Shown: piece by piece, positions 1 to 64,000 of the stretch
How the letters are laid out: every line of letters starts with the position of its first letter
How positions within the stretch are numbered: position 1 is the stretch's first letter
NCBI GenBank assembly: GCA_035547195.1
Contig: DASZVB010000009.1
Coordinates: 2,122-66,121 of the forward strand
Direction: 5' to 3'
Origin: Polyangiaceae bacterium
GTDB taxonomy: Bacteria > Myxococcota_A > Polyangia > Polyangiales > Polyangiaceae
Length of the DNA: 64,000 bases
Program-made: the position numbers and the translations under genes
The notes under the pieces: generated by a model
Databases searched by the model: none
Told to the model about the DNA's origin: nothing
What the model saw: the letters and a program-made list of their open reading frames with translations, nothing else

Positions 1-344
1 CGCCGCTCTTCCGGGCACATGCTCCCCGCGGCGAACGTGATGAAGGCGCCGATCCACCAGGTCGGAGAGCCATGATTGCCGATCAGCAAATACGAGTAGT
101 GCGCGACCAAGACGCAAAGCCAAACGACGAACAGGCTGGACAGATGCCGTTCGACCCAGCGGCTTCGACGACTTGCCACGACGAGGACGGCGCCGAGCGC
201 GACGACGCCGAGCCGGCTCCCGAGCGGGTTGAACGAACCCGGCAGCATCGCCTCCACCAGCACCCACCAGAGGAGATACGCGGTCGCCGCACTCGCCACG
301 ACGATGCGCAGGCGTTGCGTGTCACCTTGTTCGCTCTGAGCCAT
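1..344 (-). CDS. Membrane protein, N-terminal part (gene runs off the left edge)
   Basis: Not in the ORF track because there is no stop in the window. My translation of the minus strand from the ATG at 344 gives MAQSEQGDTQRLRIVVASAATAYLLWWVLVEAMLPGSFNPLGSRLGVVALGAVLVVASRR...WIGAFITFAAGSM. This has several hydrophobic helices and normal, non-Arg-rich composition. It looks like the membrane anchor of a sensor-type protein; function not assignable. Confidence 0.45.
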   Translation of the reverse strand, partial: MAQSEQGDTQRLRIVVASAATAYLLWWVLVEAMLPGSFNPLGSRLGVVALGAVLVVASRRSRWVERHLSSLFVVWLCVLVAHYSYLLIGNHGSPTWWIGAFITFAAGSMCPEER

Positions 345-455
345 GGCAGCGTCGCCCGGATCTTCGAAGCCTTGCTACGATTTTCGATCATACCGCCCGC
401 GGCGGAAAAAATCATCGGTTCGTAGCCGAGCTCGCACCCAAGTACACGGCCGCCG

Positions 456-1667
456 CTACAGCATCTGGGCCTTCCACTTATCGTTCGATTCCGGGGTGAT
501 CCAGGGCGATTTGCACATCTCACAATCGTCCCCCCAGAAGTAGCGCTTGGCCGCGGCGTCGCCGTTGACCCAGTAGCGGAGCCACGCCGTGATGGGCGCG
601 ATGTACCGGCCGCCGGCGGCGATCTCGGTGATGACGTCGAGATGGCCGATCGGGAGCGCCACCATGATGGCCGGTGCCGCGCTCAGCGTGCTCAAGGTCA
701 TTCTCATGTCGTCGATGACGTCCATCGTGCCGGTCATCATCAGCACCGGGCCGTGTGGATCCCCCGAGGTGTTGTGGTCGTGGATGACCACCGTCGTCAT
801 GACGGCGGGATGATTGGAGAGATTGACCGACGCGCCGGCGCCGATCGAGTAACCCATGGCGATCGCGCGATCGACGGCGAGCTTGCCCTGGAAGACGCCG
901 GGTTGCGTGTTCTGCGCGATGATCCAGTCGAGCCCGTCTTTCATCGCTTGCAGGTTCGCCGGATCCCCGGGACCCCCGCTCAGGCTGTTCACGCAGATGG
1001 TGACGAAGCCGTGCGACGAGAGCTGATTCAGGAGCGTGGTGTAGATGTTGAGCAGGCCGCCCGGAGCACACGAGGTGAGGATCCCGGGGCCGAAGACGAT
1101 CGGTGAGTGGACGAATCCGTTCGCGCCGAGCGGATCGGGTCTGTAGATCGTGTAGTTGTTGCCGGGGCCCGTGTTGCCGGTCACCGTGGTCTTGAAAGGA
1201 CCGGGCTTCGTGTAGTCGTCGATCGGCGGGAGCGCCTGATTCACGGACGCGCCGCCTGCGCCCGCCGCCCCCCCCGCCCCCGCTGCGCCGCCGCTCGTGG
1301 CACCTGCTGCGCCCGTCGTGCCGCCACTCGACGTGGTGCCTGCCGCTCCCGCCGCAGCACCGGCTACCCCGCTGACGCCGCCCGACGACGACGGCATCAT
1401 CGACGTCGTTTGGCCACCGCTGGCGGGCGGTGGCGCGCCGGCGCTACCGGCTTGGGCTGACGGCGGAGACGACGCCGTCGTGCCGCCGGAACCTTGCGTC
1501 GTGCTGGCGGCGGGTGGCGCCGAAGTATCGCCGCCCGCAGCGGGGACCAGCGACGTACTGCACGGCGAAACGGAGCACACAGCGCCGCTTGGATTCTTCG
1601 AGGTGCTGGAGCACGCGGCGAGCAAGCCTGCGATCGCCAGCGCGACACCGAGGGGCTCGAGTTTCAT
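456..1667 (-). CDS. Secreted lipoprotein alpha/beta-hydrolase (cutinase/PETase-like or dienelactone-hydrolase-fold esterase)
   Basis: 403-aa ORF with GGAGG 7 nt upstream of the ATG (1675-1679). MKLEPLGVALAIAGLLAAC is a signal peptide with a canonical lipobox. A ~140-aa Gly/Ala/Ser/Thr/Pro linker follows. The C-terminal domain has the nucleophile elbow GYSIG and the layout YTIYRP...SHGFV...GYSIG...WLRYWVNGD, which parallels polyesterase-type hydrolases. Confidence 0.8.
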   Translation of the reverse strand: MKLEPLGVALAIAGLLAACSSTSKNPSGAVCSVSPCSTSLVPAAGGDTSAPPAASTTQGSGGTTASSPPSAQAGSAGAPPPASGGQTTSMMPSSSGGVSGVAGAAAGAAGTTSSGGTTGAAGATSGGAAGAGGAAGAGGASVNQALPPIDDYTKPGPFKTTVTGNTGPGNNYTIYRPDPLGANGFVHSPIVFGPGILTSCAPGGLLNIYTTLLNQLSSHGFVTICVNSLSGGPGDPANLQAMKDGLDWIIAQNTQPGVFQGKLAVDRAIAMGYSIGAGASVNLSNHPAVMTTVVIHDHNTSGDPHGPVLMMTGTMDVIDDMRMTLSTLSAAPAIMVALPIGHLDVITEIAAGGRYIAPITAWLRYWVNGDAAAKRYFWGDDCEMCKSPWITPESNDKWKAQML

Positions 1668-1892
1668 GAATCCGCCTCCGGGCTTGCAGGCCTTGCGTCG
1701 AAGGCACGGCTTGCCCGAGAAGGATACATTTCGAGTGACGAGCGCCGACGGTTGCGGGAGGCCGTTTTCTTAACCGACTTCGCCGAGCGCGCCTCCGTGC
1801 ACGCGCGCATTCGAGAATCTTACGGCGTCGCTCGATTCGACCGCGTCGCGCGTCTCAGCTCGTCGATCGGTACGGCGGGGGCGACCGACAAT

Positions 1893-2624
1893 CTAGTCCG
1901 ATCGCGACGCGGTCGATGCGTCCGCGCCCTTCACGGCCGGCAGCGACGCGACGTACGCCTCGGTCGCCGGCGTTCTCCCGAGCGCGCATTCCCACTCGCA
2001 ATACGGATCGTGGCGCACGGTGCTGGCGATCACCGTCGAGGAGAGCTCGAACCCGACGAGCCGCGCGTACTCTTCCAGGAAGTAACCCTGCAGGCGCACG
2101 AAGCCTTCGCTCGGAATGAAGAACTCGAACAAGCGCACCACGACGACGTTGCGTTCGGGACGGGCCCCGACGACCTCGACGCGACCGGTGTCGTGATACT
2201 CGCTCCACAGCAGCGACGCGCGGCGGAAGAAGCTCGCGGGGGTCGTCGCGACCGCGAACGCGCTGTGGACGCCGGTTGCCGGGGACATAGCGCGCGCGCC
2301 CTTCGGAGGCCTACCCCCGATGTCCAGCTGGACGCTGAAGCGCGCGAAGTAGCGAAAGACGTCTCCGCCGACCGTGTCGGGGTTCAGCGTCTTGACCAGC
2401 GCTTCGAGCAGCACCCAGTAATCGCGCTCGGGGTACCAGTGGGATACGCGGATCGGATCGTCGAGGTACCGCCACATCGACGGCGGCAAGAAGTTCCACG
2501 CGTTCGGGTTTCTCTTCAGCGCCTGCACGACCGGAAGCACCGAGGTGCCTTTTTGAGAAGGGGGCCTGCTCACGCTTCGTATTTCCTCAGGCCAGTCTCG
2601 CGACCCGGGTCGCTCGGGTACCAT
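1893..2624 (-). CDS. Hypothetical cytoplasmic protein
   Basis: 243-aa ORF with an ATG start and balanced composition (W/Y/F-rich, not Arg-rich). I cannot name a motif with certainty. It may belong to the myxobacterial DUF2378/TIGR02265 family, unverified. Confidence 0.6.
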   Translation of the reverse strand: MVPERPGSRDWPEEIRSVSRPPSQKGTSVLPVVQALKRNPNAWNFLPPSMWRYLDDPIRVSHWYPERDYWVLLEALVKTLNPDTVGGDVFRYFARFSVQLDIGGRPPKGARAMSPATGVHSAFAVATTPASFFRRASLLWSEYHDTGRVEVVGARPERNVVVVRLFEFFIPSEGFVRLQGYFLEEYARLVGFELSSTVIASTVRHDPYCEWECALGRTPATEAYVASLPAVKGADASTASRSD

Positions 2625-3320
2625 CAGTAACGGCCGGCAAAGCCGGACGGAATAGTTCTCGAGCGCCGTCGGGCGCTTTTCGGCTCATTCACGCCGGCGT
2701 GGCCGCGTCCATCGAGAGAAATGGGCCTTCACGGTTTCCGTTGACGCGGTGATCCATCGGCGCCGTGGCGCGCCCCCGGCCGCTGGTCCGGACGCTTCGT
2801 AAAACCCTAGAGCGAAAGGAGCGGCGGTTCGTGTCCGTGAAATCACGGGACCGACGAGGAGACCAGCCCTCGCTGCCGTCAAGTCATGTTGTCGCTTCCC
2901 GCCGGATGGCGCGGCGTGAACAAGCGTCCATGTTGGTGGTCGGAAATAGCTCGAACCGTTAGCGCCTGTCGTCCCGTTCACGGCGAGGTCTTCGTGACGC
3001 TTCGAACCGAAAGGGCTCGACCGGCTCGACCGACACGGGATCACGAGTGGATTGCTCGAGCGCTCATCGTGTCTCTGTCGCGCTCGCGCCGGATGAACGA
3101 GCACCCACGAGCGCCAGCAATTCACTTCACATGCCTTTTCACTTCCAGGAGCGCGCGCCGATCGCGCGCACCTCGACTCGATCGCTGCAGCAAACAGAGC
3201 ATTTTTTGCTGTATTCCGAAGATCGCGCGCGTCTGCAATGGCACTCGTTTTCGACGCGACGATGGTCCATTTAAAAGGTGGACCGCCTCCACGAGCGGCC
3301 GACGAGGAAGGATTCGAAAC

Positions 3321-4643
3321 ATGCTTTCGAGCGCGAGGGCCGAACGTTGCAAGAGGAGTGTCGTCGCGAAGCTGCTCGAGATGGCAGTGTGTGGAGGAGC
3401 GATCGCGTTCTACGGCTGTTCGTCGGCGTCGCCGTCGGCGGCGCCGGGCGGAAGCGCTCAGTCGAGCAAGAGCACGACGTGCGGCAACGGCGTGGTCGAT
3501 CCCGGTGAACCTTGCGACGGCGCGCTGCTGCAGGGAGCGACCTGCAGCAGCGTGACGAACGGCGCGTTCCCCATCGGGAACCTGGCGTGCGCGCCGGATT
3601 GCAACGGATTCAACGAGAGCGGCTGCACGAATCCTTCCGGCGAGACCGCGCCTCCGCCGCCGCCGCCTCCGTCGGGCAACGGCGGTGCGGAGGGAAACCC
3701 GCCGCCCTCCGGCGCGGGCGGCTCTCCCATTTCACCGCCGGGCGCGGGCGGCGCGCCGCCGCTCGGTGGCGGTGGAACTCCGCCGATCGGCGCGGGCGGC
3801 TTCACACCCATCGGCAACGGCGGAACACCGGTCGGCACGGGCGGCATGACGCCCGTGGGGCAGGCCGGCACGCCGCCGACGCAGGGCCCGATGGACCCGC
3901 AGATCCCCGCCGTGACCGGAGACTGCCCGCAATGGGGCAACACGACGATCACGTACATGGGTCTGTCGGGGATCCAGATCGCCGCGGGTATCAAGGCGCC
4001 CGGGCCCACGGCGCCGATGCTCATCTACTGGCACGGCACCGGCTCGACGTCGGGTGAGTTCGCGCTCATGGCGGCGCCGGTCGCCAGCGGCGTCACCGCT
4101 GCCGGCGGGGTCATCGTGTCGTTCCAGAACACGACCGGCGGTGACCTGAACTCCGGCACGTTCATCTTCGGCGCCGGCGATCTGAACATCATCGATCAGA
4201 TGGTCGCGTGCGCGGTGCGCGACTACAACATCGACCCGCGAAAGATCTACAGCATGGGCTGCAGCGCCGGCGGCCTCATGGCGACGGCCACCGGAGCCTT
4301 GCGGTCCTCGTACATCGCCGCCGTCTCGCCGAACTCGGGCGGCTTCCCCGTCTTGTCGCCGGCGTTCCAGAACGGCCACACGCCGCCGCTCATGACCGTG
4401 CACGGCATGAAGGGCGAGGACGTGGTCGTGATCGACTTCTCCGACGCCAGCGCGCTCGCCGACATGATCTACAAGCAGCGCGGCGGCTTCGTGATCGACT
4501 GCGACACCGGCGGGGGCCACTGCGGCGGCGCCGGCCTCGCGGGCGACGCTTGGACGTTTCTCCAGGCGCACCCGTTCGGCGTCAGCCCGGAGCCGTGGAC
4601 GAGCCTCCCCCCGGGCTTCTCGAGCCAGTGCAAGATCCAGTAG
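3321..4643 (+). CDS. Secreted lipoprotein esterase (Cys-rich repeat + Pro/Gly linker + alpha/beta-hydrolase), copy 1
   Basis: In frame with track ORF 2886..4643; I choose the ATG at 3321 (MLSSARAERCKRSVVAKLLEMAVCGGAIAFYGCSS signal/lipobox). The TTCGNGVVDPGEPCDG...C module resembles the myxobacterial Cys-rich repeat. A PPPPPPSGNGG...GGTPP linker follows. The esterase domain has LIYWHGTGSTSGE and the GCSAGG nucleophile elbow (4257-4271). It is a paralog of 61217..62542. Confidence 0.85.
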   Translation: MLSSARAERCKRSVVAKLLEMAVCGGAIAFYGCSSASPSAAPGGSAQSSKSTTCGNGVVDPGEPCDGALLQGATCSSVTNGAFPIGNLACAPDCNGFNESGCTNPSGETAPPPPPPPSGNGGAEGNPPPSGAGGSPISPPGAGGAPPLGGGGTPPIGAGGFTPIGNGGTPVGTGGMTPVGQAGTPPTQGPMDPQIPAVTGDCPQWGNTTITYMGLSGIQIAAGIKAPGPTAPMLIYWHGTGSTSGEFALMAAPVASGVTAAGGVIVSFQNTTGGDLNSGTFIFGAGDLNIIDQMVACAVRDYNIDPRKIYSMGCSAGGLMATATGALRSSYIAAVSPNSGGFPVLSPAFQNGHTPPLMTVHGMKGEDVVVIDFSDASALADMIYKQRGGFVIDCDTGGGHCGGAGLAGDAWTFLQAHPFGVSPEPWTSLPPGFSSQCKIQ

Positions 4644-4663
4644 CGTGAAGACGACGAAACCTC

Positions 4664-4714
4664 GCGCCGCTCACGACGGAGCGGCGCAAGGTCCCGAATC
4701 GTCCTCGGAGGACG
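4664..4714. terminator. Two GC-rich hairpins in a 75-nt convergent intergenic gap
   Basis: gcgccgctc-acgacg-gagcggcgc forms a perfect 9-bp stem (4664-4687). cgtcctc/gaggacg forms a second stem (4700-4714). They lie between the stops of 3321..4643 (+) and 4719..6236 (-). There is no U-tract, so they are factor-independent terminators only by position. Confidence 0.35.
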
Positions 4715-4718
4715 TGCG

Positions 4719-6236
4719 CTACGGAGCGCCGCCGTCAGCGCCGCCGGAGGTGATGCACGTCCGCGCGTCGTCGACGCATTGACGAACCTGACCACCGCCG
4801 TTGACACATTTGACGAGCTCCTCGAAGCACGCCTGAGCGGCGGGTATCGAGGGGCGCGGCGGAACGTGGACGCCGGGGAGTCCGCTCGGCAAAGGCGGGA
4901 GTCCGCTCGGCAAAGGCGGCAGACCCGACGGCAACCCGCTCGGCAAGGGCGGCAGACCCGACGGCAATCCGCTCGGCAGCGGCGGTAGCCCAGACGGCAA
5001 CCCGCTCAGCAAGGGCGGTAGCCCAGACGGCAAACCCGTCGGCAGCGGCGGGAGGCCCGACGGCAATCCGCTCGGCAGCGGCGGTAGACCCGACGGCAAT
5101 CCGCCCGGCAGCGACGGGAAGCCCGACGGCAAGCCGCTCGGCAGCGGCGGCAAGCCATTCGGCAATCCGCCGAGCATCGGAGGTAGCCCCTGCGGGAGCG
5201 AGGGCAGGCCCGACGGCAAGCCACTCGGCAGCGGCGGCATCACCGGGAGTCCCGACGGCAGCGACGGAAGTCCGTGGTTGCCCATCTGGATCTGCGGGAA
5301 GCCGGGCAGCGAATGCGAGCCTGACGGGAGTCCACTCGGCAGCGGCGGCAGACCCGACGGCAAGCCACTCGGCAGCGGCGGCAACCCGCTCGGCAACGGC
5401 GGCAAGCCGCTCGGAAGCCCGCTCGGCAGCGGTGGCAGACCCGACGGCAAGCCACTCGGCAGCGGCGGCAGACCCGAGGGCAATCCGCCCGGTAGCGATG
5501 GGAAGCCCGAGGGCAATCCACTCGGCAGCGGCGGCAAGCCCGAGGGCAACCCGCTCGGAATCGGCGGCAAACCGGAAGGAAGCCCCGTCGGCAAAGGCGG
5601 TAGCCCGGACGGCAAACCCGTGGGCAGCGGCGGCAAACCCGACGGCAATCCGCTCGGCAGCGGCGGCAAGCCCGACGGCAAGCCGCCCGGAATCGGCGGG
5701 AGCCCGCTCGGCAGCGGCGGCAACCCGCTCGGCAAACCCGACGGCAATCCGCTCGGCGTCGGCGGCGTGGGCAGCGAGACGCCGGCGTCCGCGGCGACGT
5801 TGCCGAGGCACTCGCGCAGCGCGGCTTCACACTGCGCGCCCTGCGTCGGCGCGCAATGCGCTCGCGTGTCGAAGCAAGCGTTGAGCGCCTTGATCAGCGC
5901 CTCCGCGCTCGCTTGCGCGGCTTGCACGCAGCTCTGTTCCTGCTTGTCGCACGCGGCGAATTTCGTGGTGTCGCCCGCGGCGCTGCGACGGCACGTCGCC
6001 GCGTCGTCGGCGCACGTTCGCGCGCTCGACGCGAACGAGGTGTACGCCTGCTGCACCGACTCGACGCTGGGGTCGACGGCAACGGCGGGCGATCCGACGG
6101 GTGCGCCGGGCGCGCTGCCTTGCACCGCCGAGCCGGTGTCCGAACCGCTGCTGCAACCTGCGGCGATGCCCAGCGCGACGCCGATGCAACCGCCGATCCC
6201 AATTGCCAGAAATTTACCCTCGCGAATTCTCATCAC
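4719..6236 (-). CDS. Lipoprotein with Cys-rich helical end domains and a ~300-aa (G)LPSGLPPLPS repeat core
   Basis: 505-aa ORF. MMRIREGKFLAIGIGGCIGVALGIAAGCSS is a signal peptide plus lipobox. The N-terminal domain has paired Cys (CADDAATC, ACDKQEQSC, CFDTRAHC...C...C). The central part is an 11-residue proline-rich repeat. The C-terminal domain is Cys-rich (ACFEELVKC...QCVDDARTC). Confidence 0.8.
   Translation of the reverse strand: MMRIREGKFLAIGIGGCIGVALGIAAGCSSGSDTGSAVQGSAPGAPVGSPAVAVDPSVESVQQAYTSFASSARTCADDAATCRRSAAGDTTKFAACDKQEQSCVQAAQASAEALIKALNACFDTRAHCAPTQGAQCEAALRECLGNVAADAGVSLPTPPTPSGLPSGLPSGLPPLPSGLPPIPGGLPSGLPPLPSGLPSGLPPLPTGLPSGLPPLPTGLPSGLPPIPSGLPSGLPPLPSGLPSGFPSLPGGLPSGLPPLPSGLPSGLPPLPSGLPSGLPPLPSGLPPLPSGLPSGLPPLPSGLPSGSHSLPGFPQIQMGNHGLPSLPSGLPVMPPLPSGLPSGLPSLPQGLPPMLGGLPNGLPPLPSGLPSGFPSLPGGLPSGLPPLPSGLPSGLPPLPTGLPSGLPPLLSGLPSGLPPLPSGLPSGLPPLPSGLPSGLPPLPSGLPPLPSGLPGVHVPPRPSIPAAQACFEELVKCVNGGGQVRQCVDDARTCITSGGADGGAP
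4875..5774 (-). repeat. In-frame 33-bp tandem repeat array (about 27 units, some 21-bp variants)
   Basis: On the + strand the unit cagacccgacggcaa(g/t/c)ccgctcggcagcggcgg recurs head to tail with point differences. It is interrupted once near 5230-5330 by a unique segment (GSHSLPGFPQIQMGNHGLPS). It lies entirely inside CDS 4719..6236. Confidence 0.9.
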
Positions 6237-6330
6237 ATGCTCCTACAGGGGTGCGCCGGCCGTACTGGGTCCACCCGCGCGGCGGAGCGATCATCCCGCT
6301 GGTATTTTTTTGGTATTTTGCACCGTCGGA

Positions 6331-6357
6331 GAAACTTTCCGTCTCTGGGAGATCTCT
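6331..6357 (+). promoter_or_regulatory. Candidate ECF-type promoter upstream of the sigma gene
   Basis: GAAACTT (6331-6337), a 15-nt spacer, then TCTCT (6353-6357), about 50 nt upstream of the ATG at 6409. This resembles the GGAACTT-N16-TCTxA pattern of RpoE-like ECF promoters. Motif match by eye only. Confidence 0.25.
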
Positions 6358-6408
6358 CACGAAAGTGATCGGTCCGCGGCTCTGCTAGACACATCTCCTT
6401 AGAGAAAG

Positions 6409-7038
6409 ATGTCGCGCTGGGCCGCCGCTCCACCCTTCATGACGCCGAAGGTCGACGCGGAGGACTGCCAGGGGCTCCTTGCGCTCGCGCAGCGCGCGGC
6501 GAACGGGGACGACGGCGCGGCGCGCGAGCTGTTGCAAGCGGTCGCGCCGGCCATGCACCGCGCGATCGTCGGCGTGCTCGGGACGAACCACGCGGAAATC
6601 GACGACGTCTCGCAAGAGTCGATGATCGGCTTCTTGCGGGCCCTCGGCGCGTTCCGCGGCGAATGTCATCCGGCGGGCTACGCCGCGCGCATCGCGCTGC
6701 ACACCGCGCTGCGCGCGCGAAGAAGGGCGAAGCTCGAGCGCACGCGCACCGACGAAATCGCGCGGCTCTCGCCCGAAGAGCCGTCGCTGCCGGCGGCGGA
6801 ACCGAGCGCGGAACGGCGCCGCAACGCGCTTCGAGGCTTGCTCGAAGACCTGCCGCCCGAGCAGGCGGAGACGCTCGCTCTCCGCGTCGTCCTCGGATGG
6901 AGCCTCGAAGAAGTCGCGATCGCGACGGGGGCGCCGATCAACACCGTGCGCAGCCGCGTGCGGCTCGCGAAAGAAGCGCTGCGCCGCCGCCTCGAAGAAG
7001 ACCCGCGTCTCGTCGAGGAGCTGGAGGTCGAGTCGTGA
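6409..7038 (+). CDS. ECF (sigma-70 family, group 4) RNA polymerase sigma factor
   Basis: 209 aa. The region-2-like segment is DDVSQESMIGFLRALGAFRGE...YAARIALHTAL. The region-4 HTH is LPPEQAETLALRVVLGWSLEEVAIATGAPINTVRSRVRLAKEALRRRL. Confidence 0.9.
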   Translation: MSRWAAAPPFMTPKVDAEDCQGLLALAQRAANGDDGAARELLQAVAPAMHRAIVGVLGTNHAEIDDVSQESMIGFLRALGAFRGECHPAGYAARIALHTALRARRRAKLERTRTDEIARLSPEEPSLPAAEPSAERRRNALRGLLEDLPPEQAETLALRVVLGWSLEEVAIATGAPINTVRSRVRLAKEALRRRLEEDPRLVEELEVES

Positions 7039-7937
7039 GCGTCGTCGACCTTCACCCCGAAGATCTGCTCGACAAGGCCGTGCACGGAGCGCTGACCGAC
7101 GCCGAGCGGGCGCGGCTCGATGCCCACGTCGCCACCTGCGCGGTGTGCCGCTTCGAGCTCATGGCGCGAGACGACTTCGCGGCGCTCGCCGAGCCACGCG
7201 CGCGAGCTCCGCGCGTCGAAGCGCCGCTCGCGCCCCCGGCGCCCGAGCTCGTCGCGCGCGGCGCGGGGCGATCGCGCCGGCGCGGGCTCGTCGTGGGTCT
7301 GGCCGCGGCGCTCGTCGGAGGGATGAGCTTCGCGGCGCTGTCCGCCGGGCTCGTGCCGTTCCCGCGAGAGAAACCCGCGCCGAACGCGGAGCGCGCGACG
7401 GCCGTCGTTTCCGCGCGCGCCGCTGCCGTCCGCGCCGTCGATGCGCCCGCGCCGCCCGCTCCATCTTCGGGCGACGAGCCCGTTCGCGCCGACGCGCCGT
7501 CGGTGAACACGCGCCTCGAGAAAGAGCGCACGTCTCCGCGCGCGCGGGGACATGGCGTGCCCGCTGCGGCGGAGCTGTTCAGCGCGGCGAACGGAGCGCG
7601 GCGATCTCACGACGTCGAGCGCGCGATCTCGCTGTACCGTGAGCTCGAGTCGCGCTATCCGCAGTCGGAGGAGGCGCGGGTCTCGTACGCGACGCTCGCG
7701 ACGCTCTTGCTCGACCGCGGCGACGCGCGCGACGCGCTCGACGGATTCGACCGGTATCTCTCCCGTGGAGGCAGCGCGCTCGGCGAAGAAGCGCTCGTGG
7801 GCCGCGCGCTCGCGTTCCAGAAGCTCGGCGCGGAGGACAACGAGCTCGCCGCGTGGCGAGAAGTGCTGCGCCGGTTCCCCGGATCGGTGCACGCGGCCGT
7901 TGCGAGGGCGCGGCTCGCCGCCTTGGGCCAGCGGTGA
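7035..7937 (+). CDS. Anti-sigma factor (zf-HC2 N-terminus, one TM helix, TPR-like periplasmic part)
   Basis: The GTG at 7035 overlaps the sigma stop (GTGA) and is in frame with track ORF 6663..7937. HVATCAVC fits the H-x3-C-x2-C anti-sigma zinc motif. LVVGLAAALVGGMSFAALSAGLV is the TM helix. The C-terminus (YRELESRYPQSEEARVSYATLATLLLDRGDARDAL...) is TPR-like. Confidence 0.8.
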   Translation: MSVVDLHPEDLLDKAVHGALTDAERARLDAHVATCAVCRFELMARDDFAALAEPRARAPRVEAPLAPPAPELVARGAGRSRRRGLVVGLAAALVGGMSFAALSAGLVPFPREKPAPNAERATAVVSARAAAVRAVDAPAPPAPSSGDEPVRADAPSVNTRLEKERTSPRARGHGVPAAAELFSAANGARRSHDVERAISLYRELESRYPQSEEARVSYATLATLLLDRGDARDALDGFDRYLSRGGSALGEEALVGRALAFQKLGAEDNELAAWREVLRRFPGSVHAAVARARLAALGQR

Positions 7938-9187
7938 TCCGGGCGGCGGCGTTCGCGTTGGCGACGACCCTCTGCGTGCTCGCGCGCTCCGCCGTCGCCG
8001 ACGACCGGCGCGCCCCGTCGCTCGTGCACGTCTACGTCGCGGGGCCGCCGGAGGCCGTCCTGCGTACCCGCGCGACGGTGCGCGAGCTGCTCGCGCGCAT
8101 CCAGGTCGACGCCGTCGTGGAGCCCGCGTCCGACGAGGCCGTCCTCGCCGAGCCCGCGCCGGACGGCGTGGCGCGGGCGTTCCTCGATTTTCGTTCGCTC
8201 GCCGGAACACGCGTCGCCCTGGCGCCGAGCGGCCCGGATCACGACATCGTGCGACGAACATTGCCCGCTTCTTCGCTCGAGGTGTCGGTCGAAGAAGCGG
8301 CACACATCGTCTACGCCGCGGTCGAAGCGTCGAGAGACGCGAGCACTCGCCCCGCCGCCGCGGGCAGCGGCGCGAGCGAATCCCCCGCGACCGGTGAAGC
8401 GCCGCCGGCGACATCCGCTCCGCCGCCCGGCGCCTCTTCGGACGCCACCGGTACCGGAGCCGGGAGTGTGTCTCCCTCGCCGCCGCCGAAAACGACGTCT
8501 TTGGCGCCGGCGGCGCAAGTCGTCCCGGCGCCGCAGCAAAACGCGGAGAGCCGCGCCGGCGCGAACGGCGAAGATCACGGTCCCCCGAAAACGGCGCACG
8601 CGGGAAGCTCCGCTCTCGTGTTCGACGCGGCCGTGTCCGTATTCGGAGGCATGTCGTCGTACGGAGGCGACGCGGTGCTTCCCGGCGTCGGCGGCGCCCT
8701 GGACGTCCGCTTCGGGAGCGCGTCGCTGCGACCCGGTGCCATGCTCTCCGCCGGCGTGTTCTTTCCGAGCAGCGTCTCGAGCGGAGACGTGGGCGGCTCG
8801 CTGCGCGCCGAGTCGCTGCGGCTGCTCGGGCTCGTCGAATGGACGCCTTCGCCGCGATTCGGATTCGCTCTCGCCGCGGGCGGCGGCGCGGATCACGTCA
8901 CGTTCGACCCGGGTGCGTCCAGCGCGGTCGTCGTTTCCGAAGGCGCGGCCTCGCGCTACGACCCGGCCCTGCAAGGGCTGGTGTCCGCCCGCTTACGGTT
9001 CTCCAGCGCGTTCGGCGTGTTCGCGCTCGCGGCCGCCGACGTCGACCTCACGCCTCACCGTTACGTCACCGAGACCCTCGGGGACGCGACCCCGTTCTTC
9101 GCGTTGCCTCGCGTTCGCCCGACCGCGCTCGCCGGCGTGACTTACGTGTTCCACGAAGGACACCGACCCGCGGAGCCGTCGCGATGA
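7934..9187 (+). CDS. Secreted protein with probable C-terminal outer-membrane beta-barrel
   Basis: The GTG at 7934 overlaps the preceding stop (GTGA). VIRAAAFALATTLCVLARSAVA is a signal peptide. A Pro/Ser/Ala linker follows. The last ~190 aa show alternating hydrophobic/small residues and end ...ALAGVTYVF close to the C-terminus. Confidence 0.65.
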   Translation: MIRAAAFALATTLCVLARSAVADDRRAPSLVHVYVAGPPEAVLRTRATVRELLARIQVDAVVEPASDEAVLAEPAPDGVARAFLDFRSLAGTRVALAPSGPDHDIVRRTLPASSLEVSVEEAAHIVYAAVEASRDASTRPAAAGSGASESPATGEAPPATSAPPPGASSDATGTGAGSVSPSPPPKTTSLAPAAQVVPAPQQNAESRAGANGEDHGPPKTAHAGSSALVFDAAVSVFGGMSSYGGDAVLPGVGGALDVRFGSASLRPGAMLSAGVFFPSSVSSGDVGGSLRAESLRLLGLVEWTPSPRFGFALAAGGGADHVTFDPGASSAVVVSEGAASRYDPALQGLVSARLRFSSAFGVFALAAADVDLTPHRYVTETLGDATPFFALPRVRPTALAGVTYVFHEGHRPAEPSR

Positions 9188-10077
9188 CGTTCCCCGCCGC
9201 GTGCGGACGCACGCGCCTTCACGGGTGGCTCGCGCTGGCTACGCTGCTCGCAGGCTGCGCCGCCGACGACATCGTCGTGTATCGAGGTCGCGCCACGCAC
9301 ACGGCGCCCGACGAGGCCGGCGGCCTTCCCGTGGAGGACGCGAGCCCGGCCGAACATGGCAACGGCGGCACGACGCACGCCAGCACGGGCGGCGCGACAT
9401 CGCACATGACCGCGGGCACGGGCGGCAGCGTCGAACCGATGCACCCCCTACCTCCGCCCATGATGGCGGGCGCGGGCGGCGGCGGAGGGGGCTCCGGCGG
9501 CAGGCAAGAGTCTGCGGGCGGCGCGACCGGTGCCGGCGGTGCGTTCCCCATCGGCCTGGGCGGCATCCCGAATCTGCCGCAGCTCACCTGCACGACCGTC
9601 GCCGACTGCCCCACCAACTTCATGTGCGCGAAGATCGACTGCTCCCAGCAAATGGGGTTCTGCCAGCCGCGGCCCGTCATCTGTCCGGACCTCTCCCCGG
9701 TGCCGGTGTGCGGTTGCGACGGTGTCACGTACTGGAACGACTGCATCCGCCAGCAAAACGGCGTCGCCGCGAGTACGCTCAATCAGTGCACGATCAACGC
9801 CGCCACGTGCACGACTTCGGCCGACTGCAAAGTCCCGGGAGCTTCGTGCGCGAGGCTGAACCCCGTCGGCGGTATGGAATCGTGCGCAGCGCCGGGCCTC
9901 GGCGCGTGCTGGGTCGTGCCGTCGGACTGCGCGACGACGCCTGCCGCAGAGATGTGGGTCCCGTGCCAGGGGATGAACCCGGCGCCGACGCAGCGCCCCT
10001 CCTGCGTCGGCACGTGCGACGCGATTCAATCCGAGCAGCAGCACGTCGCGGGGACGCCGGGGCAGATGTGCCGCTGA
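9184..10077 (+). CDS. Cys-rich lipoprotein with a Kazal-like domain
   Basis: The ATG at 9184 overlaps the preceding stop (ATGA). LATLLAGC is a lipobox. A Gly-rich linker follows. CPDLSPVPVCGCDGVTYWNDCIRQQNGVAASTLNQC (9682-9789) fits the Kazal core PVCG-x-DG-x-TY-x-N-x-C. There are also two CTTxADC modules. Confidence 0.75.
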   Translation: MTFPAACGRTRLHGWLALATLLAGCAADDIVVYRGRATHTAPDEAGGLPVEDASPAEHGNGGTTHASTGGATSHMTAGTGGSVEPMHPLPPPMMAGAGGGGGGSGGRQESAGGATGAGGAFPIGLGGIPNLPQLTCTTVADCPTNFMCAKIDCSQQMGFCQPRPVICPDLSPVPVCGCDGVTYWNDCIRQQNGVAASTLNQCTINAATCTTSADCKVPGASCARLNPVGGMESCAAPGLGACWVVPSDCATTPAAEMWVPCQGMNPAPTQRPSCVGTCDAIQSEQQHVAGTPGQMCR

Positions 10078-10151
10078 CGAGTTTCCCGGGTGCAGCCGGG
10101 GATGCGTTCAGCTCGACCCAGCTTGCTCGGCTCCGCTCGAGCGCCGTCGCT

Positions 10152-10724
10152 TCAACGGTCGACCTCGAGCTCGACGCCCGCATATAGCTCGTCCACGGCG
10201 AAACGCGCGGGGGGCGTCGCCAATATGATCTCTTCGCCGGACCGGATTTCTCTCTGGCTCCATCCATCAGGCGTCCGTTCGACGAGCGTGACTTGGGGAC
10301 GTCGATGGGAGACGAACATCACGACCTCGAGACTTGGAAGCTGCTTGTAGTTCGCGAGCTTCTCGCCGCGATCGTAGTCCTCGGTCGAATCGCTCGTCAC
10401 TTCGAGCAGCAAGGTAGGGTTGACGATCGCGTTGGGATCCTTCGGCGATACCCGCCGCTCGCCGCACACGACAGTGGCGTCCGGGAAAGTGGACAGATCG
10501 GTGGCCTCCACCCGAACCTTGAGATCCGACGACGAGACGCGGCAGCGGCCGACGAGCGAGTTGCCGAGGAGGCGAATCGCGGCGGCGGCGAGATCGGCGT
10601 GCGCCGGTGTTCCGCCTGCCCTCGCGTAAATTTCTCCGTCACAGTACTCGAGCTTCACGCCGCTCACGTCTAGCGCGCGGAGGTAATCTTCGTAGCGGTG
10701 ATGAACGCGCCGGGCAGTGCTCAC
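10152..10724 (-). CDS. Uma2-family (DUF820) putative endonuclease
   Basis: The C-terminal 190 aa of track ORF 10152..11063 read RVHHRYEDYLRALDVSGVKLEYCDGEIY...SSDLKVRV...PDATVVCGE...NPTLLLEVTSDSTEDYDRGEKLANYKQLPSLEVVMFV. This is the typical Uma2 layout and length. I choose the GTG at 10724; the ATG at 10865 is the alternative. Confidence 0.8.
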   Translation of the reverse strand: MSTARRVHHRYEDYLRALDVSGVKLEYCDGEIYARAGGTPAHADLAAAAIRLLGNSLVGRCRVSSSDLKVRVEATDLSTFPDATVVCGERRVSPKDPNAIVNPTLLLEVTSDSTEDYDRGEKLANYKQLPSLEVVMFVSHRRPQVTLVERTPDGWSQREIRSGEEIILATPPARFAVDELYAGVELEVDR

Positions 10725-11107
10725 GAAACGCAGTGTACCAGATGCGAGAGGACGCGCAGCCGCGCCAGCACGGAGCAAACGCGACCCAACGCCCGCCGCC
10801 GCGCCTTCGACGACTGGCCCAGGTCCCTCGCGCAGTAGGCGCGCGCCGGAGCTCACGTCGCTCATGCCCGAGCCGCATGAACCTGCGAAGCCTCGTGTTG
10901 GATTCCATGGGTTCGACTTAGCGCTCTCGAACGGCGTCGCGCGTCCGGAACTCGTCCCATGGGACACCTGAACGGCGTCCACTGGGACACGCGCCCGCGA
11001 AAGCCTCCTCGACGATGGAATGGGCCTTTTTACCGCGGGGTTCGACGCGCTCGTCACTGGCACTCACCGTGCAGAAGAGCCCTCCGACTGCTTCGGAGGT
11101 CAATAAC

Positions 11108-11788
11108 ATGAATCGGCTCATCACTTGGTCCCGTCCCCTTTGGCTGCTCGTCGCCCTCGTCCCCGCGTGCGGAGGGGGAGACGACGGAACCAGCGTCAGC
11201 ATGTCGGACCTGGTCTCCACCTGCAAGCAGACGTGCAGCAAAGAGAAGGGCTGCCTCGGGGCCGAAGCCAACGCCCTCGACTGCGATCAGATGTGCTCGC
11301 CGAGCAATCTTCAGAGCAACATGAAGAGCGAGTCGAAAGAGACGTGCGACTACGACAAGCTTCGCTCCAAGCTCGAGGCCTGTCTGAACGTGGAATGCAA
11401 GGACCTCGAGGCTTGCCTCGACGACGCGAGCGATGTCTGCAAAGACACGACGTCTTCGGGCGCCGGCGGCGCGGCGAACACCGGCAACGGTTCAGCGGCC
11501 TCGGGAGGCGCCGGAACGACTTCGTCCGGCAGCGGCGCCGCGACCGACGAGCCCGCGTCGGGAACCGGCAGCACGGCGTCGAACGACGACTGCAGCGTCT
11601 GCGAGCGCGCGAACGCTTGCTGCCAGGCCCTGCTCGGCTCGGCCGGCGGCGACGAGGCGAACGCCTGCAGCGCGTTTTCCAAGACCCAATGCGAGAGCGC
11701 TTCGGACGCGGCGCGCAGCCAATTCATCCAGGTCTGTACGCAGACCCTTCAAGGCGGCGCGGCGACGGGCACGGCCGCTTGCAAGTGA
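11108..11788 (+). CDS. Cys-rich lipoprotein, unknown function
   Basis: The ATG at 11108 gives MNRLITWSRPLWLLVALVPACGGG (signal/lipobox). There are many spaced Cys (CKQTCSKEKGC...DCDQMC...CLNVECKDLEAC...) and a Gly/Ser/Ala/Thr linker. Confidence 0.7.
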   Translation: MNRLITWSRPLWLLVALVPACGGGDDGTSVSMSDLVSTCKQTCSKEKGCLGAEANALDCDQMCSPSNLQSNMKSESKETCDYDKLRSKLEACLNVECKDLEACLDDASDVCKDTTSSGAGGAANTGNGSAASGGAGTTSSGSGAATDEPASGTGSTASNDDCSVCERANACCQALLGSAGGDEANACSAFSKTQCESASDAARSQFIQVCTQTLQGGAATGTAACK

Positions 11789-11998
11789 GGGGAACGCGGC
11801 GTCGTGCGGAGCAGGGGAGGCCTACCGCGCGGAGACCTGAGCTAAAGAAGCCAACGCATAAGCTCAACGAGCCACGGCAGCGCTCGCCGTAGTATTCACC
11901 ACACGAAGGGACCGTGTAGGCCAAGCCCGCTCCCGAAATTGCGAGCGTCGCGGAATCCCGTTTCGACGTACAATGAAACCGGGGACGTTGCGGCGCTC

Positions 11999-13450
11999 AT
12001 GATTCTTTCACCGGGTGACATCGTCGCGGACAAGTACCGCATCGAGCGTTTCATCGGCGAAGGCGGCATGGGCACCGTCTATGCAGCGGTGAACCAGCTC
12101 ACGGGACGCAAGGTCGCGCTGAAGTGGCTGCGAACCGACCTGTCGACGAACGAGATGTTCGCGCAGCGTTTCATGCGCGAAGCGCGGGTGAGCGGCCGTC
12201 TCGACCACCCCAATATCGTCAACGTGTACGACGTGGGCCGCCACCGCGGGACCATTTTCATGGTCATGGAACTCCTGCGCGGCGAGCCCTTCGACGCCTG
12301 GGTGCGCCGTACGAAGCCGTCCCCCACGGAGTGCGTCGCGCGGCTCATGCCGGCGCTTCGCGCGGTCGCAGCGGCGCACGCGATGGGCGTCATCCACCGC
12401 GATCTGAAACCGGAACACATCTATCTGTGCCGCGGCGCGGACGGCAGCACGCGCCAGACGAAGGTGCTCGACTTCGGCATCGCCAAGGAGCTCGGCGCGC
12501 CCGACTCGAGCACGTCGCTCACCAGCCCCGGCTCGCTCATCGGCACGGTGCACTACATGGCGCCGGAGCAGGTCCGCAACTCGCGCCACGCGGACGTGCG
12601 CTCCGACGTCTACTCGCTGGGCGTCATCCTCTACTACGCGCTCGGCGGCAGTCTCCCCTACGACGCCGAGAGCATGGGGGAGCTCATCCTGAAAGTCGCG
12701 GAGGCGAAGCCGCAATCGCTGGCCCGGCGCAACCCGAAGGTCCCCAAAAAGCTCGCCGACGTCGTCATGCGCGCGATGTCGAAGGACCCGAACCGCCGCC
12801 ATCAAACCGTCACGGAGCTCGCGCGCGCCCTCGAGCCTTACTCCGACGGCGTCTTGTTCACGGAGCCGCGCGCCGAAGCATCGTTGCCGCCGGAAGCGCT
12901 GCCCACGGAGCCGGACGCGCCCGGTCTGAAACCGACTACCACATTGGTCTCGACGATGGGCCGGCGCGCGAGCATGCCGAGCCGCGCCCCCAAGGGGACG
13001 ACGCTCGCTCTGGTCGGCCTTCCGCTCGCCGTCTTCTTTCTCGTGCTCGTGGGCTCGTCGGTGTTCTCGTCGAGGGATCCGGCGCGAACGGACCCTTCGG
13101 CGGCGTCGGCGGCCCTGGAGCTTGCCACGGTGACGAAGCCCGTCCCGACGGTAGCTCGGCCGGTGCCCCCGCCATCGAATCACGCGGAGCCAACCGTGAC
13201 TCCGGTTCCGGCCGCATCCGTCCCCGCACCGCACAAGGCCTCGGAAGCGGTCACCAACAAACAAGCCGCGCTCATTCAAACGAACCGCCCGAAGTCCGCG
13301 AAAGCCACACCCCTCGTGTCCACCGGCTCGTCGATCGCGGCATTCCCGCGGGCAGCGGATTCACCCGCCGCCCAGCCGACGACGACGGCACACGCCGCGG
13401 CGCCGCAACCGGAGTCCGACATCGAGAAGAACCCGTACTTACGGCACTGA
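11999..13450 (+). CDS. Membrane-anchored Hanks-type Ser/Thr protein kinase
   Basis: The ATG at 11999 is preferred; the track start at 11939 is TTG. Motifs: GEGGMGTVYAA glycine loop, VALKWL, HRDLKPEH, DFGIAKE, APE. One TM helix (LALVGLPLAVFFLVLVGSSVF), then a Pro/Ala/Thr-rich tail. Confidence 0.9.
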   Translation: MILSPGDIVADKYRIERFIGEGGMGTVYAAVNQLTGRKVALKWLRTDLSTNEMFAQRFMREARVSGRLDHPNIVNVYDVGRHRGTIFMVMELLRGEPFDAWVRRTKPSPTECVARLMPALRAVAAAHAMGVIHRDLKPEHIYLCRGADGSTRQTKVLDFGIAKELGAPDSSTSLTSPGSLIGTVHYMAPEQVRNSRHADVRSDVYSLGVILYYALGGSLPYDAESMGELILKVAEAKPQSLARRNPKVPKKLADVVMRAMSKDPNRRHQTVTELARALEPYSDGVLFTEPRAEASLPPEALPTEPDAPGLKPTTTLVSTMGRRASMPSRAPKGTTLALVGLPLAVFFLVLVGSSVFSSRDPARTDPSAASAALELATVTKPVPTVARPVPPPSNHAEPTVTPVPAASVPAPHKASEAVTNKQAALIQTNRPKSAKATPLVSTGSSIAAFPRAADSPAAQPTTTAHAAAPQPESDIEKNPYLRH

Positions 13451-13503
13451 CGAGCGATCGATCACCGGCTTTGCGTCGTGTGGGGCGGCCGCCGATCCGC
13501 TCG

Positions 13504-14775
13504 TCACGGCGACGCGGCGCGATCGGTAGCCAGCTTGAGAATCGCGATCACGCTGATGGAATCGGTGATCTCGCCGGCTCGCACCATGCGAAGCGCCTCC
13601 GAAAACGCGACCCAGCGCACTTCGAGCTGTTCGGTGCCCTCGGGGTCCGCCTCGCCGTGCTCGAGCTCTTCGGCGAGAAAGTAGATGGCTTCTTCGTCGC
13701 TGACGCTGTTCGAGAGGTGGGCCCTGCCGAGTCGTGTCCAGCGCTTCGCGGTGACTCCCGTCTCTTCGAGCAACTCACGCTGGGCCGCGGCGAGCGGCTC
13801 CTCGTCGAATCGTCCCCCGCCCTCCGGAATCTCCCAGGAGTAGGCGTCCAGGGGATAACGGTACTGCCCGACGAGCAGCACGCGCTCGGCCGCGTCGATC
13901 GCCACGACGCCGATCGCGCGGTGTTTGAAGTGGACCACGCCGTAGATGCCCGGTTCGCCGTCCGGCCGCTCGACGTCGTCGTGATTCACGGCGATCCAGT
14001 CGTTCTCGTAGACGAGCGTTCGCCGCCGTCGCTTCCAGGGATTTTCGTCGAGCAGCATTCGCGGCACTTCGGACTCTTGCGGCGGCTCGGCGTCGGGCCA
14101 TTCGAACACCGCGGCGTCGAAGAGCCGCTCGCCGTTCGCCCAGCGCTCGGCGGCGTCCTCATTTTCGAGCGCGACTTCCAGCGCGAGGGACAGCTCGAAG
14201 TGACGCAGGTCGAGCTTGGCGCGGGCGAGCGCGCGTCGCTGACCGAGGATCATCGCCTCGTACGCGTTCATGACGTCCGGATACCGCGGGACGCCGCGCT
14301 TCTCTTCCGGATGCAGGTAGTGCGCTTCACAGGCGGCGACGTCCAGCGAGTGATGAGCGCGGCATCGCATCGGGCGCGCGTCGTACACCGCGCATCGATT
14401 CGATTTTTCGTCGAGCATCGAACACGGCGTGCGAGCCCGGCGCCGTTCGGCGAGCGTCATCGTTCGAATCGCGTGCACGTATTGCTTGACGCGTTGAACA
14501 ATCACGGCGAGATGCTCCCGCGACAGCGTCTCGCGAAACCCCCGCGCGATCGTCAGCGCCTCGGGCGCCGTGACGTCGACGGAGACGCCGTGACAACAAA
14601 AGCCGCACCCCGCCTTGCACGCCACGGACTGCATGACCGGCAAGAACGTGCGCTCGGCTCGTTGCGCCGCGCGAACGGTCAACTTCACGGACGTGTCGCG
14701 GTCACGACGCTCGGAGAGAACCGCCCGAGCGGCCGCCGTCTCCGTCGCGAAGAGCTCTCGGATCGCTTCCTTCAT
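13504..14775 (-). CDS. Fusion protein: YkgJ-type Cys-cluster domain + Nudix hydrolase (ADP-ribose pyrophosphatase-like)
   Basis: 423 aa. CKAGCGFCC (14593-14619) together with CSMLDEKSNRCAVYDARPMRC is the CxxCxxCC zinc/iron-chelating domain pattern. The C-terminal Nudix box GGGRFDEEPLAAAQRELLEETGV (13753-13821) fits GX5EX7REUXEEXGU exactly. Confidence 0.85.
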   Translation of the reverse strand: MKEAIRELFATETAAARAVLSERRDRDTSVKLTVRAAQRAERTFLPVMQSVACKAGCGFCCHGVSVDVTAPEALTIARGFRETLSREHLAVIVQRVKQYVHAIRTMTLAERRRARTPCSMLDEKSNRCAVYDARPMRCRAHHSLDVAACEAHYLHPEEKRGVPRYPDVMNAYEAMILGQRRALARAKLDLRHFELSLALEVALENEDAAERWANGERLFDAAVFEWPDAEPPQESEVPRMLLDENPWKRRRRTLVYENDWIAVNHDDVERPDGEPGIYGVVHFKHRAIGVVAIDAAERVLLVGQYRYPLDAYSWEIPEGGGRFDEEPLAAAQRELLEETGVTAKRWTRLGRAHLSNSVSDEEAIYFLAEELEHGEADPEGTEQLEVRWVAFSEALRMVRAGEITDSISVIAILKLATDRAASP

Positions 14776-14858
14776 GATTCAGCCGCTCGGCCCGACCGAG
14801 TTTTCGCTCCGGCTCGCGAACGAGGACGCGGGGGGCATGATAGCCTCCGAGCTCAGCG

Positions 14859-15053
14859 ATGCGCACGAGGATCGTCGGGTTTCACCAGGATGCCGAAGGC
14901 TACTGGGTGGCGGAGCTCGCCTGCGGGCATACGCAACACATGCGCCATCGCCCTCCGTGGCAGAACCGAGAGTGGGTCACGACCGAAGAAGGCCGCGCGG
15001 CGCGCATCGGCGCGGAAATCGAGTGTTCGGTGTGTGACGTGGAGCCCAGATGA
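14859..15053 (+). CDS. DUF3565-like small protein
   Basis: 64 aa: MRTRIVGFHQDAEGYWVAELACGHTQHMRHRPPWQNREWV...IECSVCD. The GFHQD.EG.WVAEL.CGH.QH.RH.PPW pattern is what I recall for DUF3565. ATG start, 83 nt divergent from 13504..14775. Confidence 0.7.
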   Translation: MRTRIVGFHQDAEGYWVAELACGHTQHMRHRPPWQNREWVTTEEGRAARIGAEIECSVCDVEPR

Positions 15054-15092
15054 TCACCCGGCCAATACGGCTAGTTTGCTACCTTCCGTCCG

Positions 15093-15944
15093 GTGAAGCC
15101 AGGAATCGGCAGTCAGACGGCGGTGCTCGTGTGCACGGCGCGGGCGATGGCGCACGGAACCACTCCGGTCGCAAAATTCTCGGACCCCACGGCGCTCCCG
15201 CTGTTGCCCGAAGACGTCCGAGCTCGCGTGGAGCGTTTTCGAAGCGGCGCCGCGCCGAAGACGAGGCGCGAGCGCATCGAACGGGCGTTCCTTCAGAAGC
15301 GCGCGAGCATGATGGTGGCGCGCACCGTGGCCATCGATGAAGCGGTACGCGCTGCTTCGTCGACGCAACTGGTCATTCTCGGCGCGGGGTACGATGGCCG
15401 CGCTTGGCGGATGGCCGAGCTCGCCAACACGGTGGTCTTCGAGGTCGATCATCCGGACACGCAGCGCGAAAAGCGCCCGCGGACGGCCGCGCTCCAAAAG
15501 TGCGCGCGCGAGGTGCGCTTCGTGCCCGTCGACTTCAGCCGCGACGACCTCGACGAGGCGCTCGCCGCGGCTGGCCACGACGTCACCCGTCCGACGACGT
15601 GGATCTGGGAGGGCGTCGTCATGTATCTCGAGCGCGCCGACATCGAGGCGACGCTCGCGATCCTCGCGCGACGTTCGGCGACCGGGAGCCGATTGACGAT
15701 CGCGTACATCAGTCCGGCGTGGATCCGCTGGCTGGCGGGCCTCGCCGTGCGACGTCTCGGCGAGCCCTTTCGCTCCGTTTTCACGCCGGGAGCGATGCGC
15801 GCGCTCCTCGCGCCGTACGGCTTCCGGATCCTCGACGACCGGGACATCCGGACCATCGCGCACGCGCTGTCCCCGGCGCTCGGTCGCGACGCGCGCGCGA
15901 TGAAACACCTGCGTGTGGTGACCGCGGAGAAGCTCGGCGCGTGA
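15093..15944 (+). CDS. Class I SAM-dependent methyltransferase (TIGR00027 / leucine carboxyl methyltransferase-like)
   Basis: GTG start. QLVILGAGYDGRAWR is the SAM-binding motif I. Also VFEVDHPDTQ and TTWIWEGVVMYL, which are hallmark blocks of this O-methyltransferase family. Confidence 0.85.
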   Translation: MKPGIGSQTAVLVCTARAMAHGTTPVAKFSDPTALPLLPEDVRARVERFRSGAAPKTRRERIERAFLQKRASMMVARTVAIDEAVRAASSTQLVILGAGYDGRAWRMAELANTVVFEVDHPDTQREKRPRTAALQKCAREVRFVPVDFSRDDLDEALAAAGHDVTRPTTWIWEGVVMYLERADIEATLAILARRSATGSRLTIAYISPAWIRWLAGLAVRRLGEPFRSVFTPGAMRALLAPYGFRILDDRDIRTIAHALSPALGRDARAMKHLRVVTAEKLGA

Positions 15945-15966
15945 CGTCGCGCGCCGCACCCGTCAC

Positions 15967-16695
15967 TCATCCTTTGCCCCGGAATCGTTCCGAGAACTCA
16001 CGCCGGAAGCTCCGGCTCAGCACGACGGCGGTCCCGTCCGACAGCGTCAAGATGCCGTCCCCGCGGGCGCCCGGTTCGTAGCGCACGACGGCGTCCACGC
16101 GAACGATCTCGCCGCGGTGCACGCGCACGAACCTCGAGGCGTCGAGCTTCGCCCCGAGCTCCGCGAGCGTCCGTCGAACGCGGCGCTGGCCTTCCTTCGT
16201 ATGGAGCACGACGTGTTTGCCCGACGCGCTGACGCGGTCCACGCTCTCTTCCGGTAGCGCCACGAGGCCGTTCTCCGTCCTGAGCACCAACCTCCGTTCT
16301 TGCGCCACGACGCCGAGCTCGCGTCGAGTCCCCGCGATGTGCCGTGCGGCTTTCTCCAGCGCCGCGTGGAAGCGCAGCTTGTCGTACGGCTTGAGCAAGT
16401 AGTCGAGCGCCTGAGCGTCGAAGGCTCGCAGGGCGTGCTCGTCGTGCGCGGTCGAGAAGATGACGACGAATTCGCGCGAAGCCCCGAGCGCGTCGAGCGC
16501 CTCGAAGCCGTCGAGTCCCGGCATCTGAATATCGAGGAACACGAGATCCGGTCGGAGCTCTTCGATCATGCGGATGGCTTCCACGCCGTCGCGAGCCTCG
16601 CCGGCCACCTCGAAGCGGGGATCTTCGGAGAGCAGCCGGCGGATCTTGGCGCGGGCCGGCGGTTCGTCCTCCGCTATCAGCACGCGCGCCGTCAT
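15967..16695 (-). CDS. LytR/AlgR-family response regulator (REC + LytTR)
   Basis: The ATG at 16695 overlaps the kinase stop (ATGA). RVLIAEDEPPARAKIRRLL...DLVFLDIQMPGLDG is the receiver. The C-terminal FVRVHRGEIVRVDAV is LytTR-type DNA binding. Track ORF 15967..18045 is an off-frame run-on upstream of this start. Confidence 0.9.
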   Translation of the reverse strand: MTARVLIAEDEPPARAKIRRLLSEDPRFEVAGEARDGVEAIRMIEELRPDLVFLDIQMPGLDGFEALDALGASREFVVIFSTAHDEHALRAFDAQALDYLLKPYDKLRFHAALEKAARHIAGTRRELGVVAQERRLVLRTENGLVALPEESVDRVSASGKHVVLHTKEGQRRVRRTLAELGAKLDASRFVRVHRGEIVRVDAVVRYEPGARGDGILTLSDGTAVVLSRSFRREFSERFRGKG

Positions 16696-17810
16696 GGGGC
16701 GGTGTACGGCACGATCCAGCGAACCCGCGCGCCGCCTCCCTCGTTCACCTCGCGTTTCAAGCTGCCGACCGATCCGTGAAGCAAACGCAGCGTCTCTTCC
16801 AGCCGCCCGAGTCCTCTTCCGAGCGGTACGGGTTCTTCGGAGAAGCCCACTCCGTCGTCGGCGACGCTCACGACGACGTCGTCGCCTTGCCGGCGCACGT
16901 CGATGTGGATGTGGAGCGGCTCTCGACGGCGCGCATTGTGCTTCACCGAGTTCTCGACCAGCGACTGCACCGCAAATCGCGGCACGAGCACCGAACCGAC
17001 GGCTCCTTCCTGCGTCCAGGTCGCCCGGAGGCGATCTCCGAAGCGCGCGGTCATGAGCTCCAGATAGCGCTCGGTGTGGGCTCGCTCGTCGTCGAGCGTC
17101 CAGGTGCGGCTGCCGTCCGCGAGCGTCGCCCGCATGATCGCCGCGAGGCTCGCCAGGTAACGCTCCGTCCGCGGCAAGTCGTCGTACATCGTGGCGCTGA
17201 TGGTGTTGAGCGCGTTGTAGAAGAAATGCGGATCGACCTGGGCGGCGAGCGCATCCAGACGCGCTTCGGCGAGCCTCGCTTCCAGGGCGTAGGTCCGGAG
17301 CGCCGTCTCGTCGCGCTCGTGGAAGGCGCGCATCATCGTCAAGATCGCCGCGGCGCACGCGTACACGACCATGTCGTTTTGCATCTCCCAGAGGACTCGC
17401 GCTCCGAGAGGGCCGTCCGGAGTACCGACGATCGACAGATGGAGGAGAAGCCATCTGAGACCGCGGATGCACGCGATGTGAACGGCGGAGAACGCGACGT
17501 AGCCCACCAGGTGCGCGACGAGAAATCGCGTCCATCGGATCGTCGAGCGGTAGACGGAGTCTTCTTGCGTCGAATGCGGCGGCGACGTCGGTGACGGCGC
17601 GTTCAGCGCGGTCAGCTGAGCGACGGGTATGGACGCCCACGCGGCGATGGCGCCCGTGAGCTGGAACAGCACGATGGGCTCGTGCGGCGTCGCCCCGCGG
17701 GACGCCGCGAGAAACCGGATCATGAAGCCCTGGGCCAACCCGACGAAGCTCGCGAGCGCGAGGAGGGCGACCGCGGGACGAGCGTCGATGCGAGGCCAGC
17801 GGATCGTCAT
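16692..17810 (-). CDS. LytS-type sensor histidine kinase (His_kinase + HATPase_c)
   Basis: QVDPHFFYNALNTISATM is the LytS-type H-box. LVENSVKHN and VADDGVGF are ATPase motifs. The N-terminus has 4-5 TM helices. I choose the ATG at 17810 (MTIRWPRIDARPAVALLALA); the track start is at 17939. Confidence 0.85.
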   Translation of the reverse strand: MTIRWPRIDARPAVALLALASFVGLAQGFMIRFLAASRGATPHEPIVLFQLTGAIAAWASIPVAQLTALNAPSPTSPPHSTQEDSVYRSTIRWTRFLVAHLVGYVAFSAVHIACIRGLRWLLLHLSIVGTPDGPLGARVLWEMQNDMVVYACAAAILTMMRAFHERDETALRTYALEARLAEARLDALAAQVDPHFFYNALNTISATMYDDLPRTERYLASLAAIMRATLADGSRTWTLDDERAHTERYLELMTARFGDRLRATWTQEGAVGSVLVPRFAVQSLVENSVKHNARRREPLHIHIDVRRQGDDVVVSVADDGVGFSEEPVPLGRGLGRLEETLRLLHGSVGSLKREVNEGGGARVRWIVPYTAP

Positions 17811-17924
17811 CGACGAGGACGTTACCGGGCGTACCCGTAGCTCGCGACCCGTGAAGCGCGAACCGAGCCGATCGTGGCGCGAGCCGGATCGCCCGTGTCC
17901 CCCTTCGTGAATAACCTCGGGTGC

Positions 17925-19460
17925 ATGTCTTTGCGTCATTTAGCGACCCCTCTCTTGATGTTAGTCGCGTCGGGCTGCTCGAGCGAGCCGAGAGGCGCTT
18001 CCCAGACGAGCGCGGCGGGCGAAGCGCCGAACACCCCGGAAGCACAAGGCATCGACTCGAACCAGCTCGCTTCCGTGATCGATCAGATCGTCGCGCAGCA
18101 CCTCGACGTGCACAGCTTGACGGTCTTTCGCCACGGTCACGTCGTGCTCGACGCGGACTTCTTCCCCTACGACGGTCGCCGCCGCCACGATTTCGCGTCG
18201 TGCACGAAAGCCCTGACCACCACCGCCCTCGGGATCGCGCTCGACGACGGCAGCATTCCGAACCTCGACCAGGCGCTCCTCTCTTACTTTCCGGATACCG
18301 TCGTGGACAACGACTCGACGGACAAGCGCGCGATGACGCTCGCCCAGGCTGCTTCGATGACGTCGGGATTCGACTGCGTCAATCAGCCGAACGAGCTCAC
18401 CCTGATACAGATGCAAGCGGCCCCGGATTGGATGAAGTTCGCGCTCGGTGTGCCGATGGCGGGTCCACCCGGAACCGAATGGCGTTACTGCAGCACGGCG
18501 ATGCACATCCTGTCCGGCGTCATCGGCCACGTCACTGGACAGGCAGAAGACGACTTCCTGGCGGAACGTCTGTTCGCGCCGATCGGCGCGTCGCGGCCGG
18601 AATGGCCGCGCGACCCACAAGGCAACACGCACGGCTGGGGCGACGCTCGCCTCTGGCCGAAAGACATGCTCCGCGTCGCCCAAGTGTTTCTGGGACAAGG
18701 AACATTCGGAACGCAACGAATCGTCGATTCGTCGTTCGTCGCTGAAGCGACGAGCAATCGAGCCGGCGATCTCGGTCCTCCGAACGGCTACGGCTATGCC
18801 TGGTGGACGACCAGCGGGAAGAGTTACTACGCACAAGGCCGCGGCGGGCAGCTCGTCCTCATCGCTCCGGTGCGTGGCGCGATCCTCGTCGTGACCGGCG
18901 CGCAGTCGTCCGACCAGACTCAGTCCTTGAACGATTTGGTGAACGAGCTCGGGGCGAAGCTATCCGACTCGCCCTTGCCGCCGGATCCCGAAGCCGTCCG
19001 CAAGCTGTCGGCCGAGGTGACGAAGGTGAGCGAGCCTCCGGCGGCCGAGGCCGTACCGCCGCCGCCCGACACCGCGAGCACGGTCTCCGGGCGCACCTAT
19101 GCGCTCGCTTCGAACATGTTCGGCTGGGACAGCGTCGAGCTCACCTTCGCGGAGAGCGAAGCCACCCTCACCCTGGCGATGGGCTCGACGAAGACGACGG
19201 CGAAGATCGGCCTCGACGCCGTCGCCCGCATCACGCGGGACGCGCAGTTCAGCACCGACCCGCGCTACGCCGATATCGACATCGCGATGAGCGGCAAGTG
19301 GACCGCCGACGACACCTTCGTGGTCACGTTCGACACCATCGACACGATCGACGCCGGAACGATGAGCTTCGTCTTCCAGAACGACGACCTCACCGTGAGC
19401 ATCTTCGAGAAGACGTTCTTGCTCTCGACCATCACCTTCGGAGGGCAGGCGAAGCGATGA
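17925..19460 (+). CDS. Beta-lactamase-fold serine hydrolase lipoprotein with extra C-terminal beta domain
   Basis: The ATG at 17925 gives MSLRHLATPLLMLVASGCSS (lipobox). The SCTK (S-x-x-K) active-site motif is at 18198-18209. There is a Y-x-N-like region and a ~150-aa C-terminal extension. Confidence 0.85.
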   Translation: MSLRHLATPLLMLVASGCSSEPRGASQTSAAGEAPNTPEAQGIDSNQLASVIDQIVAQHLDVHSLTVFRHGHVVLDADFFPYDGRRRHDFASCTKALTTTALGIALDDGSIPNLDQALLSYFPDTVVDNDSTDKRAMTLAQAASMTSGFDCVNQPNELTLIQMQAAPDWMKFALGVPMAGPPGTEWRYCSTAMHILSGVIGHVTGQAEDDFLAERLFAPIGASRPEWPRDPQGNTHGWGDARLWPKDMLRVAQVFLGQGTFGTQRIVDSSFVAEATSNRAGDLGPPNGYGYAWWTTSGKSYYAQGRGGQLVLIAPVRGAILVVTGAQSSDQTQSLNDLVNELGAKLSDSPLPPDPEAVRKLSAEVTKVSEPPAAEAVPPPPDTASTVSGRTYALASNMFGWDSVELTFAESEATLTLAMGSTKTTAKIGLDAVARITRDAQFSTDPRYADIDIAMSGKWTADDTFVVTFDTIDTIDAGTMSFVFQNDDLTVSIFEKTFLLSTITFGGQAKR

Positions 19461-19729
19461 AGGACGGCGTCGCCGAGCGCGCAGAGCCGCCGTAGCTGTC
19501 GACCGTCGACTCGAGCGCGAGGCTCTGCTCGCGGGATTCGCGAGCGCCGCGGCCAGGCGTGAGGGGCTCGATGTTCGAACGGCGCCGACCCGGTGTTCGG
19601 GGAGCAACCCGAGCAGCGCTTCTCGATCCATGCGGACTCGTAACCCGGATCCCCGAACCGAGCTGAACGGAGCTGCTCGCACTCACGCGAGGATTGCGGA
19701 TCGGGGAGGCCGGGTTCAGATTCGAGGGC

Positions 19730-20101
19730 ATGAGCGGAAAAGATCGGATCCAAATCAAACGCGCGTACGAACCTCCAGCGCCGGCCGACGGCTACCGCGT
19801 GCTCGTCGATCGCCTCTGGCCCCGGGGCGTGAGCAAGACCGACGCGAAGCTCGATGCGTGGTTGAAGGACGTCGCGCCCAGTGATTCGCTCAGGAAGTGG
19901 TTCGGCCACGATCCGGAGCGCTGGACCGAGTTCGCGAAGCGCTACGGCGTGGAGCTCCGCGAACCGACGGCGGCGAGCGCGGTCCGTGAGCTCGCCGCGC
20001 GCGCTCGCAAAGGGACCGTCACGCTCGTCCACGCCGCTCGCGACAAAGAGCACAACAACGCGGTGGTCCTGCGCCGCGTGCTCGCCCGGCGAGTGAAGTG
20101 A
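19730..20101 (+). CDS. DUF488 (YeaO-like) family protein
   Basis: MSGKDRIQIKRAYEPPAPADGYRVLVDRLWPRGVSKTDAKLDAWLKDVAPSDSLRKWFGHDPERW is the characteristic DUF488 N-terminal block. The ATG at 19730 is preferred over the TTG at 19694. Confidence 0.8.
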   Translation: MSGKDRIQIKRAYEPPAPADGYRVLVDRLWPRGVSKTDAKLDAWLKDVAPSDSLRKWFGHDPERWTEFAKRYGVELREPTAASAVRELAARARKGTVTLVHAARDKEHNNAVVLRRVLARRVK

Positions 20102-20115
20102 CGAACCGCGCGCCG

Positions 20116-21126
20116 CTATTCGATGGGTTCCATGCCGCGCATCGTGAGCACCTTGTTCACTAGGGATTTCTCGTAGGTGCCGTGCGCGAGGCCTTTGACG
20201 ACCTTGCGAAGCAGCTTCTCCCATTCGTCGTGCTCGGCTTGCGTGAAGTGGCTCACCGTCATCCTTTGCGCGATGCGGCCGTAAGCCTCGTCGTCGAGCT
20301 TTCGGATGCGGCCTTGCTGGCTGGCGTTGACCCGCTTCTGCACGTCATCCCAGGTCGCCTTCAGGTCGGCCGGCAAGCTTTCGGTGACCCCCGCTTTGAA
20401 GATGAGCGCACCGAGCGCGCAGGTGACGACTTCGTCGTTGACGTGATCGAGATACGGCGTCCACTGGAGCTGCTCGGCGGCCAGCGCCGGCGCCGCGATG
20501 AGGTTCACGTTGCCCGATCGCAGCGCGGGCAACATTTCCATGGCGTCGACGGGAACGGGGACGATGTTGCCGATGGTCGCGTAGAGCGCGGGCCCCGTGG
20601 GCTCGTTGCGCCATACCGCGGGGCGCTTGTCCTTGACGTCGTCGGGACGATGGATCTCGAACCCCTTGGTGAACTGGCGAACGAGCCCGACGTCGCCCCA
20701 TCCGGCGACGTCGAAGCCGGCCGTCTTGAAGTGCTCCACCATATCGGGCTCGAGCTGCTTCCTGACGCGGTCGAGGTCGTCCCATTTCGTGAGCACGCCG
20801 GGCAGCTGCAGCACGAGCACGCTCTTATAGATCATCCCGAGCCCGATCGCCGTGATGGCGGCTCCGTCGAGCTGCCCCGTGCGGATCTTGCTCACCATGG
20901 CGTCCTCGTTCCCCTGGACGCCGTTGAAGTAAATCGAAAGGTCGAGCTTGCCGTCGGTCTTCTGCTCGACGGCCTTCTGCCACACCGCGTACACCTTCCC
21001 CCAAGACGAGCTCTTCGGCGCGACCGTCGCGATCCGGATCGTACGTTTCGCGGTGTCGGCCGCGGCGACAGTCGGGACGGAAGCGCCGAGACCGACGGCG
21101 AGCGCGAGCAGGTGGCGTAGTTTCAT
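20116..21126 (-). CDS. TRAP-transporter solute-binding protein (DctP family)
   Basis: 336 aa. Signal peptide MKLRHLLALAVGLGASVPTVAA. The overall DctP-like pattern includes IRIATVAPKSSSWGKV...MVSKIRTGQLDGAAIT. No DctQ/DctM genes are adjacent. Confidence 0.8.
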   Translation of the reverse strand: MKLRHLLALAVGLGASVPTVAAADTAKRTIRIATVAPKSSSWGKVYAVWQKAVEQKTDGKLDLSIYFNGVQGNEDAMVSKIRTGQLDGAAITAIGLGMIYKSVLVLQLPGVLTKWDDLDRVRKQLEPDMVEHFKTAGFDVAGWGDVGLVRQFTKGFEIHRPDDVKDKRPAVWRNEPTGPALYATIGNIVPVPVDAMEMLPALRSGNVNLIAAPALAAEQLQWTPYLDHVNDEVVTCALGALIFKAGVTESLPADLKATWDDVQKRVNASQQGRIRKLDDEAYGRIAQRMTVSHFTQAEHDEWEKLLRKVVKGLAHGTYEKSLVNKVLTMRGMEPIE

Positions 21127-21204
21127 GCCCGCGCGAGAGCAAGCGGCGCGCCATGGCGCAGTAACCTAAGATTTCCGCGCTTTTCTTGCGTCCGACGTCG
21201 CGCT

Positions 21205-21243
21205 TCTCGAAATCGAGACGAGCGGCGTCTCGAGAATGAGACG
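21205..21243 (-). terminator. Two short hairpins downstream of 21266..23089
   Basis: tctcga-aa-tcgaga (21205-21218) and cgtctc-gagaat-gagacg (21226-21243) lie 23-60 nt past the stop. There is no clear U-tract. Confidence 0.3.
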
Positions 21244-21265
21244 ACGCACGGCGGATCGCCGTCGG

Positions 21266-23089
21266 TCAGAAGCCGATGACGTCTCGCAGCAGCGGAAAGG
21301 ACCCGATGAAACTCGCCGGGTAGGGCGAAAAGGGGAACTTTCTCGACGAAAGATCCCTCAACGTGTGGACGCCGGGCACCCTTTGATACGGCGCCGGCAT
21401 GACGTTCATCGCGAGACCCGGTTCGCAGCGATCTCCTTCGTCTTGCGGGGCGCTGGCCCCGCTGCAGGCGTGGGTGACGGCGCAGGTCGACGTGGCAGCT
21501 TCGGGCGGCAAGACGACCCGATTGCCCTTCGTGAGCGTCGGATCCATTTCGCGGTCGAGGTCGCTGCTGAACCGTCCGTCGCCGTCGTCTCGAAATACCT
21601 CGTGCTGCGAGCGCGGGATGTAGGCTGCCGCTTCGAACGTCGTCACTTGGAACTTACGGTCCCGAACGCGGCCGTCCGAGCCATAGTCGATGTCCAGCGT
21701 CACCTGGCTCTGAGGTTCCGCATTCAGCGGCGTGACCTTGCGGTCGACGAGATCGGAGTCCGATGCCGCCAGCGCCTGAACCGGCAAGAGCGTGTCCACG
21801 GTCGCGACCATGTTCCGTTCTTCCTGGTGCGTCACGCGTCCAGCGGTGCAAACGGTCTTGGTGACAATATCCGTCACGCCGTCGTTCCAGAGATCCGTCG
21901 ACTCGGTGACACCGCATCCATCGGGGTCGTAGTCGTAGGTGACGGTATCTTGCGTTTCGAACGTCTCTCGAGTGATGCGCCCGTCGTCTCCGAACGTCCG
22001 CGTCAGTGACTGGGCCAGGCCGTTGCAGCACAAGATTTGCGCGTCGAGCACGACCTGATTGGTAGCGGGATACGTGTAATTGATCGGCGAATCCCACACG
22101 TTCTCCGTTCGCGGCGGAACCGTCACCGAGTCGGTCAACAGCCGCCCGGTACTATCTCGACCACGAAGCTGGTCTGCGATCCCCATCACGAGCGGGATGC
22201 TGCCATCGGGCATCGTGACCCCTTCCTGCTCTTGGCAACCGCGACGGCGTTCGTAAAACCCTCCCTTGTCGTCGAACGACAACGTCTCGCAGACCGGGCT
22301 CGTATTCGTCGAGCAGTCCTCCGTCGTCACGCTCCGGACGATGAGGAACCCCGGACTCGAGTAGTCTAGGTCCACGACGGTCCCGCGCGGCAAGCCGGCG
22401 ACCGGCGCGGGACAGGCGTTGATCCACGGGTCCAGAGCCGCACTCCCCTCCACGCCGTACAGGTACTGCGTCGGGCGCCCCTGGTCGTCGTACGTGATGT
22501 GCACCCGCTTGCGCGGAGCGATACCGCCGTCTCCGTCCGCTCCGACGAGCTCCGCGGCGACGAGGCGGCCGCTCTGATCGAAGTAGCGCTGCTCGGTGGC
22601 GTCGACGGAGCCGTCGCGGCCGCGATCGAGACTCAGCGTGAACGATGTCGCACACTGCTCGTGGACGATGCTCGAAAGCGGCGACTCCATGTGCAACGTG
22701 CTCAGCTCGTTCAGCGTTTTCCACGTGCGAGGCGGATCTGGAAGGCCGCCTTCGGGCAACCACGGTGCGCCGGCGCCGCCGCCCCCCTGTCCACTCGATC
22801 CGACGTTGCCTGCGTTGCCCGCCCCCGGTACGCTCGATCCGACGTTGCCGGCAGACGCGCCGCTCGACGCGCCCGGTCCCGCATCGCCCGACGTCCCGCC
22901 CTGTCCACCGCCGGACGACGTGGACGAGCCCTTCGCGGCCGCCGTACCGGAGCGCGCGCCATCGCCGACGTCTTTGGGCGACGCATCGTTGCGCGCGACG
23001 CCGCCGCACGCGAAGCACGCCGCGGCCGCCGCGCCGATCATCGCGAGCACGCACGGAGAGCACGCTGTTTTCGCATTGCATGCGGGCAC
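21266..23089 (-). CDS. Lipoprotein with YD/RHS-like repeats
   Basis: 607 aa; the start at 23089 is GTG. ...TACSPCVLAMIGAAAAACFACGG is a signal/lipobox-like N-terminus. A Gly/Ser linker follows. Repeated YD-type motifs: RYFDQSGRLV, ITYDDQGRPTQYLY, TRTFGDDGRITRETF, DIDYGSDGRV. Composition is protein-like throughout. Confidence 0.7.
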   Translation of the reverse strand: MPACNAKTACSPCVLAMIGAAAAACFACGGVARNDASPKDVGDGARSGTAAAKGSSTSSGGGQGGTSGDAGPGASSGASAGNVGSSVPGAGNAGNVGSSGQGGGGAGAPWLPEGGLPDPPRTWKTLNELSTLHMESPLSSIVHEQCATSFTLSLDRGRDGSVDATEQRYFDQSGRLVAAELVGADGDGGIAPRKRVHITYDDQGRPTQYLYGVEGSAALDPWINACPAPVAGLPRGTVVDLDYSSPGFLIVRSVTTEDCSTNTSPVCETLSFDDKGGFYERRRGCQEQEGVTMPDGSIPLVMGIADQLRGRDSTGRLLTDSVTVPPRTENVWDSPINYTYPATNQVVLDAQILCCNGLAQSLTRTFGDDGRITRETFETQDTVTYDYDPDGCGVTESTDLWNDGVTDIVTKTVCTAGRVTHQEERNMVATVDTLLPVQALAASDSDLVDRKVTPLNAEPQSQVTLDIDYGSDGRVRDRKFQVTTFEAAAYIPRSQHEVFRDDGDGRFSSDLDREMDPTLTKGNRVVLPPEAATSTCAVTHACSGASAPQDEGDRCEPGLAMNVMPAPYQRVPGVHTLRDLSSRKFPFSPYPASFIGSFPLLRDVIGF

Positions 23090-23732
23090 TTCCGTATGGA
23101 TTCGCGGGCGCGTCGTCCGCGCTGAGGGGGTATTTCGTCGTGCCGGCGTCGCTCGCGATCGACGTATCGCCGCCGTTCACTGCGCCGCCGTCATTCGAAG
23201 CGCCGCCGCTCGACACGGCGCCTTGAGTCGATGCGTCGCCGACGCTCGACGACCTTCCGTCGTTCGGTGCGCCTCCGTTCATGACTCCACCGCTCTCCAC
23301 GGCGCCCTTCGCTCCGCCACCATCGCTGCTCGTCAACGCTTCCCCCGCGTCGCGGCCGTCACCCGCGACCGGTACGCACACGGAAGCGACGCATTCGAGC
23401 CGCGCTGGCGCCTCGCAATCGTCGTCGTTGCTGCATGCCGCCAGGCAGATTGCGCTCGCCCTCGTGCTCCCGAGCTTGCATCGCCCCCCGGATCGAAGCG
23501 ACGTCGTCTCGATGCACGTCGACGGTTTCGGAACGCCGGCGCATTGTTCACTTCCCTCGCACGATTTCGTGCAGATGCCGCATTCACAAGCGCCCCCGCG
23601 CGGGCAATCGGCGTCGGTCGTGCACGCTCTGAGCCAGCTGCTCTTTCCGTCGGAGCTGTTGCCGCCGGAATCGCAGTACGTCAAGCACAGCGCGAAGGAC
23701 AACGACACGAGCAGACGCATCGCCGTATTCAT
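22152..23732 (-). CDS. Cys-rich lipoprotein; only about 23090..23732 looks coding, 3-prime end unresolved
   Basis: The ATG at 23732 overlaps the upstream stop (ATGA). MNTAMRLLVSLSFALCLTYC is a signal/lipobox. The Cys-rich part is CTTDADCPRGGACECGICTKSCEGSEQC...CSNDDDCEAPARLECVASVC, followed by a Gly/Ser/Asn linker. Past about 23090 the frame has no stop until 22152 and its translation turns Arg-rich. That stretch overlaps the well-formed gene 21266..23089. Confidence 0.45.
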   Translation of the reverse strand: MNTAMRLLVSLSFALCLTYCDSGGNSSDGKSSWLRACTTDADCPRGGACECGICTKSCEGSEQCAGVPKPSTCIETTSLRSGGRCKLGSTRASAICLAACSNDDDCEAPARLECVASVCVPVAGDGRDAGEALTSSDGGGAKGAVESGGVMNGGAPNDGRSSSVGDASTQGAVSSGGASNDGGAVNGGDTSIASDAGTTKYPLSADDAPANPYGSARMQCENSVLSVRARDDRRGGRGVLRVRRRRAQRCVAQRRRRWRALRYGGREGLVHVVRRWTGRDVGRCGTGRVERRVCRQRRIERTGGGQRRQRRIEWTGGRRRRRTVVARRRPSRSASHVENAERAEHVAHGVAAFEHRPRAVCDIVHAESRSRPRRLRRRHRAALLRSERPPRRRGARRSGRRRRYRSAQAGAHHVRRPGAPDAVPVRRGGECGSGPVDQRLSRAGRRLAARDRRGPRLLESGVPHRPERDDGGLLDEYEPGLRDVVVRRQGRVLRTPSRLPRAGRGHDARWQHPARDGDRRPASWSR

Positions 23733-24754
23733 GATCTTCCCTCTTCGTCGGCCTTGCCGGCGGGTGCTTCGTCGTCGGCGTCGTCGGGGCGGCGCACCGT
23801 TTGTCCGAAGTAGAACGTCACGACGGTTCGTTCGTCTTCCGGGACCGGGTGCGCGGTGTTGTGCTCCGTCACCTTCGCCCACAGCTCCTCCATCGTCTTT
23901 CGTGTGTGCGCGAGGCTTCCGAGCACTTCCGCGCGCAGCGGGTGCTCGTCGTGGATGCCGAAGTGCAGCGTCGTGCCGCCCACCTCGTCGTTCGCGGCCG
24001 CGCGCGCGTTTCGACGCCGGAGCTTCGCTGCGATCGCGGTGGTCACCGCCTGGAAGTGATCGAAGACGGCCGCTTGCCAGCCTTCGCTCGACCCCACCTC
24101 GACGATGAAGGGCTCTGCTTCGAGCACGTCTCCCGACGCGGTCGGGATGCGCCGGACGCGCCCGCTGTCGATGAGCGCCGCGAGCGCCGCGTCGAACGCC
24201 TCGTCCGCTGCTACTCGCTTTCGAAGCTCGGCCTCCGTGGAGCGCGGATTGCGAAACGCCGCGAGCCACACCAGACCGGAAAGCGCATTCAGCTCTTCTT
24301 CGTCGGTGAAGCGCCGGCGCGAAGCCTCGGGCATCGCACCGAACACGGTCGCGTCCCCTTGTCCGGCCCGATACAAGAGCCCACCGTTGACGAGATCCGC
24401 CGTGACGGCGAGCACGGCCCCCTCTTCCTGACTGCCGAAGCGGCTCAAGAGCTTCGCGCGCGTCACCGGACCCTGCGATTCGAGGTAATCGAGGACCGCC
24501 TGCCACAGCGTGCGGCTCGGCTGCGTCGTGGCCCCGAGCCGAGCGACCTTACGTTGATAGCCGCGCAGCGCGAGCCCGAACATGTCGGCGGCGACCTTCC
24601 GGCTCACGCCCTGCGACTCGATCTCCGCCGACAACGAGAGGAAGACCTGGTCGGCGACGTGCGACAAGGGCGACCGAATGCCCGACGCCGTCGAAAGCTG
24701 GGCGATGAGGACCGTGGTCTGGCGCATGATCGAGTCGATGAGGTGCCGTGCCAT
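23729..24754 (-). CDS. Cytoplasmic protein with HTH-like N-terminal segments (putative DNA-binding)
   Basis: 341 aa, ATG start. GVSRKVAADMFGLALRGYQRKV looks like a Fis-type HTH. TLWQAVLDYLESQGPVTRAKLLSRFG looks like a winged helix. The tail is acidic. No family assigned. Confidence 0.65.
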   Translation of the reverse strand: MARHLIDSIMRQTTVLIAQLSTASGIRSPLSHVADQVFLSLSAEIESQGVSRKVAADMFGLALRGYQRKVARLGATTQPSRTLWQAVLDYLESQGPVTRAKLLSRFGSQEEGAVLAVTADLVNGGLLYRAGQGDATVFGAMPEASRRRFTDEEELNALSGLVWLAAFRNPRSTEAELRKRVAADEAFDAALAALIDSGRVRRIPTASGDVLEAEPFIVEVGSSEGWQAAVFDHFQAVTTAIAAKLRRRNARAAANDEVGGTTLHFGIHDEHPLRAEVLGSLAHTRKTMEELWAKVTEHNTAHPVPEDERTVVTFYFGQTVRRPDDADDEAPAGKADEEGRS

Positions 24755-25077
24755 GCCGAGCTTTCCCTACCGTAAATCGTCGCTCCCATCGGCCGCAGAT
24801 GTCCATTCGTCCATCCCCGCGGACGGTCACGCCGCGGGCAACGAAACGGCAAACGGTCGGCGTCGGGTCATCGCGCAAGACGGCCGGCTCTTCGATTTTC
24901 CGTCGTCGCTCGCGTTTTATTGCTCGTCGCCGGAATCGACGGCCTGACTAACCTGGCTGTCGTGTCGAATCAGCAGGAACGAAACTCCGATCACGAACGA
25001 CGCCGTGACCGAGGACACTTTCGTCACCCCCTTCGAGGTGGCGAAGGTGCACGCGCTGAAATAGTCGGGCCGGCGGA

Positions 25078-25617
25078 TCAATTCCCCGGCGCTTGCACCG
25101 TGTACTCGAGCCGCTCCACGGCGAATTGCTGGGCCTTGGCGCGCTCGAGCACCGCCGTCATCGTCGCGGGGGCGAGCGTCGGCGCGCGGCTGAGCACCCA
25201 CAGGTATTCGCGCGACGGATGCCCGATGACGGCGTACTCGTAGTCGGAGCCGACTTCGAGGATCCAGTAATCTCCATAGAAGCCACCGATGTCGAGCGCG
25301 AGCTTCGCCGGCGTCTTCGGATCCGGAACTTTCAGGTTGGCGGTCACCGTCTTCAGCTCACCATCGAGCGCGTGCAAGTGGCACTCGCTGTTCATGTCGA
25401 GCTGGCCGTCTCCGCGCATCCGATAGGTCGCGACGGTGCCCGTGCATTCCACTTCCGTCGGCCTGGGGAGCTTCGCAATCTCGTACCACTTGCCCTGAAA
25501 CCGCGCGAGGTCGACCCCCTTCGCGACGTCCGGCGGCGGCGCGCCGTCGTAGCACCCGGTCAGCGACATCGCAGCGCATACCAAGAAGCGTCCGAGACGC
25601 CGTTCTGCGGAAGCCAT
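25078..25617 (-). CDS. blc: Outer-membrane lipocalin lipoprotein (Blc)
   Basis: MASAERRLGRFLVCAAMSLTGC is a signal peptide plus lipobox. FQGKWYEIAKLP is the lipocalin SCR1 motif. YWILEVGSDYEYAVIGHPSREYLWVLSR is the typical Blc block. The ATG at 25617 is preferred over 25665. Confidence 0.9.
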   Translation of the reverse strand: MASAERRLGRFLVCAAMSLTGCYDGAPPPDVAKGVDLARFQGKWYEIAKLPRPTEVECTGTVATYRMRGDGQLDMNSECHLHALDGELKTVTANLKVPDPKTPAKLALDIGGFYGDYWILEVGSDYEYAVIGHPSREYLWVLSRAPTLAPATMTAVLERAKAQQFAVERLEYTVQAPGN

Positions 25618-25739
25618 GGCTTCCGGCGTGTACCCGAGCGCCTGGGCCCGCATCAAGCGCCGCACGGAACCGTCACACCAACGTTCTAGATGTTACAACG
25701 TCGCGCGTCAGAGGGACGGGGGCGTACACTCGGGTTCTC

Positions 25740-27374
25740 ATGGGTGAAGATTCGAACGATCTCGGAGGCGAGCTCGAGCGGCTACGGCACAAGTGCGATG
25801 CTCTCACGCGGGAGCTGGATGACGCTCGGCACTTTCGAAGAGCGGTCGAGAACTCGCCGCTTCCGACGATGTGTGTGTCGGGGCCGAAGGGCCGGTATCA
25901 GTTCGTCAATGCTGCTTTCGCGCACATGCTCGGGCAGAGCCTTTCCGAAGTGCAGGGGCGAGATCCTTTCCAGGTGTTCGCCGCGTCCGCGCACCCCGAG
26001 GAGTTCGAGCTCGAGCGACAGACCATCGGGCGGGTGGCGCGCGGCGAAATCGATACGTATCGACTGGAGAAGCGCCTGGTCGTCGAAGGTCGGGAGCACG
26101 TGTATCAACTCGACGCCTTCGCTACTCGGGACGCGCAGGGCCGGCTCGAGTTCATAACCGGGTTCTTCACCGACATCGAAGAGCGGCGCGCGCTCGAGAA
26201 GGCGCGGCAACGCCTCGAGAACGAGCTGCTCGAGGCGCAGAAGCTCGGCACCGTCGGCAAGCTCGCCGGCGGCATCGCTCACGACTTCAACAATCGCCTC
26301 ACCATCATCATGGGCCATGCCGAGCTCTTGAAACGTGCATTGCCGCACGACAGCGCGCTGGTCGGCCATGCCGACATGGTGCTCGGGAGCGCCAGGCGCG
26401 CCGCGGACCTCACGCAGCAGCTGCTCGCTTACAGCCGCCGCCAAGTCTTGAATCCGGCGGCGTTCGATTTGAACGAGATGGCGGACCGCATGCGCCGCGT
26501 CCTCGAGACGGCGCTCGGCGAACGCGTCGAGCTATCCACGGTCCTCGAGGCGCGGCGACAAGTCGTCGCCGATCCCGGTCAAATAGAGCAGGTGATCTTG
26601 AACCTGGCGCTCAACGCACGCGACGCCATGACGGAGGGCGGGCGGCTCGTGATCGAGACGCGCGACGTCACCGTTCTGGCCGGGCAACACCCGACGCTCG
26701 GCGCGGGCGACTACGTGGCGCTCGTCGTCTCGGACACCGGCGTCGGGATCTCCGACGAAATAAGGCCGCATATCTTCGAGCCGTTCTTCACGACGAAAGA
26801 GAAGGGACATGGAACGGGTCTCGGGCTCTCCATGGTCGAAGGTATCGTCTCGCAGAGCGGCGGAGCCATCGACGTGCGAAGCACGGTCGGCAAAGGAACG
26901 ACGTTTACGATCCTCTTGCCCAGGGCACACGCAACACAGGCGCCGCCTCGGCCGAAGCCCGAGAGCGCTCCGCCGAAGACGAGCCGTTTCGAGACGGTGC
27001 TCGTCTGCGACGACGAAGCCGACGTGCGCGATCTGCTCGCGCGGGTGCTCGGCCTTCGCGCATATTCCGTCCTGAGCGCGGGGAGCGGGCAGGAAGCGCT
27101 CGACATCGCGCGCCGGCACGACGGCCCCATCCATCTCTTGGTGACCGACGTCGCCATGCCCGGGATGGACGGCACAAAGCTCGCGGATGAGCTCCGCAAA
27201 ATCCATCGGCACGCCGCGGTGCTGTACATCTCCGGCTACACGGAAAACGCAGAGAAGCTATCGGTGCCCCTGGGGCCGAACACGTACTACCTCGCAAAGC
27301 CTTTCGTACCCGGCGATCTCACGAGTCTGGTGTCGTCGATCCTGGAAGAACCTCACGACTCCGAGCGCCCCTGA
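25740..27374 (+). CDS. Hybrid sensor histidine kinase (PAS + HisKA + HATPase_c + REC)
   Basis: H-box GGIAHDFNNRLTIIMGHAELL, N-box NLALNARDAM, G-boxes DTGVGI and GHGTGLGLS. The C-terminal receiver is VLVCDDEADV...LLVTDVAMPGMDG...KP. Confidence 0.9.
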   Translation: MGEDSNDLGGELERLRHKCDALTRELDDARHFRRAVENSPLPTMCVSGPKGRYQFVNAAFAHMLGQSLSEVQGRDPFQVFAASAHPEEFELERQTIGRVARGEIDTYRLEKRLVVEGREHVYQLDAFATRDAQGRLEFITGFFTDIEERRALEKARQRLENELLEAQKLGTVGKLAGGIAHDFNNRLTIIMGHAELLKRALPHDSALVGHADMVLGSARRAADLTQQLLAYSRRQVLNPAAFDLNEMADRMRRVLETALGERVELSTVLEARRQVVADPGQIEQVILNLALNARDAMTEGGRLVIETRDVTVLAGQHPTLGAGDYVALVVSDTGVGISDEIRPHIFEPFFTTKEKGHGTGLGLSMVEGIVSQSGGAIDVRSTVGKGTTFTILLPRAHATQAPPRPKPESAPPKTSRFETVLVCDDEADVRDLLARVLGLRAYSVLSAGSGQEALDIARRHDGPIHLLVTDVAMPGMDGTKLADELRKIHRHAAVLYISGYTENAEKLSVPLGPNTYYLAKPFVPGDLTSLVSSILEEPHDSERP

Positions 27375-27509
27375 GTCCATCGGATGCCGCGCTCGCGTAA
27401 ACGCGGCGTAGCCGAGCCGGTTCCGTGGACGACCGACTTAATGTCGGCGCTGCGTTGCCGCGCTGGCGGAAGCGCACGAATCGGTTCATGGTTGGCGCGG
27501 GAGGTGGCC

Positions 27510-29870
27510 ATGCGGCTTTCCATGGGGCACTGGCATCGTGCGGTTCTCATCCTTTCGATCTCGTCCGCGGCGTGCGGCGGTCCGGACCATCCGAATCCCG
27601 CGGCGCTGAAGGCGAACGGCGGGTCGCCATCAGGGGGCACGACGCCGAACGGTGGTGCGGCTTCCGAAAGCACGGCAGGAGGCAACGGCGGGACTAGCGC
27701 TTCTGGCGGAGTCACGAACAATTCCGGCGGAGCTGCCGCCGCGAGCAGTGGCAGCCTGCCTTCGGGGATCGACCTGCAAGGCCCCGTGGATACTCAAGAC
27801 TACGCCGCTCTGAAGGCGCGCGCCGACGCCGCGTCGTCGCTCGACGCGAACGGCGTGGCCGCGACGTACGCGACGTCGTTCGCCGCGCTCGACTACGATC
27901 CGACGAAAGCGGAGTTTCTCGACCGCATTCAGCAGTCGGCGCTCGCGCTTTCGGACGGCGAGCAAGCCGCGCTCGGCAAGAACGGCTTCGTCATCTCCAC
28001 GGCCCGTGAGTTCCCCACGTTCGTGAACGGGTACGCCGAGATCTACTCGGAACATCTTCCAGTCTACGTCTCGGCCGATGCGGTGCTCGAGTCCGTGCAC
28101 AGCTCGTACGACACGTTGCTGATGGAGATGGAGCAATCGACGCTCATCGACGACGTGACGGCCCTGCTCAGAGACATGCGCACGCGCTTGCCCGCGTCGT
28201 CGGCGTCGAGCTCGGTCCGGGCGGATCTGGACGTCTACCTGGCCGTCGCGCAGAGCCTGATGCAAGGCTCGGTCGTCGACCCCGTCGCGGGCGGCGACGC
28301 TTCGACGATCGCGTCGCTCGTCTCGCAGGCGACCGACGCGACCGGCATCGGCAACATCGAGCTCTTCGGCGATACGCGCATGGAAGATTTCTCGGAGTTC
28401 GCTCCGCGCGGGCATTACACGGGAGCTTCGGACCTTTCGCAGTACTTCCGCGCCATGATATGGCTCGGACGCGTCGATTTCCGCCTGGTCGAGACGAATC
28501 CGGACGGGAGCCAGACGTTCCATCGCGAACAGTACGAAGCGATGCTCGCCGTGCGCGATCTCGTCGGGCCGAGCCTCGATCGATGGCAGCAGGTGGACGA
28601 CGTCCTTTCGACGTTCGTGGGCAAGAGCGACAACATGGTCGTGCCGCAGATCGACCAGCTCGTCGCCGATCTGGGCGGCGAGAGCGCGGCGCTCGCGGCG
28701 TCCGACGACGCGGTGAACGCCGCTCTCGTCAAGGGCGGCTACGGACAGCAGAACATCGCCAGCTATCTGATGCTGAACGACGGCACGACGAAGACGCTGC
28801 CGCTCAACCGGTCCTTTCTGATCTTCGGACAGCGCTACATCGTCGACTCGGACGTCTTCAGCGCGGTCGTGTACGACCGCGTGCAGGGGCGCCTGATGCC
28901 GAACCCGCTCGACGCCGCGTTCGCCGCCCTGGGCAACGACCAAGCTTACGCCCTCGATCCCGACGTCGCCACCGTCCGGGAGCTCCCCGGCGCGCTCGCC
29001 CGCGTCCGCGCTCTGATCGACGCGAACGGTCCATCGTTCTGGCAATCGAGTTTCTACAATCTCTGGCTCGCGTCCTTGCGCGCGCTCTCACCCACGTCCG
29101 ACCCGGCGAGCGCGACCGGCCTACCCAAGGTAGCTCGGACGGAACCCTGGGGGCGGCGCTTGCTCGACACCCAGCTCGGCTCGTGGGCGGAGCTTCGACA
29201 CGACACGCTGCTCTACGCGAAGCAGTCGTACACCGGCATTCCCGGTTGCGACTTCCCCGACGCCTATGTCGACCCGTATCCAGAGTTCTTCGCGTCCATT
29301 CGCGCGTACGCCGAACAGGGCGCGCGCATCACGGCGCTGGTGCCGACCACCTACGGAACGCTCGCCCAGAACATGAGCACGTATTTCGACACGCTTCGCA
29401 GCGCGGCCGACGTCCTCGCGCAGATCGCGACGGCGGAGCGAAAAGGAGACGCGTTGACCATGGACCAGCTCGCCTTCATCAACGACGCCGTGAGGATCGA
29501 GAACCAGAGCGTCGGGTGCACGAGCATCCTCGTTCCCGACGGGTGGCTCGCGAAGCTCTTCTTCGACCCGCAGAAGTCCATCGTGTTCGATCCCACGATC
29601 GCCGACGTGCACACCCAGGCAGCCGACGAAGGCGGCAACATCGTGGGCAAGATCCTCCACATCGGGACCGGCTATCCACGACTGATGGTGGCGACGGTGG
29701 ACTCCTGCGGCGGCGGCCCGCGCGCTTACGCCGGAGTCGTCTTCGCGTACCACGAACAAATCACGACGAATTTCGACCGACTCACCGACGAGCGCTGGGC
29801 GCAGCAATTCGGCTCCGGAGGCACGCGTCCCGCCGACGTCCCGTGGCTTCTGCCGGTGCTCGCCCATTGA
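27510..29870 (+). CDS. Large lipoprotein, DUF3160-like
   Basis: The ATG at 27510 gives MRLSMGHWHRAVLILSISSAACGG (lipobox). 786 aa. The blocks FAPRGHYT and LGSWAELRHDTLLYAKQSYT match my recollection of DUF3160. Function unknown. Confidence 0.75.
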   Translation: MRLSMGHWHRAVLILSISSAACGGPDHPNPAALKANGGSPSGGTTPNGGAASESTAGGNGGTSASGGVTNNSGGAAAASSGSLPSGIDLQGPVDTQDYAALKARADAASSLDANGVAATYATSFAALDYDPTKAEFLDRIQQSALALSDGEQAALGKNGFVISTAREFPTFVNGYAEIYSEHLPVYVSADAVLESVHSSYDTLLMEMEQSTLIDDVTALLRDMRTRLPASSASSSVRADLDVYLAVAQSLMQGSVVDPVAGGDASTIASLVSQATDATGIGNIELFGDTRMEDFSEFAPRGHYTGASDLSQYFRAMIWLGRVDFRLVETNPDGSQTFHREQYEAMLAVRDLVGPSLDRWQQVDDVLSTFVGKSDNMVVPQIDQLVADLGGESAALAASDDAVNAALVKGGYGQQNIASYLMLNDGTTKTLPLNRSFLIFGQRYIVDSDVFSAVVYDRVQGRLMPNPLDAAFAALGNDQAYALDPDVATVRELPGALARVRALIDANGPSFWQSSFYNLWLASLRALSPTSDPASATGLPKVARTEPWGRRLLDTQLGSWAELRHDTLLYAKQSYTGIPGCDFPDAYVDPYPEFFASIRAYAEQGARITALVPTTYGTLAQNMSTYFDTLRSAADVLAQIATAERKGDALTMDQLAFINDAVRIENQSVGCTSILVPDGWLAKLFFDPQKSIVFDPTIADVHTQAADEGGNIVGKILHIGTGYPRLMVATVDSCGGGPRAYAGVVFAYHEQITTNFDRLTDERWAQQFGSGGTRPADVPWLLPVLAH

Positions 29871-31813
29871 ACGGACCGCCGCGTAAAGACTCGCCGCCTC
29901 TCTCGTCCTTACAAGAGCGATTCCGGAAGGTCTCGCGGTTCGCGTCGATGTTCGTCGTCGCGCTGGGGGCCGCCGTCCTCTTCGGTTGGGCCACGGACAT
30001 CGACGCGCTACTCCGAGTTCATCCGTCGTTCCACGCGATGAACGCAAACTCGGCGGTCCTCTTCGTCCTGCTCGGGATCGGCCTCTCGACCCTGCACCGG
30101 GGGGATCGAGTCGGCCTGCGGCGCGCGCTCGCGCTCGGCGTCGTCACGGTCGCGACGGCGACCGCCGTCGAGTACGCCTTCCGCGTCGATCTCGGGATCG
30201 ACCAAATACTCTTCGACGACGCGGACATCGGGACCGTCGCTCCGGGGAGGATGTCTCCCGCGACGACGCTCGACTTCATGCTCCTCGGCGTCGCCCTGTT
30301 CTATTGGAAGAGCGACGCCGAGAGCCCGCGGTTCGCGCGCTCCGCCGTCGTTCTTGCGCTGCTCGTCGCCTTCGTCGCGCTCACCGGGTACGTGTTCGGA
30401 GCGGTTTCGCTGTACAGCCTGGTGCCATTTTCCTCGACCGCGCTGCACTCGGTGTTCGGATTCATCGCGGCGTGCACCGCCTTCTTCACCGCGGACCCCA
30501 GGCGTGGCTTCGCGTCCATCGCGGCGGCGGAGACGCCTGCGGGGATCCTCGTCCGCAGGCTCTTGCCGGCGCTCGTCCTCGGCCCCATCGTGCTCGGCTG
30601 GCTGCGCCTGACCGGCGAGCAGCACGGTCTGCACGACGACAAGTTCGGGATGGCCATCCTCACCGTGGGCGACGTGGTGCTCCTGAGCACGATGCTCTTC
30701 TTGGTCGCCGCGCGGCTCCACGGCTCGGACGAAGCGCTTCGCACGAACGAAGAGCGGTTTCGCATGATGGTGGATGCCATCCGCGACTACGCCATCTTCA
30801 TGCTGGACGTCGACGGGCGCGTGGCGAACTGGAACGCGGGCGCGGAGCGGCTGCTCGAATTCGAGCCGGCCGAGGTGATCGGCCGCCATCACTCGATGTT
30901 CCACGTCCCGCTGGAAGGGCGCGAGACGAGCGCATCGAACGACCTCGAGGTCGCCTCGCGCGAGGGGCGTTTCGAGGATGAGGGCTTCCGTGTCCGGCGA
31001 GGCGGCGGGCGGTTCTTCGCGAGCGTCGTCATCACGCCGATCCGCGCGAGCGACGGCGCGCTGATGGGCTTCGCCATGGTGATCGCCGACCTGACGGAGA
31101 GAAAGCGGGCGGAGTCCGAACACCAGGAGCTCATGGAGCAGAGAAAGACCACCGAGCTTCTCCGCGAGCTTCGAGCAAAACAAGCTTCTCTGAGCGACAG
31201 CCTGAAGGAGCGCGAGGTCCTCCTTCAAGAGGTGCATCACCGGGTGAAGAACAACCTTCAGATCATCTCGAGCCTCGTCAACATGCAGCGGCGGCAGCTT
31301 CACGACGATGCCGCTCGCGACGCGCTCGCCGAATGCAAAGCTCGCGTCGAAGCGATCGCGTTGATTCACGAAGAGCTCTATCAGACCAAGGATTTCGCCA
31401 GCGTCCGCTTGGCTCAATACGTGAACCGCCTGGCCCACAACGTCTTTCAGACGGCGGAGGTGTCGAGCCCCGGGCTTTCGCTGGAGGTCGCGCTCGACGA
31501 AGTCGCGCTGCCGGTCGGACGAGCCATCCCCTGCGGGCTCGTCTTGAACGAGCTCATCACCAACGCGCTGAAGCACGCATTTCCGGAGCGTAAACACGGC
31601 GTAGTCAGGGTCGAGCTCCGCAGAGCCGGCGCCGAGCTCGTCCTCTCGGTGGCCGACGACGGCGTGGGCATCCCGGAGGCATTCGATCCGGGAACTTCCG
31701 CTTCCCTCGGAATGCAACTCGTGGGCATGCTGAGCAAACAGCTCGGGGGCCGATTCGACATCGTGCGTGGGCAGGGCACGCTGCTTCGCCTGACGTTTCC
31801 AGCCGAGGAATGA
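29867..31813 (+). CDS. Membrane sensor histidine kinase, HisKA_2/HWE-like (multi-TM + PAS + kinase)
   Basis: About 6 TM helices (MFVVALGAAVLFGW...), then a PAS domain. The H-box is LLQEVHHRVKNNLQIISSLVNMQ; the ATPase motifs are LNELITNALKHAF and VADDGVGIP. The start is either the TTG at 29867 (TTGA overlap with the previous stop) or the ATG at 29948. Confidence 0.85.
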   Translation: MNGPPRKDSPPLSSLQERFRKVSRFASMFVVALGAAVLFGWATDIDALLRVHPSFHAMNANSAVLFVLLGIGLSTLHRGDRVGLRRALALGVVTVATATAVEYAFRVDLGIDQILFDDADIGTVAPGRMSPATTLDFMLLGVALFYWKSDAESPRFARSAVVLALLVAFVALTGYVFGAVSLYSLVPFSSTALHSVFGFIAACTAFFTADPRRGFASIAAAETPAGILVRRLLPALVLGPIVLGWLRLTGEQHGLHDDKFGMAILTVGDVVLLSTMLFLVAARLHGSDEALRTNEERFRMMVDAIRDYAIFMLDVDGRVANWNAGAERLLEFEPAEVIGRHHSMFHVPLEGRETSASNDLEVASREGRFEDEGFRVRRGGGRFFASVVITPIRASDGALMGFAMVIADLTERKRAESEHQELMEQRKTTELLRELRAKQASLSDSLKEREVLLQEVHHRVKNNLQIISSLVNMQRRQLHDDAARDALAECKARVEAIALIHEELYQTKDFASVRLAQYVNRLAHNVFQTAEVSSPGLSLEVALDEVALPVGRAIPCGLVLNELITNALKHAFPERKHGVVRVELRRAGAELVLSVADDGVGIPEAFDPGTSASLGMQLVGMLSKQLGGRFDIVRGQGTLLRLTFPAEE

Positions 31814-33762
31814 AGATGGACTCGACGACGGCGCCTTCGGTTCTCATCGTGGAAGACGAGCGCATCGTCGCGAAAGATCTGGAGGATACGCTGGCCGAGC
31901 TCGGCTACTCGACGTCGGCGATAGCGTCCTCCGCGGACGAAGCCGTCGCGGAAGCGTCGAAGCGCTGCCCCGACGTCGTCTTGATGGATATCCGGATCAA
32001 GGGCGAGCAGGACGGCGTGGAGACCGCCGAGCTCCTTCGACGAAGGTTCGACGTTCCGGTCGTCTACATGACCGCGCACGCCGACGAGGCCACCCTACAG
32101 CGCGCGAAGAAGACGGAGCCGTACGCCTACCTGGTGAAGCCGGTCAAATCCAACGCGCTGCGGAGCGCCATCGAGATCGCGCTCTACCGACACCGGCTGG
32201 AGAGACGGCTGCGCGAACGGGAGCGTTGGTTTTCCACCATCGTCAGGTCCATCGCCGACGCCATCGTCGCCGTGGATCTGGCGGGGAACATCACGTTGCT
32301 GAACCCCGCGGCGGAGCTCTTGCTCGGCAAGAAACTCGAGGACGTCGCGGGCCTGCCGGCTCGCGAGGTACTTCAGTGGCTTCCAGCGCGAGGAGGCGAC
32401 GGCGATGATCCACCGCTCTACCGAGCTCTCAGAGAGCGAAAGCAGGTCCACCTTGCGGAAGGCACCTTGATCGGCCCGGACAGCACGCCGCGCATCGTCA
32501 GCGACAGCGCCGCGCCGGTGCTGGACGAGGAACATCTGCTCGGCGCAGTGATGGTGTTCCGTGACGTGACGGAGCAGAAACGGCTGCAAAACCAGCTCGA
32601 GCTGTCCGATCGCCTGGCATCGCTCGGGACGATGGCCGCCGGAGTCGCGCACGAGATCAACAATCCCCTCGCGGTGGTGATGGCCAACGCTTCGTTGCTG
32701 CTCGAGGAGCGCGGGGTCTCCCCCGTCCCCCGCGACGCGGCCCACGCCGGCGACGGCGCCGTCGCCGTTCCGCGCGGCGACCAAGAGCTCGAAGCGCTCA
32801 CGGAGATCAGCACCGCCGCCGGACGCATCGCCAACATCGTCCGCGATTTGATGACCTTCGCTCGACCGACGCAGCGAACCGCCGGCAACGCGGACGTGCG
32901 TCGAGCCGTCGCCTGGGCGGTGCGCACGACGTCTCACGAGTTTCGACACCGCGCTCCCGTGCGCGCGGACGTCGGCGACGTGCCGCCGGTGGCGATCGAC
33001 GAAGTCCGGTTGGGTCAGGTGCTCGTCAATTTGCTGGTCAACGCGGCTCAGGCGATCGCGCCGGGAGATGTGGCGAACAACGAGGTCTCCATTCGTGCGC
33101 GCGCCGAAGGCGAAGACCGCGTCGTCATCGAGGTACGCGATTCGGGCGCGGGCATGCCGAAGGAGATCGCGAAACGCGTCTTCGAGCCGTTCTTCACGAC
33201 GAAGCCCGTCGGCGTCGGGACCGGCGTGGGGCTGTCGATCTCCCGGGGGATGGTGCGCTCGGCCGGCGGCGACATCGACGTGGAGAGCGCCGTCGGCCGG
33301 GGGACCACCTTCCGGATTGCCCTGCCTCGCGCGACCTTCGAGAAGCCCGTCGCCGCGGCCGCGGCCGCGCCGGCCGCCGCGCCGCGGCGCGGTCGCATCC
33401 TCGTCGTCGACGACGAGGACATCGTCCTCAGAACCCTTCAGCGAATCCTCGCGGACCACGACGTCGTGTGCGCGAACAGCGTCCGCGCGGCGACGCGCTT
33501 GATCGAACGCGGCGAACGGTTCGATCTCGTCTTATCGGACGTCATGATGCCCGACGCGACAGGGATCGCGCTCTACGAGTGGCTCCTCGCGCGCGATCCC
33601 GACCTCGCCGCGAGGGTCCTGTTCATGACCGGCGGCGCGGTGACGCCCACGGTGGACGCCTTCCTGGGCTCGATCGAAAACCCTCACATCGAGAAACCCT
33701 TCTCCGTCGAACAGCTGCGGAGCGAAGTCCGAAAGTTCCTCGAACGCCTTCAGAAGCCATAG
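31810..33762 (+). CDS. Hybrid histidine kinase with two receivers (REC + PAS + HisKA + HATPase_c + REC)
   Basis: The ATG at 31810 overlaps the previous stop (ATGA). The N-terminal receiver is VLIVEDERIVAKDL...VLMDIRIKG...KP. H-box AAGVAHEINNPLAVV. DSGAGMP and GVGTGVGLS are ATPase motifs. The C-terminal receiver is ILVVDDEDIV...LVLSDVMMPDATG...KP. Confidence 0.9.
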   Translation: MKMDSTTAPSVLIVEDERIVAKDLEDTLAELGYSTSAIASSADEAVAEASKRCPDVVLMDIRIKGEQDGVETAELLRRRFDVPVVYMTAHADEATLQRAKKTEPYAYLVKPVKSNALRSAIEIALYRHRLERRLRERERWFSTIVRSIADAIVAVDLAGNITLLNPAAELLLGKKLEDVAGLPAREVLQWLPARGGDGDDPPLYRALRERKQVHLAEGTLIGPDSTPRIVSDSAAPVLDEEHLLGAVMVFRDVTEQKRLQNQLELSDRLASLGTMAAGVAHEINNPLAVVMANASLLLEERGVSPVPRDAAHAGDGAVAVPRGDQELEALTEISTAAGRIANIVRDLMTFARPTQRTAGNADVRRAVAWAVRTTSHEFRHRAPVRADVGDVPPVAIDEVRLGQVLVNLLVNAAQAIAPGDVANNEVSIRARAEGEDRVVIEVRDSGAGMPKEIAKRVFEPFFTTKPVGVGTGVGLSISRGMVRSAGGDIDVESAVGRGTTFRIALPRATFEKPVAAAAAAPAAAPRRGRILVVDDEDIVLRTLQRILADHDVVCANSVRAATRLIERGERFDLVLSDVMMPDATGIALYEWLLARDPDLAARVLFMTGGAVTPTVDAFLGSIENPHIEKPFSVEQLRSEVRKFLERLQKP

Positions 33763-33769
33763 CTCGCCT

Positions 33770-34837
33770 TCAGAACCGCGCCGCCAGGAACGCGAGCAAT
33801 CGCAGGCGCACGCTGAGGAACGAAAAGTCGGAGTCGGGGATCCGTTCGTTCGTCTGGTCGCCGTCGAGGGTGGGATCGTCGGCGTAGTAGCGCTGTTGCA
33901 AGGTCCCGTTGAACGACCCAACGACCTGCAATTGCGCGTCGAGGCCCGCCAAGAAGTGTAAGCCCGGGAAACCCCCGAGCCCGAACGCCGGTTGTAGCTT
34001 GATGCCCGCGCCCCCACCGAACGCGTCGGCGTGCGCGAGCTTGTTGCGGAGAACGTGATCGTCCTCGTGTGAAGACCACGACGCGATCAACCGCGCCTCG
34101 CCGCTGAACAGGAATGCGTCGCTCTTTCCGAGGTTCAGTCCGACTCCGATGAACGGTTGCCGGTAGCGAACCTCGTAGTGCAGCGCGTGCGGGGACCCCG
34201 GGATCGAGGAATAGACTTTGTCGTCGTTCGAGTCGAGCTGCCACCCCGACGCGCCGTAAGCGTCGTACGTGCTCGATTCGAAACGGAACCCGGCGACGAC
34301 GTGGAGCGCGGTCGTCTTTCCGATGCCGGGCTTTCCGATGCGATAGCGCACAGCGCCCTCGACGTCGAACGTGCGAAGCGTCGTCGGGGAGTTGGTGTGA
34401 CTGAACTCGACTGTCTCCGAATGAGCACCGTCGCTCGCGCTGACGAAATCCTGATCGAGCAGCGTGCCCCAGGGATCGCCGATGTTCGTCAGGAACGTGC
34501 CGCTGAAGCCGAGGGCATCCAGGCCGAAGAAGACGGTGCCGCCTCCGAGCGCGCCGCTGACGGGATAGCTCAGCTTGCTCTCTACGTTAACGTCCAGCGA
34601 AAGCGAATTCGGGACGTCCGCGTGAAACTCGTACGTCTCGCTTCCGGTCTGCACGCCGATCTCCGGAGCGACGGTGAGCATCCACGAGGTCGCGCGAGGG
34701 CTCCACGGCGCGAAGTAGAGGCCCGAAGGCAGCGACGGCGACCCCTCTTCGACTTGAGCGCCGGCCGGAGCCTCCCCAAGGACGACGAGGACCCCACAAA
34801 AACCGAGACCGGTGAGCCAGCGCTCGCAAATACCCAT
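33770..34837 (-). CDS. Omptin-like outer-membrane beta-barrel protease
   Basis: 355 aa with a signal peptide; it ends ...LAFLAARF. By-eye alignment to E. coli OmpT: LLDQDF vs MVDQDW (Asp-x-Asp pair, 34448-34456); AGFRFESSTY vs AGYQESRYSF; YRQPFIGVGL vs FKMPYIGLTG; SWSSHEDDHV vs VESSDNDEHY (Asp-x-His, 34055-34063). Confidence 0.65.
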   Translation of the reverse strand: MGICERWLTGLGFCGVLVVLGEAPAGAQVEEGSPSLPSGLYFAPWSPRATSWMLTVAPEIGVQTGSETYEFHADVPNSLSLDVNVESKLSYPVSGALGGGTVFFGLDALGFSGTFLTNIGDPWGTLLDQDFVSASDGAHSETVEFSHTNSPTTLRTFDVEGAVRYRIGKPGIGKTTALHVVAGFRFESSTYDAYGASGWQLDSNDDKVYSSIPGSPHALHYEVRYRQPFIGVGLNLGKSDAFLFSGEARLIASWSSHEDDHVLRNKLAHADAFGGGAGIKLQPAFGLGGFPGLHFLAGLDAQLQVVGSFNGTLQQRYYADDPTLDGDQTNERIPDSDFSFLSVRLRLLAFLAARF

Positions 34838-34988
34838 ACTGCGTGTCCACGAACATACCTCGAAGCCGGATCCGCGGACGCGCCATTCGTGACCGGCACG
34901 AAGTTCCCTACATCATCCGCGGGCAAGGTCCTGTAAAGCGAGCCCGGCGCCGGCACCACCTCGCGTGGTCTACCTGCCCCGCCTGTCG

Positions 34989-35411
34989 ATGGAGGAGAAT
35001 GCGCCCGTGCCTGAACGCACCCCCGAATCGATCGGCCGCCGCGGCCACGAGACCATCTTGCTCGTCGAAGACGAGATCCTGATCCTCCGCGTCGCCAGCG
35101 CCGCGCTGACCGCGCTCGGATACCGCGTGCTCACCGCGACGAACGCGCTCGACGCCATCGAGCTCGTGAAGAACATGACCGATCCGTTGCACCTCTTGGT
35201 GACCGACGTGATCATGCCCAAGATGGGAGGCCCGGATCTGGCGAAGCATCTCGTCGAGCTGCGCCCGGGGCTCAAGGTCCTGTTCAGCTCCGGCTATACG
35301 GAGAACGCCGTCGTCGATCACGGCGTGCTCGATCAGCGAGTGAACTTCCTTCAAAAGCCGTACACGCCGACGATCCTGGCGCGCCGCGTGCGCGAGGTCC
35401 TCGACGAGTAG
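34989..35411 (+). CDS. Stand-alone response-regulator receiver protein
   Basis: ILLVEDEILILRV...LLVTDVIMPKMGG...FSSGY...FLQKP are canonical REC motifs. The ATG at 34989 is preferred over the GTG at 34965. Confidence 0.85.
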   Translation: MEENAPVPERTPESIGRRGHETILLVEDEILILRVASAALTALGYRVLTATNALDAIELVKNMTDPLHLLVTDVIMPKMGGPDLAKHLVELRPGLKVLFSSGYTENAVVDHGVLDQRVNFLQKPYTPTILARRVREVLDE

Positions 35412-35455
35412 CGCCGTTCTCCACGATGCCGCGAGCGTGTGACGCGAAATCGTCG

Positions 35456-38400
35456 TCACACGGTGATGAAGCCGAACGCGTCGAGACCGCGCTCGCCGAT
35501 CACCCGGCCAAGCGCCTCGAAGACGTCCGTGGCGCCGACGAGCGCGAGCCCCGACTCGATCTCCAGGATGAGCCCGCCGACGATCTTACCGTCGGCCGGG
35601 CTCTGTAGAGCCACGAGACGACAACCGGCGGCCGTGGCGGCGGGCGCGAACATCCGCTCCCGACTCCCCGGCGTCGTACGCTGGCTCGCGCCGTCGACCG
35701 CGACGTCCAGCCAGCGGGCGAGCTCTTCGACCGAAGACGCCGGCGGCTCGTCGTTCGTGCTCGACCAGGCGAGGCGCAGCTCGCCCCCTTTCGAGACATA
35801 TAGATAGGCGCTCTTCGCCTTCGTCTTTCGCATCACGAAGTCGACCGCTACTTCGAAGGGCTCGTCGGAGTGGCTCAGGATCTCGTCCACCCGGAGCGGC
35901 CCCTGGCCCGACGAGAACCGGGGTTCGGCGATGGTCGCCGCGTCGGATGAAGCGAACGGCGAGGTCCGGAAGGCCGACACGGTGGCCCCGAACGAGTGAT
36001 GGTGCTCCCGAGCGGCGGACAGCGCCGCGCTGCTGCGGCTCGCGCGCTCGCAGCGAGCGACGAGCAACGGATTTTTCGTCCTGCGAAAGCAGCTCTCCAT
36101 TTCCGCGCGCTGCACCATCGCCGTGACGACGTCCTTTGCGCCCTCGGCGACTTGAGCCCGCGCTTCGTGCAGGAGGCCGACGAGCAGCGCGTTGCTCTGG
36201 CCGCCGTGCTCGGCGAGCAGCTCGTCCAAGAGAGCTGCCGCGCGATCGTGATTTCCGAGCCCGGATTCGGCGAGCGCGAGCTGCCGGCGCGCCTCCAGGA
36301 AACGAACGACGTAGCCGTCGTCTGCCGGGACCATGTTCGCCACGACCTCTTCGGCGATCGCCTTGGCGCGTTCGTACTCGCCGGCGGCGTTGAGCGCCCT
36401 GGCGAAGTACGCGCGGTTCGTCTCCCAACCGACTCGCCGGCGGCAGGGAAAGCTCGGCATCAGCCGCTCGTACAGAGAGATCGCCCCGGCCAGATCCCCG
36501 CGGAGCATCAAGTACGCCGCGCGCGCCGCTTCGGCCTGAGGCTTCAGGACCGCGACTTCCTGAGCGCGGCGCTCGAGCTGGACGTAGCGCCGGCGCGCGC
36601 CGATGGAGTCTCCGGTGAGCACGTCGGCGTTCAAGAGCAGCGCAGGCCAGAACACCTCGGCTTGCCAGGTCTGAGCGCCCTGGACGACGTCCTGCTCGAC
36701 GCGCTCCATGTACGTCTTCACCTCCGCCGACTCCCCGCGGAGCGCGTGATAGAGCATCCGAACCTGGTCGGCCGTGACGGCCCAGGCCTTCACTCCCAGG
36801 CTTTCCATGTGACGCGCCTCTTCGAGTGCTCGGTCGCCGAAGTGATAGCAGTCCAAGAGCCGGAGCATGAAGAGCACGCCGCCGCGAAGCGCGCGCGTGC
36901 GCGCCTCGCCGGCGCCCTCGACGACGGCGGGGTCCTCGAAGCGCGAGAGCGCGCGTTCCCAGACCGCGCGCGACTCGCTCTCGTTGCCGAGGACGTTCGC
37001 CTCGGCCACGGCGAACAGGTACATCGCGTGCGCCACGTGCTCCTCGCCGAAGAACGTGATCGGCGTGATCGCGCGGACGACACGGGCCACGGCGTCGGCG
37101 TCGAAACACGTCGCGTAGACGGCCACGCACGCCGGCACCATGCCGATGGTCGCGGCGAGCGCCGTCCTCGAGTCGTAACCGATGGCGTCCGCGGCGTGCT
37201 CCGCGAAACCCTTCGCACCGAAGGCGAGACCGCGCTTCAACGCTTCTCGACGGCCGAGCTCCGGCGCAAGCTCCGCGGCGCGCGCAAGGCCGGTGATGCG
37301 GATCCCGATCTCGATGGCCCGCTCGCCGTATTCGAGCATGAACTGCCAGTTTCCCGAATAGTACGCGAGCGGCATCAACGGAAAGAGCAGCGCTCCGAGC
37401 TCGTAATCCGACCGACCTTGCTCGTCGTACGCGCGCACCAGCCGGCACAGCGCGCGCACGAGACGGTCCGCGTTGCGATGCGTACCCGCGCCCGCGGCGA
37501 AATCGCGAGCCGCGCCGACGAGTATGCGCGCCCCGAGCTGCTCTTCTCCGGCGTTCACCAGATGAAGCGCGGCCTCGACCCGCTCGACCACGCCGCTCGC
37601 CTCCGATTCGAGCAGGGCTTCCGCCGCGCGTAGCCGGTTCTTCCGGAGCACATCGGGATCGGTCCGCGACAGGACGGCCTCGCGGATGGCGTCGTGACGG
37701 AAGCGGTACCCGTCGCCTTCGCTCACCAGCACCTGCTCGGCGAGCAGCTCGTCGAGAGCCGCGTGGGTGCGTCCTTCGCCGGCGAGCTCGCTCAGCGAAA
37801 GGATGCGCGCGAGCGATACGGCGCCGGAGTGGACCGCCAGGCTCTCCGCCAGCGCGATCGCGTCGGGACCGAGATCCGACAGCCGCGCGGCGAGGATTTC
37901 CTCGGAGCGAGCGGGGAGCTCGTCTTCGGCGACGTCGAGCGGCAAGACCCAGCTGCCGGCCTCGTACTTCGCGATCTTTCGCTTCACCATGAGCTGCGCG
38001 AGCTCGATGAACTGGCGTGGAACTCCGCCGCTGCGCTGCCACAAGAGGCTCCCGACGCGCCCGGCGTTGGCGGCTCCTCCGAAGAGTCCGTTCGAGAGCT
38101 GCTCGCAGGCGTTCGCGTCGAGGCTCGGAAGCTTCAGGCGCTGCGCCTGTTCTCGAAGCATTCGCACCGTCTCCGGCGCGGTCACGCTCGCCCCCGTCCG
38201 CAGCGTCGTGAGCACGAGCAAGCGCGAAGCGCGGCTCCTTTGCCCGAGAGCGAGGAGAAACGACGCCGAGTCGTCGTCGGCCGCGTGGACGTTGTCCACC
38301 CATATGAACATCGCCCGCTCGCGGCTCGCCGCGAGGAACCACTCTCGGAGCGCCGCGTGGGCTCGAACTCGGTCGTCGCCGGCGTCGCTCGGTTGCACGC

Positions 38401-39595
38401 CGGAGGTGGCGCCGCCGAGCGAGTCGGCGAGCTCCGGAGCGAGCTTGCGGAGGACGCCGGCGTGCGGTTCCGCGGCGCGCCGGGCGATCTCCGGGCACGC
38501 CTCGAAGAGCCGGCGCGTGAGCGCGGTCGCCGCGCCGAAGCTCTCGTGCGTGGACTCGGCGTCGGCCCGGAGCGTAACCGCGCCCTTCAAGGTCGCCGTG
38601 AGGCCCAGCTCGTTCGCGAGTCGGGTCTTGCCGATTCCGATGGGCCCCTCGACCAGCACCTCACCGCCCTTGCCTTCCAGCGCTTGCTCGATGCGCCGGA
38701 CCGCCCAATCGATCTGCGCGGCGCGTCCGACCATTGGACTGGACAGAAAATAGCTCTGCTCCGCTCGCTCGTGCGCTTCGGGCGGAAGGTTCCCGATCAC
38801 CGTGAGCTGGTCGATGACCGCCGCGGCCGTCTCCGGGCGTCCGAGCGGATCTTGGCTCAGCATCGAGAGGAGCAGGCGCTCGAGCTCCTCGGGGACGTGC
38901 GGGACGAGCTCGGACGGCGGCACCGGAGGCGTCTGCCAGAGCCCCGGCAGCTCGCTGACGTCCCGCGCCGAAAACGCGGGACGCCCCGTCAGGCAAAAGT
39001 AGCCGACGGCGCCGAGCGAGTAGAGATCCGTCCGCGGATCCAGCGGCCACTGGTGCAAGATCTCCGGCGCCATGAACGCCGGCGTCCCGATGATCTCCGT
39101 GTTCACGCCGAACGACGCCAGGGCCCCGAAGTCGAGCAAGCGCGCGGTGCCGTCGGCGGTGACGCGCACGTTGCGCGGGCTCACGTCGCGGTGCACGAGC
39201 CGTTGTGCGTGCAGCAACGCGAGCGACGACGCCACGTCGCGGAGGTGCCGGCACACGTCCGCGTACGGCAGCTGCTGGAGCTGCACGAGGTCGCTCCCTT
39301 CGAGGAGCTCCATCGTGTAGTAAGGCCCCTCGGCGGTGACGCCGTAGTCGTACACCTCGATGATGCGCGGGTGCTTCAGCCGGACCAGGGTGTGATATTC
39401 GCGCTCGAAGAGCGCCTCCAGAGTCTTTGCGCGCTTGCCGGCCTTGGCCGAGAGCAGCTGCTTGAACGCAACGACTCGCCCGGTCACCTGGTCGCGCGCG
39501 CGATATACGACGCCGACGCCGCCCGCGCCGAGGCGATCGAGCATCGCGTATCGATCGGCCATCAAACGCGAATCGGACGAATCGGCTTCGGTCAT
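35456..39595 (-). CDS. Ser/Thr kinase + AAA_16/STAND-type NTPase + long helical repeat region + GAF-like C-terminus (copy B)
   Basis: The ATG at 39595 is preferred; the track start at 39610 is TTG. Kinase motifs: GAGGVGVVYRA, VAFKQL, HRDVSPRN (39170-39193), DFG, APE. P-loop GPIGIGKT (38624-38647). Walker-B-like FIWVDN (38291-38308). Then >600 aa of helical/TPR-like sequence. The C-terminal ~150 aa (AYLYVSKGGELRLAWSS...GGLILEIE) are GAF-like. Confidence 0.9.
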   Translation of the reverse strand: MTEADSSDSRLMADRYAMLDRLGAGGVGVVYRARDQVTGRVVAFKQLLSAKAGKRAKTLEALFEREYHTLVRLKHPRIIEVYDYGVTAEGPYYTMELLEGSDLVQLQQLPYADVCRHLRDVASSLALLHAQRLVHRDVSPRNVRVTADGTARLLDFGALASFGVNTEIIGTPAFMAPEILHQWPLDPRTDLYSLGAVGYFCLTGRPAFSARDVSELPGLWQTPPVPPSELVPHVPEELERLLLSMLSQDPLGRPETAAAVIDQLTVIGNLPPEAHERAEQSYFLSSPMVGRAAQIDWAVRRIEQALEGKGGEVLVEGPIGIGKTRLANELGLTATLKGAVTLRADAESTHESFGAATALTRRLFEACPEIARRAAEPHAGVLRKLAPELADSLGGATSGVQPSDAGDDRVRAHAALREWFLAASRERAMFIWVDNVHAADDDSASFLLALGQRSRASRLLVLTTLRTGASVTAPETVRMLREQAQRLKLPSLDANACEQLSNGLFGGAANAGRVGSLLWQRSGGVPRQFIELAQLMVKRKIAKYEAGSWVLPLDVAEDELPARSEEILAARLSDLGPDAIALAESLAVHSGAVSLARILSLSELAGEGRTHAALDELLAEQVLVSEGDGYRFRHDAIREAVLSRTDPDVLRKNRLRAAEALLESEASGVVERVEAALHLVNAGEEQLGARILVGAARDFAAGAGTHRNADRLVRALCRLVRAYDEQGRSDYELGALLFPLMPLAYYSGNWQFMLEYGERAIEIGIRITGLARAAELAPELGRREALKRGLAFGAKGFAEHAADAIGYDSRTALAATIGMVPACVAVYATCFDADAVARVVRAITPITFFGEEHVAHAMYLFAVAEANVLGNESESRAVWERALSRFEDPAVVEGAGEARTRALRGGVLFMLRLLDCYHFGDRALEEARHMESLGVKAWAVTADQVRMLYHALRGESAEVKTYMERVEQDVVQGAQTWQAEVFWPALLLNADVLTGDSIGARRRYVQLERRAQEVAVLKPQAEAARAAYLMLRGDLAGAISLYERLMPSFPCRRRVGWETNRAYFARALNAAGEYERAKAIAEEVVANMVPADDGYVVRFLEARRQLALAESGLGNHDRAAALLDELLAEHGGQSNALLVGLLHEARAQVAEGAKDVVTAMVQRAEMESCFRRTKNPLLVARCERASRSSAALSAAREHHHSFGATVSAFRTSPFASSDAATIAEPRFSSGQGPLRVDEILSHSDEPFEVAVDFVMRKTKAKSAYLYVSKGGELRLAWSSTNDEPPASSVEELARWLDVAVDGASQRTTPGSRERMFAPAATAAGCRLVALQSPADGKIVGGLILEIESGLALVGATDVFEALGRVIGERGLDAFGFITV

Positions 39596-39599
39596 CGGC

Positions 39600-42500
39600 T
39601 CAGAACGCAATCGCGTCCCCCGCGGTGAGCAGAACGTCGGCGAGCACGTTCAGAACCGGAGCCTCGACGACGCGCGCGCGCTCGTTCTTGCAGTCCAGCA
39701 CCGCTACTCCCGCGACCACCGGCTCGTCGCCGCGCGAGGTCATCAAGCCGACGAGGGCGAAGCGATGACCGAACAGCGCCGAGGCGCCGTCGGTCGTGGT
39801 CTCGTCCTCCGATCCTCCCCAGAACGAACGCACCCACTTGTCCAGGTACTCTTCCGTCTCGGGGGGCGGCGGCTCGTTCGAGCGCGACGCGGCGAGCAAG
39901 GGGCCGTCGGACTGGTTCACGTACAGGTAGCCCTTCGAAACGCCGGAGTGCTGGAGCATCGTGGCGAGCACGCGCTTCGCCCGTTCGTCGGCGCCCCGGC
40001 AGAGCTCGAGCTCCGTGCGCAACCTGGGATCGAGCTCCGGCGCCCGCGGCCGTATGCGAATGGTCCCGATCGCCGCGTCGACGGGTTCGAACCCCGCCCC
40101 GAGAGAGAGGCGCAGGAGCGACGAGAGCTTCGTCGCGAACGCGACGCTGTCGACCTTCACCGCGAGGTCGCCGACCTTCTTCGCCGCTAGCTCGAACGCC
40201 GCTCCATCCTCGAGCACCTGCGCGACCTGCGCGCGTTCGGCGTAGATTTCCATCAAGAGGATGCCGGCCATCCGCCGTTCGCCGGCGCGAGCTACCACGT
40301 CGTCGGCTCGCCGTACCGCGACGTCGCGCGCGCCGGATCGCGCTTCCGCGATGGCGAGCGCCATCTCGAGCAGGTCCATGTAAGGCGGAAGCTGGGGGTG
40401 CTCCTCGCACTGGGCGAGCGCTTCGCGGCAAAGCGCCTTCGACTCATCGACGCGATCCAGCGAAAGGAGCAGCCGAGCGACGCGATTGACCGCCAGGATC
40501 CAGGCCCCGTGCCGGCCCGGCGAAACGAGCGCGAGCGCCTGTCGACAGAGGTCGAGCCCCTTTTCGAGATCGCCGCGGATCGAGTGGTACGTGCCGGCGA
40601 CGATCAGGGAGTACGGCTTCCAGTCGGGCCAGCGCTCGGCGCGTACCTCCATCTCCGGCATCAGGCGCTTGAGCGCCATCAGGTCGCCGAGGATGACGTA
40701 GGCCACGGATTCCATCACCATTCCGGATTCGATCTGGCGATCCACGTCGGATCGATCGACGCGCGCGAGGTCGCGCCTCCGCCGACACGCCTCGGCCCGC
40801 TTCTCGGCGCCCTGGAAGAGGTGCGCGATCATCTGCACCTGATACGCGAGCGGCGCGTAGGTCGCGCTCTGCGCGAGCGGCTCGATGCGCTCGAACACCA
40901 CGGCCGGCTCGGCGACGGCGTCCTGGGTCCCCTGGTGGAACAGCAACGTCAACCGGAACGCGTTGCGATACACGTCGTCCAGGCCTTCGACCGGCGCGGC
41001 GAGGCGTTCGAGGGCGCGGAGCCGGATCTCGGCGGGCGCCGTGGTGCGGCGGGCCGCCGCCACGCAGGAAACGATGTCGGCTACGACCGCCATCGCCGGC
41101 GACAGCGGCCGCAGCCGATCGATGTTCGGGCCGAGGGCGGCGATGGCGGCCGCGTCGTACGCACAACCGTACGCAGCGCACAGCAGGGTGGTGGAGGTGG
41201 CGAGCTCGCGCGCCGCTTGTCCCGGAGGCAACCCGCGGTCCTCCGGCGGCGTCGCCTCGTGGACCGCGATCGCTCGTCCTATGCAACGCAGGATCCGTTC
41301 GCGCGGATCGGCGACGTCGTGGAAGTCGTCCCAGTACACGAGCCCCGTGTCCTTCTGAAGGCGACCGAGCACCGTCGGCGCGTGGCGGATCAAGCGTGGA
41401 TCGACGCTGGCCCCCAGGCCGAGCAGCGTCCTTCCCACGAGGATCAGCTGGGCCGGAGAGGCGTCGTGCGCGACCGCCCAGTCGAAGAGCTCGTCGAAGA
41501 ACGCAGCGCCGGATTTCGACCGCAAAAAGCTCCAGCCTCGAACCTCGAGCTCGCGCCGGTTCGAGACGAACGCCGCGAACGTCGCGAACGCGCGCCGTGG
41601 ATCGCCGGCCAAGTACTCGTGATACGCCGCGACGGCGGTGGCTGGAGTTCTCCCCGACACGTAGGCGCGCGCGAGGCGATCGTGCAACTCGGAAACGCGC
41701 GCAGCCGGGATCCCGCGCGTCACGGCGCGCCTCAGGGCGTCGTGCGAGAAGCGGTACGTCGCGCCGCGCGCCGTGAGGACCGAGGCCGCGACGAGCTCCC
41801 GGAGGCCGTCGAAGACGCGCGGCGCGTCCGAGCGATCGACGAGCTCGGGGTACTCTTCGACGAACAGCGGCTCCTCCGACATGAGGGCCAGCGCTTGGGC
41901 GAGGGCGCGTCCGATGGGACTCAACGCGGCGACGGATTGATCGAGCGCCTGATCGAGACTGCTCGGCAGATCCAGGCCTTGCAGCGACGCCGGCAATACC
42001 CAACCGCCGTGCTCGTAACGGGCCACGCCTCGATCGACCAGGTGGTGCGCGAGCGAAAGCGCGATACGCGGACTGCCTTCCGCCAGCGAATGGACCCAGC
42101 CGGCGACGTCCTCGACGTGCGGCACGTCGCCGAACACCGACTTCAAGAGCTCGTACGTGTGAGTCGGCCGCAGCGCCCTGAGCAAGTGCGAGCTGCCGAA
42201 TTGCCGGAACCGCTGAACGGCGGATATCGACGAGTCCGGCTCGGCCGTCAACAGGACGAGAAGACGTCGCGTCGGCGCCGCCTCGGAGAGCTTCGCGAGC
42301 ACGGAGAGCGACGCATCGTCGCATTGCTCGACGTCGTCGACGCCGACCGCGAGCGGAACCTCCGACGTGACCTCCATGAGCCACGACGATACCGCCTCGA
42401 CGATCTCCGGCCATTGCTCGCGCGGCGCCGTTTTAGTATCCGCGCCCTCCCCGCCGAGGCGCGCGAGCACGCCGGAAGCACGCTGGCTTCCGTTCGCGAG

Positions 42501-43610
42501 CGCGCCGCTCGTCTCGAGCAAACGGCGGACGAGAGCGCGCACCACGGCGAAGGGACCAGCCCGACCCTGCTCGCCCTCGGCGTAGAGCGCGACCATGCCT
42601 TCGAGCTTCGCTTCCGTCAGGAAGGTCGAGAGCAACCGCGAGCGTCCGTAGCCGCTGCTGCCCTCGACGAGCAAGCTCGAGCCCTCGCGCCGCATCGCGC
42701 GAAGCAAGCGTCTGCGAAAGCGCAGCACGGCGTCGTCTCTTCCGACCAGGGTCGGCGTGACCAGATACGCTTGCGCGATGTCCGGCGCGTCGGCGACCTC
42801 GAGGTCCGCGATGGCCGTGAGGCGATCGAACACCTCCGCGGCGCTGCCGGCGCGCGCGAGCGGATTCAGCGACAGGAGCGAGAGCACGAGCTCGTCGAGC
42901 GCGCGGGGGATCTCCGGAACGTAGCTCGAAGGCGCTTCGAGCCGCAGACTCCACAAGCCGTACAGGTCGGAAAACGACGTCGCGGGAAAGGCGTGTCGCC
43001 CGGTCACGAGCCAATACGAGAGGGCCCCGAGCGAGAACAGATCCGATCGCGCGTCGAGCGGCTGTCCGGCGAGGCTCTCGGGCGAGACGAACGGCGCCGT
43101 GCCGACGACTTCGTGCGCGACGCCCATCGGGCACAGCGCTCCGAAGTCGAGCAGCTTCGCCTTGCCGTCGAGCGTGCGGCGCACGTTCCGCGCGGTGACG
43201 TCACGATGCACGAGACGTCGCGAATGCACCAGCGCGAGCGCGGAGGCGACGTCGCGCAAGAGCGAGCACGCTTCTTTCCAGGCGATCGGCCCGAGCGCCA
43301 CGAGGTCGTCGCCCGAGAGCAGATCCATCGTGTAGTAGGGCAGCTCGCCGTCGACGGCGTAGTCGTGCGCGCGGATGATGAGCGGGTGCGTGAGCTGCGC
43401 GAGCGAAGCGTACTCACGCCGGAAGCGCGACGTCGCGCCGGGTTTGTCGACGACCGACGGCAAGAGCCGCTTCAGCGCCAGTGTGCGCCCCTGCGTGACG
43501 TCGACGACCTCGTACACCGACGCCGTTCCGCCGGAGCCGATCAGACGAACGACGCGATATCGACCAGCAACGTGTTCCCCGACGCACGAGTCGTTCGTCC
43601 GTGAATGCAT
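39600..43610 (-). CDS. Ser/Thr kinase + AAA_16/STAND-type NTPase + long helical repeat region + GAF-like C-terminus (copy A)
   Basis: The ATG at 43610 is preferred; the track start at 43679 is TTG. Kinase motifs: GSGGTASVYEV, LALKRL, HRDVTARN (43185-43208), DFG, SPE. The P-loop is degenerate, GSSGYGRS (42639-42662). Walker B is AVGVDD (42333-42350). Long helical region; the C-terminus (GYLYVNQSDGPLLAASRS...GVAVLDC) is GAF-like. Confidence 0.9.
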   Translation of the reverse strand: MHSRTNDSCVGEHVAGRYRVVRLIGSGGTASVYEVVDVTQGRTLALKRLLPSVVDKPGATSRFRREYASLAQLTHPLIIRAHDYAVDGELPYYTMDLLSGDDLVALGPIAWKEACSLLRDVASALALVHSRRLVHRDVTARNVRRTLDGKAKLLDFGALCPMGVAHEVVGTAPFVSPESLAGQPLDARSDLFSLGALSYWLVTGRHAFPATSFSDLYGLWSLRLEAPSSYVPEIPRALDELVLSLLSLNPLARAGSAAEVFDRLTAIADLEVADAPDIAQAYLVTPTLVGRDDAVLRFRRRLLRAMRREGSSLLVEGSSGYGRSRLLSTFLTEAKLEGMVALYAEGEQGRAGPFAVVRALVRRLLETSGALANGSQRASGVLARLGGEGADTKTAPREQWPEIVEAVSSWLMEVTSEVPLAVGVDDVEQCDDASLSVLAKLSEAAPTRRLLVLLTAEPDSSISAVQRFRQFGSSHLLRALRPTHTYELLKSVFGDVPHVEDVAGWVHSLAEGSPRIALSLAHHLVDRGVARYEHGGWVLPASLQGLDLPSSLDQALDQSVAALSPIGRALAQALALMSEEPLFVEEYPELVDRSDAPRVFDGLRELVAASVLTARGATYRFSHDALRRAVTRGIPAARVSELHDRLARAYVSGRTPATAVAAYHEYLAGDPRRAFATFAAFVSNRRELEVRGWSFLRSKSGAAFFDELFDWAVAHDASPAQLILVGRTLLGLGASVDPRLIRHAPTVLGRLQKDTGLVYWDDFHDVADPRERILRCIGRAIAVHEATPPEDRGLPPGQAARELATSTTLLCAAYGCAYDAAAIAALGPNIDRLRPLSPAMAVVADIVSCVAAARRTTAPAEIRLRALERLAAPVEGLDDVYRNAFRLTLLFHQGTQDAVAEPAVVFERIEPLAQSATYAPLAYQVQMIAHLFQGAEKRAEACRRRRDLARVDRSDVDRQIESGMVMESVAYVILGDLMALKRLMPEMEVRAERWPDWKPYSLIVAGTYHSIRGDLEKGLDLCRQALALVSPGRHGAWILAVNRVARLLLSLDRVDESKALCREALAQCEEHPQLPPYMDLLEMALAIAEARSGARDVAVRRADDVVARAGERRMAGILLMEIYAERAQVAQVLEDGAAFELAAKKVGDLAVKVDSVAFATKLSSLLRLSLGAGFEPVDAAIGTIRIRPRAPELDPRLRTELELCRGADERAKRVLATMLQHSGVSKGYLYVNQSDGPLLAASRSNEPPPPETEEYLDKWVRSFWGGSEDETTTDGASALFGHRFALVGLMTSRGDEPVVAGVAVLDCKNERARVVEAPVLNVLADVLLTAGDAIAF

Positions 43611-44070
43611 GGATTGCGGCGCGCTCGAGAGAGACCTCCGGCAAGAGGCTCGACCGAGTCTCTCTTCGCAACACGGCAAGACGCGCGTGCGCTTAATGTA
43701 AGTATGGCTTTCGCGATAGCGGGCGACTCAGGAGCCGCCGTCACTCTTTCCGCAGGGCCAGTCGTCGGGAACGGGCCTCGTCGGATCCAGCGTGAAATCG
43801 CGCTCGAGCGGGCCCGCATACACATCCGGGTGCAGGTGGTCCCGAGCCGGGGATCGCTCGCCCAAACTACCCGGGAGATGGCCATTCGGTCACCAGGCGC
43901 GGGATGCGCGGAGAGGGCCGATGGCCAGGGCCGAAATGCCACGCGTGCCGCAAACCCTGGCGCGACGTCGCAACCGGTTGGCGGCGCCAACTTTCGCTCG
44001 TCGCGGTTTTGCGCGCTTCCACGAGCTCGTCTGACTAGAAAGACCGTTCACCGACGGCTCGGCACATCAT

Positions 44071-44718
44071 ATGCAACTGAGAGGAGCCGTGATCCATCGC
44101 TCAGAGCTCCTGGAGCACGTGCGCGAAGGCGGCGACTTCGCAGCGGGTCACGCCGAAGCGGCCGTCACGGCGACGCTGGACGCGCTCGGCGCGGCGCTCT
44201 TGCAAAGCGAGAAGCGGACCTTCGCCGAGGCGCTGTCGTCCGATCTGGCGAGCATCGTTCTTTCGGCGCACGCCCCCAAAGCGCCGCTCGATCTCGATGG
44301 GTTTTACCGGCGCGTTCAGCGACACGAAGCGGTACGTCCAGGTCGCGCCCGAGAGCACGCGCAGATCGTCTGTCGAGCGCTCGCGGAGCTCCTTCCGGCA
44401 GAGCGCGTCGCGCTTCTCACGAAGCACGTGCCGTGGCTCGAACCGTTGCTGGAGGTGGATGAAATCGCGCCGTCGCCCCCCGCGCCGGACGTCCTCAGAC
44501 GTCCTTCTCCGACCAACACACTTGCCGTAGGAAAACCCGGAAGCCAAACGCCGTTGTCGGCTGGCGTTCCGGATCGCGCGCAATCGGGATCCATCGCGGC
44601 GTCGAACGATCCGCACGGCGACACGAAGCTCTCGTCCAGCCGAGGCACGACGCAGGAACGCGAGAACGAAACGCTCGCCACGGGTCACCCCGGATCGAAG
44701 CGTCCGCTCTCGGGTTAG
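44071..44718 (+). CDS. DUF2267-like protein
   Basis: 215 aa, ATG start. It has two helical half-repeats of the type ...AEAAVTATLDALGAALLQSEKRTFAEALSSDL... and ...EHAQIVCRALAELLPAERVALLTKHVP.... The tail carries repeated G(K/H)PGSxxPLS. Confidence 0.65.
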   Translation: MQLRGAVIHRSELLEHVREGGDFAAGHAEAAVTATLDALGAALLQSEKRTFAEALSSDLASIVLSAHAPKAPLDLDGFYRRVQRHEAVRPGRAREHAQIVCRALAELLPAERVALLTKHVPWLEPLLEVDEIAPSPPAPDVLRRPSPTNTLAVGKPGSQTPLSAGVPDRAQSGSIAASNDPHGDTKLSSSRGTTQERENETLATGHPGSKRPLSG

Positions 44719-44726
44719 ATTTCCGA

Positions 44727-44888
44727 CTATCCTGCGGCCGCCGCTTGCTCGATCAACCTGCCTGCTCCCGCGATCTTCGCGGTGAGCTCCGGCGACAATC
44801 CGTGCCGTGCGCCGGCGTGCGCCGGATCGTTCGACGACAGCCAGACGGCGCCGTCGGCGTCCTGCCAGGCCAGATCATGAAGACGCCA
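44727..44888 (-). pseudogene. Remnant of a DUF302-family gene (C-terminal ~50 codons only)
   Basis: My translation of the minus strand gives HDLAWQDADGAVWLSSNDPAHAGARHGLSPELTAKIAGAGRLIEQAAAAG-stop. This matches the conserved C-terminal block of two-layer DUF302 proteins (..VWEDxxGKVWLSYNDPxYLxxRHGL..). Upstream, the frame runs into the 3-prime end of the FGGY kinase gene. There is no start codon and no N-terminal domain. Confidence 0.4.
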
Positions 44889-44899
44889 TCGCGCCGGCG

Positions 44900-46570
44900 T
44901 CAGTCGTCCAGTCCGTCGAGCTCCATCATCAGCTTGCGATAGGCAATCTGATCGCCATACATGCGTTGAAAGACGCGGTGCTTGCGGTCGTGGTACGCGC
45001 GTAGCGCCGCGCCGGGCGGCGGGATTTCGACGCCGGGGCCGCTCATCGCCGCCATGGCCGCGATGACGGAGGGGTGATCGCCCGACGCGACGGCGCCGAG
45101 GATCGCCGCGCCGAGCAGGACGGCTTCCGGCTCACGCGGCAGCACCATGCGACAACCGGTGACGTCGGCGTGCTCGCGGACGAAGAGCGGGTTCTTCGTG
45201 TCGCCGCCGCAGGCGACGATGGTCGAGATGTGGAACCCGGCGGCGTTCATGGTGTCGATGATGTGCCGAGTGCCGTGGGCGATGGCCTGGATGGTCGCGA
45301 GATACACGAGCGCGAGCGCTTCCACGCTGTCGGTCATCTTCAGACCGGAGATCATGCCGCGCAGGGTGGGATCGGCGCGCGGGCTGCGATTGCCGTGGAA
45401 GTACGGCAAGACGTGGATCTGCTCCGTCAGCGCCGCGGGGAATGGGCGCGTCTCGGCGAGCCGATCGAGGACGGAGTTGAGCACGCCGTGCACGGTGGTG
45501 CCTTCGCGGCGCGCCGTCGCGCGCAGCTCCGCGCCGCGCGCGTGGATGTCGATGACGTGCTCGATGAGCGCGCCAGTGGCGGATTGACCGCCCTCGGTGA
45601 GCCAGAGACCCGGGATCATCGCCGAGTAGTACGGCCCCCAGATCCCCGGAGGGAACTTCGGGTCGCGGCTGACGGCCATGTGACAACTCGACGTGCCGCC
45701 GATGAGCGCGAGTCGCGACTCGAGCTCCGTCTCGGTCAGCGTAGCGCCCGCCGTCGTGACGCCGAGGAGCCCGAGGCCGCCGGCGTGCGCGTCGATGATC
45801 GAGACACCGACGCAAGTGGCCGGCGACAAGCCGAGCTCCGCCGCCGCGCGCGGCGAAAGCGTCCCGAGCCGCTCGCCCATCGGACGGATCTTCGTGCCGA
45901 TGCGGACGTAGCCTTCGTCGACGAGATCGCCGAGCCCTATCGCGCGGAAGTAGTCGTCCCGCCAGCCGTCGACGCCTCCCGCGGACTTCTCACCGAGGTA
46001 GGTCCACTTGCAGGTCGTCGAGCAGAGCGAGCGCACGTCGCTGCCCGTCGCGCGATACGTCAGGAAATCCGGCAGATCCAGGAAACGCCGTGCGCTCTTC
46101 CAGGACTCGGGCAAATGTTCCTTGAGCCACGCGAGCTTCGGCGTCTCCATTTCCGGCGAGATGGTGCCGCCGACGTACCTCAGCACTTCGTGCCCGCGAT
46201 CGCTGATGCGCTGAGCGTACGCGATGGCGCGGTGATCCATCCACATGACGACGTTCTGCTCGGGCGCGCCGGTGACGCTGACGGTGACCGGCGCGTCGCC
46301 GTCGCCCAGAACGACCAGCGAGCAGGTCGCGTCGAACCCGATCCCGGCGATCGCCTGCGCGTCCCCGCCCCACTCGGCGAGCGCGGCACGTGTCGCGTGC
46401 GCTGCGGCTTGCCAGATATCCTCGGACGACTGCTCGACGTGATCTTCCTGCGGGCGGAAGATCGACAGAGGGTGCGCGCCCATGCCGACGCGAACGCCCC
46501 CGGCGTCGAAGATCGCCGCGCGAGCGCTGGCCGTGCCGACGTCGATGCCGAGGTAGTAGCGTTCAGCCAT
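44900..46570 (-). CDS. FGGY-family carbohydrate (pentulose/ribulose-type) kinase
   Basis: 556 aa. [18 protein letters not shown] is the N-terminal phosphate-1 motif. GGTSSCHM and [11 protein letters not shown] are FGGY C-domain motifs. Confidence 0.9.
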
Positions 46571-46579
46571 CGCTCGACG

Positions 46580-48100
46580 TCACCCGCGCCTTTCGAGAAT
46601 CCTTACGCGAAAGCCGAGCTCCTGGGAGAGCGCGACCATCTCGTCGAAGATGTCCCCGTACGCGACCGCGACGTGATTCGAGAGATAGTGCGCCATCAAC
46701 GTGTCACGACCGATCCCCAGATCCGCCGCCATGAACGGCCACTGACGCGTCGTCCCTTCCCACCAGGCGTCGCGCGTCGCCTCGGGCAACTTCACGACCT
46801 CGCCTCTACCGACGTCCATCCAGAGCACGTCTTCTTTGATGTACGCGCGTGCCCACGTGATGTTCCCGGGGAGGCTCTCGCCGGCGAACGTCCCGCCCGC
46901 GATCGGGAAATACAATGACGGCTGGCGGTAGCTGTGAACGCCCTTCAGCGTCGCGGGATCGTGGGTCATCGCGTACGCGCCGCACGATCCGGAGTTGAGC
47001 AGCACCCACAAGAAGCGCCCCTCGTGCTCCGCGCCCCAGCGCACGTCGTGGAACATCACGGCCTCGTGCAGGCCCTTCGCCGCGAGCAGGCGCTTCATCA
47101 TTTCCATGGGCAGAGCGTTGCCCTGGTCGGCCTCCGTCGCGGTGGCGATGGGAGCACCGTTACTCTCCGGACGGCAGGCGGAGTTGAAGAGGCCTTCGGC
47201 GAAGTCGCTCGGTGGACGCAGCGGAATGAGGCCGAGCTGGTACTGCCACCCGAGGCAATCCGCCTTGTACTCGGCGATGAGATCCAGCACGACGAGGTAG
47301 TCGCGCAGCTGTTCGCGCGTCGACTCTTCGGTGAAGTCCTCGGCCCCGGCTTCCTTCCAGTGGAACGTGACTCCCCTGTCGCGAACGAAGCGGAAAGCGT
47401 CGTCGATGCGCGCTTTTTCGATGCGACGCCCGCGATCGATGATCCACGCCTGGTCGACTTTGTGCTCGGCGAAGCCGTAGCGGCCGAGGAGGCGCGGGCC
47501 GAAGTAGCCGTTGATCATGCCCATGGAGGTGTCGCCGAGCATGAGCAACAGGGCGCGTCGATCGCGGAAGCTCTGCGCGACGCGGCGAGCTCGCGCCGCG
47601 GCGTCCGTGGAGATCGGCGCGTGATGAGCGATGTCGTCCTCGGCGTACGCGATGCGCCCGCTGGCGCACCACTCGTCGAGGTGAGCCATGAACGCCTCGT
47701 CGTCCGTGAACGTCGGTTGGTCGGTCCAGATCCTGGAAAAAGGGCGATTGAGGCTCTCGAGGCACGCGCCGGTGTTCAAGAGGCCGACGAGACCAGGCCA
47801 CTGGCCGGAAAAATTGCTCGCGAGTAGCAGCGGATTGTCCTTCCCCACGACTCCCTCCGTCGTGTGCGGCCCGTAAAGCCAGTGCACGCACACGCCCACG
47901 AGCGGATCGTCGATGGGCCCGAGGCGCTCGATGGCCTCGTGGGGTTTCGTGAGGAACCCTGGGACGCGATAGGTGGTGCGGCCCAGCCGCGCGAACGCGC
48001 GCTCGAGCTGGCGCGTCGCCTCTTCCACGTTGGATTCTGCCAGCTCGTTCGGTTTCGATCTGGCATCACCGGGCCAGAAGAGAGCGACTCTCGATGACAT
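46580..48100 (-). CDS. L-fucose/L-arabinose isomerase-family sugar isomerase
   Basis: The ATG at 48100 (MSSRVALFWPGDARSK...) lies within track ORF 46580..48304. It is 9 nt upstream of the kinase start. The overall pattern (VCVHWLYGPH..., NFSGQWPGLVGLLNTGA) is like COG2407 isomerases. Family assignment is moderate. Confidence 0.75.
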   Translation of the reverse strand: MSSRVALFWPGDARSKPNELAESNVEEATRQLERAFARLGRTTYRVPGFLTKPHEAIERLGPIDDPLVGVCVHWLYGPHTTEGVVGKDNPLLLASNFSGQWPGLVGLLNTGACLESLNRPFSRIWTDQPTFTDDEAFMAHLDEWCASGRIAYAEDDIAHHAPISTDAAARARRVAQSFRDRRALLLMLGDTSMGMINGYFGPRLLGRYGFAEHKVDQAWIIDRGRRIEKARIDDAFRFVRDRGVTFHWKEAGAEDFTEESTREQLRDYLVVLDLIAEYKADCLGWQYQLGLIPLRPPSDFAEGLFNSACRPESNGAPIATATEADQGNALPMEMMKRLLAAKGLHEAVMFHDVRWGAEHEGRFLWVLLNSGSCGAYAMTHDPATLKGVHSYRQPSLYFPIAGGTFAGESLPGNITWARAYIKEDVLWMDVGRGEVVKLPEATRDAWWEGTTRQWPFMAADLGIGRDTLMAHYLSNHVAVAYGDIFDEMVALSQELGFRVRILERRG

Positions 48101-48170
48101 GGCTGCCCTTTCTCGGTCGAGAGAAGTATTGTACACGCGCTTCGTAAGGGGCAATGCCAACAGGAACTCG

Positions 48171-49163
48171 ATGACGGCTCGCGCGGCAATGCTCTTTTTC
48201 GTCGGCGCCGCCCTCCTCGCCGCGCCCGCGTGCAAGAGACGCGAAGCGGCGGGCGGTAGCGGCGCCGCGCACCGCCAGATCGCGGTCATTCCGAAGGGCA
48301 CCACGCACGAGTTCTGGAAGAGCGTTCACGCCGGCGCGGTGAAGGCGAGCCGGCAGCTCGGCGTGGACATCGTCTGGAAGGGCCCCGTCCGCGAGGACGA
48401 CCGCTCGGAGCAGGTGCGCGTGGTGGAAGATTTCATCTCCAAGCACGTCGACGGCATCGTGCTCGCGCCCCTCGACGACACGGCGCTCGTCCCCCCGGTG
48501 AAGGAAGCCGCAGGCGAGAAGATCCCCGTCGTGATCATCGACTCGGACATCGACTGGACGGGCCGCGTCAGCTTCGTCGCGACGGACAACGAGCAGGCGG
48601 GCGTCGCCGCAGCGCGCCATCTCGGGAATCTCCTGGGCGGCAAGGGCAACGTGCTGGTCCTCCGCTATCAAGAGGGCTCCGCGAGCACCATGCAGCGCGA
48701 GAAGGGATTCCTCGAGACGCTCTCGAAGGAGTTCCCCGGCGCGAAGGTCGTCTCGGACAATCAATACGGCGGCGCGACGACCGAGAGCGCGTACAAGACG
48801 TCCGAGAGCTTGCTGGTGAAGTTCGCCGACCTCGACGGCGTGTTCTGCCCGAACGAATCGACGACCTTCGGGATGCTGCGCGCGCTGGAAGACGCGAAAC
48901 GCGCGGGGAAGGTCCGGTTCGTGGGCTTCGACGCCAGCGAGAAGCTCGTGCAGGCGCTCGGCAGCGGCGAAATCGACGGCCTCGTCGTCCAAGATCCGTT
49001 CGCGATGGGCGAGCGCAGCGTCACCGCGCTCGTCGCGCATCTCGACGGAAAACCCGTCGACGCGCGCATCGACACCGGCGTGACGATCGCGACGAAGGCG
49101 AACATGGACGACCCGAAGATCCGAGCGCTGCTCCACCCCGACCTTTCGGCATGGCTGAATTGA
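48171..49163 (+). CDS. Sugar ABC transporter substrate-binding (lipo)protein, RbsB-like
   Basis: The ATG at 48171 gives MTARAAMLFFVGAALLAAPAC. IAVIPKGTTHEFWKSVHAGA...VDGIVLAPLD...PVVIIDSD is the periplasmic-binding-protein type I pattern. Confidence 0.85.
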   Translation: MTARAAMLFFVGAALLAAPACKRREAAGGSGAAHRQIAVIPKGTTHEFWKSVHAGAVKASRQLGVDIVWKGPVREDDRSEQVRVVEDFISKHVDGIVLAPLDDTALVPPVKEAAGEKIPVVIIDSDIDWTGRVSFVATDNEQAGVAAARHLGNLLGGKGNVLVLRYQEGSASTMQREKGFLETLSKEFPGAKVVSDNQYGGATTESAYKTSESLLVKFADLDGVFCPNESTTFGMLRALEDAKRAGKVRFVGFDASEKLVQALGSGEIDGLVVQDPFAMGERSVTALVAHLDGKPVDARIDTGVTIATKANMDDPKIRALLHPDLSAWLN

Positions 49164-50658
49164 CCGAGAGCGCACCGCTGCTCTCGATGCAGGGCGTGGC
49201 CAAGCGGTTCGGCAACGTACAGGCGCTCTCGGGAGTCGATTTTTCGGTGCGCGAAGGCGAGGTCCACGCGCTGCTCGGCGAGAACGGCGCCGGCAAGAGC
49301 ACGCTGATGAAGATCCTCGCCGGCGCCGTCGTACCCGACTCCGGCACGACGACCGTCGCGTCGTCGCCCTTCAGCCCGCGCGGCCCGCGCGCTGCGCTCG
49401 CGCACGGCATCGCGATGATCTACCAGGAGACGAGCCTCGCGCCGGATCTCACCATCGCCGAGAACGTCGTCCTCGGACGGGAACCGCGCACGCTCGGCGT
49501 CGTGCGGCGCGCAAGGGCCCGCGAGATCGCCTCGGCCGCGCTCGAACGGCTAGGGCACTCCGAGCTGTCGCCGGATCGCCGCGTCGCGAGCCTCGGCCCC
49601 GGCGAGCGGCAGCTCGTCGAGATCGCGCGGGCGCTCTCGCAGAACGCGCGCTTGCTGGTCATGGATGAGCCGACCAGCTCGCTGTCGCGGGACGACGCCG
49701 AGCGCCTGTTCGACGTCGTGAAGCGGCTCGCGAAGAGCGGCGTGGCCATCGTCTACATCAGCCATTTTCTGGAAGAGGTCGTGCGCGTCGCGGACCGATA
49801 CACCGTGCTGCGCGACGGCAGGAACGTCGCGACCGGCGACGCTCCCGCCGCGACGCCGCGCGAGCTCTCGGAGCGGATGATCGGCCGGAATCTTGGGGAG
49901 TTGTTCGTCCGGCAGCCTCGGACACCACACGACGTCGCGCTCACCGTCGACGGATTGTCCGGTAAGGCGCTGCCGGAATCCGCGAGCTTCACGTTGCGTC
50001 GCGGAGAAGTGCTCGGCATCGCCGGCCTGGTCGGCGCCGGACAGACGGAGATGCTGCGCGCCCTCTTCGGCCTCGACCCGACGCGCGGCGGCACGGTGAA
50101 GCTCGGCGCTGCAAAAGACGAAGCGGCAAAACCGTGGACCCGCCTCGCGCAAGGTTTGGGCCTGCTCTCGAGCGACCGCGCGCACGAGGGCTTGGCACTC
50201 GGGATGAGCATCGCCGACAACATGACGCTGTCGCACCTGGACCGGCTGTCCCGGCGCGGTCTCGTGGATCGCCGAGAACAAACGGCGCGCGCCGCGCGCT
50301 GGATAGAATCGCTCGGCATCCGCTGTCCGGGACCGGACGCGGCGGTCGGCGCGCTCTCCGGCGGCGGTCAGCAGAAAGTCGCGCTCGCTCGCTTGCTCGA
50401 CCGCGGCCTCGACATACTGCTCCTCGACGAGCCGACGCGCGGCATCGACGTCGGCAGCCGCGCGGAAATCTATCGCTTGATCGACGCGCTCGCGCGCGAA
50501 GGCAAAGCCATCGTGCTCGTCAGCTCGTACTTGCCGGAGCTGCTCGGTCTCGCGGATCGCATCGCCGTCATGCACCGCGGGCGACTCTCGCCACCTCGCG
50601 ACGCCGCGACCTTCACCGAAGCGAGCCTCCTCGAAGCGACGACGAGCGGAGCTGACTC

Positions 50659-50662
<4 letters not shown>
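49151..50662 (+). CDS. Sugar ABC transporter ATP-binding protein (duplicated ABC domains, RbsA/MglA-like)
   Basis: Walker A GENGAGKST, signatures LGPGERQLVEIARAL and LSGGGQQKVALARLL, Walker B LLVMDEPT and LLLDEPT. It overlaps the SBP gene by 13 nt. Confidence 0.9.
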
Positions 50663-51650
<988 letters not shown>

Positions 51651-51654
<4 letters not shown>

Positions 51655-52895
51655 AAGTCATGCAAGCATTGTTCGGCGCGCTCGCGTGCGCGGCCTGCGC
51701 CGGAAGCGCCACACCCAACGCCGCCGCGCCGTCGGCAAGCGGCGCCCCCGCGCCGCCTGCGAACGGCACCTTCGCCGACGACGTCGCGTTCCTTCGCCAA
51801 TACACCCGCGTCATCGTCCTCGGCGATCCCGCGAGCGGCGAACCCGCCGTCGCCGTCGCGCCCGACTATCAAGGCAGAGTGATGACCAGCACCGCTGCCG
51901 GCAACGGCGGCGTGAGCTTCGGCTTCATCAACCGCGAAGTCGTCGCATCGAAACAACGGCAGCCGCACATCACCGTCGTCGGCGGCGAAGATCGCTTCTG
52001 GCTCGGCCCCGAAGGCGGCCAATTCGGCCTCTATTTCCCGCCCGGCGCGCCCTACGACTTCGACCACTGGCAAGTGCCCGAGGCCATCGACTGGGGCGCC
52101 TGGGACATCGCCAGCGCCGGGACCGAGGTCCGCTTCGCCAAAGACATCGTCGTGAAAAATCACTCCGGCACCGAATTCCGGATGCACGTCGACCGGACGA
52201 TCCGGCGCCTCACCCCGTCTCAGATCGAAGCGCACCTCGGCGCGGCCGTGCCGAAAGGGACCTCCGCCGTCGGCTACGAATCGGAAAACTCCATCACCAA
52301 CACGGGCGCCGCGCCATGGACCCGCGAAACGGGTCTCCCGTCGGTGTGGATCCTCGGCATGTACCGTCCTTCTCCGACTACCACTGTGGTCATTCCTTTC
52401 AAACCCGGCGACGAGAGCACCCTCGGCAAAATCGTCAACGACGCTTACTTCGGGAAAATCCCCGCCGATCGCCTGCGGATCGGAGACGGCGTTCTCTTCT
52501 TCTCCGGCGACGGCAAACAGCGCGGCAAAATTGGCATCCCCGCGCCCCGCGCGTTGCCGGTCGCCGGCAGCTACGACAGCGCGACGCACACGCTCACCAT
52601 CGTGCAATACACGCAGCCCGAGCAAGGCGCGTACGTGAACTCCATGTGGGAAGAGCAAAAAGATCCGTACGGCGGCGACGTCGTCAACAGCTACAACGAC
52701 GGACCGCCCGCGCCCGGAAAGAAGCCGCTCGGCCCGTTCTACGAGATCGAGACGTCATCGCCGGGAGCGGAGCTCGCGCCGGGCAAGACGCTCACGCACG
52801 TGCATCGCACCGTGCACTTGCAGGGGCCCGCGGAGAGCATCGATCCGATTGCGCGGAAACAGCTTGGGGTGGGAATAAGTGAGATCGCGCGGTGA
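51651..52895 (+). CDS. Secreted/lipoprotein of unknown function, translationally coupled to the permease
   Basis: The ATG at 51651 overlaps the permease stop (ATGA). MKVMQALFGALACAACAG is a signal peptide. The 414-aa product has globular composition (W/Y/F/N-rich). No motif recognised. Confidence 0.7.
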
Positions 52896-53235
52896 GCTAT
52901 CTCGGGAACACGCGCGTGTCCCGCTGACGGTTCGAAGTGAACGACGGTGCTTCCAAGCCGTGCAGCTTCAATGACGTAGAGCGTGTCTACACCTGATCGC
53001 ACGAGACCGAGAACGGGCGGCGACGGTTCCACGCGGTGCTCGGGCAGCCACCGGAGACGGATGCGACGATGGCGGTCAGGACGGCGGTCCTGAGCGAGAG
53101 CTAGGAATTTCTTGAACGATAATGGTGAGTTAGTCGCCTCCGGGGAAGCGACAACGGGTGATGATTACGGGAGCACTCAAGTCAAGCCGTCGCTTTACGA
53201 TTGCATCAAGAGCGGAACGTACGAGCAGTCTTTTC

Positions 53236-53263
53236 GTTTATAGTTTTGCATAATGCTATAAAC
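53236..53263 (+). promoter_or_regulatory. Inverted repeat / AT-rich promoter-like element immediately upstream of fic
   Basis: GTTTATAG (53236-53243), 12 nt, then CTATAAAC (53256-53263). The right arm contains TATAAA, ending 8 nt before the ATG at 53271. No Shine-Dalgarno is visible in between. Confidence 0.3.
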
Positions 53264-53270
53264 AAGCTAG

Positions 53271-54614
53271 ATGCGATTCCCAGCTCGCCCCCCGCCATTC
53301 TGGCCGATCATCGTCAACAGCGCGGATCTTCAGCGTATTTTACCCCACGTTTCTCCCGTACTTCCTGACGGCCGGTATCTGCATTGGGACGACCTGAGGA
53401 GGCGCCCAAGCCCGCCCGCGCTCACAAGCGAACACTGGTGGGCGGCGCACAAGGTGGGGCGAATGGGTGGCCGAGTCGTGGTCCCTGGCTTCGTCGACGA
53501 ACGCGGCACCCCGTTTTGGTTTTGTCGGCTTCACAGCATCGACCGCGCAACCCACCAGCTAGACAGGCGAGACGCTGTTCGAGAGATGATCCAGGCTATC
53601 GGGGACGAATCGGTCCGAACGCAATATCGCATCGATCAGCTAATCGAGGAGGCGATCAACTCTTCCCTCGTCGAGGGCGCGAAGCTCACGACGCGTGCGC
53701 TGGCAAAAGCGATGCTCCGCGATGGCCGAACGCCTGCGTCTAAAGGCGAGCGCATGGTCTCCAACAACTATCAGGCGATGAACCGACTTCTCGAGCTCTC
53801 CGGGAAGTCGCTAGATCTGGATGATCTGCTCGAGATTCACGCGATTTTAGGAGCTGACGCGCTCGACGCCCCGAAGGCGGAAGGGCGGCTCCGGCTCGCG
53901 TCCGAAAATGTGCGTGTAGAGGATAGCGCTACCGGCGAGACATGGTTCACCCCGCCGCCGGCGCATGAATTGAAGCAGAGACTTGAGGCACTTCTCGCCT
54001 TTGCCAACCAGGGGCCAGATGTGGATGGTTCCTTTTTCCACCCGCTCATTCGAGCGATCATTCTCCACTTCTGGGTCGCGTATTTACATCCCTTCGTGGA
54101 CGGTAACGGCCGAATGGCGCGCGCGCTCTTCTACTGGCAAATGCTTCGAAGCGGCTACGACTTCGCGCAGTATCTCTCGATATCTGGCCCAATCGATCGC
54201 TCGAAGCGAGCGTACTATCGCTCGTTCGTATACACGGAGACCGACGACGGAGATCTCACATATTTCCTCTTGAATCAGCTTGCCGTTCTCAGTCGCGCGA
54301 CGGACGAGCTCCTGCACCATCTCCGCGATCGATCACAACGATTGCAGGAGATCGCCCGCGCGCTGTCATCATCGGACACACTGAACCATCGCCAGCAGGC
54401 GGTGCTTTCTCATCTTGTCCGACACCCCCATCCGGGCGTGACCATCACCGGACACTCCAAGAGTCACACCGTGAGCTATCTTACGGCGCGAAAAGACCTG
54501 CAGCAGATGGTCCCGGAACTTCTTCAGCGTCGCCGAATCGGTAAGACCGATTACTACGTTCCGACGGAACACCTGCTACGAAAACTTGTGACGGAAAGCA
54601 AAAATTCCTCGTAG
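53271..54614 (+). CDS. Fic-family protein (class II, self-inhibited AMPylase type) with C-terminal winged helix
   Basis: HPFVDGNGRMAR (54087-54122) fits the canonical Fic motif HxFx(D/E)GNGRxxR. SSLVEG (53661-53678) fits the inhibitory (S/T)xxxE(G/N) helix N-terminal of the core. The gene sits in a visibly lower-GC stretch. Confidence 0.9.
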   Translation: MRFPARPPPFWPIIVNSADLQRILPHVSPVLPDGRYLHWDDLRRRPSPPALTSEHWWAAHKVGRMGGRVVVPGFVDERGTPFWFCRLHSIDRATHQLDRRDAVREMIQAIGDESVRTQYRIDQLIEEAINSSLVEGAKLTTRALAKAMLRDGRTPASKGERMVSNNYQAMNRLLELSGKSLDLDDLLEIHAILGADALDAPKAEGRLRLASENVRVEDSATGETWFTPPPAHELKQRLEALLAFANQGPDVDGSFFHPLIRAIILHFWVAYLHPFVDGNGRMARALFYWQMLRSGYDFAQYLSISGPIDRSKRAYYRSFVYTETDDGDLTYFLLNQLAVLSRATDELLHHLRDRSQRLQEIARALSSSDTLNHRQQAVLSHLVRHPHPGVTITGHSKSHTVSYLTARKDLQQMVPELLQRRRIGKTDYYVPTEHLLRKLVTESKNSS

Positions 54615-54741
54615 AGAGCACACCAAACATGCGCGCTCTCAATGCGCTGCGCTCGGGCTGCGCGCAATCTGAAGGCACCCGTGAGGCGACGCCCCGACAT
54701 ACCCTTCGCCACCGAAGTGGGATTCCTCGCGCCCGCTCCCC

Positions 54742-55410
54742 TCACCGCAACACGACGACGAAATCCCGATAATCCGCGGAGCTCTGGCTCTTCGTCTGAT
54801 CCCCGTCGCTCATGATCCCGACGCCGACGAGGTCGGGCACGCTGGCCTTCGGATCGCCGCCCTCGAAGTGGTTGCGGAATTCGTCGTCGGGGACGATGTG
54901 CACGGTGCGCCATTGTCCGACGGGTTCGCCGCTGTCGACGATGATGGTGTCTTGGGCAACGAAGGGGTTGCGCTTGGAGTCGCAGGTGCGGCCCTTCGGG
55001 CCCGTGGCGCTCCAGACGTATTTCAAGGTGTACCAGCGCAAGCCGCGCTTCCAGGTGACGTAGACGACGGCGGCAGAGTCGCCCTTGCCCGATTCGCACT
55101 CGTTGCCGCCCTTCGGCAGCACGACGGCTCGCCAGCTCCATCGCAAGCCGGCGACCGCGCGACGCGCGTCGTCGGGGAATTGATAGCCGAGGACGGCGGT
55201 CTTGAACGGCGGCTTGTATTCGGCGTGGATGTGCGCGTCGGGCGGCGGCGTCACCGAGTAGTAGTTGTCGGGGCCGGATTTCTTTTCGACGATCTTGAAC
55301 GCGCCGAGCGCGATGGGGCTCTCTCGCGGCGCCTCGGCTGTTGCGTCGCGGCTCAAGCTCCACGACGTCGCGAGACAGAACACGGCGAGCGCGTACGGAT
55401 GATGTTTCAT
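54742..55410 (-). CDS. DUF3047-like secreted protein
   Basis: 222 aa with signal peptide MKHHPYALAVFCLATSWSLS. LRWSWRAVVLPKGGNECESGKGDSAAVVYVTW matches the DUF3047 core pattern as I recall it. Confidence 0.7.
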   Translation of the reverse strand: MKHHPYALAVFCLATSWSLSRDATAEAPRESPIALGAFKIVEKKSGPDNYYSVTPPPDAHIHAEYKPPFKTAVLGYQFPDDARRAVAGLRWSWRAVVLPKGGNECESGKGDSAAVVYVTWKRGLRWYTLKYVWSATGPKGRTCDSKRNPFVAQDTIIVDSGEPVGQWRTVHIVPDDEFRNHFEGGDPKASVPDLVGVGIMSDGDQTKSQSSADYRDFVVVLR

Positions 55411-55605
55411 CGGCCGGCGATCGCGTACCCTCGATCCCGCGCCCGCGCCAGGGTGAGCGATCCATGTGCGACCGAACGGCCGTGGCGTTGGGATTTCGCC
55501 CTGAACTCCGCGGGCTCGCGCCGGTCCACGGCCCCTACGGTTTCATTTTGCCGCATTCCTCGTGGAAGTGAATGTTATGGCGTCGAAAGTGATCTGGAGA
55601 AGAGT

Positions 55606-55624
55606 GGTCCGATTCGAATCGACC
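55606..55624 (-). terminator. Hairpin 12 nt downstream of the stop of 55636..57135
   Basis: ggtccgattcgaatcgacc contains the perfect 12-bp palindrome cgattcgaatcg plus flanking pairs. It lies in a lower-GC tail. Confidence 0.35.
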
Positions 55625-55635
55625 AGCGAAGTAGG

Positions 55636-57135
55636 TTATTGGCCGTACTGCAGCTCTCTGAAGTCCGACGGCCTCCAGCTGCCGTCGAACGCGGAGGGCT
55701 GCGGGCCGTAGATGCGAAGGTGCGCAAACCAGCCCTTTCCCGGGATCGTCTTGATCCATTGCCCTTCTTTGCCGACCGGCGCCGCCGGACCGAAGTAGAG
55801 CGATAGGCTGCTTCCGCGGAGCTTGTTCCGGAGCTCGAACAGCGACCGCAGGACGGCTTTGCCTTGCGACGTGCGCAGCTGGCTGCGCGTCTCGGCGTCG
55901 TACACGGTCACCGACCAGAACAACCGGGCCGGCAGCGGCTGCGGTAACGTCAGCTCGTACGTCTTCGCGCCGTCCAGGTAACCGGCGTTCTCGTCGCGAA
56001 CCCCGAGCCAAGAGACCTGCGCCGCGCGCGTCGTCCTGCGGAACATCACCGGAGACGCGCCGACCGCCTGATAAAACCACTTCTCTCGCGCTTCGAGGTC
56101 GGTCGACGTCAGCGTGTCGAAGTCGCCGTCCTCGAAGCGAAGCGAAACCCACTCCCACCGGCGATCCGACCACACGATGCGGTCCGCCCTTCGATCGCTC
56201 AACGATTGCACGCGCATGCGCGCATTCGCGCTGCGCGCGGCGCGCTCGAGAATGGGCCGCAGGCGCGCGTCGGGCGAAAACGGCCTGCCCTTCTGGATTC
56301 CGAGCGCGGCGAGCTCGCCGTAGTGAGTTCGGTAGCCGTCGTACGGCGGCTCCGCGTCGACGACTTCGTGCAGCTCTCGCCAATACTGAAGGCCGTTTTC
56401 CCACGCGAGCGGCGTCGTGTCGTGCGGCAAAGGCGTCAGATCGAGCCAGGTGGGCTTCGTGAACGTGGCGGGTGGCTCGAGCGGACGCACGCGAATGCTC
56501 CGCAGGCGCTCGACCGCGCCCGGTACGTCGCCCCCGAGGGGGATCGAGCGAGCGCAGACGAACACTCGATTGGACGTGGAGGTCCACACGTAGAGACCCG
56601 GTGGGAGCTTCTGATCGTAGCCGGGCGGCACGAACACGTGCTTCGCACCGTGACCCTCTTCCGGACCGTTGAGACCCATGTCCGCCACCCAGCGCTGGTT
56701 GACGTCGCTCGCGGCGATCATCAACGGACCCGGCGGCACGTCGACGACCATGGGCCCGTGCTTCAAGTCCAACAGCAGCGGCGCACACGGCGTATCCGAA
56801 CAGGCGCCGAAGCCGACGTGCCGCGGATGGACGTCGAGCGTTCCGAACACCTTGTTCGGAACGAGCCCCACGTTCGTGAAGCCCTTGAACAGCGTCGCGC
56901 CGGAAACGGTGGGATAGAAGAAACGATACGCCTCGACGGCTCGCTCGAGATCCGTGGCGTCGTAAGCGCGCGCGGCGGTGTCGTCCGCGGGATAGCCCCG
57001 TTCGAACACGAGCTCGCGGACGACGGGCAACGGCTCGCGTTGCTCCGCGTCCGCCCTCGTCCACGTCTCGCGCTTGCCGAGCTCGCGGACCGTATCGAAG
57101 AGTCCTCGCATCCGAGACGGCTGCGTCCTCATCAT
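55636..57135 (-). CDS. DUF1254/DUF1214 two-domain protein
   Basis: ERAVEAYRFFYPTVS and NQRWVADMG are DUF1254-like blocks. LFWSVTVYD and WFAHLRIYGP are DUF1214-like blocks. The ATG at 57135 is preferred; the track start at 57162 is TTG. Confidence 0.8.
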   Translation of the reverse strand: MMRTQPSRMRGLFDTVRELGKRETWTRADAEQREPLPVVRELVFERGYPADDTAARAYDATDLERAVEAYRFFYPTVSGATLFKGFTNVGLVPNKVFGTLDVHPRHVGFGACSDTPCAPLLLDLKHGPMVVDVPPGPLMIAASDVNQRWVADMGLNGPEEGHGAKHVFVPPGYDQKLPPGLYVWTSTSNRVFVCARSIPLGGDVPGAVERLRSIRVRPLEPPATFTKPTWLDLTPLPHDTTPLAWENGLQYWRELHEVVDAEPPYDGYRTHYGELAALGIQKGRPFSPDARLRPILERAARSANARMRVQSLSDRRADRIVWSDRRWEWVSLRFEDGDFDTLTSTDLEAREKWFYQAVGASPVMFRRTTRAAQVSWLGVRDENAGYLDGAKTYELTLPQPLPARLFWSVTVYDAETRSQLRTSQGKAVLRSLFELRNKLRGSSLSLYFGPAAPVGKEGQWIKTIPGKGWFAHLRIYGPQPSAFDGSWRPSDFRELQYGQ

Positions 57136-57278
57136 CGACGTGAAACCTCCGCTCCGCCTCAAGCAAGTCGCGCGCCGGCCCGAGGAGTCCGCCCCGGAGG
57201 TAGGAGCGCTCGACTACGCGGGCGAGGCAGTGAGATTTTTGGTCGTCACGTGCGTTTTTCCGCACTCGGAACGATGCA

Positions 57279-57578
57279 TCAGCGATGTAGAACGCGCCGC
57301 AGCCACATTTCGGCCGCGTCGAGACGCCGCGCGAGCCGCGCCGATTGCGCGGCGAGCAGGGCCGCCGTCAGAGCAAAGAACACGACGGCGGGCCCCGGAA
57401 TGAACGCGAGCACGACACCGACGACGAACGAAGCGGCGGCCACGGCGATGTAGAGCGCGCGCACCCAGGGCGGCGATTTGCCTCCCTGCTCGTCATGAAA
57501 GCGCTGGAAGCGAGTCCCGGGTTCTGCGCGACGGAACTCGTCCCAGCGCTCCCGGATTTTTCGAGAGCCGGAATTCAC
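57279..57578 (-). CDS. Small two-TM membrane protein, PGPGW-like
   Basis: 99 aa, GTG start. Two adjacent hydrophobic helices surround AFIPGPAVVFF, flanked by basic regions. Confidence 0.55.
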   Translation of the reverse strand: MNSGSRKIRERWDEFRRAEPGTRFQRFHDEQGGKSPPWVRALYIAVAAASFVVGVVLAFIPGPAVVFFALTAALLAAQSARLARRLDAAEMWLRRVLHR

Positions 57579-57608
57579 GCGGGCGACGATCGTGCAACCG
57601 GTGTGCCT

Positions 57609-60521
57609 CTATCGTCCGCTTGCTCGGACGACGCCTTCCGGCGGCGCGCTCGTGAGCTCCGGCCAGATGCGCAAGTGATCGACGGCGATGAATCCGTGCG
57701 TGTCCGTGTCGGAAAGGACCAGGCGAGCGGTCTTGCCGCGGACCGAATGCAGATCCCAGAGCACGGGGAAGAAGAAATAGTGTGAACGCGGACCGGTGGC
57801 GTGGAGAGCGGCTTTCCCGTCCACGACGAGGTCGACGTTGAGCTTGGCGCTCCCGTCGCCCGCCACGAGAAAGCTGAGCATGCGACCATTCACCACGAAC
57901 GGGGGCGACGCCGCTCGCCCGGTCGCGGCGCGCCCGCCGTTGTCCGAAGAAAAATAACCTTCGCCGTCGACGCCCCAGATCTTCGTGCTCTTCACGGCGT
58001 CGAACGCGACGCCCTCTCGCTCCCATCCGAGCGGTTCGCCTTCGAAATCCGACGCGACGCCCGGTATCGGAATGGCGCGAGCGGCGCTCGGCTCCGTATC
58101 GGATGAAGGGCGGCCCTGAACCAGCCGACGCGCGTGCGAGAGCTCGCGCGTCCACTCCGCGTCCGGCGTCTCCGCTCGGCTCGACGGCAGTCGATCCGCG
58201 AAGTATCGCGCTTTGTCCCAGAGCCCGACGCCGGCGTAGAAGTACGTGAGGTCGAGCTGCACGAGCGGGTCTTTCGACGCGTAGAAGGCGCCGAGCAACG
58301 CGCGCTCTTCGAGAAAGGGGGCACGCCGGCCGATGGGGCGCAGCGCGGCGATGCGCCGGTAGACGAGACGAACCAGATCCGGATCTGCCTGGACGGCCCA
58401 GACGAGCGCCAGGTACGCGTCCGACGCGGCGCCGCTCTTCTCCGCGCGATCCGCGACGTCGACGAGCTTTCGGCCCAAGGCCGGATCCGACAAGGTGTGA
58501 TCGCCGCGCTCGCGCCGCTCGCCGACGAGCTCCCGCAGCCGCGCGCCGAGCGAAAGCAGCCCGGCGTCGTTCGTTCCGGGAAGGTTGTTCGGAAACGGCA
58601 ACGGCGGAGGCTCCGTGCCGACGGCGTCCACGGGCACGCGACCCAGCGGAACGACGGTCGTCTTCGTCGCGTTTTCGACGGAGACGTCGACGGAGGGCGT
58701 GCCGTGCGTCCCGGGCGGCAGCGGCAAGCGCAGGACGAGCGGCTCGCCGGAGAAGAAACGGACGCCGAGCTCCGGCTGCTCGCCGAACAGCTTCACCGCC
58801 GCGCCCGGAGCGCCGTCGGCGCGCGCCCGAAGGACCGCCGCGTCCGACGACGGCGCGCGCTGGCCGAGCGCGACGACGACGGACGCCGCGCCGCCCGACG
58901 AGCGAAACACGCCCGCGCCGACCAGGATGAATCGGTCGTCAACGTCGCGAAATACGAAGCGATCCACGGCCGGGAAGTAGTCCACGAACGCGGCGCGAGC
59001 GAGACGCGTGCGCGCAATCAAGCGCCCGTCGCCGCGCTCGGGAATGTTCACGTCGATGTAGGCGAGCTGCGACTCGGGCATCGACGGGAACGCGAGCCAG
59101 AAATTCTCCGGAAAGTACAGGAACGTCGGATAGGAGTCCTGCTCGTGGAAGAAGTACTGCGCGCGCTGGAAGTCGAAGCGCGACAAGTTCCGCGTCTTCT
59201 GCTGGAAGCGAAGGTACGCGAGCGGCTGGTCGCACAATCCGAGCATGTCGAGGGGCGTGAAGCTCGGCGATGACGCGAAGGACGGGCCGCCGAAATCGTG
59301 CGTGAGCATGCTCGCCCAGCGCAGGTGCAGCCGGTCGCGATACTTGATGTGGTTCTGCGCGTCCTCGGTTCTGCTGCAGAAGTGACACCAGCGCAGGAAT
59401 CGCGTCGTCCCGAACCGCGGCGCGTTGGACGAATAGGTCGTCCACGAGCACGCGAGCGACGCGGCTCCGACGAACCACGGCGCGAGGCTGCCCCAAAGAA
59501 ATATTCGAGCCGCCCACCCGGCGACGCGCGCGACGCCGACCGCCGCCAGCGTGAAGAGCGGTGGAATCGCGAACCCCATGAAACGGTAGTGAGGCATCCA
59601 GTCGCCGCCGCTGAACAGCGCGAACCACGCCGCCGCGAACACGCACCCGAGCGCCGGCAATGTCCGGCGCAGACCGGCGGTGCACGCGACGAGGGCGAAC
59701 GGCGCCGCGGGCCAGAGCCGCAGCTCGAGGACGGCGGCCTTGACGTATTCCTTGCCTGTCTTCCAAGGATCGACGCCCGGCGCCTTCGCGTAATACGTGT
59801 TCGGAACGAAGCTCCGGAATATGGCGTAGTGGATGGCGTGATACACGCCGAGTACGACGGCGAAAGCCGCGACGAACACGATGAGCTGCCGCCGCGACTC
59901 CTTCGTCCGTATCGCGTCGACGAGCTTCGCGGCGAGGACCACCGCGACGTAAAGAACGCCTTCGGGACGCGTGACCGAGATCGCCGCGGCGGCGACGACG
60001 GAAAGCGGCGCGAGCGCAGGTCGCTCCGCTTCACGGACATCGAGCCACAAGAGCGCCATCATCAGCATCCAATACAGGGCGTTTTCGAGCCCGCTCGGCG
60101 CCCACACGACGAACTCCGGACAGAGCGCCATGAAGACGGCCGGCAGCGCCTCCGGCCAATCGATGCCTCGCCCTCGCGGTCGCGTCAGCCGCCGCACGAA
60201 CGCGCCGGCGATGACGCACGCCGCGACGAAGCACGCCGCGCCGATCACCTTGGCGATGCTCGGCGTGTCGAACCCGAGCTTCGTGGCGACGGCCAGCACC
60301 ATCACCCAGAGAAAATCGGAATACCCCTCGACGATCGGCCCGCCGACCACGGCGCGCGGTCCCTGACCCGACGCGATGTGTTTCGCGTACGCGTAGACGA
60401 TCCCGGAGTCGTCGACGGTGAACGGCCAGACGCGGGAAAGGCCGAACCAGATGCCGTACGCCGCGAGCCCAATCACCGCCGCCGAACGAAGCAGCTCTCG
60501 GCTTCGGCCCGAGACGTTCAT
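57609..60521 (-). CDS. Polytopic GT-C-like (ArnT/PMT-like) membrane protein with large periplasmic TPR-like and jelly-roll (LamG-like) C-terminal region
   Basis: 970 aa, ATG start. About 11-12 TM helices lie in the first ~420 aa, with an acidic first-loop motif WPFTVDDSG. The C-terminal ~130 aa (TGRAASPPFVVNGRMLSFLVAGDG...LVVDGKAAL...WDLHSVRGKTARLVLSDTDTHGFIAVDHLRI) resemble the lectin-like beta-sandwich modules found on glycan-active enzymes. Confidence 0.75.
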   Translation of the reverse strand: MNVSGRSRELLRSAAVIGLAAYGIWFGLSRVWPFTVDDSGIVYAYAKHIASGQGPRAVVGGPIVEGYSDFLWVMVLAVATKLGFDTPSIAKVIGAACFVAACVIAGAFVRRLTRPRGRGIDWPEALPAVFMALCPEFVVWAPSGLENALYWMLMMALLWLDVREAERPALAPLSVVAAAAISVTRPEGVLYVAVVLAAKLVDAIRTKESRRQLIVFVAAFAVVLGVYHAIHYAIFRSFVPNTYYAKAPGVDPWKTGKEYVKAAVLELRLWPAAPFALVACTAGLRRTLPALGCVFAAAWFALFSGGDWMPHYRFMGFAIPPLFTLAAVGVARVAGWAARIFLWGSLAPWFVGAASLACSWTTYSSNAPRFGTTRFLRWCHFCSRTEDAQNHIKYRDRLHLRWASMLTHDFGGPSFASSPSFTPLDMLGLCDQPLAYLRFQQKTRNLSRFDFQRAQYFFHEQDSYPTFLYFPENFWLAFPSMPESQLAYIDVNIPERGDGRLIARTRLARAAFVDYFPAVDRFVFRDVDDRFILVGAGVFRSSGGAASVVVALGQRAPSSDAAVLRARADGAPGAAVKLFGEQPELGVRFFSGEPLVLRLPLPPGTHGTPSVDVSVENATKTTVVPLGRVPVDAVGTEPPPLPFPNNLPGTNDAGLLSLGARLRELVGERRERGDHTLSDPALGRKLVDVADRAEKSGAASDAYLALVWAVQADPDLVRLVYRRIAALRPIGRRAPFLEERALLGAFYASKDPLVQLDLTYFYAGVGLWDKARYFADRLPSSRAETPDAEWTRELSHARRLVQGRPSSDTEPSAARAIPIPGVASDFEGEPLGWEREGVAFDAVKSTKIWGVDGEGYFSSDNGGRAATGRAASPPFVVNGRMLSFLVAGDGSAKLNVDLVVDGKAALHATGPRSHYFFFPVLWDLHSVRGKTARLVLSDTDTHGFIAVDHLRIWPELTSAPPEGVVRASGR

Positions 60522-61216
60522 GAGAGCTTGCCAGGTAACACATGACGCGGCAAAGGCTCGCTTTTCTTTCGACAGCGTCAGGGTTTACGGTGACAATGTA
60601 CCGGCTGGTCTCCGTCGGGGACGACCGTGAGCACGACGCGCGCGAAATCCGCCGTGCGTCGGGCGGCAGAGTCGTGACGCTCCTTGCGGCGACGCGCTCG
60701 ACTCGACGCCGCGCTCGATCGCCAGGTCCGAAGATCTGACAATCTCAGTTGCCATATCTGTGTGTGATCTGCACGCGCACGAAGTCGACTTCAGACGTGA
60801 ACGCGGCGTCGTTCGAGAGCGCGCAGCGCACGTCGAATGTGGAGCCATGTGCCTGTTCCGGGTGTCGCCGGAAGGCCATGGCCGAGTCGTTCGGAGGCAG
60901 CGAACGACGCTCGAAAACGGCGACAATTCAGCGACAATGCACGCCGGAGAGCCCGCGCGCCTGCGCACGCTTCGTACTGATCGCAAGAGCGCCTACTCTT
61001 TCGCGCTCTCGGTCCGATCATTTCCAGTTAACGAGGCGCCAACCCTGCACGCTTTCACTGAAGGCGGCAATCGCGACAACGCAGTTCCTACAGCCAATCA
61101 GCTATTTTTTCCTGTGTATCGAAGAACTATCTTTTGACGAATTGCCCTCCTCTTTCCCCTTCCGATGCGTCATTTGATTGGGGCAGGTCTGTGGGACGAA
61201 CAGGTTGGAGAGAAAG

Positions 61217-62542
61217 ATGCTTTCGAACATGAGAATGTGGGCCAACACGGAAAGTGCGCGATCGAAGTTCACGTTACTCGGGAGCCTGTCTGTGTGCGGG
61301 GGCGTGGTGCTGTCACTCGCAGTCGGATGCGGCTCGTCCTCGTCATCGCCGCCTCCTGGCAAGGCCAACGCCGTGTCGACGACGTGCGGCAACGGAACCG
61401 TCGACTCCGGTGAGGACTGCGACGGCGCGAACTTGAATGGACAGACCTGCGACTCGGCCACGCTGGGCGCGTTCACGACGGGTACGCTCAAGTGCTCCCC
61501 GACGTGTCAGTTCGACATGAGCGGGTGCATGCAAGCGCCCGGCGGGTCGCCGACCTCGACGCCCACGTCCACGCCGACCTCGACGCCCACCAGCACACCG
61601 GGAGGCGCCGGCAGCACCGGTACGATCGACATGGGCACCGGTGGCGGACCCGGCGGCGGCTCGGGCGGCGACACCGGCACGATCATGCCCATCACCGGCG
61701 GCAGCGGCGGCTCGACGGGCACAGCCCCTCCCGGTGGCACCTCCACCGGTGGCGCAGCCCCGGGCGGTACGGCAGCGCCTCCAGGCAATATGGATCCGCA
61801 GATCCCGGCGGATCCCGGCGATTGCCCCACCTGGACGAACGGCACGATCACGTATGAAGGCCTGGGCGGCATCCAGATCGCCGCCGGTACGAAGCCGGCG
61901 AGCGCGACTGCGCCGATGCTCGTCTACTGGCACGGCACCGGCTCGACGTCGGGCGAGTACGCGTTCATGGCGGCGCCGGTCGCGAACGGCGTCACCGCCG
62001 CAGGTGGTGTCATCGTGTCGTTCCAGAACACGACGGGCGGCGACCTGTACTCGGGCACGAGCATCTTCGGTCAGGGCGACCTGAAGCTCGTCGACGGTCT
62101 CGTCGCGTGCGCCGTGAAGGATCACAACATCGACCCGCGCAAGATCTACGCGATGGGTTGCAGCGCCGGCGGCCTCTTCTCCACGGCGATGGGCGCCCTG
62201 CGCTCGGCGTACGTCGCGGCAGTGTCGCCGAACTCCGGCGGCGTCACCGTGGCGCCCGCGTTCGAGAACGCGCACGTCCCGGCGCTCATGACGGTGCACG
62301 GCGCGATGGGCTCCGACGTCGTCGTCGTCGACTTCTCGCAAACGAGCGCTACGGCCGACATGCTCTTCAAGAGCAAGGGCGGCTTCGTCATCGACTGCAA
62401 CACCGGCGGCGGTCACTGCGGCGGCTCCGGCCTCGCGGGCGACGCGTGGACGTTCCTCCAGGCTCACACCTTCGGCGTGAGCCCCGAGCCGTGGGCGAGC
62501 GGCCTCCCCTCGGGCTTCTCGAGCCAGTGCAAGATCCAGTAA
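61217..62542 (+). CDS. Secreted lipoprotein esterase (Cys-rich repeat + Pro/Thr/Gly linker + alpha/beta-hydrolase), copy 2
   Basis: The ATG at 61217 is preceded by GGAGAG (61206-61211); the track start at 61178 is TTG. SLAVGC is a lipobox. TTCGNGTVDSGEDCDG...C is the Cys-rich repeat. The linker is (TPTS)n plus a Gly-rich part. LVYWHGTGSTSGE and GCSAGG (62156-62170) mark the esterase domain. The last residues ...GFSSQCKIQ are identical to copy 1. Confidence 0.85.
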   Translation: MLSNMRMWANTESARSKFTLLGSLSVCGGVVLSLAVGCGSSSSSPPPGKANAVSTTCGNGTVDSGEDCDGANLNGQTCDSATLGAFTTGTLKCSPTCQFDMSGCMQAPGGSPTSTPTSTPTSTPTSTPGGAGSTGTIDMGTGGGPGGGSGGDTGTIMPITGGSGGSTGTAPPGGTSTGGAAPGGTAAPPGNMDPQIPADPGDCPTWTNGTITYEGLGGIQIAAGTKPASATAPMLVYWHGTGSTSGEYAFMAAPVANGVTAAGGVIVSFQNTTGGDLYSGTSIFGQGDLKLVDGLVACAVKDHNIDPRKIYAMGCSAGGLFSTAMGALRSAYVAAVSPNSGGVTVAPAFENAHVPALMTVHGAMGSDVVVVDFSQTSATADMLFKSKGGFVIDCNTGGGHCGGSGLAGDAWTFLQAHTFGVSPEPWASGLPSGFSSQCKIQ

Positions 62543-62627
62543 TGCGCTGCTAGCGGCCTCCTCGTAGCTGCGGAACCGACGCGCCCCGACGTTGCGGCGC
62601 GCCGGGACTGCAGCTACGCGGGCGGCC

Positions 62628-64000
62628 ATGAGCAGCGACGATTCCCCTGAGCCCGACGTCCGCCCCGACCTCGCGGAGCTCCGGGAGCGGCTAGCGGCGA
62701 CGACCGACGAAGGCCGCCCAGAAGCGGTCGCGAAGCGGCGCGCGACGGGGCAGCGAACGGCGCGCGAGAACATCGCCGACCTCGTCGACGCGGGGACGTT
62801 CATCGAGTACGGCGCGCTCGCGCTCGCCGCTCAGCGGCAGCGTCATTCCGTCGAGCATCTCGTGCGCGCGAGCCCCGCGGACGGCGTCGTGTGCGGCATC
62901 GGGACGGTCAACGGCAGGCTCTTCGACGAGCGCCGGGCGCGCGCCATGGTCCTCGCCTACGACTACACCGTGTTCGCCGGCACGCAGGGCATCATGGGCC
63001 ATCGCAAGCTGGACCGGATGTTCGCGATCGCCGGCGACGAGCGCATCCCCATCGTGCTCTTCGCCGAAGGCGCGGGCGGGCGCCCGAACGACGTCGACGT
63101 CCCCACCGTCGCCGGCCTCGACACGCCGAGCTTCCTCGGATTCGCGGCGCTCTCGGGCTCCATGCCGCGCGTCGCCATCGCCTCCGGGCGGTGCTTCGCC
63201 GGCAACGCCGCGTTGCTCGGCTCCGCCGACGTCGTCATCGCCACCGAAGACAGCTCCATCGGCATGGCCGGCCCCGCGATGATCGAGGGGGGCGGTCTCG
63301 GCGTGTTCAAGCCGGAAGAAATAGGACCCATCGACGTGCAAGCGAAGAACGGCGTCGTCGACGTTCGGGTGAAGGACGAGGCGGAAGCCGTCGAGGTCGC
63401 GAAGCGTTACCTCGCGTTCTTCCAGGGCAAGCTCGAGCATTTCACGTGCGCGGACCAGACTTCGCTCCGCACCGCGCTCCCGGAGCGGCGGCGCGCCGCA
63501 TACAAGATCCGCCCCATCGTCGACACCATCGCCGACACGGGGTCGGTGCTGGAGCTGCGGCGCGACTTCGGCCGCAGCGTCGTCACGGCGCTCGCGCGCA
63601 TCGAAGGCGAGCCCGTCGGCGTCCTCGCCAACGATTGCCATCACCTCGCCGGCGCCGTCGACTCCGACGCGGCGGACAAAGCGACGCGCTTCATGCAGCT
63701 GTGCGACGCCTTCGGGCTCCCGCTGATCTCGCTCTGCGACACGCCAGGGTTCATGGTGGGACCGAAGACGGAAGCGACGGCAGCGGTGCGCCACGTGTCG
63801 CGTATGTTCATCGCCGCGGCGAGCCTCTCCGTGCCCTACTTCACCGTCGTGCTCCGCCGCGGGTACGGTCTCGGAGCGCAGGCCATGTCCGGCGGCCACT
63901 TTCACGCGCCGTTCTTCACCGTTTCGTGGCCCGGCGGCGAGTTCGGCGGCATGAACCTCGAGGGCGCGGTCAAGCTCGCGATGAAGAAAGAGCTCGCCGC
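62628..64000 (+). CDS. Acyl-CoA carboxylase carboxyltransferase (beta-subunit family), 3-prime end outside the window
   Basis: Not in the ORF track (no stop in the window). My translation from the ATG at 62628 gives MSSDDSPEPDVRPDLAELRERLAAT...TARENIADLVDAGTFIEYGAL...GIGTVNGR...AYDYTVFAGTQG...GGRP...MAGPAMIEGGGLG...CDTPGFMVGP...VVLRRGYGLGAQAM. These are the typical carboxyl_trans blocks. Track ORF 62691..63905 (-) is its Arg-rich antisense. Confidence 0.85.
   Translation, partial: MSSDDSPEPDVRPDLAELRERLAATTDEGRPEAVAKRRATGQRTARENIADLVDAGTFIEYGALALAAQRQRHSVEHLVRASPADGVVCGIGTVNGRLFDERRARAMVLAYDYTVFAGTQGIMGHRKLDRMFAIAGDERIPIVLFAEGAGGRPNDVDVPTVAGLDTPSFLGFAALSGSMPRVAIASGRCFAGNAALLGSADVVIATEDSSIGMAGPAMIEGGGLGVFKPEEIGPIDVQAKNGVVDVRVKDEAEAVEVAKRYLAFFQGKLEHFTCADQTSLRTALPERRRAAYKIRPIVDTIADTGSVLELRRDFGRSVVTALARIEGEPVGVLANDCHHLAGAVDSDAADKATRFMQLCDAFGLPLISLCDTPGFMVGPKTEATAAVRHVSRMFIAAASLSVPYFTVVLRRGYGLGAQAMSGGHFHAPFFTVSWPGGEFGGMNLEGAVKLAMKKELA

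Follow-up and report, generated by a model that had tools for sequence, protein, structure and literature searches.

The 64,000-nt stretch of Polyangiaceae DNA analysed here (the window) carries four consecutive forward-strand genes, encoding an ECF sigma factor, an anti-sigma factor, an outer-membrane barrel protein (P3) and a Kazal-like lipoprotein (P4), and each neighboring pair overlaps when the sequence is read directly. This module appears to belong to a large, apparently undescribed family of gene switches in the class Polyangia, soil myxobacteria, whose conserved core is the triad of sigma, anti-sigma and P3, with P4 tied to one sigma subclade. On balance we favor the reading that positions 6365-10077 form one self-activating operon for a signalling unit spanning both membranes, in which the barrel protein and the Kazal-like lipoprotein, together with the sigma pair, probably carry a signal across the envelope. 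The first-pass annotation knew of no described ECF group with this set of partners, and we likewise found no description of a sigma/anti-sigma/barrel/Kazal-lipoprotein set in the searched literature.

Each of the three overlaps spans 4 nt and places a stop codon over the next start, namely GTGA at 7035-7038 (sigma/anti-sigma), GTGA at 7934-7937 (anti-sigma/P3) and ATGA at 9184-9187 (P3/P4), all on the forward strand as are the features described below. All four genes were observed in the same order and with mostly -4 overlaps at 7 loci of the module's own family and at about 18 further distinct loci, and the overlaps were retained in 7 + 20 loci; order and coupling recur at about 25 Polyangia MAG loci, plus one paralog in the same genome. 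This recurrence is beyond chance. The overlaps and their presence in relatives bear out the earlier proposal of a single translationally coupled operon, for which lack of synteny of the two downstream genes with the sigma pair in relatives had been named as one refuting observation; within the module's clade the synteny was retained. The accompanying claim of fixed stoichiometry does not follow, since translational coupling is evidence of co-expression and not of stoichiometry. A consensus scan of 6100-10500 found no sigma-70-like promoter, and terminator-like hairpins across the same interval were weak (five found against 2.1 expected, four of the five on the opposite strand).

The first gene (6409..7038) encodes an ECF (group 4) sigma-70 factor of 209 aa matching Pfam Sigma70_r2, Sigma70_r4_2 and Sigma70_ECF, with Sigma70_r2 and Sigma70_r4_2 exceeding the Pfam cut-offs, and NCBIfam TIGR02937 (65.9 bits, cut-off 42.9); no equivalog-level NCBIfam model was reached. 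The anti-sigma factor (300 aa, 7035..7937) matches Pfam zf-HC2, TPR_6 and TPR_14. Its N-terminal zf-HC2/ZAS domain, scoring 28.1 against a Pfam cut-off of 22.2, contains the motif H31-x3-C35-x2-C38 (nt 7125-7148), and this HxxxCxxC pattern was kept in 7 of 7 orthologs. These matches uphold the initial assignment of the pair as sigma and zf-HC2 anti-sigma. A single hydrophobic span (residues ~84-106; nt 7284-7352) is followed by an Ala/Pro-rich linker and a C-terminal TPR domain (residues ~178-297; nt 7566-7925), the best-conserved part of the anti-sigma between two same-genome paralogs (55% over residues 178-286).

P3 (417 aa, 7934..9187) had no Pfam or NCBIfam match in any of 25 members, and metagenomes contain about 1,870 cluster representatives of its family. 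P3 and P4 were each modelled with AlphaFold2 as single chains. The P3 model (mean pLDDT 79.7) predicts, after a signal peptide (residues 1-23), a periplasmic alpha/beta N-domain (residues 29-138; nt 8018-8347), a disordered Pro-rich tether (residues 139-228; nt 8348-8617) and a small OmpA/OmpX-like outer-membrane beta-barrel (residues 230-407; nt 8621-9154), with both folded domains mostly above pLDDT 90. Foldseek matched the barrel to OmpA-TM, Ail, NspA, OmpW, OmpX and the OprF barrel (E 5e-8 to 2e-4, target TM ~0.6), consistent with the probable C-terminal barrel noted from the sequence at first pass. The matches come mostly from the barrel, and the fold of the N-domain is therefore not separately assignable.

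P4 (297 aa, 9184..10077) has the lipobox LLAGC, with the lipobox cysteine at residue 25 (nt 9256-9258), followed by the post-Cys tag CAADDIVVYR (residues 25-34; nt 9256-9285), which is conserved across the family as a stretch of 8-10 residues directly behind the lipid-bearing Cys. A disordered Gly/Ala-rich tether (pLDDT <50) extends to residue ~133 and leads into a Cys-rich domain containing 20 Cys (residues 134-297; nt 9583-10074; pLDDT ~80-95). Family alignments A1 and A3 retained 16 invariant Cys plus PVCGCDGVTYWNDC. Within this domain, the profile and superposition place a Kazal-like core at residues 160-202 (nt 9661..9789). As a single sequence, P4 fell just below both Pfam cut-offs (Kazal_1, 20.3 versus 21; Kazal_2, 19.9 versus 22.8). 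The family profile matched Kazal inhibitors in the PDB with E-values of 2.7e-7 to 1e-4, the former for leech tryptase inhibitor, and the modelled core superposed on the non-classical Kazal domain 3pis (TM 0.73-0.77, rmsd 1.6 A). Together with the lipobox, these results agree with the original description of a Kazal-like lipoprotein.

The four genes are not equal members of the set that had been proposed, as the sigma/anti-sigma/P3 core is conserved and P4 is replaced or absent in sister clades. In a P3-seeded search of 151 genomes of the class, 17 of the best 20 P3 loci also contained the sigma and the anti-sigma, with the genes adjacent in most of the 17, and P4 was observed in none of these best 20. 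When the search was seeded with the anti-sigma, all eight strong matches with enough contig had the sigma upstream and P3 downstream. Even a rearranged order, P3-sigma-X-anti-sigma, keeps the triad together (L109, L131, L132, L134). In the sigma tree, 21 of the 24 P4-linked sigmas grouped in one clade (support 98/92), the other three branched just outside it, and the P4 label requires two changes. In at least 11 other triads the product of the fourth gene is a lipoprotein of an unrelated kind, and some of these lipoproteins carry a similar post-Cys motif, e.g. CGSDSHVLAKR compared with CAADDIVVYRGR, while approximately half of the non-P4 triads have no downstream lipoprotein, which indicates that a lipoprotein is not obligatory. 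A regular-expression search of the module's own genome for the tag pattern, which missed the paralog's CDGRDVVVF, returned P4 and two matches without lipobox context, and no other convincing lipoprotein.

A GAAACTT-N15-TCTCT motif at 6331..6357 had been suggested as the autoregulated promoter. The motif is literally present but is probably not the module promoter, as the region showed only scattered identities in an alignment of four same-genus upstream regions and the motif was absent from more distant module loci. A better candidate for an autoregulated ECF promoter is the -35-like box GTGATCGGT at 6365..6373 (family consensus GTGATCG[G/C]TT). Of 26 module loci, 22 have the GTGATCG(G/C)TT box at a nearly constant distance, 37-48 nt, upstream of where the sigma gene is predicted to start. 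For L020 and L026 this count assumes a start codon ~30 nt further downstream than the one called, and L012 and L015 have one-base variants of the box. A candidate -10-like element, CTAGACACA, lies at 6385..6393 and ends 15 nt before the ATG, and the leader would therefore be short or absent. Both TGATCGGT at the -35-like box and TAGACACA at the -10-like element were invariant in 4 of 4 same-genus loci in the upstream alignment; other clades have CGATA or CCAC as the -10-like element at similar but not identical spacing. Promoters of RpoE/ChrR-type ECF sigmas have the consensus TGATCC-N16-CGTA (PMC5507510), which the module's TGATCG resembles at -35, whereas its -10 region (GACAC, CGATA or CCAC) does not match CGTA. 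The anti-sigma shares with ChrR (ECF11-like) an N-domain with the HxxxCxxC zinc motif, but ChrR is a soluble protein whose C-domain is a cupin, while the module anti-sigma is membrane-bound with TPR repeats. Scanning the module's own genome returned a mismatch-free two-box match only at the 6365-region site, and motif scans found no other convincing target promoter in the genome; the regulon may consist of the operon alone, or the scan may have been too crude to detect other members.

We infer that the module is most likely a TonB-independent trans-envelope switch, Fec-like or a "split Dma". The anti-sigma would keep the sigma bound at the inner membrane, and its TPR domain may dock on the periplasmic N-domain of P3 so that the pair bridges the periplasm. 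The N-terminal tag of P4 may in turn recruit the lipoprotein to P3, with the lipoprotein serving as an exchangeable head domain, here a putative Kazal-fold binding module and not a canonical protease inhibitor. Ligand binding or a disturbance of the envelope at the outer membrane would break or alter the bridge, leading to degradation of the anti-sigma and release of the sigma, which would then act at the TGATCG promoter to transcribe the operon that encodes it, yielding more of all four proteins. A relay from the outer to the inner membrane had already been raised as a possible role and remains the best reading; the synteny of the triad argues for it, and the steps proposed here are our model of how it could work.

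The gene order of the module, sigma to anti-sigma to outer-membrane protein, is that of FecI-FecR-FecA. In both, an ECF sigma is paired with a single-pass anti-sigma whose periplasmic domain binds a partner (putatively so in the module), the outer-membrane protein has an N-terminal periplasmic domain that precedes the barrel, and autoregulation is expected. However, the module anti-sigma has zf-HC2 and TPR domains in place of a FecR domain, the sigma reached no FecI-type NCBIfam model among its top matches, and P3 lacks STN, Plug and TonB-dependent receptor domains and the 22-strand transducer, its barrel being small (~8-10 strands) with no sign of TonB dependence. A truncated-receptor variant of Fec-type cell-surface signalling is found in Pseudomonas VreA-VreI-VreR. 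In Dma, a family reported as restricted to Bacteroidota, the anti-sigma is tied by a disordered tether to an 8-strand outer-membrane barrel (PMC10927553), which offers a precedent for such a link. The module resembles Dma in the pairing with an ECF sigma, in the proposed linking of anti-sigma function to an outer-membrane beta-barrel via a long disordered periplasmic tether, and in a barrel as the proposed sensor of the outer membrane or the exterior. Unlike Dma, which is one polypeptide, the module splits these parts over two proteins, its anti-sigma ends in a TPR domain, its barrel protein starts with a globular N-domain of its own, and its phylum is Myxococcota; P3 showed no sequence similarity to OMP_b-brl_2.

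An operon-only regulon would suit P3 and P4 as outputs no less than as sensors, and it is possible, though we consider it unlikely, that the sigma/anti-sigma pair senses alone via the TPR domain, with P3 and P4 as dedicated envelope products made on demand. In that case P3 would anchor the tagged lipoprotein at the outer membrane or export it, and P4 would be a protective binder or inhibitor at the surface or in the periplasm. The lack of further promoter matches in the genome, a fourth gene that differs between clades in a cargo-like manner and a tag specific to module lipoproteins are consistent with such a role. On the other hand, P3 stays with the sigma and anti-sigma through rearrangements and deep divergence, a pattern typical of signalling partners, coupling the translation of P3 and P4 to that of the regulators implies regulator-like expression levels, and a barrel of 8-10 strands is small for a protein exporter. 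A distinctly less probable explanation is surveillance of the RcsF type. The enterobacterial RcsF-OMP-IgaA system comprises a lipoprotein that has a disordered tether and a disulfide-bonded domain, a small or medium-sized outer-membrane barrel and a regulator in the inner membrane that has a periplasmic domain. By analogy, BAM would normally assemble P4 together with, or through, the P3 barrel. If the outer membrane is not properly assembled, lipoproteins are missorted or periplasmic disulfides fail to form, free P4 or the free P3 N-domain would reach the anti-sigma TPR and switch the sigma on. The similar cast of envelope parts would suit this, from the P4 lipobox, ~100-residue tether and 20 Cys to the OmpA-like barrel and the weak BamD/YbgF-type matches of the TPR domain, but those matches fall below cut-offs, the module is unrelated to RcsF and IgaA in both sequence and fold, and the output of RcsF is a phosphorelay and not an ECF sigma. 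Many triads also have no lipoprotein or one with few Cys, and the core switch is therefore independent of a Cys-rich lipoprotein.

The sensing or neutralising of extracellular proteases, also suggested at first pass, was weakened by our analysis, and we regard it as very unlikely that P4 is a true Kazal-type inhibitor of serine proteases, neutralising extracellular proteases or reporting their presence. Myxobacteria live among secreted proteases, the profile and fold matches to canonical and non-classical Kazal inhibitors are significant, and some P4 family members exceed the Pfam Kazal thresholds (precomputed). Yet the P1 position (C2+2) is Asp169 in P4 and Asp, Gly, Ala, Pro or Ser across the family, with Pro frequent, and in the P1 series of the ovomucoid third domain these are among the weakest residues. 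This variability argues against a canonical inhibitor, although it is not decisive because true Kazal inhibitors also have hypervariable contact residues. The P4 core, PVCG-x-DG-x-TY-x-N-x-C, keeps the Cys2-Cys4 and Cys3-Cys6 positions, whereas residues other than Cys occupy the canonical Cys1 and Cys5 positions, removing the positions of the C1-C5 disulfide, an extra Cys follows Cys3, and Cys2 is missing in some family members. Strong conservation lies in the core and the flanking disulfide modules and not in the reactive loop. In contrast to Kazal inhibitors and follistatin (FS) domains, P4 is bacterial and lipid-anchored, and its core is embedded in the 20-Cys domain. A small disulfide hairpin before the Kazal core resembles that of FS domains, with a weak Foldseek match to follistatin (E 1.5e-3).

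The module was read on the forward strand as four genes: a sigma factor (6409-7038, ATG start, 209 aa), an anti-sigma factor (7035-7937, GTG start, 300 aa), a signal-peptide protein with a predicted outer-membrane barrel, here called P3 (7934-9187, GTG start, 417 aa), and a Kazal-like lipoprotein, P4 (9184-10077, ATG start, 297 aa). Reading of 6100-10400 together with the ORF list placed the 4-nt stop/start overlaps where the first-pass annotation had them, as GTGA at 7035-7038, GTGA at 7934-7937 and ATGA at 9184-9187. A consensus scan found no sigma-70-like promoter across 6100-10500, and the terminator-like hairpins in this interval were weak (five found against 2.1 expected, all but one of them on the opposite strand). 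Public runs containing the operon region were soil DNA metagenomes, apart from one run of unknown type (X6, organism A, 2019) with two 151-nt contigs that match the 5' part of P4 at 99-100% identity (window 9164-9475); no other part of the operon was present in that run, and the two contigs are uninformative on operon structure.

The 6409-7038 protein is an ECF (group 4) sigma-70 factor with the sigma2 and sigma4 regions only, and passed the cut-offs of PF04542 (35.0 vs 24), PF08281 (44.8 vs 25.7) and the NCBIfam ECF superfamily model TIGR02937 (65.9 vs 42.9). None of the NCBIfam equivalog or subfamily models was reached (best 71 bits vs a cut-off of 204), and the main text of PMC7826278 holds no ECF group description that matches this module. 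The protein encoded at 7035-7937, whose gene overlaps that of its sigma by 4 nt, is a class I anti-sigma factor of the ZAS (zf-HC2) type (PF13490, 28.1 vs a cut-off of 22.2), with a zinc motif H31-x3-C35-x2-C38 at the N-terminus of which all three residues were kept in seven of seven orthologs. Its zf-HC2 domain is followed by one hydrophobic span (residues ~84-106), an Ala/Pro-rich linker and a C-terminal TPR region (~178-297) that matched TPR_6 and TPR_14, with weaker BamD/YbgF-type matches below cut-off.

Neither P3 nor any of 24 relatives had a Pfam or NCBIfam match, and the P3 sequence profile found nothing in the PDB (best E 0.5). An AlphaFold2 model from a 25-sequence alignment was confident for two domains. 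The signal peptide (residues 1-23) is followed in the model by an alpha/beta N-domain (29-138; beta-alpha-beta-alpha-beta-beta-beta-alpha), a Pro-rich tether predicted to be disordered (139-228, pLDDT about 45-55) and a beta-barrel of ~180 residues (230-407). Foldseek comparison with the PDB returned the OmpA transmembrane domain, Ail, NspA, OmpW, OmpX and the OprF barrel (E 5e-8 to 2e-4, target TM about 0.6), and as modelled P3 is a member of the small outer-membrane barrel class (OmpA-TM/OmpX/OmpW; 8-10 strands after a Sec signal peptide). An exhaustive HMMER search observed 1,870 cluster representatives of P3 homologs in metagenomes, 418 of these at E <= 1e-30, nearly all 330-440 aa long and aligned end to end. 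In a class-wide sample of 151 genomes, 43 had a match to the P3 profile, some of them in 4-5 copies. At one module locus (L015, on the same contig as L021), CTG was observed at ~6775 in oriented coordinates where P3 has its GTG start (CCCTGATCC vs GGTGATCC), and the P3 ortholog there would use as its start codon either this rare CTG or a GTG lying 81 nt upstream.

The synteny of the sigma/anti-sigma pair with the two downstream genes, on which the first-pass annotation had staked the module beforehand, was found in relatives. All four genes were observed in order by tblastn in a paralog within the same assembly, in three same-genus genomes and in two other genera of the family. The paralog (L012; contig C94, about 134,520-138,040, reverse strand) is a second, diverged four-gene copy, with identities of 52% for the sigma, 55% for the anti-sigma TPR and 39% for P4 (49% in the C-domain), and keeps the 4-nt overlaps; in relatives the junctions overlap by 4 nt, occasionally by 1 or 8. 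Starting from P4, the full module was observed in named public genomes at about 18 more distinct loci, mostly with 4-nt overlaps, labelled as Polyangiaceae, Polyangiales, Polyangia, 'Myxococcales', Labilithrix (partial) and one 'Myxococcaceae' MAG. Among the 20 best class-level P3 loci, 17 also carried a sigma and a TPR anti-sigma, mostly adjacent, and none had a P4 homolog. A search of 41 relatives with the anti-sigma gave eight strong matches with enough contig, every one with a sigma upstream and P3 downstream, and a ninth that ends at a contig edge. Four distant loci (L109, L131, L132, L134) have the order P3-sigma-X-anti-sigma, with the three genes still together. In a sigma tree, 21 of the 24 sigmas linked to P4 fell into one clade (support 98/92) and the other three just outside it, with the sigmas of triads lacking P4 as the sister group. 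The linkage, gene-order and tree results together indicate that sigma, anti-sigma and P3 form a conserved switch, and that P4 is the form the fourth gene takes in one subfamily.

The gene downstream of P3 in triads without P4 was often a lipoprotein of unrelated type, and in about half of these triads none was seen. The variants included proteins of ~800 aa in three same-genus genomes, one of 676 aa with 103 Cys, and several Cys-containing proteins of 260-320 aa. At L125 (5827-8184), L127 and L128, triad loci of genomes G003, G001 and G005, the triad is followed by a ~790-aa lipoprotein with 17 Cys that starts CG(S/D/Q)D(S/G)HV(L/V)A, resembling the residues after the lipidated Cys of P4. Pfam searches of the large downstream lipoproteins of sister triads were uninformative, with only sub-threshold DUF5648 and marginal PD40 matches. 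At L106, the 676-aa ORF (5456-7486) overlaps the end of the P3 homolog by 4 nt and looks like an extreme case of a Cys-rich lipoprotein in the fourth-gene position.

The first-pass annotation had proposed GAAACTT-N15-TCTCT as a possible autoregulated promoter. This motif is present at 6331-6357, but the region is not conserved among four same-genus loci, and the candidate was dropped for a GTGATCG box at 6365-6373. The sequence GTGATCG(G/C)TT was common to the upstream regions of 26 loci and lay 37-48 nt upstream of the predicted start of the sigma in 22 of them, a count in which L020 and L026 were taken with a start codon ~30 nt downstream of the called one. One-base variants were observed in L015 and in the paralog (ATGATCCGTTT), sister triads carried TTGATCG.. 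or TGGTCCGTTT, and the four same-genus upstream regions had TGATCGGT and TAGACACA as invariant blocks. The box resembles the -35 element TGATCC of RpoE/ChrR-type ECF sigmas, whose anti-sigma is likewise of the ZAS type (PMC5507510). Since the sequence and spacing of the -10 candidate vary between clades, only the -35-like box is regarded as solid, and the nearly constant distance from box to start codon suggests a leader that is very short or absent. Three motif scans of the 8.76-Mb assembly for other box sites gave the operon's own site as the sole clean match. Regulon candidates at C75:9722, C92:46387 and C94:132648 (contigs of the same assembly) were inspected and found unconvincing, and a further box match at window 37057 was set aside as lying inside long ORFs.

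P4 carries the lipobox LLAGC (Cys25) and, beyond it, a Gly/Ala-rich tether predicted to be disordered and a C-terminal domain (residues 134-297) with 20 Cys and pLDDT about 80-95; 16 of the 20 Cys and the stretch PVCGCDGVTYWNDC were invariant across 26-31 relatives. The Kazal-like description of this protein stood for the fold and core motif, although the single sequence missed the Pfam cut-offs by about 1-3 bits (20.3 vs 21 and 19.9 vs 22.8 for PF00050 and PF07648). The family profile matched solved Kazal inhibitors, namely leech tryptase inhibitor (1an1/1ldt, E 2.7e-7), ovomucoid and PSTI, and the modelled core superposed on the non-classical Kazal domain 3pis (TM 0.73-0.77, rmsd 1.6 A). Some family members have precomputed PF07648 or PF00050 matches, and the whole domain gave weak follistatin matches. 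Tandem-repeat proteins with the Kazal core alone were observed in Planctomycetota and other phyla. Stand-alone P4-like genes (L039-L045, L050, L054, L085, L093, L098) had unrelated neighbors, among them saccharopine dehydrogenase, cytochromes, Kelch, CcmB and one OmpA-family gene, and the idea of a consistent barrel partner for these lipoproteins was abandoned, as the neighbors inspected formed no pattern. At L041 (3837-5105 and 5206-6453) the P4-like copy has the OmpA-family gene directly upstream and a VanW-domain gene downstream, and was the only stand-alone copy seen with an outer-membrane-protein neighbor. The P4 ortholog at L013 (G001:C76) has a run of ~100 N, masked or a gap, in its 3' end, which leaves the C-terminus unreadable.

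Following the lipidated Cys, the P4 family shares a tag of 8-10 residues, C-x-x-[D/E/R]-[D/E]-[I/V/L]-x-V-[Y/F/A/V], which reads CAADDIVVYR in the window. The tether after it is unalignable and about 10 to 110 residues long. Model confidence for the tag segment was low, as expected for a strand needing a partner. The large lipoproteins of the same-genus triads start alike (CGSDSHVLAKR, CGDDGHVVARAR), and other fourth-gene lipoproteins are only loosely similar to the P4 tag. A regular expression for the tag, applied to the own genome, gave P4 as the sole plausible lipoprotein and two more matches without lipobox context; it missed the copy of the paralog, which carries CDGRDVVVF. We infer that the tag may serve the module as an address or docking element.

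ECF sigma/anti-sigma pairs are among the commonest bacterial signalling devices, and to our knowledge the route by which outside signals enter most of them is unknown. We class the module as an ECF sigma/anti-sigma system for envelope signalling, with an outer-membrane partner from an undescribed family and, in this case, a Kazal-fold lipoprotein; the literature searched contained no link between an ECF system and a Kazal protein, no description of the P3 barrel family and nothing relevant on Kazal proteins and myxobacteria. The analysis establishes the parts list, its predicted topology, strict genetic linkage and a conserved promoter-like box; the mechanism proposed here goes beyond these. 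The anti-sigma would sequester the sigma, as is established for the class I ZAS family, and its TPR would meet the P3 N-domain in the periplasm, both on long Pro/Ala-rich tethers from opposite membranes. The lipoprotein would dock through its tag, and an outer-membrane signal would lead to removal of the anti-sigma and then to autoinduction.

Among described systems, the nearest are Fec-type (FecI-FecR-FecA) cell-surface signalling and the Dma factors of Bacteroidota. The module shares the Fec order of sigma, anti-sigma and outer-membrane partner, but its anti-sigma is without the FecR domain (PF04773, no match at E <= 1), and the STN, plug and 22-strand TonB-dependent transducer are absent, the modelled P3 barrel matching 8-10-strand outer-membrane proteins. 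Dma factors combine an anti-sigma domain, a TM helix, a disordered tether and an 8-strand barrel in one chain (PMC10927553), whereas the module has two chains: the anti-sigma ends at 7937, the next ORF has its own signal peptide, and anti-sigma and barrel were in two separate genes at all loci examined. A small barrel on a long disordered periplasmic region is also predicted for P3 (residues 139-228 and 230-407), and the TPR:N-domain junction would be an addition that Dma factors do not have. As a tentative proposal, which we consider possible though rather unlikely as a whole, the P3 family would carry out TonB-independent envelope signalling in Myxococcota, with the barrel and N-domain docking on the TPR of the ZAS anti-sigma as a two-protein equivalent of Dma factors and tagged lipoproteins acting as interchangeable sensor heads; here the head, a follistatin/Kazal-fold domain, would recognise a protein ligand, which might be a foreign protease that serves as bait and is not inhibited.

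The main rival to the mechanism proposed above is that P3 and P4 are simply products of the sigma, a reading consistent with the lack of other detectable sigma targets in the genome. P3 stays beside the regulators through rearrangements, however, which argues for its part in the switch. A variant of RcsF-like surveillance is less likely, as is the use of P4 as a protease inhibitor, a role that the first-pass annotation had entertained. The P1-equivalent residue of P4, two residues after Cys2, is Asp169, and relatives have Asp, Gly, Ala, Pro or Ser there, with Pro common; work on P1 variants of the ovomucoid third domain has established that such residues suit most serine proteases poorly. The HMMER alignment also placed Val and Gln of the family consensus at the Cys1 and Cys5 positions of the leech inhibitor, and the family has an extra invariant Cys178 after Cys3. 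Since the P1 residues are poor and varied the inhibitor reading is weakened, but only weakened, as contact residues are hypervariable in real Kazal inhibitors too. The conserved parts of P4 are the scaffold and flanking disulfide modules, and their conservation fits a binding domain.

The P3 family is sizeable, with ~1,900 cluster representatives in metagenomes, members in about a quarter of the sampled Polyangia genomes, and no domain model. If P3 is the outer-membrane partner of the anti-sigma, the idea of a physical wiring from the outer membrane to transcription would extend beyond Bacteroidota (Dma, 2024) and the TonB-dependent Fec type. The Kazal fold is mostly eukaryotic, and P4 would be one of few bacterial cases with a defined genetic context. 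The compact, self-contained four-gene cassette is well suited to reconstitution, and its exchangeable lipoprotein heads point to a sensor of modular design that is of interest to synthetic biology.

A divergent lipoprotein gene (window 4719-6236, reverse strand) shares a 170-bp intergenic region with the sigma promoter, and in its product two Cys-containing end domains flank a long array of (G)LPSGLPPLPS repeats. The end domains were kept at the same position in L013 and L014, both of the same genus, and not in more distant module loci; since only near orthologs keep them, this lipoprotein looks like a neighbor by descent that lies outside the module. Within window 6240-6320, GCGCCGGCCGTACTG, GAGCGATCA and GTAyTTTTT were kept in three loci of the same genus, all with the divergent lipoprotein gene, whose control region these blocks may form.

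Follow-up and report, generated by a model that had tools for sequence, protein, structure and literature searches.

Two neighbouring genes encode large multidomain kinases

Analysis of a 64,000-nucleotide stretch of DNA (the window) from a soil myxobacterium, Polyangiaceae bacterium, revealed two neighbouring genes, A and B, each encoding one large multidomain kinase. The locus comprises the following features:

44071-44718, plus strand: DUF2267 gene, divergent from gene A
43611..44070, no strand: intergenic region from gene A to the divergent DUF2267 gene, presumed A-B promoter region
39600..43610, minus strand: gene A, 1336 aa (ATG at 43610, TGA at 39602-39600); kinase, then STAND nucleotide-binding oligomerisation module (NOD), helical region and GAF-like domain; NTPase site "R + DD"
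39596..39599, minus strand: A/B spacer, 4 nt (gccg), from the stop of A to the ATG of B
35456..39595, minus strand: gene B, 1379 aa; layout as gene A; NTPase site "K + DN"

The original prediction had placed two same-strand genes 4 nt apart, or overlapping by 11 nt if gene B starts at an alternative TTG at 39610, and the open reading frames and the junction (TGA-gccg-ATG) confirmed this. Gene B lies in frame +1 relative to gene A. With a GC3 of 0.86 to 0.87, the two genes carry the strongest coding signal of the window. The gene B product is identical to P0001, annotated as "protein kinase [Polyangiaceae bacterium]". The NCBI version of gene A (P0121, 1305 aa) has a later start, by which the Gly-rich loop is cut off. 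Because the spacer is only 4 nt long, A and B are very probably cotranscribed and may be translationally coupled; they would therefore be coexpressed, and mixed oligomers could form. The region 43611..44070 is presumed to hold the promoter of this unit; a search of it found no sigma-70-like consensus, which is a weak guide for a myxobacterium.

Comparison of A with B by BLASTP revealed 30% identity (E = 7e-115) and full-length collinearity, and in both proteins codon 135 opens the catalytic loop and codon 317 the P-loop. These results indicate, at the level of sequence, that A and B are collinear paralogues, as had been proposed. Signal peptides and convincing membrane segments are absent from both proteins, the hydrophobicity maxima being borderline at most, and both are predicted to be soluble.

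The kinase domains retain the catalytic residues

An HMM scan against Pfam assigned both the Pkinase and the AAA_16 family to A and B above the curated cutoffs (31.7 bits for Pkinase [PF00069] and 32.6 bits for AAA_16), in agreement with the predicted kinase and NTPase. The kinase features are as follows:

42846..43559, minus strand: A Hanks-type protein kinase domain, residues 18-255, Pkinase 107.8 bits
43185-43208, minus strand: A catalytic loop HRDVTARN, beginning at residue 135
43140-43148, minus strand: A DFG motif
38819..39550, minus strand: B Hanks-type protein kinase domain, residues 16-259, Pkinase 124.3 bits
39170-39193, minus strand: B catalytic loop HRDVSPRN, beginning at residue 135
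39125-39133, minus strand: B DFG motif

The Gly-rich loop, the beta3 Lys, the alphaC Glu, the HRD Asp, the catalytic-loop Asn and the DFG Asp are all kept in A and B, whose kinase catalytic core is intact by sequence. Across 14 diverse family members, K45, E66, H135, R136, D137, N142, D155, F156 and G157 are invariant. A and B also retain the "GT" P+1 loop of the Ser/Thr type. The signature Lys of Ser/Thr kinases (HRDLKxxN) is missing from both catalytic loops and throughout the family, whose motif HRD[VLI][ST]xxN in most cases shares the Arg of the Tyr-kinase motif HRDLAARN. Given this loop, the kinase activity of A and B and its residue specificity are putative.

The central region resembles a STAND switch with a noncanonical NTPase site

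The central region of both proteins was assigned to a STAND NOD with the following features:

41511..42752, minus strand: A NOD, residues ~287-700, AAA_16 47.9 bits
42639-42662, minus strand: A Walker A GSSGYGRS, Arg replacing Lys, beginning at residue 317
42309-42350, minus strand: A Walker B strand and AAA_16 "D..S" motif, AVGVDDVEQCDDAS
37445..38734, minus strand: B NOD, residues ~288-717, AAA_16 57.7 bits
38624-38647, minus strand: B Walker A GPIGIGKT, beginning at residue 317
38267-38308, minus strand: B Walker B, FIWVDNVHAADDDS, with D434 and N435

An AlphaFold2 (AF2) model of the B NOD (residues ~287-716) had a pLDDT of 85.8. Searching with this model by Foldseek revealed the STAND protein PH0952 (6mfv, E = 2.7e-10), MalT (8bob_C, E = 1.1e-8) and Avs3 (8dgc) as top matches, with ORC/Cdc6 and plant and animal NLRs ranked lower. 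As modelled, the central region of B has the STAND fold of a nucleotide-binding domain (NBD), a helical domain and a winged-helix domain; a STAND-type NTPase with a P-loop fold had been predicted, and the B model upholds it. Protein A matched the family NOD profile with an E value of 1.5e-158.

The canonical combination of GxxxxGK[ST] and hhhhDD is complete neither in A (GSSGYGRS and VDD) nor in B (GPIGIGKT and VDN). Among ~300 family members, the site types were distributed as K+DN (118), R+DD (128), R+DN (34) and K+DD (20). The residues covary, Walker A Lys occurring with Walker B D-N and Arg with D-D, and within the A clade the Walker A Arg is kept in 85 of 86 recognisable P-loops. A normal ATP-hydrolysis cycle is doubtful, because the textbook K + DD is present in only ~20 of the ~300 members.

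The C-terminal part comprises a helical region and a GAF-like domain

The remaining features of the two proteins are the following:

40161..41510, minus strand: A long helical stretch, presumptive sensor/arm, collinear with its counterpart in B
39603..39995, minus strand: A C-terminal GAF-like alpha/beta domain, residues ~1206-1336, aligned to the modelled B domain and matched by the family-specific profile
36041..37444, minus strand: B long helical region, presumed sensor/arm
35468..35896, minus strand: B C-terminal GAF-like domain, residues ~1234-1376, from the AF2 model and Foldseek

The helical region spans ~450 aa in A and B. In A, it gave only weak matches to TPR_MalT (E = 0.0065), TPR_12 and TPR_10, all below their cutoffs (E = 0.0065 to 0.08); in B, a single TPR_14 match (residues 1101-1137, 25.5 bits) lies just over the cutoff of 23.5. 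Among B orthologues, the region is ~62 to 80% identical, which is the level of the NOD and would be expected with a fixed ligand.

In B, a poorly conserved linker of low model confidence (residues ~1186-1233) precedes the C-terminal domain, which was modelled by AF2 with a pLDDT of ~90 and the topology a-b-b-a-b-b-b-a. The best Foldseek matches of this model were almost all GAF domains, with E values of ~1e-3, a TM score to the target of ~0.5 and a high rmsd; by TM score, Roadblock/MglB matched as well as GAF. No GAF model of Pfam exceeded its threshold at either C terminus: GAF_3 matched B with an E value of 0.044 (14.6 bits, under the cutoff of 27) and gave subthreshold matches in 9 of 28 family members (best E = 0.0012). 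On the modelled fold, the label "GAF-like" is justified. The predicted helical-repeat and GAF-like end was therefore upheld in part, the GAF-like fold being supported by the model and Foldseek and the TPR and GAF assignments by profile being weak or below threshold.

A and B belong to a large family of the Polyangia

The A/B family yielded 3039 and 2388 matches at E ≤ 1e-10. The organism names given by the source were Polyangiaceae/Polyangiales, except for one "Proteobacteria bacterium" MAG. Searching of species genomes revealed at least 466 relatives, all in Myxococcota-type MAGs, and among the best 80 of these at least 466 relatives alone, a MAG carried 4 to 8 or more copies. The family-specific C-terminal domain was present in 1528 clusters at 50% identity and was always C-terminal in them. 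These sequence data indicate a large Polyangia-specific expansion within the Myxococcota to which no mechanism has been assigned, in line with the abundance that had been predicted. The family includes a clade (P0246, P0270 and P0283) in which each protein consists of two full, collinear units of 44 to 48% identity; this fusion is ancient.

Adjacency of A and B is not conserved

The original prediction had held that a conserved adjacent pair would suggest a sensor/helper or hetero-oligomeric signalling machine. Their co-occurrence was examined among B orthologues (≥62% identity, n = 10) and close A orthologues (≥77% identity, n = 4). An upstream or fused family unit was found for 4 of the 10 B orthologues: the window, P0003, P0009 (whose upstream family gene is cut off and untyped) and P0002 (fused to its family unit, the pair seemingly truncated at both C-terminal domains). 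A tandem upstream partner was absent from the other six (P0005, P0006, P0007, P0010/L003, L004 and the P0004-like L091), and two of the four close A orthologues (P0124 and P0125) likewise had no tandem partner. The 4-nt junction recurs in the syntenic pair P0123/P0003, on only one closely related contig. In one MAG, the A and B orthologues sit on different contigs.

Across the family, direct tandems were found at 5 of 79 loci and at none of 49 further loci (~4% overall), and 30 loci with at least 4.5 kb on each side had no partner. Together with the window, this makes six direct tandems. A DN unit stands with a DD unit in five of the six, which is not significant, and gene order and spacing vary among the others. 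R-type proteins are commonly solitary, and A-clade proteins are found alone in other genomes. These results indicate, as far as sequences allow, that the adjacency of A and B is a lineage-specific juxtaposition in a normally solitary family, not a conserved two-gene system; the conservation as neighbours on which the original inference depended thus failed. Given the syntenic 4-nt junction, the other tandems and the anciently fused clade, functional pairing in some lineages is conceivable.

Gene context does not point to defence

A defence-like role had also been considered conceivable. Inspection of 12 family neighbourhoods revealed metabolic (including sugar-catabolic), transport and two-component/regulatory genes and no defence, integrase or transposase genes. 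Genomic contexts differ among orthologues. No relatives of A or B were found in the viral contigs of IMG/VR. Matches to the PADLOC models PD-T4-6, mad6, MkoA, PglW and Stk2 covered essentially the kinase domain alone, the longest (to residue ~390) entering the start of the NTPase, and matches to the NCBIfam models MADS6, PglW and TOMM were far under the equivalog cutoffs. The suggested role was not borne out by these searches.

Comparison with known systems

Judged by architecture, PknK of M. tuberculosis is the closest studied analogue of A and B. By description, PknK shares with them an N-terminal Hanks kinase, a MalT-type STAND module, helical repeats and solubility. A and B are ~250 aa longer than PknK. 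They differ from it in ending in a GAF-like domain, in the Lys-less HRD[VLI][ST]xxN loop, in their noncanonical NTPase-site combinations and in belonging to a multicopy expansion rather than being encoded by a single gene. No NCBIfam model named for PknK was among the A/B matches. PknK is described as soluble, with its STAND domain C-terminal to the kinase, with VirS as a substrate and with unknown signals (PMC4601284), and it has been grouped with MalT among the STAND proteins (PMC4381067).

MalT and PH0952, which matched the central module of B best in structure, likewise combine NBD, helical and winged-helix domains with a following helical sensor. Unlike these proteins, A and B have a kinase as output instead of a DNA-binding domain, and their Walker A/B residues deviate; sequence similarity is marginal. 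MalT becomes active when its inducer triggers multimerisation (PMC4381067). A recent atlas of bacterial Ser/Thr kinases describes Myxo1, a kinase family specific to the Myxococcota whose members carry C-terminal TPR, and a PknK family with several linked domains, neither with an assigned function (bioRxiv 10.1101/2025.01.12.632604). A and B can be likened to both by description; the text of this preprint is silent on AAA/STAND modules, GAF modules and the catalytic-loop variant. A and B are ordinary representatives of a known type of protein, and their subfamily is uncharacterised; the points of interest are the covarying NTPase-site residues, the family-wide absence of Lys from the kinase catalytic loop and the anciently fused double-unit clade.

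Proposed function and alternative explanations

A and B are probably deeply diverged paralogues among Polyangia-restricted soluble signalling kinases with a MalT-like STAND switch, and their adjacency is probably lineage specific and not the mark of a conserved machine. By analogy with MalT, other STAND proteins and PknK, the C-terminal helical and GAF-like part would bind a cytoplasmic ligand, and binding would open a closed, autoinhibited NOD. Nucleotide-dependent oligomerisation of the NOD would then gather the kinase domains, which may trans-autophosphorylate and subsequently phosphorylate downstream targets.

Alternatively, A (Walker A Arg) and B (Walker A Lys) could form a mixed STAND platform in which sensing falls to one partner and activation is driven by the other. 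This is how paired plant NLRs such as RGA4/RGA5 operate, which are adjacent STAND paralogues, one of them with a noncanonical P-loop, as in A and B. The coexpression implied by the 4-nt spacer, the same junction in P0123/P0003, the differing site types (R+DD in A, K+DN in B) and the fused pair P0002 are consistent with such a hetero-oligomer, as is the DN-DD combination in five of six direct tandems, not significant as it is; P0246, P0270 and P0283 show that two units are workable within one polypeptide. However, plant NLR pairs are arranged head to head and genetically linked across accessions, whereas A and B are head to tail and their linkage is lost in most orthologues. Since their adjacency is not conserved in relatives, the sensor/helper machine originally suggested for a conserved pair is unsupported. 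The partnerless orthologues, the separate contigs in one MAG, the often solitary R-type proteins and the differing order and spacing of other tandems all speak against it. Moreover, STAND proteins hold the nucleotide inside one protomer, so the two site types would not obviously complement each other in trans. A sensor/helper complex is thus considered unlikely.

It is quite improbable that A and B form an anti-phage or conflict system of the Avs or bNACHT type, in which the C-terminal sensor would detect a protein or molecule of an invader and the kinase, once oligomerised, would halt the cell. The tripartite layout of effector, STAND NTPase and C-terminal sensor is shared, the B NOD has Avs3 as one of its top matches by structure, and kinases figure among the fusion partners given for bacterial NACHT proteins (bioRxiv 10.1101/2022.07.19.500537). 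The variable contexts of orthologues and a large, lineage-specific, multicopy family in a multicellular-type lineage would also fit. In contrast to Avs and bNACHT proteins, A and B have a kinase as effector rather than an enzyme that kills the cell, such as a nuclease or protease, and they lack a defence context in the 12 neighbourhoods, relatives in IMG/VR viral contigs and a specific model match, the PADLOC and NCBIfam defence models having recognised only a generic kinase domain. Among orthologues, their sensor region is conserved to the same degree as the NOD, and their best structural relatives are regulatory MalT-like STAND proteins. Least credible is decay of gene A into a functionless pseudo-NTPase that persists beside B. 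The change from Lys to Arg in its Walker A motif would be compatible with decay, as would the seemingly truncated P0002 pair and L005, a tandem partner elsewhere in which HAD replaces HRD. Against this, the reading frame of A is intact with a GC3 of 0.86, and the Arg itself is maintained throughout almost the entire A clade. A orthologues are 77 to 82% identical with all domains kept (79 to 88% in the GAF-like domain), A-clade proteins stand alone in other genomes, and A retains every kinase catalytic residue.

Genes A and B are adjacent, collinear paralogs

Genes A and B, which carry the clearest coding signal of the window (third-position GC of 0.86 to 0.87), are located side by side on the same strand.

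43610..39600, minus strand: gene A, ATG start, 1336 aa
39595..35456, minus strand: gene B, ATG start, 1379 aa
43185-43208 (A) and 39170-39193 (B), minus strand: catalytic loops, motif without the Ser/Thr-kinase Lys
42639-42662 / 42309-42350, minus strand: Walker A / Walker B sites of A, Arg (R) with DD
38624-38647 / 38267-38308, minus strand: Walker A / Walker B sites of B, Lys (K) with DN

The junction sequence (...TTC TGA gccg ATG ACC...) leaves a spacer of 4 nt, and an alternative TTG start of B at 39610 would result in an 11-nt overlap with A. An in-frame readthrough fusion of the two genes was rejected because B is read in the +1 frame with respect to A. Comparison of the two proteins by BLASTP revealed one full-length collinear alignment with 30% identity (E 7e-115). 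The catalytic loop begins at residue 135 in both (HRDVTARN in A, HRDVSPRN in B) and the P-loop at residue 317 in both (GSSGYGRS in A, GPIGIGKT in B). The ORFs, the junction, and the BLASTP alignment agree with the original prediction of two same-strand collinear paralogs with a 4-nt gap (or an 11-nt overlap with the TTG start), and both motif positions are exactly as it claimed.

An NCBI protein from a Polyangiaceae MAG, encoded on a 125.8-kb contig, has the same sequence as B. Gene A is publicly annotated (P0121, 1305 aa) from 31 codons past the ATG at 43610 (window 43518-43610), so that the kinase is left without its Gly-rich loop; the start at ATG 43610 retains the complete Pkinase match of A, which begins at residue 18. 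A scan for promoter and terminator consensus sequences found nothing above shuffled expectation, with a sigma-70-like consensus that may not suit a myxobacterium.

Domain composition and structural models

Pfam analysis predicted a Pkinase domain at residues ~16-259 (107.8 bits in A and 124.3 bits in B; cut-off, 31.7) and an AAA_16 domain at ~288-460 (47.9 and 57.7 bits; cut-off, 32.6). The long helical part gave weak TPR matches, and the last ~200 residues of A and B gave no Pfam match. A profile of the nucleotide-binding oligomerisation module (NOD) revealed marginal matches among PDB sequences (Apaf-1, E 0.005), and the fold was therefore tested with AlphaFold2 and Foldseek. The model of B residues ~287-716, generated from a 12-sequence alignment, reached a pLDDT of 85.8. 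Its best PDB matches were the STAND protein PH0952 (6mfv, E 2.7e-10), MalT (8bob_C, E 1.1e-8), and Avs3; ORC/Cdc6 and the NLRs of plants and animals came next. Because PH0952, MalT, and Avs3 rank highest, the model identifies the central module as a MalT-like STAND NOD.

The 220 C-terminal residues of B were modeled with a pLDDT of ~90 at 1234-1376 and an a-b-b-a-b-b-b-a topology. Almost all of the best PDB matches were GAF domains (phytochromes, a sigma-54 activator, PDE5A, and CodY), at E values of ~1e-3 and a TM score to the target of ~0.5, and Roadblock/MglB matched similarly. Sub-threshold GAF_3 matches were present in 9 of 28 members of the A/B family. The label "GAF-like" is fair and falls short of membership in the Pfam GAF family. 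The order kinase, STAND NOD, helical region, and GAF-like C-terminal domain is common to A and B. The kinase and STAND NTPase assignments of the original prediction hold in both proteins by above-cut-off Pfam matches and by the B model; of its helical-repeat/GAF-like part, the GAF-like reading was supported by the structural models, and the repeats remained at weak TPR matches.

Neither a signal peptide nor a convincing membrane segment was found in A or B. The highest 19-residue hydropathy values of the two proteins (1.68 and 1.84) lie within the Ala-rich helical region, and membrane anchoring was rejected.

Kinase and NTPase active sites

The kinase core is complete in A and B (Gly-rich loop, beta3 Lys, alphaC Glu, HRD, catalytic-loop Asn, and DFG), and these positions are invariant across a 14-member family alignment. 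Family-wide, the Lys of HRDLKxxN is missing from the catalytic loop. Members follow the consensus HRD[VLI][ST]xxN, in most cases with an Arg where the Tyr-kinase motif HRDLAARN has its Arg. The Ser/Thr-type "GT" of the P+1 loop is kept in both proteins. From these residues, A and B are predicted to be active kinases. A literature search for HRDLAARN-type loops in bacteria found nothing relevant. Unrelated kinases encoded at the same loci have the normal catalytic-loop Lys. The downstream partner of one tandem (L005:14345-18433) carries HAD instead of HRD and may therefore represent a pseudokinase within the family.

In A, the Walker A residue is Arg and Walker B is a canonical D-D; in B, they are Lys and D-N. 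Among 367 profile-aligned family NODs, the combinations were R+DD (128), K+DN (118), R+DN (34), and K+DD (20); the residues at the two Walker sites covary, mixed states are rarer, and the canonical K+DD is the rarest. In a rough UPGMA tree, each site character changes at least 21 to 23 times. Counting clusters at 50% distance preserves the association (R/DD, 35; K/DN, 25; K/DD, 9; R/DN, 8). Since Arg is present in 85 of the 86 recognisable P-loops of the A clade, it is a maintained state and not decay. A normal hydrolysis cycle is doubtful for the family because the Walker residues are non-canonical.

Adjacency of A and B among relatives

The original prediction proposed a conserved adjacent pair. 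B-orthologues were counted at an identity of at least 62%.

Orthologues of A and B and their gene context (P, database relatives; L, loci from genome or metagenome scans)
P0003: B-orthologue, 76%; directly after P0123, an A-orthologue, at an identical 4-nt spacing
P0009: B-orthologue, 67%; untyped gene 62 nt upstream, cut by the contig end
P0002: B-orthologue, 67%; 2395-aa ORF, family unit fused to the B-orthologue, both without end domain
P0005: B-orthologue, 73%; tandem partner absent
P0006: B-orthologue, 70%; tandem partner absent
P0007: B-orthologue, 69%; tandem partner absent
P0010/L003: B-orthologue, 66%; tandem partner absent, R-type member 2.5 kb off on the opposite strand
L004: B-orthologue, 64%; tandem partner absent
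L091: B-orthologue, 73%; tandem partner absent
P0124: A-orthologue, 78%; B gene absent downstream
P0125: A-orthologue, 77%; B gene absent downstream, though the upstream FGGY gene is kept
P0127: A-orthologue, 59%; solitary
P0130: A-orthologue, 56%; in a loose three-member cluster

The MAG encoding P0124 has a B-orthologue on a different contig. P0002 (JGI contig, 94.8 kb) is perhaps a frameshifted or decaying tandem pair. Direct same-strand tandems were found at 5 of 79 family loci, with varying order of the site types. No partner was present at 30 loci with at least 4.5 kb on each side, and a second unit was found at none of 49 further loci. A metagenome scan with protein B added only L091 as a close orthologue, which is unpaired, together with 43 loci that are distant or fragmentary and at which no second unit was found. 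Because the tandem partner is missing in most orthologues and tandems are few family-wide, the A-B adjacency is lineage-specific and not a conserved system. Judged from these loci, family members are normally solitary, and the proposed conservation of the pair largely fails in orthologues and family loci alike.

The alternative that the two units cooperate draws on the 4-nt junction retained in the syntenic relative, on the different NTPase-site types of A and B, and on three double-unit proteins (P0246, P0270, and P0283; 2778-2833 aa), each with two complete kinase-NOD-helical-GAF-like units in one polypeptide. These proteins are mutually collinear across the unit junction at 44-48% identity and for this reason are an old, maintained fusion, in a clade other than that of A-B. 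Two units can therefore act within one polypeptide; this is Rosetta-stone-type support for cooperation of units generally and not evidence for A with B. A stronger version holds that the family has no normal ATPase cycle, that its two site types have repeatedly interconverted, and that unlike units, in tandem or fused, pair up as asymmetric heterodimeric switches, with sensing by one unit and activation by the other. We consider this version improbable. If true, A-B would act as a sensor/helper pair of bacterial STAND proteins with kinase output, possibly of unusual residue specificity because of the Tyr-kinase-like Arg in the catalytic loop. The lineage-specific reading is preferred for the adjacency.

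A large Polyangia family of STAND-regulated kinases

A and B each have thousands of full-length relatives of ~1300-1450 aa, and the organism names in the sources are all Polyangiaceae/Polyangiales except for one "Proteobacteria bacterium" MAG. A one-genome-per-species scan with the full-length family alignment yielded at least 466 relatives, all from Myxococcota-type MAGs; among the best 80 of these, several MAGs contribute 4-8 loci each. A profile of the C-terminal domain collected 1528 clusters at 50% identity. The domain is always C-terminal; full-length members have ~1350-1420 aa, and short matches resemble pieces of truncated genes.

A and B are STAND-regulated Hanks kinases, a kind already known, from a very large uncharacterised Polyangia subfamily. 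Such kinases are a recognised, barely studied means by which bacteria link protein phosphorylation to the sensing of a ligand. PknK, a soluble kinase that carries a STAND domain, whose signal is unknown and whose substrate is VirS (PMC4601284), was the single studied example found; it resembles A and B in combining a kinase with a STAND module. A bacterial kinase atlas describes families specific to Myxococcota (Myxo1, which has TPR) as well as a PknK family of multi-domain proteins, with functions unassigned (bioRxiv 10.1101/2025.01.12.632604). For the Pkinase+AAA_16 combination, the literature search found only a fungal NLR preprint. By the paradigm of MalT (PMC4381067) and by PknK, a ligand would bind the helical and GAF-like part and the NOD would open; nucleotide-dependent oligomerisation would then cluster the kinase domains, which would trans-autophosphorylate and phosphorylate targets.

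The expansion in Polyangia (at least 1500 clusters at 50% identity, their GAF-like end domain being specific to the family and outside Pfam models), the solitary members, and the near absence of the textbook Walker A/B combination make the family a reasonable place to study STAND switching without canonical hydrolysis residues and the drivers of myxobacterial kinome expansion. Its notable points are that the NTPase-site types covary, that the catalytic loop lacks its Lys, that the GAF-like domain has no Pfam model, and that fused double units exist.

Defence models and gene neighbourhood

A defence-like role had been considered conceivable. The PADLOC/NCBIfam models PD-T4-6, MADS6, PglW, MkoA, and Stk2 matched essentially the kinase domain only, far under equivalog cut-offs, and membership of A/B in a defence system was rejected as these are generic kinase matches. 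No integrases, transposases, or known defence genes were found in the inspected neighbourhoods of relatives, which comprise genes of metabolism, transport, and regulation; no relatives were found in IMG/VR viral contigs. A hypervariable sensor region is expected for immune receptors. This was not seen for A/B: the helical region is conserved like the NOD among orthologues (~62-80%). A defence role for A-B is thus without support. For the window the outcome is mainly negative, and the A-B tandem should not be taken as a new two-gene or defence system.

The window surroundings of A-B comprise a DUF3160 gene, two PAS histidine kinases, a receiver-only response regulator, an orphan ORF, a DUF2267 gene, and a sugar-catabolic cluster. 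No third family member was found in the window.

11846-13450, plus strand: Hanks-type kinase unrelated to the family, 31% identical to the kinase domain of B
27384-29870, plus strand: large DUF3160 protein
~29891-31813, plus strand: PAS-HisKA_2 kinase
31810-33762, plus strand: receiver-PAS-HisKA hybrid kinase
33770-34837, minus strand: orphan 355-aa ORF without Pfam match
34893-35411, plus strand: receiver-only response regulator, convergent with B
44071-44718, plus strand: DUF2267 gene, divergent from gene A
44900-46570, minus strand: FGGY kinase
46580-48304, minus strand: protein with fucose-isomerase C-terminal domain
47973-49163, plus strand: periplasmic sugar-binding protein

A two-component gene cluster adjoins gene B (window 29891-35411), and PAS-kinase genes are also located near the syntenic pair P0123/P0003, whose contig has the sugar-gene and PAS-kinase synteny in common with the window. 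On the other side, the DUF2267 gene and the sugar-catabolic set beyond it span 44071-49163; this DUF2267/sugar-gene synteny is common to the P0003 contig and in part to the P0125 contig.
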